Source: Candidatus Zapsychrus exili
GTDB lineage: Bacteria > Omnitrophota > Gorgyraeia > Zapsychrales > Zapsychraceae
Reading direction: 5' to 3'
Length of the DNA stretch: 39,698 nt
Assembly: GCA_030765585.1 (NCBI GenBank)
Contig: JAVCCJ010000014.1
Location: forward strand, 1-39,698
This document shows, piece by piece, positions 1 to 39,698 of the stretch. The notes beneath the pieces are model-generated. The model did no database searches. It saw only the letters and a program-made list of their open reading frames with translations, and was not told where the DNA came from. The translations under genes and the position numbers were made by a program. The stretch's first letter is position 1. Each line of letters starts with the position of its first letter.

Positions 1-1
1 A

Positions 2-715
2 GTGAAAAAGCTTGATACAAAAAATTGGCTTATTGAAGTAGAATCTTATAAAAAAGAATTTCCTTTAAAATATGATAATTCTAAAGGACTTAATCCTCAG
101 TATTTAATAGATGAAATTTATAAGCAAACAAAGGGTCGCGCAATTGTTTCAACTGACGTTGGTCAACATCAAATGTGGGCAGCGCAATTTTATAAAAGCG
201 ATTATCCTGATAAATGGATTTCTTCAGGTGGTGCAGGAACAATGGGATATGGTTTTCCTGCTGCTATTGGAGCTCAATTTGGAAAACCAAAAGAAACAGT
301 TATTGCTATAGTTGGCGATGGCGGCTTTCAAATGACAATGTGTGAGCTTGCAACTGCAGCAATACATAAACTGCCAGTTAAAATACTTGTAAATGATAAT
401 AAATACCTTGGAATGGTTAGGCAGTGGCAAGAACTGTTTTTTGATAATCGTCAATTAGGAGTTGATTTGGTGGGTAATCCTGATTTTGCAAAATTAGCAG
501 AATCTTTTGGAATAAAAGGAATAACAATAAACAAGACTTCTGAGGTTAAGAAGAAAATAAAAGAAGCATTGGATCATAAGGGTCCTGTGCTGATTCATGC
601 TGAAGTTATAAAAGAAGATAATGTTTTTCCGATGGTTCCAGCTGGAAAATCAGCCCATTATATGTTAACAGAGGCCCCTAAAACTAAATTAGAAAAACCA
701 ACAGGAAGTACATAA
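2..715 (+). CDS. ilvB: Acetolactate synthase large subunit, 3' part (5'-truncated by window edge)
   Basis: [29 protein letters not shown]-binding GDGGFQM...N, LGMVRQWQ; followed by the small subunit gene. Confidence 0.95.
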
Positions 716-721
716 TATATT

Positions 722-823
722 AAACCCGAAACCCGAAACCCGAAATAAACATATAAACGTTTTAAAAATTTGAGTTTTATATTTTGAATTTGTTTAAGAT
801 TTCGTATTTAGGATTTAGAGTTT
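722..823. repeat. ORF-less inverted heptamer-array hairpin between ilvB and ilvN
   Basis: Left arm (AAACCCG)x3 + AAATAAAC at 722-750; right arm TTTGAATTTGTTTAAGATTTCGTATTTAGGATTTAGAGTTT at 783-823. Confidence 0.85.
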
Positions 824-840
824 CTAAAAGGTAAACGTTT

Positions 841-1341
841 ATGAATAATAAAAAGAATATACATACTATATCATTGTTAGTTGCAAATAAACCTGGTGTT
901 TTAGTTAGAGTTGCGCTTGTATTTGCTCGTCGTGGATACAATATTGATGCTTTAGTTGTCTCCCCTTCATTTAATCCAAAGTATTCCACTATGACAATTA
1001 CTGCTTCAGGCAAACCAGAAACATTAGAGCAGATAATTAAACAAGCTGGTAAGTTAGTTGATGTTATTCACTCTTGCGAACATACGGGCGTGGAGGCAAT
1101 ACATAGAGAGCTAGCCCTTGTTAAAGTTAAGAATGTGTCTTCTAATAAAGCTATTATTGCAAGATTAGTTAAGAAGTTTAGTGCTAAGATAGTTGAAGAA
1201 GATATCAAGACTATTATCATAGGTCAAGCAGGAACTACAAGCGAACTAGATGAATTTGAAGCTATAATAAAGAAATATGGCGTTATTGAAATGGTTCGCT
1301 CAGGAAAGCTTGTTATGACTAAAGGTAAGCAGGCAACATAG
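841..1341 (+). CDS. ilvN: Acetolactate synthase small (regulatory, ACT) subunit
   Basis: ISLLVANKPGVLVRVALVFARRGYNIDAL ACT motif; RELALVKV; EMVRSG. Confidence 0.93.
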   Translation: MNNKKNIHTISLLVANKPGVLVRVALVFARRGYNIDALVVSPSFNPKYSTMTITASGKPETLEQIIKQAGKLVDVIHSCEHTGVEAIHRELALVKVKNVSSNKAIIARLVKKFSAKIVEEDIKTIIIGQAGTTSELDEFEAIIKKYGVIEMVRSGKLVMTKGKQAT

Positions 1342-1343
1342 AA

Positions 1344-1469
1344 AAGGTGTAAGCTTTAAGTAATGAGGAGTAAAAAGAAATTTAAAAACCCTTAAGATAA
1401 AATATCTTAAGGGTTTTTATTTTGTATAGATTTCTGTACATATAACCTTATACCTTAGAGCTTACTACT
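1344..1469. repeat. AAG-type inverted heptamer arms enclosing the terminator
   Basis: Left AAGGTGT AAGCTTT AAGTAAT GAGGAGT (1344-1371); right TAACCTT ATACCTT AGAGCTT (1443-1463). Confidence 0.55.
1383..1419. terminator. Bidirectional intrinsic terminator between convergent ilvN and menA-like gene
   Basis: TAAAAACCCTTAAGATA-AAA-TATCTTAAGGGTTTTTA perfect stem with A/T tails on both sides. Confidence 0.8.
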
Positions 1470-1470
1470 G

Positions 1471-2079
1471 TTAGTAGATCCATCCTAAAGAAAACAAAAC
1501 AGTATAAACACAAGCTGCTTTTATTGTTATCCTTATCGCTATCCCTCTGCTTTTTCCTGTTAGGATTGTTACAATTGGTCTAATAAAAATAAGAATAGAA
1601 AGTGACGCTAAAAGCGAACATATATGATCTCTAGTTATCGTATATATAAGTATAGGCATAACCAAAGCTATAAATATCGTCGCAAGATATTTATATTTAT
1701 TTGATATTGTTTTATTTGTTTCAGGAATGTTATAAATATTTAAGGCAAATAATCCAAGAGAAAAACCAGATAGCAGTATAGCCAAGTTTATTTCATTTGA
1801 TTGAAAATAATAACTTCCCGATACAGCAGCTGGTCCAAAGATTAAGAATATCAATGTTTCAGTTATCTTTGAAATATTTTTACCATATAGCGTATACGCT
1901 AAAATAGTATGAATAATACATATAACTATTAAGGATATTATTGCTTTAAATATATTTTCTATCCCATCTCCGTATGCAAGAGAGGTCGCCATAAAGATAG
2001 GCATAACTGAAATCCATATTGATGGTAATCTTGATTTTTCTATTTGAGATTTTATTGCATTAATATTCATGCTATTCAC
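1471..2079 (-). CDS. Shortened UbiA/MenA-like prenyltransferase family membrane protein (degenerate)
   Basis: N-terminal SRLPSIWISVMPIFMATSLA and central FLIFGPAAVSGSYYFQ resemble MenA; only 202 aa, with no Asp-rich motifs. Confidence 0.65.
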   Translation of the reverse strand: MNSMNINAIKSQIEKSRLPSIWISVMPIFMATSLAYGDGIENIFKAIISLIVICIIHTILAYTLYGKNISKITETLIFLIFGPAAVSGSYYFQSNEINLAILLSGFSLGLFALNIYNIPETNKTISNKYKYLATIFIALVMPILIYTITRDHICSLLASLSILIFIRPIVTILTGKSRGIAIRITIKAACVYTVLFSLGWIY

Positions 2080-3010
2080 TTTCTGATAAGTATTTCTCTG
2101 TCTCTAATGCGGCCATACATCCAGAGCCTGCTGCTGTGATTGCTTGACGATAAATCTTATCTTGAACATCTCCTGCCGCAAACACGCCCTTAACGCTTGT
2201 TTTCGTTGTTCCAGGTTGCGTTTTAATGTAGCCCGTTTCATCTGTGTCAAGTTGACCGTCAAGAAAAGCTGTGTTTGGCGTATGTCCTACAGCATAAAAC
2301 AGGCCCTTAGCTTTTATTGCTTGTTCTTGATCTGTTTTATTGTTTTTTATCCTTAAGTTTTCTAATTTTTGTTCTCCAATAGCTTCTAGTACATTTGAAT
2401 TCCACATAATTTCTATTTTGTCATTTTTAAGAACTCTTTCTTGCATTGCAACAGACGCTCTTAAAACATCACGGCGAACAACTAAAATAACTTTGCTACC
2501 ATATTTAGCTAAGTGCATAGCCTCTTCTGCTGCAGTATCTCCTCCACCTACAACTACTAAAACTTGATTACGAAATATTGGAAGCGCTCCATCACAAACA
2601 GCGCAAGCTGATATTCCCCTTTGCCAAAGTTTATCTTCTCCGATTACACCCAAACGTTTTGCAGTAGCTCCTGTTGCAATAATTATGGCTTTGGCCGCAG
2701 TCTCTTCTTTGCCTGTAAAAACTTTGAAAGGATTAGACTTTAAATAAATTTTGTCCACTGTTGCAGTTTTTATTCTTGTGCCATATTTATCAGATTGAGC
2801 TCGTATATTTGTCATAAGCTCTGGACCGCTTATTCCCTCAGGAAACCCTGGAAAATTCTCGACCTCAGTTGTTGTTGTAAGTTGTCCTCCTGCTGCAACA
2901 CCACCAGCCATCATTCCTTCAAACATCAAGGGATTTAAATTTGCCCGAGCCGCATATATAGCAGCAGTATGTGCTGCTGGCCCAGAACCAATTATTATAA
3001 TATTTTCCAT
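2072..3010 (-). CDS. trxB: Thioredoxin-disulfide reductase
   Basis: IIIGSGPAA, GGQLTTTTEVENFPGF, CAVCDG redox motif, GGGDTAAEEA, FAAGDVQD. Confidence 0.97.
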   Translation of the reverse strand: MENIIIIGSGPAAHTAAIYAARANLNPLMFEGMMAGGVAAGGQLTTTTEVENFPGFPEGISGPELMTNIRAQSDKYGTRIKTATVDKIYLKSNPFKVFTGKEETAAKAIIIATGATAKRLGVIGEDKLWQRGISACAVCDGALPIFRNQVLVVVGGGDTAAEEAMHLAKYGSKVILVVRRDVLRASVAMQERVLKNDKIEIMWNSNVLEAIGEQKLENLRIKNNKTDQEQAIKAKGLFYAVGHTPNTAFLDGQLDTDETGYIKTQPGTTKTSVKGVFAAGDVQDKIYRQAITAAGSGCMAALETEKYLSESE

Positions 3011-3023
3011 TATTGTCCTCTCG

Positions 3024-4028
3024 TTATTTTAATAATTCTTCTAACGTTTTATCTGATTCTATTTTAAATCCAGCATCTTTTAACATAGTTAATGTCTTTT
3101 TTTGAGTATCTCCGCTAACATTAAGATATCCCTCCATAAAAAGAGAATTGGCGGGATAAAAAGCCAAGTGCTGTTTATCTTTAAGGTACATCTCTCGTCC
3201 AGCAGCAACCCGTATTTCAGCTTTTGGACATAGAAATCTAAACAAACATAATACTCTTAAGCAATATTCAGGAGTTAAGTTTGGTTTCGCATCAAGTGCT
3301 AGACCTTCAATGGGCATAAAAAAATTTACTGGAATTGATTCTATCTTTAAGTCGTTTAAGATAGATGCCATTTCCACTATATCTTCAGAGCTCTCTCCCA
3401 TACCTATTATAACCCCGGAACATATTTGAAGGCCTGTTTTCTTCGCCGCATACAATGTATCTATTCTATCTTGAAATTTATGTGATGTACAAATTTTTGA
3501 ATAATGTTTGCTAGATGTATTAATATTATGGTTTAAACGATTTAAACCAGCAGCTTTTAACATATCTAGCCCTTTTTGATTAACAACCCCGGGAGATACG
3601 CAAACTTCTAAATTATAGAGATTTTTTATTTGTTTTATTATTTTAGTTAGTTTCTCTATTCTTTGTTCAGAAGATCCTTTGCCAGCAAAAACCATGCAAT
3701 ACCTAAAAGCGCCTTTTTCATAGGCTTGCTTTGCTTCAAGTAATATCTGATCATCAGATTTCATAGGATACTCGTTTATAGATGCCTTAGATGTTTTTGA
3801 TTGAGCGCAATAATGACAATCTTCAGAGCAAAGTCCATTTTGTACATTATTTATAATGTGGATTTTTATGGTTTCGCCTATGAAATGTTTACGTACTGTA
3901 AACGCAGCATCAAGTAAGGATTTAATATCTATTAAATCAGACTCTAGAATCTCTTTACAATCTTTATCTGAAACAGATTTCTCCTCTTTACTTTTTTCAA
4001 TTAATTGTGTATAAAAGTTACTCTTCAT
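3024..4028 (-). CDS. bioB: Biotin synthase (radical SAM); likely start ATG 4028 rather than TTG 4067
   Basis: CSEDCHYCAQS, NHNINTS, CSGVIIGMGE, SIPVNF, AAGRE, ANSLF. Confidence 0.92.
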   Translation of the reverse strand: MKSNFYTQLIEKSKEEKSVSDKDCKEILESDLIDIKSLLDAAFTVRKHFIGETIKIHIINNVQNGLCSEDCHYCAQSKTSKASINEYPMKSDDQILLEAKQAYEKGAFRYCMVFAGKGSSEQRIEKLTKIIKQIKNLYNLEVCVSPGVVNQKGLDMLKAAGLNRLNHNINTSSKHYSKICTSHKFQDRIDTLYAAKKTGLQICSGVIIGMGESSEDIVEMASILNDLKIESIPVNFFMPIEGLALDAKPNLTPEYCLRVLCLFRFLCPKAEIRVAAGREMYLKDKQHLAFYPANSLFMEGYLNVSGDTQKKTLTMLKDAGFKIESDKTLEELLK

Positions 4029-4213
4029 AATAAAACGTATTCTAATACAAAACTTACCATATTTCAAACCTATATATTGTTTAATAAATATATTGCAATT
4101 TATTACTAGTAAGCTAGGATATTACTATAAATATTAAATGAAAGCTCAACTACCGCATTTTATTTAGATAGGTTGAGATTCCTTGGAGCGAAGCGACAAG
4201 AAAGGTTTATATC

Positions 4214-6034
4214 TTGAATTCACCACATAATTTTCATATACCAGTAATGGGAACAGGATTTACTATTGATTCGCCAATAAAAGTGGCGAAATATGGCATA
4301 TCTTCTGTCATATCTTTAGTAGATGACACAATGATAGAACAAATGCGCAAACATTATTGTGGCGTTATAGGCAGAGAGTATATTCCTATAACTAAAAATG
4401 ATGAAGACTATCGTGCTGATAGAATCACTGCATATTTAGATCTTGTTGATGATATAGTTAAAATGAAATTTCAAGAAGTTCAAAGTTCTTCTTTTGATAA
4501 TGGAGAAATAAAGAAATATTTCAATCTTTTAAATGAAAATGCTCCTCTTGCGCTTACATATAAAGAAATGATTAAAGAGGCCAATCTTGATAAAAAGAAA
4601 AAATTGCAAGACTATCTTCGTAAATCAATGAAGCCAGGCTCTATTCATGTAAACATAATGACAAAGCTAGACAGAACTAATTATGGAAAAGATAAGCAAG
4701 AGCTTCCAAAGGAATTCTCTGATGCGATGTCGGCTTTAAGAGGTTTTGCTAAAAGTAAGCTAGAGTCTGCAATAGTATTCTCTGCTGGATTTAATAGAAA
4801 GCTTTATAGCTATGCAGAGAAATTCGAAGATTTCTTTGCTAATGCAAAAGGATTTATGAAAAAGAAAATAATAATAAAGGTAAGCGATTACCGTTCCTCT
4901 CTTATTCAAGGTAGATTTCTTGCTAAAAAAGGACTTTGGGTGTCTGAGTATAGGATTGAGTCTGGTTTAAATTGCGGAGGTCATGCATTTGCATCTCAAG
5001 GATTTTTGATGGGTCCTATATTAGAAGAGTTTAGAAAAAAGAAAAACGAGCTTACTGAATGTCTACATAGCATTTATTCAAAAGCTGTTGAGGCAAAAAA
5101 TAAGCTGGTTTTCAATACCCCACACCCTATGCACATTACAGCGCAAGGTGGAATTGGAACTTCTAAAGAACATAATTTTCTTTTCAATAATTATGATATA
5201 GATAGCGCTGGTTGGGGAACTCCCTTCCTTCTTGTTCCTGAAGCTGTAAATGTTGACAAAGAAACCATGGACAAACTTGTTGCGGCTGACGAAGAAGATC
5301 TTTCTTTAAGCGATATTTCTCCTATTGGAGTTGAGTTTAATAATTTAAATAATTCACTAAGTGAAATAAACAAACAAAAGCGTATTGATCAAGGTACACC
5401 TGGCAGTCCTTGTTTTAAAGGACATCTGTCTTTTAATACTGAATTTGGGGATGCTCCTGTTTGTCTTGCTTCAAGAAAGTATCAGCAATCAAAGATAGCT
5501 CAATTAAAAGAAAAAGATGTGGATGAACAAACTTACGCAGAAGAATACAAAAAAATAGTGGAGAAAGCCTGTATATGCCACGAACTAGGGGCCTCTCCTC
5601 TTAAGATAAACAATCTTCTAAAAATCGGTCAGGAAATGCATACTGCAATATGCCCTGGACCTGAGTTAGCATATTTTAATAGAATAGTATCTTTAAAGGA
5701 AATGGTTGATCATATTTATGGAAAACTGGCTCTTATAAGTGATAAGTATAGGCCAAATATGTTTATTAAAGAATTAAAACTTTATATTGAGTATTTGTCT
5801 AAAGAGGTTAAAAAGATAAATATTGCACCAGATAAAAAGCAAATTGAGTATTTTACAGAATTTAAGAATAATTTAATTGAAGGTATTGAATACTACAAAG
5901 AATTGTTTCCGAAAATGATAGACGAATCAGAGAGTTATAGAGGAAAAGCGTTGGGAGAATTAATATTAGCTAAAGAAAGCATAGATAGCTTTATAAAAGA
6001 GAATACTGCATTTTTTACATTAGTTACAGTATAA
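4214..6034 (+). CDS. Large FabK/nitronate-monooxygenase-like FMN TIM-barrel protein, function unknown
   Basis: 606-aa ORF, TTG start; ESGLNCGGH, TAQGGIG and GWGTPFLLVPE match the E-x-x-x-x-(A/C)GGH, AAGGI and GTRF motifs of FabK/NMO; Cys-rich C-terminal part. Confidence 0.6.
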   Translation: MNSPHNFHIPVMGTGFTIDSPIKVAKYGISSVISLVDDTMIEQMRKHYCGVIGREYIPITKNDEDYRADRITAYLDLVDDIVKMKFQEVQSSSFDNGEIKKYFNLLNENAPLALTYKEMIKEANLDKKKKLQDYLRKSMKPGSIHVNIMTKLDRTNYGKDKQELPKEFSDAMSALRGFAKSKLESAIVFSAGFNRKLYSYAEKFEDFFANAKGFMKKKIIIKVSDYRSSLIQGRFLAKKGLWVSEYRIESGLNCGGHAFASQGFLMGPILEEFRKKKNELTECLHSIYSKAVEAKNKLVFNTPHPMHITAQGGIGTSKEHNFLFNNYDIDSAGWGTPFLLVPEAVNVDKETMDKLVAADEEDLSLSDISPIGVEFNNLNNSLSEINKQKRIDQGTPGSPCFKGHLSFNTEFGDAPVCLASRKYQQSKIAQLKEKDVDEQTYAEEYKKIVEKACICHELGASPLKINNLLKIGQEMHTAICPGPELAYFNRIVSLKEMVDHIYGKLALISDKYRPNMFIKELKLYIEYLSKEVKKINIAPDKKQIEYFTEFKNNLIEGIEYYKELFPKMIDESESYRGKALGELILAKESIDSFIKENTAFFTLVTV

Positions 6035-6051
6035 GCTTAATAAAATATTAT

Positions 6052-6091
6052 AAAAAAGCCCTGTCTTATCAAATAAAGACAGGGCTTCTTT
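6052..6091. terminator. Bidirectional intrinsic terminator
   Basis: AAAAAAGCCCTGTCTT-loop-AAGACAGGGCTTCTTT between convergent genes. Confidence 0.8.
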
Positions 6092-6107
6092 ATGTATTAT
6101 TATATAT

Positions 6108-7744
<1,637 letters not shown>

Positions 7745-7859
7745 TCATATAGCAAAAATAAGTCAATTTTCTTCTCTTACATATTTTAATTTTTATGTTA
7801 ATATAATTGTCTTATAGAAGAACGGTGCGCTGTATTTAAATAACAATAAAGGAGACATT

Positions 7860-8498
7860 ATGAATATGCCCGAAAATCTTATATTTAAACAATTAGAAGT
7901 TGGCCCTATGGCTAATTATGTTTATTTTATTGGTGATAAAAAATCTAATGAAATTGGAGTCGTTGATCCAGCATGGGATATAGATCTTATACGCGAAGAA
8001 GCTTCTAAAGACGGGCTTATAATAAAAGCTATACTTTTAACGCATGGACACATGGATCATACAAATGGAGTTGATGAGCTGTCCTCCAAATACGATGTCC
8101 CTATCTATATATCTGGCAAAGAAGGTTTTTATAGCGAAATTAAAAATATTGTGGAAATTAAAGATAAGGAAAACATACGTATAGGAAATATTGATATAGA
8201 GTGTATTCTAACCCCTGGACATACTCCAGGTTCTATTTGTTTTAAATATGAAAATATTTTAATTTCCGGCGATACGCTTTTTATTGATGGTTGCGGAAGA
8301 TGTGATCTTGCAGGTGGGAGTGTTGAGAAAATGTATGATTCGCTTTATAATATAATTTCAAAAATGGACGACGATACTATTATTTTTGCAGGACATTCGT
8401 ATGGCCCAGCTCCTTATGCTACCTTAGCATCTCAAAAACAAACAAATCCATATCTTACGTGCAAGAGCAAGGACGAGTTTATAAATCAAAGAATGTGA
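7860..8498 (+). CDS. MBL-fold metallo-hydrolase (glyoxalase II-like)
   Basis: THGHMDH, TPGHTPGS, SGDTLF, GCGRCD; AAGGAG RBS upstream. Confidence 0.9.
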   Translation: MNMPENLIFKQLEVGPMANYVYFIGDKKSNEIGVVDPAWDIDLIREEASKDGLIIKAILLTHGHMDHTNGVDELSSKYDVPIYISGKEGFYSEIKNIVEIKDKENIRIGNIDIECILTPGHTPGSICFKYENILISGDTLFIDGCGRCDLAGGSVEKMYDSLYNIISKMDDDTIIFAGHSYGPAPYATLASQKQTNPYLTCKSKDEFINQRM

Positions 8499-8536
8499 TT
8501 GCCCTCTTTTGTGGCAGGTATTACAACAAAATTTAT

Positions 8537-10201
8537 TTACTTATGATGTTCTTTTTCCCAGCGAAGCTTTCCGATAACACTTTGCGCTACATTCTTTAGC
8601 CTATCACCAATCTTCTCTAAGTTATCTATCAGATCCACAAAAATAAATCCTGAAGAAATACTACAAGACTTTTCGTTAAGTCTTAATATATGAGCTTCTT
8701 TATATTTATTATGTAAATCATTGATGTGCTGTTCTCTCTTTAACATTTTCTTAGCCATCGCTATGTCATTGTTGCTTAAAGCCTCAGTTGCTTCATCTCC
8801 CATGGCTTGTACTTCTTTCCATAATGTTTTAATTTCTTCAATGGCCTTATCGCTAAAGCTAAGATTTTCATCTATTTTTTTTCTTATACATTCTGCTAGA
8901 TTTTGTGAATGATCTCCGATTCTTTCGATATCATTTACATTATGAATTAAAACAGGCAATTCTTCTGACTCTTCAGGCATAAGTGTTTCCTGAGATAGCT
9001 CAATTAAATATTGCGTAATTTCAGATTGCAGATTATCTGTTACGTCTTCTAGTTCAGAAACTCCATCTATTTCTTTAATATCATTATTTATCAAACTGTT
9101 TAAAGCGCTGTCAGTAGCTTTTTTTGCAATACTTAGCATATATACCGTTTCCTTGTAAACTTGTTCAAGAGCAAGCCCTGGAGTGCTTAGAAGATGTTTC
9201 TCTAGATACTGTGTTCCAAAATCAATAGCATCATCTTTTTTTGGAACAAGCCAAATGCTGGCTCTTTCTAATAAACTTATAAAAGGCATAAATACAACTG
9301 TGTTTAGCACATTGAAAAAACTATGTGCAACAGCTATATAAAACATAATATTTATTGTGGTTATTTCTCCAGGTATTATAAAATTTACAAATTTTCCGAA
9401 GAATCCAAAATAAACTAATGCAAGAGCATAACCTGCACCTATAACATTAAATAAAGTATGCGACATAGCAGCTCTTCTTGCATTAAGATTAGCTCCAACA
9501 GCAGCAAGCTGAGCTGTAATAGTTGTACCAATGTTGCCGCCTATAATAAGTGGTATTGCAGCGTCAAAACCGATGATACCTTTAAAAGCTAACACCTGAA
9601 CTATTGCTATTGTTGCAGATGAGCTTTGTAAAAGAAAAGTAAATATCATTCCAGCTAAACAGCCTAGGAGGGGATTGTTACTGAATTGAACAAATATCTG
9701 ATGGATCATTTCGCTGTCCTTTACAGGACCAAATGCATCTTTCATAAAATGAAGTCCAATAAAAAGAACACCAAAACCTAATATTACTTGTCCCCAAGAT
9801 TTGTTCTTTTTAGTTTTAGCAAGGCTCATAATTGCAAATCCTATACCGACAGCAGGCATAGCATAAGAAGTTATTTTTAATACTGACATCGACGATACTA
9901 GCCATGCAGTGAATGTTGTTCCTATGTTAGCGCCCATAATAACAGCAATAGATTGTTTTAATGTAAGCATGCCAGCATTTACAAAACCTACGACCATGAC
10001 GGTTGTAGCACTGGATGACTGTACAAGACAAGTAACAGAAGCCCCCACTAAAACTCCGATAATTGGAAGTTTTGTGGCATTATGTAAAAATCCTTTTAAT
10101 TTATCTCCTGCTACCTTGTTTAATCCATCTGATAAAGTTTTCATTCCGAAGAAGAAAAATCCAAGACCACCTATTATTAGAAACAACATGCTTTCTTCCA
10201 C
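8537..10201 (-). CDS. Na+/Pi cotransporter family protein with PhoU-like C-terminal domains (copy 2)
   Basis: Two QSSSAT repeats, GANIGTT/GGNIGTT, DIERIGDH, NLEKIGD; GTG start with GGAG RBS. Confidence 0.92.
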   Translation of the reverse strand: MEESMLFLIIGGLGFFFFGMKTLSDGLNKVAGDKLKGFLHNATKLPIIGVLVGASVTCLVQSSSATTVMVVGFVNAGMLTLKQSIAVIMGANIGTTFTAWLVSSMSVLKITSYAMPAVGIGFAIMSLAKTKKNKSWGQVILGFGVLFIGLHFMKDAFGPVKDSEMIHQIFVQFSNNPLLGCLAGMIFTFLLQSSSATIAIVQVLAFKGIIGFDAAIPLIIGGNIGTTITAQLAAVGANLNARRAAMSHTLFNVIGAGYALALVYFGFFGKFVNFIIPGEITTINIMFYIAVAHSFFNVLNTVVFMPFISLLERASIWLVPKKDDAIDFGTQYLEKHLLSTPGLALEQVYKETVYMLSIAKKATDSALNSLINNDIKEIDGVSELEDVTDNLQSEITQYLIELSQETLMPEESEELPVLIHNVNDIERIGDHSQNLAECIRKKIDENLSFSDKAIEEIKTLWKEVQAMGDEATEALSNNDIAMAKKMLKREQHINDLHNKYKEAHILRLNEKSCSISSGFIFVDLIDNLEKIGDRLKNVAQSVIGKLRWEKEHHK

Positions 10202-10264
10202 TCTTTACTCCTTATATAAAATTGAATTTAAATATATAGTTATTGATATTTACAGTCTTAAAAT

Positions 10265-11938
10265 TTAAAGGGCGTTTTTTTGCTTATCAGCGTCCCACTT
10301 CATTTTGCCGATAACACTTTGCGCTATATTTGTCAGCCTATCCCCTATTTTTTCTAAATTATCAACAATCTCTACAAAAATGAATCCTGAATTGAGATTA
10401 CAAATTCCTTCGTGGAGTCTCGTAATATGAGACTGCTTGTATTTGTCGTGCAGATTATTTATATGTTCTTCTCGCTTTAACATGTTTTTGGCCACTGCTA
10501 TATTATTATTGCTTAATGCCTCAGTTGCTTCATCGCCCATATCTTGAATTTCTTTCCATAATATTTGAATTTCTTCAACTGCTTTGTCAGTAAAAATTAG
10601 GTTTTCCTCTATCTTTCTTCTTGCGAGTTCTGCTAAGTTTTGAGAATAGTCACCAATTCTTTCAATATCATTTACGTTATGAATTAACACTGGAAATTCT
10701 TCAGACTCTTCAGGAAGAAGAGTTCTTTGAGATAATTCAATTAAATATTGAGTAATTTCAGATTGCAGACTATCTGTGGCAGCTTCTAGTTCAGCTACTT
10801 TATCTAATTTCTTAAAATTGTTCTCCATTAAACCATCCGAAGCATTATTGACAGCTTTTTTCGCAATGTTTAACATATATACTGTTTCATTATAGACTTG
10901 TTCAAAGGCAAGGCTTGGAGTATTAAGCAAATGTTTTTCTAAATATTGTGTTCCGGAATCAACAGCATCTCCTTTTTGTGGAACAAGCCAGATACTAGTT
11001 TTTTCTATAAAATCAATAAAAGGTAAAAATATTGCAGTATTCAAAAGTTTAATAGCTGTATGAGATATAGCTATATAAAACATAATATTTATTGTTGTAA
11101 TCTCTCCAGGAATTGCTATATCAATAAACTTATTAACCCAACCTAGATAAACAAAAGCTAGCATATAAAGGGCTCCCGCCACATTAAATATGGTGTGCGA
11201 CATGGCCGCTCGTCTAGCATTAACATTTGTTCCTATTGCTGCTAACTGAGCTGTAATAGTGGTTCCAATGTTGTCTCCTAGGATTAGTGGAATAGCTGCA
11301 TTTAAATCAAGCACGCCATTAAATGCAAGAACCTGAATTATGGCAATCGTAGCACTTGAGCTTTGAAGTAGGAGAGTAAAAATAAGTCCAGCTAGTACGC
11401 CAAGAATTGGATTATTGCTAAAAGACATGAAGACTTGTTTTATGATTTCGCTTTCTTTTAAAGGATTAAAAGCGTCTTTCATAAAATGTAATCCAATAAA
11501 AAGTAATCCAAATCCAAGTAGTATTTGTCCCCAATGCTTTGTTTTTCTTGACTTAGCTAAAGTCATCACTGCAAAGCCAATTCCTACAGAAGGTAGAGCA
11601 TACGCTGTTATGTTAAAAACCGACATTGATGATACAAGCCATGCAGTTATAGTTGTGCCTATATTGGCACCCATAATAACTGAAATAGCTTGTCTTAATG
11701 ATAATAGTCCTGCGTTAACAAATCCAACAACCATTACAGTTGTTGCGCTTGATGATTGCACAAGACAGGTGACAAATGCTCCGACGCAAACTCCAATAAT
11801 AGGAAGCTTTGTTACATTATGTAAAAAATTCTTTAACTTTTCGCCAGCAATCTTTTTAAGGCCTTCTCCCATGGTTTTCATACCAAAGAAAAAGAATCCC
11901 AGACCCCCAACCAGCAAAAATACTAAATTGTCACTCAT
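10265..11938 (-). CDS. Na+/Pi cotransporter family protein with PhoU-like C-terminal domains (copy 1)
   Basis: Same motifs; colinear paralog of 8537-10201. Confidence 0.92.
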   Translation of the reverse strand: MSDNLVFLLVGGLGFFFFGMKTMGEGLKKIAGEKLKNFLHNVTKLPIIGVCVGAFVTCLVQSSSATTVMVVGFVNAGLLSLRQAISVIMGANIGTTITAWLVSSMSVFNITAYALPSVGIGFAVMTLAKSRKTKHWGQILLGFGLLFIGLHFMKDAFNPLKESEIIKQVFMSFSNNPILGVLAGLIFTLLLQSSSATIAIIQVLAFNGVLDLNAAIPLILGDNIGTTITAQLAAIGTNVNARRAAMSHTIFNVAGALYMLAFVYLGWVNKFIDIAIPGEITTINIMFYIAISHTAIKLLNTAIFLPFIDFIEKTSIWLVPQKGDAVDSGTQYLEKHLLNTPSLAFEQVYNETVYMLNIAKKAVNNASDGLMENNFKKLDKVAELEAATDSLQSEITQYLIELSQRTLLPEESEEFPVLIHNVNDIERIGDYSQNLAELARRKIEENLIFTDKAVEEIQILWKEIQDMGDEATEALSNNNIAVAKNMLKREEHINNLHDKYKQSHITRLHEGICNLNSGFIFVEIVDNLEKIGDRLTNIAQSVIGKMKWDADKQKNAL

Positions 11939-12004
11939 TTAAAGTCCTTATATGTAATATTTGTTTAATACTTGTTTTTCGGCGGGATATGAATTTACAA
12001 GAAT

Positions 12005-12033
12005 ATAATATATTGCCCTTTTAAATGTGTCAA
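12005..12033 (-). promoter_or_regulatory. sigma70-type promoter for the Na/Pi transporter pair
   Basis: Minus strand TTGACA-N17-TATTAT. Confidence 0.6.
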
Positions 12034-12058
12034 GCATATATAAAGATATTTTGTACTT

Positions 12059-12103
12059 GTGGTGCCAGGCATCTGAAAGAAATCTACGGGTTCCTGCCAT
12101 CAC
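12059..12103. repeat. Degenerate GGTGCCAGGCACC-type REP pair overlapping the SDR stop
   Basis: GTGGTGCCAGGCATC...GGGTTCCTGCCATCAC imperfect inverted pair. Confidence 0.5.
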
Positions 12104-12956
12104 TTAATTTTGTAGGTAAGATTTTATTAATGAGAAAGCTGTATAATCTAAATGGCAAACATTTTCTTAAAGTAAACAAAACTTTGCTCTCCAGATCAGG
12201 TATGTTTCTAAATGGAGGATTTTTTGACATTATTATTTTCTCTGCAAGTACTGCAACATCTTCAGGATTTTTATAGCAATCGTTGACATATTCCATAACT
12301 TTTTCTCTTAAATATTGTGAATATGCATAATAAGGGCTTTCTTTGTTATCAAAATTTGTTGCATAATTAGCGTTTTCATGAAATATCTTGGTTTTATATG
12401 TTCCAGGTTCTATTAAATGGACTCCTATTCCAAAAAGTTTAAGTTCGTACATAAGGCTTTCGCTAAAACCTTCTAGCGCCCATTTGCTTGCATTATAAGC
12501 GCTAAAACATGGTGATGCGGTTAGCCCTGCGATACTAGACACATTTATGATTTTACCTTCTTTTCTTGGTCGCATAAGAGGCACAACTTCTCTTATTACG
12601 TTTTGTACTCCAAAAAAGTTTGTTTCTAATTGTAATCGTATTTCTTTATCATCTAAATCTTCAAAAAAACCACCCATACCAAACCCAGCATTATTTATAA
12701 GGACATCAATATAGCCGTATTCGTTTGAAACAATATCTATAGTCTTTTTTATAGATTCTTTATTCGTTACATCTAGCTGCAATATATTTGCTTGGGCGCC
12801 TCTCTTATTAAGCTCATTAACAAGCGCATCTTTTTTATCAAGATTTCGCATGGTTGCATAAACTTTATGTCCTAAAGATGCTAAACGAGCTGCCATCAAT
12901 AGACCAAAGCCACTTGAGCAACCTGTTATAAGTATAACTTTTTGGGAATATTTCAT
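12084..12956 (-). CDS. Short-chain dehydrogenase/reductase (classical SDR)
   Basis: TGCSSGFG, NNAG, catalytic YNASK, IEPG. Confidence 0.93.
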   Translation of the reverse strand: MKYSQKVILITGCSSGFGLLMAARLASLGHKVYATMRNLDKKDALVNELNKRGAQANILQLDVTNKESIKKTIDIVSNEYGYIDVLINNAGFGMGGFFEDLDDKEIRLQLETNFFGVQNVIREVVPLMRPRKEGKIINVSSIAGLTASPCFSAYNASKWALEGFSESLMYELKLFGIGVHLIEPGTYKTKIFHENANYATNFDNKESPYYAYSQYLREKVMEYVNDCYKNPEDVAVLAEKIIMSKNPPFRNIPDLESKVLFTLRKCLPFRLYSFLINKILPTKLSDGRNP

Positions 12957-12974
12957 TTTGATTGTTTGGAATAA

Positions 12975-14039
12975 CTATTTAATAGTTTTTTGAATCATAA
13001 GAGCATCAAGTAGAACTAAAGCTATCATAGATTCAACAACTGAAACAACTCTCGGACAAATACAAGGGTCATGGCGTCCTCGCACTTCAATATTCACGTC
13101 ATCTTCCTCGGCAGATACTGTTTGTTGATTTTGCGCAATGGATGAGGTTGGTTTTATGGCAACACGTAATACGATGTCTTCTCCGGTTGAAATGCCACCC
13201 AGAATTCCTCCAGCATTGTTCGTTGTTACACGCACACGATCTCCATCCATATAAAATCTATCATTATGTTCTGAGCCAAGCATCGTAGAGGATTTAAAAC
13301 CAGATCCAAACTCTATACCTTTTGTTGCAGGTATAGACATAATACCGCCTGCTAATTTTGCTGTCAATTTTTCAAAAACAGGATCACCTAATCCTGCAGG
13401 CGTTCCATGAACAATTGCTTCTATGACCCCACCTACAGAATCATTATTTGCTTTTGCTTCTTCTATTTTTTGTAGCATATCATCAACAACGCTTAAATCT
13501 GCAGTACGGATAGGGTTTTTCTCGATTACAGAATAGTCTATCTTTTTGGCCACCACATCTGATATAGAAAGCGTATATGCAACTATATTTATGCTATGTT
13601 CGCTTAGTATTTTTTTAGCAACAGCTCCTGCTGCAACTCTTGCAACTGTTTCTCTACCAGAAGATCTTCCACCACCCCTATAGTCTCTTGTTCCATATTT
13701 TTTAAAATATGTATAATCAGCATGACCTGGACGAAAGACATCTTTTATATTTGAATAATCCTCTGATTTAGTATCATCATTGCGTATTAAAAGTGTAAGT
13801 GGTGCACCCGTGGTTTTACCTTTAAACATACCAGACAATATTTCAACGCTATCTTTCTCTTTTCTTTGAGTTGTTATATTGTTTTGCCCAGGACGCCTTT
13901 TATCTAATTCACTTTGTATATCATTAATTGTTAATCCTATGCCTGGCAATACGCCATCTATTACAACCCCTAGGGCAGGTCCGTGACTCTCTCCAAATGT
14001 TGTTATTTTAAATATTTTTCCAAATGAATTTCCAGACAT
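12975..14039 (-). CDS. aroC: Chorismate synthase
   Basis: TTFGESHG, RPGHAD, GGGRSSGRET, GGILGGIS, RGRHDPC. Confidence 0.97.
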   Translation of the reverse strand: MSGNSFGKIFKITTFGESHGPALGVVIDGVLPGIGLTINDIQSELDKRRPGQNNITTQRKEKDSVEILSGMFKGKTTGAPLTLLIRNDDTKSEDYSNIKDVFRPGHADYTYFKKYGTRDYRGGGRSSGRETVARVAAGAVAKKILSEHSINIVAYTLSISDVVAKKIDYSVIEKNPIRTADLSVVDDMLQKIEEAKANNDSVGGVIEAIVHGTPAGLGDPVFEKLTAKLAGGIMSIPATKGIEFGSGFKSSTMLGSEHNDRFYMDGDRVRVTTNNAGGILGGISTGEDIVLRVAIKPTSSIAQNQQTVSAEEDDVNIEVRGRHDPCICPRVVSVVESMIALVLLDALMIQKTIK

Positions 14040-14040
14040 T

Positions 14041-14655
14041 TTAAGCTAACCACCTTTTTTCTTGTTTTAATTTATTTTCGTAATCTTTAATTTTATCTTC
14101 AAACTGAAGAGTCCATCCAATTTGATCTAAACCTTTTAATAAACAATCTTTTGCAAAAGGATTTATATCAAATTTGTAGTTTTTACCATTAGGACCTACT
14201 ACTGTCTGACTTCTTAAATCAACTGATATTTGAAATCCCGACACTCCCTTGTCTTGCTTAAAAAGTTCATCAATATCTTCGCTGCTTAAGCTAACTAGTA
14301 GAAGACCATTCTTTATACTATTATTATAGAAGATATCTGCAAAACTGGGAGCAATAATTACACGAATTCCATAATCAGTTAAAGCCCAAGGAGCATGCTC
14401 TCTTGAAGATCCGCAACCAAAGTTATCTCTAGCTAAAAGGATTGTAGCTCCCCTGTAACCACCTTTGTTTAAAATAAAATCAGAATTTTCCTGTGTTCCT
14501 TCATAGTCTGTATATCTCCACTCATGAAATAAATGTTTTCCAAACCCTGTACGCTCAATTTTACGCAAAAATTGTTTTGGAATAATAGCATCAGTATCTA
14601 TGTTTGACCTGTCCAGCGGAGCAACTAAACCAGTATGTTCAGTAAAATGTCTCAT
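14041..14655 (-). CDS. leuD: 3-isopropylmalate dehydratase small subunit
   Basis: [37 protein letters not shown]. Confidence 0.97.
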
Positions 14656-14660
14656 AATAA

Positions 14661-15090
14661 GACTAACGACAAAAGACTAACGACTAATGACCTTTTTGTA
14701 TCTCTTTGCTAACAGCATTTATTAGGCCATATAATGTTTTTGCCGCATCCTTTCTTGTTTCTTCGAGTTCATTATATTTTAAATCAGATAAATAATTTAG
14801 TTTTAAAGATAAACTTAAAAGATATTCCGTTTCCGATAAAGACCCTCTTGCAATATATAAGAAATTTAAATAATCTTTCTTGTGTTGCCTGCTTGCGCCT
14901 TCAGCTATATTGGAAGGTACTGAAACAGAAGCTCTTTTTAGTTGAGATGTTAATCCATAAATTTCTTCTTTAGGAAAAGTTTTAACAACTTTGTATATTT
15001 TAATGACTAGTTTATCAGATAATTCATAAGCTTTTATATTTTTAAAATTTCGCATTTCAGTCTTTAGTCATCGGTCTTTGGTCTTCTGTC
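14661..15090 (-). mobile_element. Putative four-helix-bundle cassette with inverted GAC-heptamer arms, inserted between leuC and leuD
   Basis: Arms 14661-14692 (GACTAAC GACAAAA GACTAAC GACTAAT GACC) and 15056-15090 (TTCAGTC TTTAGTC ATCGGTC TTTGGTC TTCTGTC); mobility is inferred. Confidence 0.6.
14684..15055 (-). CDS. Four helix bundle protein (23S rRNA IVS protein / bAvd-like family)
   Basis: FPKEEIYGLTSQLKRASVSVPSNIAEG...FLYIARGSLSE signature. Confidence 0.92.
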   Translation of the reverse strand: MRNFKNIKAYELSDKLVIKIYKVVKTFPKEEIYGLTSQLKRASVSVPSNIAEGASRQHKKDYLNFLYIARGSLSETEYLLSLSLKLNYLSDLKYNELEETRKDAAKTLYGLINAVSKEIQKGH

Positions 15091-16490
15091 TAATTACAGA
15101 TGTACTTACGTACGTCTGTAATTCTGCCTTCAATGGCTGCAGCTGCTGCCATTTCGGGACTTACTAGATGAGTTCTGCTTCCTTGACCTTGTCGACCTTC
15201 AAAATTTCTATTTGATGTTGCAGCACATCTTTGTCCTGCTTTTAACTTGTCATCATTCATAGCTAAACACATCGAACATCCTGCGTAACGCCACTCAAAT
15301 CCTGCATCAATAAATATTTTATCCAAACCTTCTTTTTCTGCTTGACGTTTTACTCTTCCTGAACCAGGAACAACTAAAGCTAATATTCCTGCTTTCACTT
15401 TATTTCCTTTTGCTATTTTTGCTGCTGTGCGTAAATCTTCAATACGACCATTTGTGCAAGATCCAATAAAAACAGCATCTATTTCTATATCTGTTATTTT
15501 TGTGCCAGGCTTTAAGCCCATATATTTTAATGCGTTTTCTGCTGCAGTTTTTCCAACATCATCAAAATCAGATGGATTAGGTACTTGCGCTTCTACAGAA
15601 GTGACTTGTCCAGGAGAAGTTCCCCAAGTAACTTGTGGAACTATGTCTTCCGCTTTTATATTTATTGTTTTATCAAATTGTGCGCCTTCATCTGTTTTAA
15701 ATGTGCTCCAGTATTTAATAGCTTGTTCTCGTTCAGCATCTTTTGGCGCATAATCAAGACCTTTTAAATATTCAAAAGTTTTTTCATCAGGCGCTATCAT
15801 CCCAGATCTTGCCCCAGCTTCTATTGTCATATTACAGACCGTCATTCTTTCTTCCATGCTTAAAGCTCTTATTGCGCTACCGGCATACTCTATGATATAT
15901 CCAGTTGCTCCAGCAGTACCTATTTGGCCAATTATATACAGAATGATATCTTTTGCAGTAACTCCTTTGCCTAAGCTACCGTCTATATTAATCAACATTA
16001 TTTTAGATTTTTTTTGCTGTAGTGTTTGCGTTGCCAAAACATGTTCAACTTCTGATGTACCTATTCCAAATGCTAACGCACCAAAAGCTCCGTGCGTTGC
16101 AGTATGCGAATCCCCACAAACAATAACCATGCCAGGATGGGTTACGCCTAACTCTGGACCAATAATATGCACAACGCCATTATCAGGATCGAGATGATTG
16201 AAAAGCCTTACTCCAAAATCTTTGCAATTTTTAGACAGTGCGTTCATTTGTATCTGCGATGTTTTTTCCATCTTATTAATATCTTTTGTAATTGTTGAAA
16301 CGTTGTGATCCATAGTAGCAAATGTTTTATGTGGAGCGCGCACAGTTCTTTGACTTAATCTTAACCCTTCAAAAGCTTGAGGGCTTGTTACTTCGTGGAC
16401 TAATTGCCTATCGACATATATTATGTCAGTCTCTTCTTTGCTCTCTCTAATAAGATGAGCATCCCAAATTTTATCATACATTGTTTTCAT
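15090..16490 (-). CDS. leuC: 3-isopropylmalate dehydratase large subunit
   Basis: [50 protein letters not shown]. Confidence 0.97.
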
Positions 16491-16528
16491 TTTTGTACCT
16501 TTACTTTAAGTAGCTGCCACTGCCACTT

Positions 16529-16557
16529 AATGTATAGCAATCATTAGAACTTGTCAA
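16529..16557 (-). promoter_or_regulatory. sigma70-type promoter for leuC-leuD-aroC
   Basis: Minus strand TTGACA-N17-TACATT. Confidence 0.55.
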
Positions 16558-16565
16558 TATCAAGC

Positions 16566-19205
16566 TTACGCTAATTTCCTAAGAACAGTTTGCAATATCC
16601 CGCCATTCTTAAAATAATCTATCTCAACAGGAGTATCTAATCGCACTGTCGCTTTAAATTCCTTTATTTTTCCTGATTTGTTTTTAACGCGAACAATAAT
16701 ATCTGTTCCAAGCTTAAGATTATTATCTATACCTAAAAAACTATAGGCTTCATTGCCAGACAATTTAAGAGACTCTGCTGTTTGTCCTCTTTTAAATTGC
16801 AATGGAAGTATCCCCATGCCGGCTAAATTGCTTCTATGAATTCTTTCAAAACTTTCTGCAAGAACAACTCTAACTCCTAACAAAGCAGTTCCTTTTGCAG
16901 CCCAATCTCGACTTGATCCAGTTCCGTATTCGCTACCAGCTAAAACAACTAAAGGCGTACCCGTTTTTTTATATTTTAACGACGCATCGTAAATAGACAT
17001 GACCTTAGATGTGGGAAGATATGTTGTAAATGAGCCTTCCGTGCTTTTTGCCATTTGGTTTTTAAGGCGAATATTCGCAAATGTTCCCCTTGTCATTACT
17101 TGATCATTTCCGCGACGAGAACCGTAGCTATTAAAATCAGAAGGCTTAATGCTGCTAGCTTTAAGAAATTTACCAGCAGGAGAATTTTCAGAAATTACTC
17201 CAGCAGGAGATATATGGTCTGTTGTTATAGAATCCCCAACTTTAATTAAAACACTAGCATCCTTTATATCGTGTATATCGAGCGACCTGCCTTTCATACC
17301 TTTAAAAAATGGTGGTTCTTGGATATAGGTGCTTTTATTATTCCACTTGAATAAATCTGACTTAGAAGTTTTTATTTTATTCCAATCCTTATTTTTTTTA
17401 TCAACATTTTTATAAACTTTATTAAAAGCGGTTGAAGTAATAAATTTGTCACACACTTGTTTTATCTTAGAATCTTTTGGCCAGATATCTTTAAGATATA
17501 TATTACGACCGCTTTTATCTTGACCAAGAGGGTCTTTATCGAAATCTATCATCGTGCTTCCCGCAAGAGCATATGCAACAACTAACGGTGGTGATGCTAG
17601 ATAATTTGCTTTTGTATGTGGGCTTATTCTTCCCTCAAAGTTTCTATTTCCGCTTAAAACACTTGCCACAGTTAGATTATTTTTCCTTATTGCCTTAACT
17701 ACCTTTTCATCTAAAGGTCCGCTATTTCCAATACATGTCGCACAGCCATAGCCTACAATATGAAATTTAAGTTGCTCTAAATATTTAAGCAGATTTGCCT
17801 TCTTTAAGTATTCTTCAATTACTAATGATCCTGGAGCAAAGCTTGTTTTGACGAAATCCTTCACCTTCAAACCTTTAAGAGCTGCGTTTTTTGCAATGAG
17901 ACCTGCCGCAACAACTAGAGAAGGGTTAGATGTATTAGTACAACTCGTTATCGACGCAATAACAATTGATCCATCTTGTAATTTATTTTTATCCTCTACT
18001 ATCTTTTTGTTACCGATTAATTTTTTAAATTCTGCTTTCATATCCTTAAGTACAATTCTGTCTTGAGGACGTTTTGGTCCAGCTAATGAGGCTTCGACTT
18101 TTGACAAATCAAGTTCTAAGGAATCGCTGTATTTAGGAGCACTTGTTTTATCGTCATAGAACATACCTTGTTCTTTAGTATATTTTTCTATTAGCCTTAC
18201 ATCGTTTGCTTTTCGTCCAGTCATTTTGTAGTAATTTAATGTTTCTTGATCGATAGGAAAAATGCCTAAAGTAGCACCATATTCTGGGCACATATTAGAA
18301 ATTACTGCACGGTCAGGTAAGCTCAAATGTTTGATTCCTTGTCCAAAGAATTCTACAAACTTTCCAACAACTCCTTTTTTACGCAATTTCTCAACTATTG
18401 TTAGAACAAGATCTGTCGCGGTGACGCCCTCTTTTAATTTACCTTTTAATTTGAAACCAACAACTTGCGGGAGAATCATATATATAGGTTCGCCTAGCAT
18501 TACAGCTTCTGCTTCAATTCCGCCTACACCCCAACCAACAATACCAATACCATTTATCATTGTCGTATGACTATCTGTTCCGACCAAACTATCTGGATAC
18601 ACAACAGTATCTTTGCCACTCTTTTTCCGAAAGACACCTTTTGCTAAATACTCTAAATTTATTTGATGAATTATTCCTGTTGATGGAGGAATTACTTTAA
18701 AATTCTTAAATGCACTTTCTCCCCATTTAAGAAATTGATAGCGTTCTTTATTTCTTTTAAACTCTAGCGCAACATTCTTACGAGCAGCATCCTTATCTCC
18801 GTAATAATCTATTTGAAGAGAATGATCTATAATTAAATCACAAGGAACTTGAGGATTTATTTTTTTATAATTCCCACCAAGTGCTTTCATCCCATCTCGC
18901 ATTGCAGCTAAATCAACTATACAAGGTACGCCTGTAAAATCTTGCAGCAGAACCCTAGATGGCTTAAAAGCTATTTCTTTTGATTTTTGCTTAGGTTTCC
19001 AGTTTAGGATATTTTTTATATCACTAAATGTTACTTGATGGCCATCAAAATTTCTAATAGCAGATTCTAAGAGAATCTTTATGGAGAATGGCAACTTAGA
19101 AGAATCTCCTATTCCTAGCTTTTTAAGCTTGTTTAAGCTAAAGATAGTATACTTCTTTGAATCTAATGTTAATGTTTTCTTAGTAGTCTCTTTGTTGAAT
19201 TGCAC
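16566..19205 (-). CDS. acnA: Aconitate hydratase A
   Basis: RVLLQDFTGVP, GTDSHTTM, ITSCTNTSNP, GYGCATCIGNSG, TTDHISPAG, GSSRDWAAKG. Confidence 0.97.
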   Translation of the reverse strand: MQFNKETTKKTLTLDSKKYTIFSLNKLKKLGIGDSSKLPFSIKILLESAIRNFDGHQVTFSDIKNILNWKPKQKSKEIAFKPSRVLLQDFTGVPCIVDLAAMRDGMKALGGNYKKINPQVPCDLIIDHSLQIDYYGDKDAARKNVALEFKRNKERYQFLKWGESAFKNFKVIPPSTGIIHQINLEYLAKGVFRKKSGKDTVVYPDSLVGTDSHTTMINGIGIVGWGVGGIEAEAVMLGEPIYMILPQVVGFKLKGKLKEGVTATDLVLTIVEKLRKKGVVGKFVEFFGQGIKHLSLPDRAVISNMCPEYGATLGIFPIDQETLNYYKMTGRKANDVRLIEKYTKEQGMFYDDKTSAPKYSDSLELDLSKVEASLAGPKRPQDRIVLKDMKAEFKKLIGNKKIVEDKNKLQDGSIVIASITSCTNTSNPSLVVAAGLIAKNAALKGLKVKDFVKTSFAPGSLVIEEYLKKANLLKYLEQLKFHIVGYGCATCIGNSGPLDEKVVKAIRKNNLTVASVLSGNRNFEGRISPHTKANYLASPPLVVAYALAGSTMIDFDKDPLGQDKSGRNIYLKDIWPKDSKIKQVCDKFITSTAFNKVYKNVDKKNKDWNKIKTSKSDLFKWNNKSTYIQEPPFFKGMKGRSLDIHDIKDASVLIKVGDSITTDHISPAGVISENSPAGKFLKASSIKPSDFNSYGSRRGNDQVMTRGTFANIRLKNQMAKSTEGSFTTYLPTSKVMSIYDASLKYKKTGTPLVVLAGSEYGTGSSRDWAAKGTALLGVRVVLAESFERIHRSNLAGMGILPLQFKRGQTAESLKLSGNEAYSFLGIDNNLKLGTDIIVRVKNKSGKIKEFKATVRLDTPVEIDYFKNGGILQTVLRKLA

Positions 19206-19261
19206 AGGTATATACCACTTTCTATTTAATATTTATACTTTTATTATATCTTAGTGGAGTT

Positions 19262-19290
19262 ATTATATTAGAAGAGGGCTTTAGAGTCAA
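19262..19290 (-). promoter_or_regulatory. sigma70-type promoter for acnA
   Basis: Minus strand TTGACT-N17-TATAAT. Confidence 0.65.
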
Positions 19291-19349
19291 CCACTAACCC
19301 CACAGTTATTGCGAATTCTACCAATCTTTAATTTAATATAAAAATATGC

Positions 19350-19378
19350 TTGAAATAGAGTTTCCTTAAGTTTAGTAT
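19350..19378 (+). promoter_or_regulatory. sigma70-type promoter for the radical SAM gene
   Basis: TTGAAA-N17-TAGTAT. Confidence 0.45.
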
Positions 19379-19413
19379 GTGAATAAAACAATTACTGGGA
19401 AGTTATATAATAT

Positions 19414-20856
19414 ATGAAAGTAGCATTCTTCAATCCATCTTTTGGTCAAAATTTTGTTAGAGTTGCGCGCTGGTCAGCTAAATCACGTGGACGAGTACAA
19501 AGACATCCAGAGTACCTTCTAACAGCTGCTAAGATTTTAATAGGACAAGGTCATAAAGTCACATTTCTAGAGGCTGCTGCGCGAAACTTTACTCCCGAAG
19601 AATCTTATAAAATTTTAGAAAATTTTGCTCCTGAACTGCTTATAATTCATGCAACAACGCCTTCTATATATGATGATATTAAACAAGCAAGAGCTGTAAA
19701 GAAGCTCACTAACTGTAAAGTAGCTTTTGTTGGTCAGCATGTAACAGCAGAGGTTGATGATACTTTTAATATATCAAAAGGTGTTGTGGATTATATTTTA
19801 AGAGGTGAATATGATTATACTGCTCGAGATATAGCAAATGGAATTAATATAGAGAATATCGGTGGATTATCTTTTGTTCGCGATGGTAACACTATAAATA
19901 ACCCAGACAGACCACCATTGGATGTTAATGAGCTTCCTTTCCCTGCTTGGAATTTAATCAAGCCAGAATGGTATCCTGATGCAGGAAAAAAATCCCCATT
20001 CTTAACTCTTGTGACTGGACGTGGATGTAATAATGCGTGTAGTTTTTGTCGCGACCCGCAACTTATGTATGGACATAGTTTACGTTTAAGAGATCCGATA
20101 AAGGTTGTTGATGAAATAGAATATGATCTTAAGTTATACCCTAAAATTCGTGAAATAATGTTTGAAACAGATACATTTGCGGCAAATACAAACCATGCCT
20201 TTGATATATGCAATGAGATTATAAAAAGAGGTCTTAATAAAAAAATTACGTATTCTTGCAATATGCGCGTTGATACAGATCTTCATATTTTACCTATAAT
20301 GAAACGCGCAGGTTTTAGGATGCTGATGGTGGGTTTTGAGTTTGGTTATAATGAAGGACTAAAAGCTGTTAACAAGGGACGAGTTAATATAGAAATGTCC
20401 AGAATTTTTGCTGAAACAGCTCATAAATTTGGATTCACAACGCATGGTTGTTTTATGATTGGTGCACCGAAAGAAACCAGAGAAACAGCGCAAAAAACAA
20501 TAGATTTTGCTAAATCACTACCGCTAGATACAATACAAATAACTGGTATTGCTGTTTATCCAGGAACAAAAATGTACGATTGGGCTCGTAAAGAGAACTA
20601 TTTAATAGCTAAAGATTGGCGCGATTGGCTTACGATAGAACGAGAACAAAAAACTCTCCTCTCCTTTCCCCAACTTTCTAACAAAGAAATTGATGAGTTT
20701 ATAGACAAAGGCTTAAAAGAATTTTATTTAAGACCTCGACAAATGATAAATATGCTATTTTCTATAGATTCTTGGGGAGATTTCTTAAGGAAGATTTACG
20801 GATTGAAGGCTTTTGTGCATTATTTTCTTAAAAAAATCATAACAAAGAAACAATAA
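19414..20856 (+). CDS. Cobalamin-binding-domain radical SAM protein (HpnJ/BchE-like)
   Basis: N-terminal B12-binding region (VGQHVT, RGEYDYT); GRGCNNACSFC; GCFMIGAP; YPGT. Confidence 0.85.
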   Translation: MKVAFFNPSFGQNFVRVARWSAKSRGRVQRHPEYLLTAAKILIGQGHKVTFLEAAARNFTPEESYKILENFAPELLIIHATTPSIYDDIKQARAVKKLTNCKVAFVGQHVTAEVDDTFNISKGVVDYILRGEYDYTARDIANGINIENIGGLSFVRDGNTINNPDRPPLDVNELPFPAWNLIKPEWYPDAGKKSPFLTLVTGRGCNNACSFCRDPQLMYGHSLRLRDPIKVVDEIEYDLKLYPKIREIMFETDTFAANTNHAFDICNEIIKRGLNKKITYSCNMRVDTDLHILPIMKRAGFRMLMVGFEFGYNEGLKAVNKGRVNIEMSRIFAETAHKFGFTTHGCFMIGAPKETRETAQKTIDFAKSLPLDTIQITGIAVYPGTKMYDWARKENYLIAKDWRDWLTIEREQKTLLSFPQLSNKEIDEFIDKGLKEFYLRPRQMINMLFSIDSWGDFLRKIYGLKAFVHYFLKKIITKKQ

Positions 20857-20860
20857 TACA

Positions 20861-21043
20861 TTACAAATCTTTAAAAATATCCTCTGTTACCTCGACAGGC
20901 TTAAAATCTTTTTTCTCGATAAACGTTTTTCCAAGATTTAATCCTAATAATACCAAAATAATCGGTATAAGTATAAAAAATACTATAACCCATGCTTTTG
21001 GTTTCTTAGTTCTTGGATCATAAAATATAGACATGATTACCAC
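20861..21043 (-). CDS. Small single-pass membrane protein
   Basis: 60-aa ORF with one hydrophobic segment, 5 bp downstream of the previous gene; true start may be the internal ATG. Confidence 0.55.
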   Translation of the reverse strand: MVIMSIFYDPRTKKPKAWVIVFFILIPIILVLLGLNLGKTFIEKKDFKPVEVTEDIFKDL

Positions 21044-21048
21044 CTATC

Positions 21049-21618
21049 TTACTTGTTGTTTGATCCCATCGTTAAAGTTACAACAACGGCCTTTTGTTTC
21101 CAGAAATAAAAAGCTATATCGTAATATTTATTTTCATCCCAGCAAAATTCAATTCCTTCAGGAATATCATTTTTATACATTTTTGGTTCAGACATAACAA
21201 GACCTACATATCCTCGATTACTCAATTCCCCTTTTAAACTTTCTGCACAAGTTTTGCAAAGATCATTAAAAGCCTCCTCGATAACTTCATCGGCGTCTTC
21301 CTTAATCCCCTGAAATCCAAAGTTTTTAAGAGCTTTTTCCACAGAAAACTCTTCAATAAATACTATAATAGCACCTAAAGAGTTCTGTTGTTTCTTAGCC
21401 TCTTCTGACTCGTAGTAATTAATTAAAGACAATTTGCAGGGTTCGTTAAATTTCTCAAGCCCAAACACACGCATCCTGCTATTATATTCTATAAGCTCAT
21501 GCTCAGAAAATTCTGATGTTTGAGAAAATTCAGTACCAGACATTTTTTCAATAGTTGCCTGGATAGGACCTTCTAATATTTCTTTAGCTGCTTCATATCC
21601 AAATGGTTTTCTCGCCAC
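21049..21618 (-). CDS. Hypothetical protein, possibly CheX/CheC-like fold
   Basis: GTG start with AGGAG RBS; EEAFNDLCKTCAESLKGEL...MSEP loosely resembles CheX helix/S-P motif. Confidence 0.55.
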   Translation of the reverse strand: MARKPFGYEAAKEILEGPIQATIEKMSGTEFSQTSEFSEHELIEYNSRMRVFGLEKFNEPCKLSLINYYESEEAKKQQNSLGAIIVFIEEFSVEKALKNFGFQGIKEDADEVIEEAFNDLCKTCAESLKGELSNRGYVGLVMSEPKMYKNDIPEGIEFCWDENKYYDIAFYFWKQKAVVVTLTMGSNNK

Positions 21619-21707
21619 GATAACTCCTAAACTTTATTTTTAATAAAATATTTTCCTAATAAAAGTTTACATTTCAAAATACTAAGAATCAAGGGTTTTG
21701 TAATTAA

Positions 21708-22466
21708 TTATAATCTTATCCCTACCGGACAATGATCTGATCCAAAAACATTTTTTAATATAAATGCATTTTTTAAACTATTTCTTAAATTTTCTGTTAT
21801 AAAGAAATAATCTATACGCCAGCCAACATCTCTTTTCCTTGCTCCTGTCTTATAATCCCACCAACTATAGTGACCATCTTGACTTTCAAAAACTCTAAAT
21901 GTATCTATGTATCCTTTATTGATAAACTTTGTCATCCACGCTCTTTCTTCTGGCAGAAATCCTGTATTATTTTTATTTGCGACAGGGCGAGCTAAATCAA
22001 TTTCAGTGTGAGCTGTATTTACGTCTCCACAAACAATAACCTTCCTACCTTCTTTTCTGAAAGATTCACATTTTTTCAAAAAAGCATCATAAAATTTCAT
22101 CTTAAAAGGAACTCTTTTTTTCTCTCTGCCGCCATTAGGAAAATAAATATTAAATAAAACAAATTTACCATAATCTAGAATAAGGGTCCGACCTTCTGTG
22201 TCGAATTTCTTAACGTCTAAATATTCACTAACATTAACAGGAGTCTTTTTTGTAAATACACTTACTCCGCTATACCCTTTCTTTTCTGCAGAAGACCAAT
22301 AAGTTTTGTATCCTAAAGGATTTAGCAATTCATTACTGAGTTGATCAGGACTAGCCTTAGTCTCTTGTATACATAATATGTCAGGAGATTCCTGTTGCAG
22401 CCATTCTAAGAATCCTTTTTTAGATATAGCTCTAATTCCATTTACATTCCAGCTAAGTATTTTCAT
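21708..22466 (-). CDS. xth: Exodeoxyribonuclease III / AP endonuclease
   Basis: SWNVNGIRA, LCIQETK, GYSGV, CGDVNTAH, GWRIDYF, GSDHCP. Confidence 0.95.
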   Translation of the reverse strand: MKILSWNVNGIRAISKKGFLEWLQQESPDILCIQETKASPDQLSNELLNPLGYKTYWSSAEKKGYSGVSVFTKKTPVNVSEYLDVKKFDTEGRTLILDYGKFVLFNIYFPNGGREKKRVPFKMKFYDAFLKKCESFRKEGRKVIVCGDVNTAHTEIDLARPVANKNNTGFLPEERAWMTKFINKGYIDTFRVFESQDGHYSWWDYKTGARKRDVGWRIDYFFITENLRNSLKNAFILKNVFGSDHCPVGIRL

Positions 22467-22834
22467 GAAGCATTAAGCAAAGAGTTTATATTTTCTATTA
22501 GCTCATCCCATTCGAAAGGTTTAAACATATATTTATCAGCTCCTTTTACCCTACCTGCAATTTTATCTACCTCAGTATTTCTTGCAGTAAGCATTAAGAT
22601 TTTAGTGTTCCAATCGGAATCATCTTTTCTTATTCTTCTGCAAATCTCCTCACCAGTTATTTTTGGAAGCCCTAAATCTAAGATAATCAGATCAGGATTA
22701 ATTTCTTTATATTTCTGATAACCTTCTTCTCCATCAGATGCGCAAGAAATTATATGGCCTTCGCTTTCAAGTTTATATTTAAGTGTTTCTAGCATATCTT
22801 CTTCATCTTCTACAATTAGAATCTTTTTGCTCAT
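22463..22834 (-). CDS. Single-domain response regulator (receiver)
   Basis: ILIVEDE, DLIILDLGLP, MLTA, KPF; overlaps xth start by 4 bp. Confidence 0.9.
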   Translation of the reverse strand: MSKKILIVEDEEDMLETLKYKLESEGHIISCASDGEEGYQKYKEINPDLIILDLGLPKITGEEICRRIRKDDSDWNTKILMLTARNTEVDKIAGRVKGADKYMFKPFEWDELIENINSLLNAS

Positions 22835-22913
22835 AATTAGCCTCTTAGATTATTTATTAAAAACTTATCGATAGTTTGGTGCTAGTTAAAAATAAGCACT
22901 GAAGAACAGGCAT

Positions 22914-23489
22914 CTATTTGACGAGACCTGCAAAACCCATAAAAGCAAGGGATAGTAGACCTGCGGTAAGGAGCGCAACAGGAACCCCTTTCATGCCTTC
23001 TGGAACATCTACCAAATCAAGATGCTCTCTGATTCCTGAGAAAATAATAAGTGCAAGCGCAAACCCAACAGCATTTGCAACAGCAAAAACAACACTTTGA
23101 AGTAAATTGAAATTTTTTTGAATAACTAATATAGCAACGCCCAATATAGCGCAATTAGTTGTAATAAGAGGCAAAAATACGCCTAGAGCCTGATAAAGCG
23201 CAGGACTTACCTTCTTTAAGATGATCTCAACCATCTGAACCAAAGATGCAATGACAAGTATATACGTCACTGTTTGCATAAAACCAATGTTTAGTGGAAT
23301 TAAAATATAATTCTGAATTAAGTATGTAACTATTGTTGCAAGTGTCATTACAAAGACAACAGCAGCGCTCATCCCTATTGCAGTCTCTACCTTACTTGAC
23401 ACGCCCAAGAAAGGACAAATTCCTAAAAATTGTGCCAAGACTATATTATTAACAAATATAGCTGAGGTAACTATTGTAAAATATTCCAT
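22914..23489 (-). CDS. rnfA: Rnf electron transport complex subunit A
   Basis: [31 protein letters not shown]. Confidence 0.93.
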
Positions 23490-23506
23490 ATAATAAATCC
23501 TAGTTG

Positions 23507-24094
23507 TTAGATACTAGATTTGTTTATTTTATTTACGATTGCAATTAGATATGCAAGTGCAATAAAAGCTCCTGGAGCAAGTACAAAAATTAATATTCCA
23601 TCACCTGCAATAAATTTATGGCCAAATATAGCACCACTTCCGAGAATTTCCCTCAACCCACCTAAAATAGTAAGAGCAAATGAAAAGCCTAATCCCATTC
23701 CTACTCCATCTATTATTGATGTTAAGACTGTATTCTTTGATGCAAAAGCCTCTGCACGAGCAAGAACTATGCAATTAACAACTATTAAAGGTATAAATAT
23801 CCCTAATTGCTCATGAAGTGCTTGAAAATACGCAGCCATAACAAGATCAACAATAGTAACAAAAGCTGCGATAATCACAATAAAACAAGGAATACGAACC
23901 TTGTTAGGAATAATATCTTTGACTAGCGATATAACAAGGTTTGCCATAACCAAAACAAATGTTGTCGCAAGACCCATGCCTAACCCATTAATTGCAGAAG
24001 TAGTTACGCCTAAAGTAGGACACATTCCCAATAACAATATAAAAACTGGGTTTTCCCTTAAAAATCCTTTAGTAAAATTTTTCCATTGAGTCAT
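23507..24094 (-). CDS. rnfE: Rnf electron transport complex subunit E (start ATG 24094)
   Basis: [37 protein letters not shown]; the track's extension to 24142 lies in a repeat arm. Confidence 0.93.
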
Positions 24095-24100
24095 AATCGG

Positions 24101-24580
24101 TAAATTCCAAATGTCAAATGTCAAATGACAAATAAATGTCAAAAACCAAATGACTAATTAATTATTTTTTGTGTTGTTAATAATCTTGCTTAATATAAGC
24201 AAGATTTCAGTACTTTCCTTTATTAGAGCATCTATTTCTTTTTCAAAGCTCTTATTTTCAGAAATGACTTTTATTAATTTTAGCCAGTGCCTAGATTCCT
24301 TTGCTTCTCGTCTTGAAATTGCAACCTTATAGACAAAATCTCTTTTTGTTAAAGCTCCATCTGCTTCCTCAAGGTTGGCCCCTATAGACCCACTAGATCT
24401 TACTAATTGCCTCATGTATTCTATAAGTATTATTTCTTTTGGTAACCCCTTAATAAGCTTTGCACAGTTTACTGCAAAAGTGAAGGCTCTGTCATATATA
24501 TCAAATTTCTTTCTTTTTTCTTTCATTTAAAATTTGTCATTTATTGTTTATTTGAATTTTGTTATTTGGCATTTGTCATT
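24101..24580 (-). mobile_element. Putative four-helix-bundle cassette with inverted AATGWCA-heptamer arms between rnfG and rnfE
   Basis: Arm 24107-24157 CCAAATG TCAAATG TCAAATG ACAAATA AATG TCAAAAA CCAAATG; arm 24531-24580 ...ATTTGTC...ATTTGGC ATTTGTC. Confidence 0.6.
24158..24526 (-). CDS. Four helix bundle protein (IVS/bAvd-like family)
   Basis: QLVRSSGSIGANLEEA...SRREAKESRHWL signature. Confidence 0.9.
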   Translation of the reverse strand: MKEKRKKFDIYDRAFTFAVNCAKLIKGLPKEIILIEYMRQLVRSSGSIGANLEEADGALTKRDFVYKVAISRREAKESRHWLKLIKVISENKSFEKEIDALIKESTEILLILSKIINNTKNN

Positions 24581-25137
24581 ATGTATTCGTTGTATGCTCG
24601 TTTTACAGCGTCACAAAATGCTCGCGAACTTATTGTTGCTGCTGTTATGGCGTCAACATCTCCGCCATCTTTTTTAACTTTTAATTTGTAATTAGCAGGA
24701 TTCTTCCCGTTAAATTGCATACTAAAATCAGACTTAGATTTTTGCATCTTATCACCTAAGCCAGGAGTTTCTTTTTGTTCTAAAACAGCTATGTCCTTTA
24801 TTGTCCCATTTGGCAATATACCTACCATAAGCTTAATAGTCCCACCAAATCCAAGATTCGTAAATGTTTCAATTGCGATGCCAACAAGCGTGCTTTCATT
24901 TTTTGCAGGATAAAATATAACCTCGTCTCCGTCCACTTCTTTGATTTCTTTATCATCCAAAGGATTATTGGTAAAATCTGGCACGACTTTTTTAATAGCA
25001 GCTATTTTCTTTTCTAGCGCAGCAGCAGCTATTGGATCTTTTGTAAGTTCATAAACATATCCTAATGAAGCTGATGCGATAAGCGTCACGCCAAAAAGTG
25101 TTAAAACCATATTTAAGAATGTTGATTCTTTTTTCAT
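24562..25137 (-). CDS. rnfG: Rnf electron transport complex subunit G
   Basis: N-terminal TM, GFGGTI, ETPGLG, FMN-attachment DAITAATISS. Confidence 0.92.
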   Translation of the reverse strand: MKKESTFLNMVLTLFGVTLIASASLGYVYELTKDPIAAAALEKKIAAIKKVVPDFTNNPLDDKEIKEVDGDEVIFYPAKNESTLVGIAIETFTNLGFGGTIKLMVGILPNGTIKDIAVLEQKETPGLGDKMQKSKSDFSMQFNGKNPANYKLKVKKDGGDVDAITAATISSRAFCDAVKRAYNEYIMTNAK

Positions 25138-25143
25138 AACATC

Positions 25144-25197
25144 AGGTCTAAGGTTTTAGAGAAAACAAAACCACTTAAACCTTAGACCTTACATCTT
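25144..25197. repeat. ORF-less AAG/CTT-type heptamer hairpin between rnfD and rnfG
   Basis: Perfect 13-bp IR AGGTCTAAGGTTT (25144-25156) / AAACCTTAGACCT (25177-25189); four heptamers ending CTT at 25170-25197. Confidence 0.75.
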
Positions 25198-25200
25198 TCT

Positions 25201-26184
25201 TTATTCGCCGAATCTCTTTGGTTTACAGAATTTATTAATTAATGGAACAAAGGCATTAGCTATTAATATTGCAAACGACACCCCTTCTGGATACGCTCCA
25301 AAAGTACGAATTAAAACTGTCAAAATGCCAATCATAAAAGCAAACACAACCATTCCTTTTTTAGTCATTGGACTTGTTACCATATCTGTTGCCATAAAAA
25401 TAGCACCTAGCATAACACCGCCTGTTAATATGTGGAACAATGGATCTGCGAACTTAGCAGGATTAAAAACCCATAAAATACCAGTAAATGTTGCCACAGT
25501 CGCGACCATAGTAATCGGTATATGCCAAGTTATTATTTTTTTATACAACATAAAAGCAAGTCCTATTAATAGCGCAAGTACTGATATCTCTCCTATGCAT
25601 CCTCCAACTTTTCCTAAAAATAGATCCAAATACGAAGGAACTGATGACATCAAACTCGAGACTGCTTGATTATTGCCAAGACCTTCTTTTACAATTCCTA
25701 GAGGTGTAGCAGCTGTTATTGCATCTAAAGACAACTTATCTTTTAAAGGTACTGGCCAACTTGTCATTGAAACAGGAAATGAAATAAGCAAGAATACGCG
25801 TCCTACTAAAGCTGGATTAAACGGATTGTTTCCTAATCCACCAAATGACATTTTGCCTATACCTATTGCGACAAGCGATCCGATTATGACCATCCACCAT
25901 GGAAGGTTACTAGGAAGATTAAAGGCTAGTAGCATGCCTGTTACAACCGCAGAATAATCGTTGATTGTTGAGCCACTCTTAAGTAAAAACTTTTGTATAA
26001 GATATTCAAACAAAACAGCTGATAATACGGCAAGTACTGTTATTTTTAATGCGCCTACTCCAAAGATATAAATAGATACCCCAAATGCAGGAAGCATTGC
26101 AATAATTACACCAAGCATAATCTTGTTAACTGAGTCTTTTTTAAATATGTGTGGAGATAATGAAATTGTTAATAGTTTGTTCAT
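25201..26184 (-). CDS. rnfD: Rnf electron transport complex subunit D
   Basis: FGGLGNNPFNPALVGR, DAITAATPL, GGCIGEIS, FMATDMVTSP, YPEGVSFAIL. Confidence 0.94.
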   Translation of the reverse strand: MNKLLTISLSPHIFKKDSVNKIMLGVIIAMLPAFGVSIYIFGVGALKITVLAVLSAVLFEYLIQKFLLKSGSTINDYSAVVTGMLLAFNLPSNLPWWMVIIGSLVAIGIGKMSFGGLGNNPFNPALVGRVFLLISFPVSMTSWPVPLKDKLSLDAITAATPLGIVKEGLGNNQAVSSLMSSVPSYLDLFLGKVGGCIGEISVLALLIGLAFMLYKKIITWHIPITMVATVATFTGILWVFNPAKFADPLFHILTGGVMLGAIFMATDMVTSPMTKKGMVVFAFMIGILTVLIRTFGAYPEGVSFAILIANAFVPLINKFCKPKRFGE

Positions 26185-26190
26185 AATAAA

Positions 26191-26650
26191 AAATCCTAAA
26201 TTCTAAACCCTAAATCCTAATAAATTTAAAACATAAAATAAAAAATCATTTTCTAGCTTTAGATACAATTGCTCCAAATATTTTTGTTAATTCAATTGAT
26301 TCTTTGATTAGAAATGCTTTTTCTTTTTCAAATTCTTTCTTTGGTTCGCTTAAGTTTAACCAATATGTGCTTTCTTTTGATTCTTTTTTAGATATTTTTA
26401 TTCTAAATAAAAAATCTTTATTGCTGAATGCTTCTTCTGCTTCAATATAGTTAGCTCCAACTGATCCGGCTGATCTAATTAATTGTAAGCTAAATTCTTT
26501 ATTAGAAATACTATAAGGAAGACTGTTTACATATTCCCTAACTTTTTTTGCAAATTTTAGCGTTCTTTCGCTTAAATCATATTTTTTATTATTTTCTATA
26601 TTAGACATTTAAAATTTATTAGAGTTTAGTGTTTATTGTTTAGTGTTTAT
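26191..26650 (-). mobile_element. Putative four-helix-bundle cassette with inverted TAAA(C/T)NC-heptamer arms between rnfC and rnfD
   Basis: Arm 26191-26230 AAATCCT AAATTCT AAACCCT AAATCCT AATAAATTTAAA; arm 26609-26650 TTAAAATTTATT AGAGTTT AGTGTTT ATTGTTT AGTGTTT. Confidence 0.6.
26246..26608 (-). CDS. Four helix bundle protein (IVS/bAvd-like family)
   Basis: DLSERT...QLIRSAGSVGANYIEA...ISKKESKESTYWL signature. Confidence 0.92.
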   Translation of the reverse strand: MSNIENNKKYDLSERTLKFAKKVREYVNSLPYSISNKEFSLQLIRSAGSVGANYIEAEEAFSNKDFLFRIKISKKESKESTYWLNLSEPKKEFEKEKAFLIKESIELTKIFGAIVSKARK

Positions 26651-26651
26651 T

Positions 26652-27992
26652 TTATTGCCTTCTTCTCATTATATTCATTACCTTTGTCTTTCCTAGCCTT
26701 ATATAATCTAATAAAGGTCTTCTAGAAGGACATGTAAAAGCACAGCAACCACACTCGCAACATGAAACAATGCGTTCTTGTTCTGCTTTTTCCATCAAAT
26801 TCTTTTCAGACAATGCCATAAGTAAATACGGTTCAAGCCCTGTGGGACAAGCTTCTACGCAACGGCCACATCTTATGCAGTTTAAAACTGTTTCTCTTGT
26901 TGATTCTGATTCAGAAATAACAGTTACACCTGAAGTACCTTTGGTCACAGGCATATCTAGTGTTGTAATTGCACGACCCATCATAGGTCCACCACTTATA
27001 ATTTTACCCGTGTCCTGCGGTAATCCACCCGATGCTTCTACCAAATTAGCTATAGGAGTACCTATTCTAACTAGATAATTCGAAGGATTCTTAACTTGTT
27101 TTCCGGTTAAAGTTACAACACGATCTACTAGAGGTTTGTTTTTCTGGATAGCTTCGTAAACCGCAAAAGCAGTCCCCACATTATGCACAACACAACCTAC
27201 ATCAATTGGAAGTCCTCTTGGTGGCGGCGGAACTTCTCTTCCCGTTATAGCTTTTATAAGTTGCTTTTCAGCACCTTGAGGATATTGCACCTTAAGCGAA
27301 ATAATTTCAATCCCATTATAATTTTTAGCTAATTCTGTTAAATGTTTAATTGCGTCCGGCTTATTATTCTCAATTCCAATAAATGCTTTGTTTATCCTTA
27401 AACCTTTTAAAAGAATTTGTGTGCCTATAAGTATTTCTTCTCCGCGTTCTAACATTAGACGATGATCAGACGTCAGATATGGTTCACATTCAACACCATT
27501 TATTATTAAATAATCTACCTTTTTACTCTCTGGCACTGATAGTTTTACATGAGATGGAAATGTAGCTCCACCAAGACCAACAATACCTAAAGACAAAACT
27601 CTGTCTTTTATTTCAGTTGCTTCTACATTAATATCCTTTTTAATATCTTCACTTAAATCGATATCTTCTACCCAATCATCACCCTCTACTTTAATAATAA
27701 TAGCCTGTTTTTTATATCCGCTAGGATCTTCTATTAAATCTATTTTTATAACTTCACCTGATACTGAAGAATGTATATTTGCAGATATAAAACCTGCTGC
27801 TTTTGCAATAAGTTGCCCAGTTTTTACTTTATCTCCTACATTAACTATTGTCTTAGAAGGCGCACCTATATGCTGGGATACAGGAATAATTACAGTCTCA
27901 GGCAAGTCCAGCTTCTCTATTGGTTTTAGGCTAGAGATTTTATTCTCTTTTGGATGAACGCCGCCTTTTGGAAATGTTTTTGTTTTTTTCAT
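26652..27992 (-). CDS. rnfC: Rnf electron transport complex subunit C
   Basis: QHIGAP, GLGGATFPSHVKL, NGVECEPYLTSD, GGPMMG, CIRCGRCVEACP, CCECGCCAFTCP. Confidence 0.95.
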   Translation of the reverse strand: MKKTKTFPKGGVHPKENKISSLKPIEKLDLPETVIIPVSQHIGAPSKTIVNVGDKVKTGQLIAKAAGFISANIHSSVSGEVIKIDLIEDPSGYKKQAIIIKVEGDDWVEDIDLSEDIKKDINVEATEIKDRVLSLGIVGLGGATFPSHVKLSVPESKKVDYLIINGVECEPYLTSDHRLMLERGEEILIGTQILLKGLRINKAFIGIENNKPDAIKHLTELAKNYNGIEIISLKVQYPQGAEKQLIKAITGREVPPPPRGLPIDVGCVVHNVGTAFAVYEAIQKNKPLVDRVVTLTGKQVKNPSNYLVRIGTPIANLVEASGGLPQDTGKIISGGPMMGRAITTLDMPVTKGTSGVTVISESESTRETVLNCIRCGRCVEACPTGLEPYLLMALSEKNLMEKAEQERIVSCCECGCCAFTCPSRRPLLDYIRLGKTKVMNIMRRRQ

Positions 27993-28006
27993 AATATTTA
28001 ATGATT

Positions 28007-28060
28007 ACAGGGGCTGGGTTTCCCAGCCTGATTAACGGACGAGGTTACCTCGCCCCTACA
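28007..28060. repeat. GTAG-family REP doublet between rnfB and rnfC
   Basis: ACAGGGGCTGGGTTTCCCAGCC...GGACGAGGTTACCTCGCCCCTACA; near-identical to 30755 and 36482 copies. Confidence 0.85.
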
Positions 28061-28061
28061 A

Positions 28062-28916
28062 TTATTCTTCTTTTAATTCTTCTTGCTTCACTGGTTTCGG
28101 CGGAAAATTAGCCTCAATAATCGAACCAGTCGGACATTCTAGCGTGCATTTTCTGCAAAGTTTGCATTTTTCAAAATCTATATAAGCTAAATTATCTTCT
28201 AATGTAATTGCGTCAAAAGGACAAGCTTTAACGCATTTGCCACATCCAATACAAGCAACCTTACAAGCCTTTCGCGCAATACCACCCTTATCTTTATTTA
28301 TGCAAGAAACAAAAACTCTTCTAAGTTTTGGTCCTTGATTACGAAGTTCTATTATATCCTTAGGACAAGCCGCTATGCATGCTCCACAGCCAGTGCAGTT
28401 TTCATCAATTACTATTGGAAGTTGTGAGACCTGATCCATATAAATTGCATTAAACTTACATACATCAACGCAATCTCCTAGACCTAAACACCCATACTGA
28501 CAACCAGTATCTCCACTATATACAGAAGAAGAAATAGCACAAGTTTTTGCGCTATCATAAACATTTGTCTTTTGTCTGTGCTCTTTAGATCCAGAGCATC
28601 TTATAACGGCTACCGTTGGTTTTTTTGCAACCGCCTCAATCCCTAATATCTTAGCAATATTAGCCATGCATTCTGACCCACCGACAGGGCAGTAAAAATT
28701 CTCTAAATCTTTTGTTTTAACGAGCGCCTCTGCAAAAGCTCTACATCCCGCTAGTCCGCATCCACCGCAATTAGCAGCAGGCAAAGCTTCTTCTATCTCA
28801 TCAATTTTAGGATCTTCTTCTACCTTAAATTTTTGGGCTATTAAATAAAGTATTACAGCAGCTGATACGCCGACTGCTGTTAAAGAAAAGATTGTATAAA
28901 TAATAATATTAGACAT
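28062..28916 (-). CDS. rnfB: Rnf electron transport complex subunit B
   Basis: LPAANCGGCGLAGC, CPVGG, GCLGLGDC, multiple CxxCxxCxxxCP. Confidence 0.93.
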   Translation of the reverse strand: MSNIIIYTIFSLTAVGVSAAVILYLIAQKFKVEEDPKIDEIEEALPAANCGGCGLAGCRAFAEALVKTKDLENFYCPVGGSECMANIAKILGIEAVAKKPTVAVIRCSGSKEHRQKTNVYDSAKTCAISSSVYSGDTGCQYGCLGLGDCVDVCKFNAIYMDQVSQLPIVIDENCTGCGACIAACPKDIIELRNQGPKLRRVFVSCINKDKGGIARKACKVACIGCGKCVKACPFDAITLEDNLAYIDFEKCKLCRKCTLECPTGSIIEANFPPKPVKQEELKEE

Positions 28917-28930
28917 AATCTTATAAAATT

Positions 28931-29043
28931 TGAAATTCTAATATCGAAATTCGAAATAAATTCTAAATATTAAATTCAAGTATTATAAAAAATGTTTAAA
29001 ATTTTTTTATTTGAATTTGTTTAGAGTTTCGTGTTTAGAGTTT
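28931..29043. repeat. ORF-less inverted heptamer-array hairpin between rseC-like gene and rnfB
   Basis: Left AAATTCT AATATCG AAATTCG AAATAAATTCT...; right TTGAATTTGTTTAGAGTTTCGTGTTTAGAGTTT (29011-29043). Confidence 0.85.
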
Positions 29044-29046
29044 ATA

Positions 29047-29451
29047 TTATAAATGCTTTATTCTTATACTAAATTGATCTTTTATTTTATCTTTTAAAAG
29101 AAATAGCCCTATGTAATACGGGGCTGTTGCGAGTATTGATATAGTCGCTGCCAAGACCTCATTGTCTGTAATCATTAGTGTAGCAACCAATATAAATAAA
29201 ACAATAAAAAAAGGAAAAATATATCCCAAGAGAACAGCTTTAAACCCCATTGACTGACCCATCAAGACAATAACATTATCTCCAACAGAATAGCTTTTAT
29301 CTTTCTCGATTATATCTATTTCTTTTATATTGTTTTCAGACAAAGAGCAGCCTTTTTTAGCCGCGCAACCAGAGCAAGCATAGTTTTCTTCTAAAAACAC
29401 TTTTATGGTGTCATTTTCTATGTTTTTAATTGTGCCTTTGTGCTCAATCAT
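29047..29451 (-). CDS. RseC/MucC-family (SoxR-reducing system) membrane protein
   Basis: HKGTI, ACSGCAAKKGC, VGDNV, AVLLGYIFP; typical position upstream of rnfB. Confidence 0.85.
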   Translation of the reverse strand: MIEHKGTIKNIENDTIKVFLEENYACSGCAAKKGCSLSENNIKEIDIIEKDKSYSVGDNVIVLMGQSMGFKAVLLGYIFPFFIVLFILVATLMITDNEVLAATISILATAPYYIGLFLLKDKIKDQFSIRIKHL

Positions 29452-29458
29452 AATATAA

Positions 29459-29597
29459 AAATCCTAAATCTTAAATTCGAAATTCGAATAAAATCCAAGT
29501 TTCAACATCCAAATATTTTAAAATAAATATATTTTTAAATATTTTGTCATTTGAATTTATGATTTGTTTGGTGTTTCGAGTTTCGTGTTTAGAGTTT
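29459..29597. repeat. ORF-less inverted heptamer-array hairpin between flavodoxin and rseC-like gene
   Basis: Left AAATCCT AAATCTT AAATTCG AAATTCG AATAAAATCC; right TTTGTTT GGTGTTT CGAGTTT CGTGTTT AGAGTTT, overlapping the flavodoxin stop. Confidence 0.85.
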
Positions 29598-30167
29598 TAA
29601 TAGGTAATCTGTAAATTTATCAACCGCAACAATAGTTTTATCATCTAAACTTTCACCATATTTAGCAGAAGAATAATGTATTATTCCGTAAGCTGATATT
29701 GGCTGACCTGCGACCGTGTTTGTTGGAACTGGTATAGGAAGCATTCCCATATATTGACCAAATGTGTTTATTGCTGCAAGGGTAAGCGATCCACCGCCCT
29801 CAGTATTTCCAGCTGAAGTAAAAGCAACTATTTTCTTTCCTGCTAATTTTGCTTCAAACCAGTAAATCGCAACAGAATCCATAAAGATTTTCATTTCAGC
29901 AGATACATTTCCAAAGTATGTCGGAGAACCTATTATTACTAAATCGCTATCAAGCATTACAGAAGGACTTGCAATAGGTAATTCGTTCATTTCCTTTAAG
30001 TTTTCTTTTGCTTTTTGCGAGACGTCTGCCTGTTCTTTCCAATCTAGGTCTTCTACTCTATAAATTGATACCGAGTCATCAGACTTTTTCTTTAGATTAT
30101 TGTAAAACTCTTTTGCAACTAGATAATCATTACCACAAACACTGTGGAAGATAATAGAAATTTTCAT
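29589..30167 (-). CDS. Flavodoxin-fold NAD(P)H oxidoreductase (WrbA-like)
   Basis: FHSVCGN, IIGSPTYFGNVSAEMKIFMD, LAGK..AFTSAG..GG; GAGGAG RBS. Confidence 0.85.
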   Translation of the reverse strand: MKISIIFHSVCGNDYLVAKEFYNNLKKKSDDSVSIYRVEDLDWKEQADVSQKAKENLKEMNELPIASPSVMLDSDLVIIGSPTYFGNVSAEMKIFMDSVAIYWFEAKLAGKKIVAFTSAGNTEGGGSLTLAAINTFGQYMGMLPIPVPTNTVAGQPISAYGIIHYSSAKYGESLDDKTIVAVDKFTDYLLKL

Positions 30168-30254
30168 TATATTGCTCCTCTTTAGATGTGAGTATATAAA
30201 ATAAGCCCCAAAGTTTTGCCTTTGGAGCTGTATATTTATGTATAATACATATTT

Positions 30255-30635
30255 TTATATTCGCTTAACACTTCTTAGTTTGACCTTTGTATTTGGCCTA
30301 TATGTTTTTGCTTTTCTTTTTTTATCAATGAACTTTACAGCTACTAAATAATATGCACCTGTTTTCTTTTTTTCAACTCTTATAACCTTACAACTACCTT
30401 TAAAAATATCCAGAATGCCTGACATAACAACATGCACATCAACTATTTCATTAGCCCTATACTCAAAGTCAGAATAAAAAGCAAGACCACCTATACTCAT
30501 ATCTTGAGTCGTTGATAGTCTCCATGGCATAACAGCCGAACCTTTGGCTCTAGGCTTAGAAAGACGATGTTGTATGCTTAGAATACGTTTAGCGCGTATC
30601 CATTGTCTTTTTTCTTTGTTTGCTTGCTTCACCAT
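30255..30635 (-). CDS. PilZ domain protein (putative c-di-GMP receptor)
   Basis: EKRQWIR (RxxxR) and DMSIGG (DxSxxG). Confidence 0.8.
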   Translation of the reverse strand: MVKQANKEKRQWIRAKRILSIQHRLSKPRAKGSAVMPWRLSTTQDMSIGGLAFYSDFEYRANEIVDVHVVMSGILDIFKGSCKVIRVEKKKTGAYYLVAVKFIDKKRKAKTYRPNTKVKLRSVKRI

Positions 30636-30678
30636 GCTTATTTTAATCCTTTTTAAGATTTAACTTCAAGGGTCTATT

Positions 30679-30707
30679 AATATATATTTAATACGTTTAC
30701 TAGTCAA
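30679..30707 (-). promoter_or_regulatory. sigma70-type promoter upstream of PilZ gene
   Basis: Minus strand TTGACT-N17-TATATT. Confidence 0.5.
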
Positions 30708-30754
30708 GCAATAAATTGTTGAATCCTATACGGTTATGACAAATCATGTTTATC

Positions 30755-30808
30755 GTAGGGGCTTGGGTTTCCCAGCCCGATAAATGGGCGAGGTGACCTC
30801 GCTCCTAC
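30755..30808. repeat. GTAG-family REP doublet overlapping fumC stop
   Basis: GTAGGGGCTTGGGTTTCCCAGCCC...GGGCGAGGTGACCTCGCTCCTAC. Confidence 0.85.
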
Positions 30809-32172
30809 AATTTAATTATTCCATCAAATTCTTTTTCGCTTAGACAGTTTAAGGAAATAACAGCTTCTTTTAGAGTAATATCGTCATCGTAAGCTTTTTT
30901 AGCTATTTCTGTACATTTATCGTAACCTAATTTAGGTACAAGCAATGTAACGAGCATAAGTGACTTTTCTAGATTTTCTTTGATTTTCTTAATATTTGGC
31001 TGTATATCAACAATACATTTATCACAAAAATTGTTCATTGAATCTGCTAATAAAACAATTGATTGCAATAAATTGTATATAATGACTGGTTTAAAAACAT
31101 TTAACTCTAGATTTCCACTTGCCGCAGCAACTGTTATGGTAAGATCATTTCCGATTACCTGAGAACACACCATTGTAAGAGCTTCACATTGCGTTGGATT
31201 AACTTTTCCTGGCATAATAGAACTTCCAGGCTCATTAGCAGGTAAAATAAGCTCCCCTATCCCACATCTAGGTCCACTACCAAGAAAGCGAATATCGTTT
31301 GCTATCTTCATTAAAGATACAGCTAAACATTTAAGTGCGCTGCTGGCCTCAACTAAACAATCATGTGATGCTAAAGCCTCAAATTTATTATCAGCTGATA
31401 CAAAAGGATTTCCTGTTAATTCTGATATTTTCTTAGCTACTTTCTTGTCGAAATCTTTTGGTGCGTTTACGCCTGTTCCAACAGCGGTTCCTCCCAAAGC
31501 TAATTTTTGTAAAGAAGGTAAAGTTTTCTCTATTCTTGCTAAACCGCTAGATAATTGGGCGGTATATCCTGAAAATTCCTGACCTAAGGTTAGTGGCGTT
31601 GCATCCATCATATGCGTGCGTCCAATTTTTGTAATATCTCCAAATTCTTGCGATTTTTTCTCAAAAGCAGTTAACAATTTTCTAAGAGCGGGGATAAGCC
31701 TTGTATCAATAGCCTCTACACTTGATATGTTCATAGCAGTTGGAATAACATCATTCGATGATTGAGATTTATTGACATCATCATTTGGGTGTATTGGAGT
31801 CTTGCTCCCCATTTCTCCCCCCAAAAGCTCAATTGCACGATTAGAGATAACCTCGTTAGCATTCATATTGACTTGTGTACCACTTCCAGTTTGCCAAATT
31901 GATACAAGAAAATTATCATTAAGTTTTCCATCTACTACTTCTTGCGCTGCTTGTGCAATTATATCTGCCTTACCTTTTTCTATTACGCTAAAATCTTTAT
32001 TGGTTAAAGCACAGGCTTTCTTTATAATTCCTAGAGCTTTAACAAAGACAGGTGGAAAAACTTCGATACCAATATTAAAATTTATTAAAGAACGTGCAGT
32101 TTGGGCACCATAATATTTATCGCTTGGCACCTTCATGTCCCCAAAAGAATCTTTCTCTGTTCTGTAATCCAT
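30805..32172 (-). CDS. fumC: Class II fumarate hydratase
   Basis: [42 protein letters not shown]. Confidence 0.96.
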
Positions 32173-32200
32173 AATAATTCCTTATAATAGTGATATTGAA

Positions 32201-32947
32201 TTATACTTCTTTCTTAGTAAACATACTTAAAAGATCTACTGGCACTGGGAACACTGTTGTTGTGTTGTTCTCGCTGCCAATTTCTACTAAAGTTTGTAAA
32301 TATCGTAGCTGTAGGGACATCGGATATTTTTGCATCATTTCTGCTGCTTGACAAATCTTTTCAGATGCCTCAAATTCTCCGTTTGCGGCGATGACCTTAG
32401 CTCTTCTTTCTCTTTCAGCCTCAGCTTGTCTTGCCATAGCTTTTCTTAAATCTTCTGAAATATCAACATGTTTTAATTCAACATTAGATATCTTTATTCC
32501 CCAAGGATCTGTCTGCTTATCAAGTATTATCTTAAGCTTTTCATTTATTTCTTCTCTTTTTGATAAAATATCGTCAAGCTCCATCTCGCCTAAAATACTT
32601 CTAAGAGTAGTTTGAGCCATTTGAGATGTAGCATATTGATAGTTTTGTATTTCAATGGTTGCTTTTATCGGATCCAGCACCTTAAAATATGCAACAGCGT
32701 TTACCTTAGCTGAAATATTATCTTTTGTAATAATGTCTTGCGGAGGAACGTCCAGAGTTACGATTCTTAAAGGTACTGTTATGGCTTGATCAATTGGCCA
32801 TAGCACAAATGTAAAACCGGGTCCAAGAGGCCTATCTATTACACGTCCTAAACGAAACACAACAAGTCTTTCATATTCTCTTGGAAATTTTATTGAATTA
32901 AAACACCAAACAGCGAAAACAACTAGAAAAATGTGGAACATATTCAT
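32201..32947 (-). CDS. SPFH/band 7 (stomatin-like) membrane protein
   Basis: EYERLVVFRLGR, QDIITKDN, AQTTLRS, QAEAERERRAK, LRYLQTL. Confidence 0.93.
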   Translation of the reverse strand: MNMFHIFLVVFAVWCFNSIKFPREYERLVVFRLGRVIDRPLGPGFTFVLWPIDQAITVPLRIVTLDVPPQDIITKDNISAKVNAVAYFKVLDPIKATIEIQNYQYATSQMAQTTLRSILGEMELDDILSKREEINEKLKIILDKQTDPWGIKISNVELKHVDISEDLRKAMARQAEAERERRAKVIAANGEFEASEKICQAAEMMQKYPMSLQLRYLQTLVEIGSENNTTTVFPVPVDLLSMFTKKEV

Positions 32948-32982
32948 AATTAATCTCCTTATTTTAAAAGTAATAGAGGCGC

Positions 32983-33430
32983 TTCCTTCTCCCCCTTGGG
33001 GAGAAGACCTGTCTTCCCGCAGGGAAGACAGAGATGAGGGGTTTTTAAGCGATTTTTATTTCATCCTCTATTGATTTGTAGATACCCTCTATGTTTTCTA
33101 ATATTTCTTTGTTGCTAAATCTTATTACCTTAATTCCATATTTTGATAATACTTTTGTTCTTATTTTGTCCTTCTTTATTTCTTCATCTTCATAGTGTTG
33201 TCCGCCATCAGATTCTATGCAAAGCTTATATTTTGGACAATAAAAATCTAATATATAATTATCAACAGGATGCTGTCTTCTAAATTTGATTCCATTTAAT
33301 CTGCGAGAACGTAATAAAAACCATAATTTTTGTTCAGTATCAGTTTGATTCTTTCTAAGACTCCTGCATATTTTAATGTTGTTTCGCTTCATCCCCTCAT
33401 CCTAACCTTCTCCCCAAAGGGGAGAAGGAA
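32983..33430 (-). mobile_element. DUF559 nuclease cassette bracketed by inverted REP-like repeats
   Basis: TTCCTTCTCCCCCTTGGGGAGAAG (32983-33006) vs CTTCTCCCCAAAGGGGAGAAGGAA (33407-33430), 23/24 inverted match; inner GATGAGGGG / CCCCTCATC. Confidence 0.6.
33045..33392 (-). CDS. DUF559 / Vsr-like endonuclease domain protein
   Basis: LRKNQTDTEQKLW, KFRRQHP, YILDFYC, IESDGGQH, D..RT..L...G.KVIRF.N. Confidence 0.9.
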   Translation of the reverse strand: MKRNNIKICRSLRKNQTDTEQKLWFLLRSRRLNGIKFRRQHPVDNYILDFYCPKYKLCIESDGGQHYEDEEIKKDKIRTKVLSKYGIKVIRFSNKEILENIEGIYKSIEDEIKIA

Positions 33431-33550
33431 TTCCTATAGATATTGTTTTAGAAGCTTGGGGGACATACTAGCTCTTTCTTTACTTTACTAATAACCGATT
33501 ACTTTCTCTACCACTTTATCACTAGCGAGCTATCAAGCGAGTGGTATTAC

Positions 33551-34966
33551 TTATTTCATCAAATAATCCGTAAGCAACCTTACTCCTGCACCTGTTGCTC
33601 CATATCCAAAATACATTCTCTCTCCTGATTCGACAAATGCAGCACCAGCAATATCTAGATGCGCCCATTTAGTCGGATGCGCAAATTGTCTTAAAAACTC
33701 GGCCGCTGTTATTGTACCGCCCGTGCCTTTTGGATAACCGGTATTCTTTATATCAGCTATTTGCGACTTAACAGAGTCTGCTAACTCTTTATAGTTGGGC
33801 AATCTCCACGCCCTGTCGTCAGTTTTATGAGCTGACCTAAGAAGTTTGTTAGCTAGCACATCATCTGTTGAAACTAGACCTGTATAATCATTTGCAAGTG
33901 CAACAGAAACCGCACCTGTTAAAGTTGCTATATCAATAATCTTAGATGGTGAGTAATTTTTGTTTATATAACTAATAGCATCAGCTAACACTAATCTGCC
34001 TTCTGCGTCTGTGTTTGCCACTTCAACTGTTTTGCCAGAATAGCTTTTTATAACATCACCTGGCTTATATGCATCTGGGCCTATTGTATTTTCAGCTAAA
34101 CCGCAAACAAACAAAATATTCTTTTTTAAATTAAGCGCGATAGTGTTCTTCAATGTTCCTACAACCGCTGCTGTACCTCCCATATCCTGACGCATAGATT
34201 CCATATATCCTGTTGGTTTTAAATTTAATCCACCAGTGTCATATGTAACGCCTTTACCAATAATGGCTTGATACTTATCCTTTTTTGTACCACCTGCATA
34301 TTTTATAACTATCAATTTAGGATCTTTATTGCTTCCTTGATTAACAGCCAAATGAAGATTAAGTCCGGCAACTTTTAATTCTTTCTTTCCTAGAATTTCA
34401 AGCGTTATATTTTTACTATCTTTTGTTATGTTCTTTATGGTCTCTTCAACATAACTTGCTGTTACTGTGTCTGCATTATCGTTTACTAGATCTCGAGCGA
34501 AGTTTACCCCTTCGCATATCTTTATGCGATCTTCAAACGGCTTCTTCTTTTTAACAGCAATAAAAATATTTTTATTATAAACTGACTTATCTTCTTCTTG
34601 TTTTGTTTTGTATTTTCTCCAAACGTAAGTTCCTATAAGCACAGCTTCTATGATTGCCTCAACGTGAGTATCGTTTTCTAAAGAAGAAATAACTTCTATA
34701 TCTTCGACTTTACTCAAATACGGAGAAAGTAGAGCTTTCTTTACTAGAATTCTTAAAGATGTCAAAGACAACTCTTTTTTAGCACCTATTCCAACTAAAA
34801 GAATGGTCGTATTGTTTTTTACAACAGGAAAAATTTCTCCTTCATCTGCTGTAAAAGTTTTAGGAATTAAGGATGCTGCTACTTTCGAAACTTTCTTAGT
34901 TTTATCTACAAGAAGTATTGCTGCCCGCTTATCGAATTTTGGTGAATTTGTAAATTTAATAGTCAT
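33551..34966 (-). CDS. pepA: Leucyl aminopeptidase (M17)
   Basis: GKGVTYDTGG, DMGG, NTDAEGRLVLAD, DIATLTGA, WAHLDIAG. Confidence 0.95.
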   Translation of the reverse strand: MTIKFTNSPKFDKRAAILLVDKTKKVSKVAASLIPKTFTADEGEIFPVVKNNTTILLVGIGAKKELSLTSLRILVKKALLSPYLSKVEDIEVISSLENDTHVEAIIEAVLIGTYVWRKYKTKQEEDKSVYNKNIFIAVKKKKPFEDRIKICEGVNFARDLVNDNADTVTASYVEETIKNITKDSKNITLEILGKKELKVAGLNLHLAVNQGSNKDPKLIVIKYAGGTKKDKYQAIIGKGVTYDTGGLNLKPTGYMESMRQDMGGTAAVVGTLKNTIALNLKKNILFVCGLAENTIGPDAYKPGDVIKSYSGKTVEVANTDAEGRLVLADAISYINKNYSPSKIIDIATLTGAVSVALANDYTGLVSTDDVLANKLLRSAHKTDDRAWRLPNYKELADSVKSQIADIKNTGYPKGTGGTITAAEFLRQFAHPTKWAHLDIAGAAFVESGERMYFGYGATGAGVRLLTDYLMK

Positions 34967-34972
34967 ATCGTA

Positions 34973-36313
34973 TTATCCCTCGTGAGTACCAAAGGTGTGC
35001 TCTTTTTCATACATATATTTTCTAGCACCAATTGGTACATACTCTTGGCTTTTAATTCCAGTATAAATTTGACGAGGTCTGCCTATTCTCGCTTTTGGAT
35101 TAGATAACATCTCTTTCCAATGCGCTATCCATCCTGGAAGTCTTGCTATTGCAAACATAACAGGAAACATATTCATAGGTATTCCTATTGCCCTATAAAT
35201 AATTCCGCTATAGAAATCAACGTTTGGATACAGTTTTCTTTCTATGAAATAACTATCTTTTAAAGCTATTTCTTCTAATTGTTTTGCAAGGTCTAAAAGA
35301 GGATCATCTATTCCTAATTTTTTAAGAAGTTCGTCTGCGCTTTTCTTTATAATCTTTGCGCGAGGATCAAAATTCTTATAGACTCTGTGACCAAATCCCA
35401 TTAAACGAAACTTATCTTTAGGATCTTTAGCTTTATTTACATACTTTTTAAGGTCCCCACCATTTCTTACGATATCTTCTAGCATCTCGATAACGCCTTG
35501 ATTTGCTCCACCGTGAAGTGGCCCCCAAAGTGCATTTATTGCAGCTGATACAGATGCAAATAAATTTGCCCAGGAACTACCTACTAATCTTACTGTTGAT
35601 GTACTACAATTTTGTTCGTGATCAGCGTGAAGAATAAACAGTGTTTCTAAGGCTCTTACGACAACATCATGAATTTCATATTGCTTTGCAGGAGATGAAA
35701 ACATCATATTTAGGAAGTTAGGTATGTATTTTAAATCATGGCGAGGATATACGTATGGTTCGCCTATTGATTTTTTGTACGAGAACGCACAAATTGTTCT
35801 GACTTTTGATAAAAGTTCAACCACGCAAAGATCAATATCTTCTTTTGTTGGATTTGATTTAACTAACTCTGGATAATAACCAGATAAAGACCCTATCATA
35901 GCCGAAAGTATGCCCATAGGATGAGCAGAATATGGATAGCCGTTAAAGAAATCTTTCATTCCTTCATGAATCATTGCCTGTTCCGTAAATGAACGAGAAA
36001 ATCTTTCAAGCTCACCTTGCGTAGGAAGATGTCCGTAAATTATTAAATATGCTGTTTCTATAAAAGTGGATTTCTTAGCTAATCTCTCAATTGGAATACC
36101 TCTATAACGCAATATACCTTTTTCGCCATCTAAAAAGGTAATGTTACTTGTACAAGAACCCGTGTTTCCAAAGCCATTATCTAGCGTTATATGTGCGGTT
36201 TCGTTTCTTAAATTTGATATATCAATGGCACGCTCTCCTTGAGTTCCTATAATAATAGGGAAATTATAGGTTTTTCCATCTAATATAATTTTTGCTGTTT
36301 CTTTTTTTGCCAT
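34973..36313 (-). CDS. gltA: Citrate synthase
   Basis: DGEKGILRYRG, LHADHEQNCSTS, GPLHGGAN, MGFGHRVYKNFDPRA, YPNVDFYSG. Confidence 0.97.
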   Translation of the reverse strand: MAKKETAKIILDGKTYNFPIIIGTQGERAIDISNLRNETAHITLDNGFGNTGSCTSNITFLDGEKGILRYRGIPIERLAKKSTFIETAYLIIYGHLPTQGELERFSRSFTEQAMIHEGMKDFFNGYPYSAHPMGILSAMIGSLSGYYPELVKSNPTKEDIDLCVVELLSKVRTICAFSYKKSIGEPYVYPRHDLKYIPNFLNMMFSSPAKQYEIHDVVVRALETLFILHADHEQNCSTSTVRLVGSSWANLFASVSAAINALWGPLHGGANQGVIEMLEDIVRNGGDLKKYVNKAKDPKDKFRLMGFGHRVYKNFDPRAKIIKKSADELLKKLGIDDPLLDLAKQLEEIALKDSYFIERKLYPNVDFYSGIIYRAIGIPMNMFPVMFAIARLPGWIAHWKEMLSNPKARIGRPRQIYTGIKSQEYVPIGARKYMYEKEHTFGTHEG

Positions 36314-36384
36314 GTTTCCTCCAAATATTTTTTTATTACTATATTAATAGTTATATAAATATGAATATTTTCTAAAGAGTGGAT

Positions 36385-36413
36385 ATTATAGTATAAAAGG
36401 TCTTTAAAGGCAA
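36385..36413 (-). promoter_or_regulatory. sigma70-type promoter for gltA
   Basis: Minus strand TTGCCT-N17-TATAAT. Confidence 0.55.
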
Positions 36414-36424
36414 GGAATGAATGC

Positions 36425-36534
36425 GTAGGGGCGGGGTCTCATCCCCGCCAGTTATCCAAATACAATTGTTTATTATTATTCGTAGGGGCTGGGTTTCCCC
36501 GCCCATTACTCGGGCGAGGTGACCTCACCCCTAC
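36425..36534. repeat. GTAG-family REP cluster (one single + one doublet)
   Basis: GTAGGGGCGGGGTCTCATCCCCGCC (36425-36449); GTAGGGGCTGGGTTTCCCCGCCC...GGGCGAGGTGACCTCACCCCTAC (36482-36534). Confidence 0.85.
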
Positions 36535-36537
36535 ATT

Positions 36538-36696
36538 TTAAAACAACGTGTAGATAAATGGAGATAAAGCTGAACTCTGAGTTATAACAATAAGCAGGCT
36601 TAAGATGCCTAAAATAATTACTATAGGAAGCAGCCAATATCGTTTTCTTATTCTTATGAAATCCCAAAACTCTTTTAAAATAGATAATTTAGACAT
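36538..36696 (-). CDS. Small membrane protein, SxtK/DUF5989-like (52 aa; absent from ORF track)
   Basis: Manual translation MSKLSILKEFWDFIRIRKRYWLLPIVIILGILSLLIVITQSSALSPFIYTLF; AAGGA RBS; typical RKxxWLxP and PFIYTLF motifs. Confidence 0.88.
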   Translation of the reverse strand: MSKLSILKEFWDFIRIRKRYWLLPIVIILGILSLLIVITQSSALSPFIYTLF

Positions 36697-36709
36697 GTTG
36701 TCCTTTCGA

Positions 36710-37111
36710 TTAAAACTGCTGTTCTAATCGCACCTTATCAGGCGCATCTTCTTTTTTCTTTTTTATCCAGTATGATTCAGCCGCTTTATCTTGTTTTTCG
36801 TGTAAAATATCTTTCTTCAGCAGCCTTATTATTATGCCAACGAGCCCAAATGCTAAGTAAAATACAATCGAAAGCAATATTCCGGTTACTATGTTTCCTA
36901 TGAAATGCGCCATTTTCATCCATTTTATATAGAATGGCTTTAGATTTTTCACATTCGTAAATGATACAGCCAAAAAACCAAGAGCAGCAAAAAGCAAGAT
37001 TGCGCTCAATGTTCCAAATCCGTGTTTCACATATAAGCGCGTGCCTATAAAACCCAGTATGGCAGTAAGACCATATCCAAATACTAATAAATTTTTACGT
37101 TCTTTATTCAT
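36710..37111 (-). CDS. SxtJ-family membrane protein
   Basis: FG near N-terminus, LKPFYIKWMK, LSIVFY, KDIL, SYW, terminal QF; lies between carbamoyltransferase and SxtK-like gene. Confidence 0.82.
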   Translation of the reverse strand: MNKERKNLLVFGYGLTAILGFIGTRLYVKHGFGTLSAILLFAALGFLAVSFTNVKNLKPFYIKWMKMAHFIGNIVTGILLSIVFYLAFGLVGIIIRLLKKDILHEKQDKAAESYWIKKKKEDAPDKVRLEQQF

Positions 37112-37131
37112 GATAAATTTCCAAATATTCT

Positions 37132-37247
37132 TGTTATTGCCAGCCCCTAAGGGCGCGGCAATCTACTTTATTGAGATTCCTGTCTCCGCAAAGAGACGTG
37201 GTCCCAACGGGACTTTACGTCTCCGCTTACGCTCCGCAGGAATGACA
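37132..37247. repeat. Composite nested palindromic element (GTYATT...AATCT / AGATT...AATGAC type)
   Basis: TGTTATTGCC..GGCAATCT then AGATTCCTG...CAGGAATGACA, with nested GAGACGT..GTCCC-AAC-GGGAC..ACGTCTC. Confidence 0.7.
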
Positions 37248-37266
37248 GAGTTTTTTACTTTTTCTT

Positions 37267-37305
37267 AACCCTTATACCTTAAGCCTTAATCCTTGCGCTT
37301 AATCC
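37267..37305. repeat. Lone CTT-type heptamer arm
   Basis: AACCCTT ATACCTT AAGCCTT AATCCTT GCGCTT. Confidence 0.7.
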
Positions 37306-37343
37306 ATCACCCCAATTTCCCAATAACCACATACCTTTTATTT

Positions 37344-39188
37344 TTAGTCCAGCACTCTCGATATTTCCTCTAATTTGTATTTATCTTTGCTTGTCTGGTC
37401 TTTTTTTGCAAACAAATACGGGCCCATAACTAGATAATCCATTTCAGTACACATAAAGCATCTATATGCATCTTCTGGAGTACAAACAATAGGCTCTCCT
37501 CTCACATTAAATGAAGTATTTATAATTACAGGACAACCAGTAAGTTTGTCAAATTCATTTATTATCTTGTAGTAAAGTGGATTTGTGTCCTCTGTTACTG
37601 ATTGAATACGAGCAGAATAGTCTACATGTGTTATAGCTGGTATAGACGAGCGTTTAACTTTTAGCTTCTCTACACCTTCTTTTTTTATGTTTCTTGATTC
37701 TTTATTTATTTTATTTTCATTCACATCGCAAACAAGCAACATGTACGGGCTCTTAGTCTTTATATCAAAATAATTTTCAAGCTTTTCTTCTAAAACGCTT
37801 GGTGCAAATGGACGAAAAGATTCTCTAAACTTTATCTTTAAGTTCATCTTGGATTGCATATCCTCTGATCTGGCATCCCCTATTATGCTTCTTGCGCCTA
37901 ATGCCCTGGGACCAAATTCCATTCTTCCGTTAAAAAGTCCGACAACATTTTGTTCGTCTATTAATTGAGCGACTTTTTTAGCTAGATCATCTTCTGAGAA
38001 CTTAATACAAGACCCATCGTTTTCTAAAACAAAGGCTTCTGTTTCTTTTTCATACGCTGGTCCTAAATATGTTCCTTTTTGCAAATCGTCTTTACCATTA
38101 ACCTCTCTTTTGTTGTCTAAGTAATGGTGCCATCCCATAAACGCAGCGCCTAAAGCTCCGCCAGCATCTCCTGCCGCTGGTTGTATCCAAATATTTTTAA
38201 ATTTACTCTCTCTTAAAATCTTACCATTACCAACGCAATTTAAAGCAACGCCACCTGCTAAACATAGATTATCTGAACCTGTTATATCATAAAGATGGTC
38301 GGCGCATTTAAGCATCACCTCTTCTGTAACTGCCTGAATTGAGCGCGCTATATCCATATCTTTTTGTCTAATTTGAGATTCTGGTTTTCTTGGAGGTCCA
38401 TCAAAAAGTTCATGAAAACGGTTGTTTGTCATAGTAAGGCCTGCTGGGAAATCGAAATACTTCATATTTAATCTGAAAGAACCGTCAGCTTTAATATCTA
38501 TAAGATTTTCTTTTATTATATTTACGTACTTTGGCTCTCCGAAAGGCGCGAGTCCCATAAGTTTATACTCGCCGGAGTTAACTCTAAATCCTGCATAATA
38601 GGTAAACGCTGAGTAAAGAAGACCTAAGGAATGTGGAAAGTCTATCTCTTCTAGCAACTCAATTTTATTGGTTTTTCCCTTACCTAAACTTGTGGTGGTC
38701 CATTCTCCAACGCCATCCATTGTAAGTATTGCAGCTTCAGGAAATGGTGATGGGAAGAATGCTGATGCGGCATGTGATTGATGATGCTCAGAAAATAATA
38801 TTAAGGGGTACGACCCCTTTAAAGGGGTCGTACCCCTTTGGGCTAATTCTTCTTTTATATGCTCTTTTAGAAAGATTTTATCTTTAAGCCATAGTGGCAT
38901 CGCCTTTAGAAATGATCTTATGCCAAAAGGAGCATATCTTATGTAGGTTAAAAGAATTCTTTCAAATTTAAGAAATGGTTTATCATAAAACGTAACAAAA
39001 TTTATATCAGCCGTTGTTATACCAGCCTCTGAGAGACAGTATTCTATTGCATTACGAGGAAATGAAAAGTCATGCTTCTTTCTTGTAAATCGCTCTTCTT
39101 GTGCAGCAGCAACAATCTCTCCATCTTTTAGAAGAGCTGTTGCGCTGTCATGATAATATGCTGAAATTCCTAATATATAATTGTTCAT
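37344..39188 (-). CDS. O-carbamoyltransferase (NodU/CmcH/SxtI family)
   Basis: LGISAYYHDS, QEERFTRKKH, HHQSHAASAF, DGVGE, GEYKLMGLA, AGGVALNC, EFGPRALGARS, KFRESFRPFAP, NTSFNVRGEP. Confidence 0.95.
   Translation of the reverse strand: MNNYILGISAYYHDSATALLKDGEIVAAAQEERFTRKKHDFSFPRNAIEYCLSEAGITTADINFVTFYDKPFLKFERILLTYIRYAPFGIRSFLKAMPLWLKDKIFLKEHIKEELAQRGTTPLKGSYPLILFSEHHQSHAASAFFPSPFPEAAILTMDGVGEWTTTSLGKGKTNKIELLEEIDFPHSLGLLYSAFTYYAGFRVNSGEYKLMGLAPFGEPKYVNIIKENLIDIKADGSFRLNMKYFDFPAGLTMTNNRFHELFDGPPRKPESQIRQKDMDIARSIQAVTEEVMLKCADHLYDITGSDNLCLAGGVALNCVGNGKILRESKFKNIWIQPAAGDAGGALGAAFMGWHHYLDNKREVNGKDDLQKGTYLGPAYEKETEAFVLENDGSCIKFSEDDLAKKVAQLIDEQNVVGLFNGRMEFGPRALGARSIIGDARSEDMQSKMNLKIKFRESFRPFAPSVLEEKLENYFDIKTKSPYMLLVCDVNENKINKESRNIKKEGVEKLKVKRSSIPAITHVDYSARIQSVTEDTNPLYYKIINEFDKLTGCPVIINTSFNVRGEPIVCTPEDAYRCFMCTEMDYLVMGPYLFAKKDQTSKDKYKLEEISRVLD
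38803..38838. repeat. Perfect 36-bp palindrome inside the carbamoyltransferase CDS
   Basis: AAGGGGTACGACCCCTTT|AAAGGGGTCGTACCCCTT. Confidence 0.9.
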
Positions 39189-39268
39189 AATTTATTAAAA
39201 GTTTAAAGGAAAAGGTGTATGTGGGTTTTGAAACTTGATACTTCCTTACCTGCCAGTAGACAGGAAAC

Positions 39269-39697
39269 TTATTTTTTTAAGCTTTCGTTCTCTTTTCTTA
39301 AGCCCTCTATTTCGTGAAGCAAACCTTCTTGTTCTTTCTTTAGATACTCAACAGAAGACTTCTTTTCGTTATTATCGTTTAGAAGTCCCTTTATTCTGTT
39401 GTTTAAATTTTTCTCTATTTCATCTCTCTCATTATTAATAGTAATGACTTGATTTTCTAGAATTTTGATTCTACCGCCTAGCCTATTGTTTAAGTCCGCC
39501 GCATCATCAACCATCTTTTGCTTTAAAGAAGCGATTGTGCTATCTAAATTTTCTTTATCACTTGTTAACAAATTTATTATCTTATTTAAATTTGTTTCAC
39601 TTTTCTTAAGATGCTTTATTTCTTTTTCTTTGTTAGAGTCAGAGCTTTTTAAAATAGATATCTCTTGTTTTAATGAGTCTATCTCTTCGTTTAATTT
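39269..39697 (-). CDS. Coiled-coil protein, 3' part (5'-truncated by window edge)
   Basis: Frame stays open from 39571 to the window end; E/K/L/N-rich heptad pattern. Confidence 0.7.
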   Translation of the reverse strand, partial: KLNEEIDSLKQEISILKSSDSNKEKEIKHLKKSETNLNKIINLLTSDKENLDSTIASLKQKMVDDAADLNNRLGGRIKILENQVITINNERDEIEKNLNNRIKGLLNDNNEKKSSVEYLKKEQEGLLHEIEGLRKENESLKK

Positions 39698-39698
39698 G

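Follow-up and report, generated by a model that had tools for sequence, protein, structure and literature searches.

Described systems closest to the cassette

Pentameric structures have been solved for members of the S23p/IVS family of four-helix-bundle proteins, among them Xcc0516 and BT_0352, and we know of no ligand or function for this family. Nor, to our knowledge, is there an agreed cause for the heptamer repeats that are over-represented in bacterial genomes. Small genes linked to dispersed repeats are familiar from the REP/RAYT systems and REPINs.

In Coxiella burnetii, GACAGAT and GACAGAA heptamers lie just upstream of the S23p ATG within an intervening sequence (IVS) of the 23S rRNA gene (PMC4990558). 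The part of that report dealing with the IVS ends describes a stem of 28 bp in which RNase III cleaves at the first GACAGAT, and 2 to 3 (+1) heptamer copies; these stand on the 5' side alone, vary in number and are not linked there to the protein.

Two oligomeric proteins offer precedents for RNA recognition. Avd, a DGR protein, binds an 11-bp stem-loop via all five protomers at the narrow end of its barrel, and the bases sit in crevices between protomers (bioRxiv 10.1101/2023.10.23.563531). TRAP, for its part, is a ring of 11 subunits that reads 11 triplets (GAG or UAG) with 2 to 3 spacer bases between them (PMC4854314). Among proteins associated with dispersed repeats, Ssn nucleases recognize NTS/SRM repeats sequence specifically as ssDNA (PMC11893778). 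The GGGAATC heptamers of Xanthomonas and Nostoc are intergenic, often occur as inverted pairs (70 cases in Xcc) and combine a fixed core with free positions; they were read as G-quadruplex formers, and the account that describes them also notes a little-studied excess of heptamer repeats in bacterial genomes (PMC4692102). These heptamers differ from the arms described below in that the Xanthomonas arrays peak at four units (range, 2 to 26) and in that no link to a protein is drawn in the portion of PMC4692102 concerned with them. Subscription journals aside, the portions of the literature covered contained no paper in which S23p/IVS proteins are connected with heptamer arms in inverted orientation or with five units per arm.

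A cassette with phased arms between leuC and leuD

The window analyzed, contig JAVCCJ010000014.1 of Candidatus Zapsychrus exili (39,698 nt in all), carries a small ORF enclosed by two heptamer arms at the leuC|leuD junction. The features on the (-) strand are as follows.

15090..16490 (-): leuC, upstream host gene (TIGR00170, 776 bits)
15091..15096 (-): TAATTA at the leuC end, pairing with TTATTA at 14660-14655
15056..15090 (-): 5' arm, five units of 7 nt phased by GAC (run of 5 in the sequence)
14684..15055 (-): cassette ORF, 123 aa, four-helix bundle (TIGR02436 / PF05635, S23p/IVS family)
14661..14691 (-): 3' arm, GTC five times at intervals of 7 nt in the sequence
14041..14655 (-): leuD, downstream host gene (TIGR00171, 288 bits)
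24103..24587 (-): second cassette, in an rnf-type operon, ORF 24158-24526, AATgnCA-type heptamer, strict counts 4/5
26196..26649 (-): third cassette, in an rnf-type operon, ORF 26246-26608, TAAAcnC-type heptamer, strict counts 5/4

On the mRNA (-) strand, the 5' arm consists of the units GACAGAA, GACCAAA, GACCGAT, GACTAAA and GACTGAA (15090-15056); it begins with the G of the TAG that ends leuC, and its far end touches the cassette ATG (15055). The GTC triplets of the 3' arm lie at 14691, 14684, 14677, 14670 and 14663, equivalent to five GAC on the opposite strand. The first of them falls within the final ORF codons, so that this arm overlaps the ORF stop, and only 5 nt (TTATT) separate its end from the leuD ATG. 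An earlier interpretation of this DNA, made from its letters alone (here, the sequence-only reading), had described the 5' arm as five GAC units running from the leuC-stop G to the cassette ATG and the 3' arm as five GTC at 7-nt spacing, with both of which the sequence agrees. The two arms form the longest inverted repeat within positions 14000-16000 (37 nt, 76% complementary), and pairing of TAATTA (15091-15096) with TTATTA (14660-14655) prolongs the stem to the leuD start. Phased runs of at least five GAC occur 6 times in the 2.04-Mb genome, both strands considered, compared with 8e-5 expected from the triplet frequency; the phased arms are thus real and not due to chance.

The triplet had been called invariant and the spacers drifting. 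While the former holds, the spacers proved to be partly constrained, with an A at position 6 in 9/9 complete units of this cassette and a purine at position 5 in 91/93 units of the 5' arms and 88/95 units of the 3' arms across the clade. The GC content is 28% in the cassette ORF, 38% in leuC and 33% in leuD.

The feature belongs to a protein family that is known, and its layout resembles that of an IVS but lies outside rRNA: stem-forming terminal inverted repeats are present, as in rRNA IVSs, and the location is leuC|leuD instead of the inside of a 16S or 23S rRNA gene. It shares with the Coxiella S23p IVS, as far as the latter is described in PMC4990558, the protein family, an ORF within terminal inverted repeats, heptamers by the ATG and a Shine-Dalgarno (SD) sequence that is poor, and differs from it in its position at an operon junction, its imperfect stem and its five units per arm. 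The sequence-only reading had found no evident SD sequence at either start; indeed none is clear, which says little, since SD-like sequences precede just 396 of the 1140 long ORFs of the host genome when scored by a crude test.

The cassette protein resembles pentameric four-helix bundles

The cassette protein scored 120.8 bits with TIGR02436 (cutoff, 24) and 123.8 bits with PF05635 (cutoff, 33.8). Its structure model, built on a 67-row alignment, comprises four helices with a pLDDT of 97 and superimposes on Xcc0516 (PDB 2GSC), BT_0352 (2RLD) and Avd with TM values of 0.91, 0.79 and 0.77, respectively. The first two, both S23p-family four-helix bundles, were also retrieved by phmmer (E values of 4e-21 and 1e-8) and share with the cassette protein the GxxRxxxSxxxNxxE motif given for S23p-family proteins (PMC3936711), which appears here as G34-R41-S45-N49-E52. 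Invariant residues of the protein are E31, Q38, R41, S45, N49, E52, S72 and E75. Both structures have five chains, and Xcc0516 is referred to as a toroidal homopentamer in PMC4990558; judging from these homologues, the cassette protein is probably a homopentamer. The statement that solved Avd and IVS-type structures are homopentameric rings is in line with the five chains of 2GSC and 2RLD and the five protomers of Avd.

With Avd, which is described as pentameric and as a sequence-specific RNA binder, the cassette protein has in common a basic barrel (21 K+R, 14 D+E). It differs from Avd in sequence (10% identity) and in that Avd is reported to read one stem-loop and to work with a reverse transcriptase (bioRxiv 10.1101/2023.10.23.563531; PMC6182149). 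The scores of the cassette protein with Avd profiles were below the cutoffs (26.6 versus 80 bits and 25.3 versus 40 bits), no PF00078 reverse transcriptase match was obtained in the host genome (96% complete), and the neighbors of the cassette are leuC and leuD. Profile searches matched only four-helix-bundle families, with no nuclease or transposase domain, and neither profile nor structure searches gave a family or fold match to TRAP/MtrB. Ssn (GIY-YIG; PMC11893778) and REP/RAYT (HUH) proteins, in contrast, are enzymes. No catalytic fold is known for the cassette protein, and the cassette ends consist of arrays of phased triplets.

The host genome contains four cassette genes for four-helix bundles, three of them within the window. 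A second GAC copy (L002, G000:C39:14952-15385) encodes a 59%-identical paralogue with an in-frame TAG between five GAC and five GTC; by eye, its neighbors resemble lspA and lgt.

Arm runs rarely exceed five units

To count repeats across the family, 273 loci were searched and yielded 249 HMM hits, 210 full-length genes with flanks and, after dereplication at 80%, 167 cassettes. Inverted phased runs with at least three identical triplets per arm at period 7 were found in 93 of the 167, compared with 0/835 shuffles, while the same test at periods 5, 6, 8, 9, 10 and 11 detected 0, 3, 6, 3, 3 and 0 cassettes, respectively. Some of the 74 cassettes that failed the test have other periods, and some are decayed.

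Among the 186 arms of these 93 cassettes, runs continued past three units in 152/186 cases and past four in 94/152, but past five in only 20/94 (then 11/20 and 7/11). The chance of continuation was thus 0.62 to 0.82 before five units, and the drop at five versus four gave a Fisher p of 4e-10, a value that is too strong, as kin are not independent. Counts of 3 to 8 units were shown by 15, 28, 43, 4, 2 and 1 of the 3' arms, respectively. The drop after five persisted when the close clade was set aside (69 cassettes) and among 34 representatives sharing less than 55% identity. The close clade itself comprises 25 relatives with at least 54% identity from several phyla, 23 of which carry at least three GAC on both arms; exactly five units was its mode, with 12/25 for the 5' arms and 15/25 for the 3' arms. 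The sequence-only reading had predicted a mode near five, and the sharp stop after five in the 93 cassettes fits that prediction. Against a count at the cassette ends stand the 74/167 cassettes that failed the both-arms test and the 5' mode outside the close clade, which is four (26 versus 19 at five), although the 3' mode of those 69 cassettes is five. Besides, 5' arms of 8 to 14 units exist in some cassettes. In a distant clade of 14 loci, no arm surpassed five units, and five were reached in 2/28 arms (homopolymer triplets uncounted). As a control, loci of another small flanked gene, GxxExxY (n = 11), had at most three units per arm. These GxxExxY genes (L289-L299) are bracketed by short inverted repeats of 2 to 3 units, often about 9 nt apart.

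Relatives of cassettes with periods other than 7 were fetched to distinguish count from length. In the GTT clade, 17 of 18 loci were counted without dereplication (L317, which is the farthest removed and has a different motif, was excluded; L311 and L312 duplicate two cassettes already in the first set), with pairwise protein identities of 48 to 82%. The units were spaced by 10 nt (101 cases), 9 nt (25) or 11 nt (2). Exactly five units were present in 19/34 arms, which measured 39 to 44 nt compared with 31 nt at period 7, and 5/24 arms went beyond five. Weaker support for a five-unit rule was provided by the period-8 clade, in which 13/15 loci could be read (two were incomplete) and six had both arms at period 8; its strict mode was four, rising to four to five with near-matches. 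Thus, unit number and not arm length is roughly constant across clades, and runs rarely pass five units even with a changed triplet and spacing. Alternatively, arm length rather than unit count may be fixed within each clade.

Triplet and period accompany the protein clade

Motif sharing was analyzed in 65 cassettes with at least four units on both arms. The proportion of pairs with the same motif rose with protein identity from 4% (below 45%) to 14% (45 to 55%), 82% (55 to 65%) and 95% (65 to 80%), and none of the 13 pairs from the same genome, all of distant proteins, shared it. With many motif types in one genome and one motif per protein clade across phyla, triplet and period go with the protein clade rather than the host. 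Motif and protein would be coupled by co-inheritance alone as well, but that would not leave invariant triplets beside drifting spacers.

The proposal of one repeat per subunit is supported by the cap at five, by the retention of the count at a period of 9 to 10 nt and by the coupling of motif and clade, which together suggest one triplet per pentamer subunit. The logic of one triplet per subunit is that of TRAP, with looser spacers, and triplet number and ring size agree at five, the ring size being that of the homologues. TRAP differs, however, in being an unrelated protein of 11 subunits that is ligand gated and, as described in PMC4854314, acts on a single leader RNA site without inverted arms.

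The leuC|leuD junction in relatives

Leucine genes were compared in the best 30 of the 57 genomes in which leuD was matched (the host and 29 others); leuC and leuD are adjacent in 26 relatives; leuD of the nearest relatives in this set is at most 82% identical. The cassette was present at the same junction in 0/26 of these relatives. In 16 of them, no more than 31 nt lie between the two genes; 4 have an ORF-less heptamer hairpin there, 1 has another cassette of the four-helix-bundle type (with a different motif and 36% identity), and 5 carry other inserts. By this comparison, the junction looks like an insertion hot spot, and the cassette is best regarded as an insertion and not as a component of the leucine operon. 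A leucine-specific regulatory role was considered and rejected, as its absence from all 26 relatives makes such a role unlikely. Hairpins that we take to be REP-like, together with an 867-nt insert, are carried by the junctions of three relatives (L086, L094 and L100). In two DNA runs, no joint skipping any of the three window cassettes was detected over positions 13500-27200, contigs being known to drop rare alleles.

A pentamer that may read its own ends

The reading that we favor, and consider rather probable, is that the cassette is a selfish hairpin element and encodes a pentamer that binds the five triplets at each cassette end, one per subunit or crevice. An IVS-like gene cassette would have landed in the leuC|leuD junction, and the homopentameric ring that it encodes would recognize both of its own ends, five triplets making a full site. 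The invariant triplet (here GAC, with a purine favored two bases later) would be read by each subunit or inter-subunit crevice, and the spacers would serve as linkers, the protein clade determining their length (4 nt in this one, 6 to 7 nt in another). Because the element is two-fold symmetric, GAC x5 stands at the 5' end of each DNA strand. Single-stranded DNA, or the hairpin that the two arms form imperfectly, would then be the most economical substrate, more so than the 5' arm of the mRNA alone, and we lean toward these two. The purpose of binding would be to spread or maintain the cassette together with ORF-less five-by-five hairpins, which would belong to it as REP and SRM hairpins belong to the gene they flank.

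Alternatively, the arms might be only an RNA stem, as in rRNA IVSs, with a protein that does not read them and with five as a handy stem length. RNase III would trim the cassette from the transcript, as it cuts the 28-bp Coxiella stem at GACAGAT (PMC4990558), or the stem would set the leuC stop beside the leuD start. Such a stem can form and could make the insertion less harmful to the operon. Pairing of the arms yields -32.2 kcal/mol on the mRNA strand (-27.1 on the other strand), compared with -12.7 +/- 3.3 for an arm with a shuffled partner. Arms also start a median of 2.5 nt from the upstream stop (15 nt or less in 41/56 cases) and end a median of 16 nt before the next ATG, by crude ORF calls, and spacers from different arms resemble each other as closely (0.64) as those from one arm do (0.63), from which it follows that the arms evolve together. 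For a stem, however, complementarity suffices, and a fixed triplet kept across phyla is left unexplained, as is a count that does not change from five when the arms lengthen from 31 to 43 nt. Moreover, the folding z of the entire cassette is just -1.8, and in-register spacer matches in the 37 cassettes with equal arm counts barely exceed those of permuted units (357/540 versus 345.7, p = 0.054). We regard this explanation as unlikely.

Similarly improbable, in our opinion, is that the pentamer wraps the single-stranded 5' arm of the mRNA in the manner of TRAP, with the 3' arm as an antisense sequester, and so controls translation of the cassette ORF and leuD. The five-unit cap and the clade-specific triplets are compatible with it, as are the precedents of TRAP, with 11 triplets on 11 subunits (PMC4854314), and of Avd as an RNA binder (bioRxiv 10.1101/2023.10.23.563531). 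Furthermore, the last GAC lies 10 nt or less from the cassette ATG in 14/25 clade members, and ORFs on both sides are co-oriented in 42/65 cassettes. An argument for RNA had been made from G-U wobbles, three on the mRNA strand versus one on the opposite strand. That count is right for the four inner spacers of the leuC|leuD cassette (4 on the mRNA strand including the last unit), but the argument does not survive in the 37 cassettes, where 47 G-U pairs on the mRNA strand faced 42 on the other (p = 0.67) and no bias was significant; the GTT clade had 19 versus 10. Nor does the 3' arm show the drift from GTC to GTT expected of an arm that merely pairs, with 3 GTT against 120 exact triplets; exact triplets numbered 118 in the 5' arms, and wobble-type variants in adjoining slots numbered 7 (5') and 6 (3'). 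The lack of G-U bias and the equal strictness of both arms point to two equivalent sites on opposite strands or to a hairpin read at its triplet pairs, so that the arms look less like a site and its antisense mask. Control of leuD translation fares no better, considering the 0/26 relatives with the cassette at this junction, the presence of the clade in many unrelated operons and the frequency of SD-less starts in the host. Self-repression alone by the cassette protein is possible. Since the only solved nucleic acid complex of the fold, that of Avd, contains a stem-loop, TRAP-like wrapping remains one candidate geometry among several for the favored cassette-end reading.

Dispersed arrays and hairpins without an ORF

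A total of 122 period-7 runs of at least four units were found in the genome when coding regions were included. Intergenic runs accounted for 89 (59, 26, 3 and 1 with 4, 5, 6 and 7 units, respectively). Of all the runs, 89 lacked a strict inverted partner within 700 nt, and the remainder formed 25 pairs, mostly with short loops and without a gene remnant. ORF-less inverted pairs are dispersed in the genome, with both filled and empty sites, and GAC x5 is present in 22/41 genomes of the family. At a linker site in a repeated domain of giant proteins (…MLEEEY…IIIP…), 23 copies (L383-L387 and contigs C13, C25, C43, C73, C87, C103 and others of the host) could be compared: 7 had 33 nt or less, others were filled in frame by GAC hairpins (6), other heptamer hairpins (5) or REP-like hairpins (2), and 3 were ambiguous, which indicates that different families entered the same site. 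A fixed-size element had been considered on account of a 20-nt gap in 9/22 ORF-less GAC hairpin pairs; it was discarded, as at least 6 of the 9 lie in one homologous protein-domain site, and the gap thus largely reflects shared ancestry.

Against the assignment of the arrays to a cognate gene, GAC x5 arrays are plentiful in four genomes (G021, G004, G033 and G003; 84 to 93% complete) in which no intact GAC-clade gene was found; the gene is intact in G023 and G035 and carries a stop in G020. That a host process or host ring protein makes or keeps the arrays, with four-helix-bundle genes as frequent cargo, would suit these four genomes, the excess of 89 intergenic runs over four cassette genes, and a solo GAC x5 in frame in a 9,937-codon ORF (G000:C24:55853-55883) with no GTC run of three on its 111-kb contig, but it is very unlikely given that one motif per protein clade is kept across phyla despite the many motifs per genome, that the period shifts with the protein clade, and that ORF-less copies outliving their gene are typical of nonautonomous elements.

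Extending the reading of a pentamer that binds its own cassette ends, we tentatively propose, as a possibility that we do not hold as the probable one, a widespread new class of mobile elements in which an Avd-like pentamer ring reads five-triplet ssDNA ends in a clade-specific code (GAC/7, ACA-CAC/8 and GTT/10), while a host or trans-acting enzyme spreads cassettes and ORF-less five-by-five hairpins. The survival of the five-unit cap through changes of triplet and period would link S23p/IVS pentamers to heptamer repeats, and a pentamer reading one repeat per subunit could account for the 7-letter repeats of bacteria. If so, this class would be the source of both the excess of bacterial heptamers and the ORF-bearing intervening sequences of rRNA, and would amount to a natural collection of binders that combine a ring shape with sequence specificity. 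Were one repeat read per subunit, this would make a second example, after TRAP, of counting by a ring, would point to a likely ancestral role of DGR Avd, and would explain how hairpins are inserted between operon genes and within giant-protein genes.

Other features of the window

Period-7 arrays of 4 to 5 units are also found at gene junctions without a four-helix-bundle gene at window positions 25174-25197, 29019-29042, 29460-29483, 29566-29596 and 37264-37294. Another small hairpin cassette, at 33045-33440 (-), consists of a DUF559 nuclease-like ORF between nonperiodic inverted CCTTCTCCC…GGGAGAAGG hairpins. The region 36710-39188 (-) encodes a carbamoyltransferase and, after it, a small ORF that matches PF19588 (SxtJ-like) weakly, and two Na+/Pi cotransporter-PhoU paralogues lie in tandem at 8537-11938 (-).
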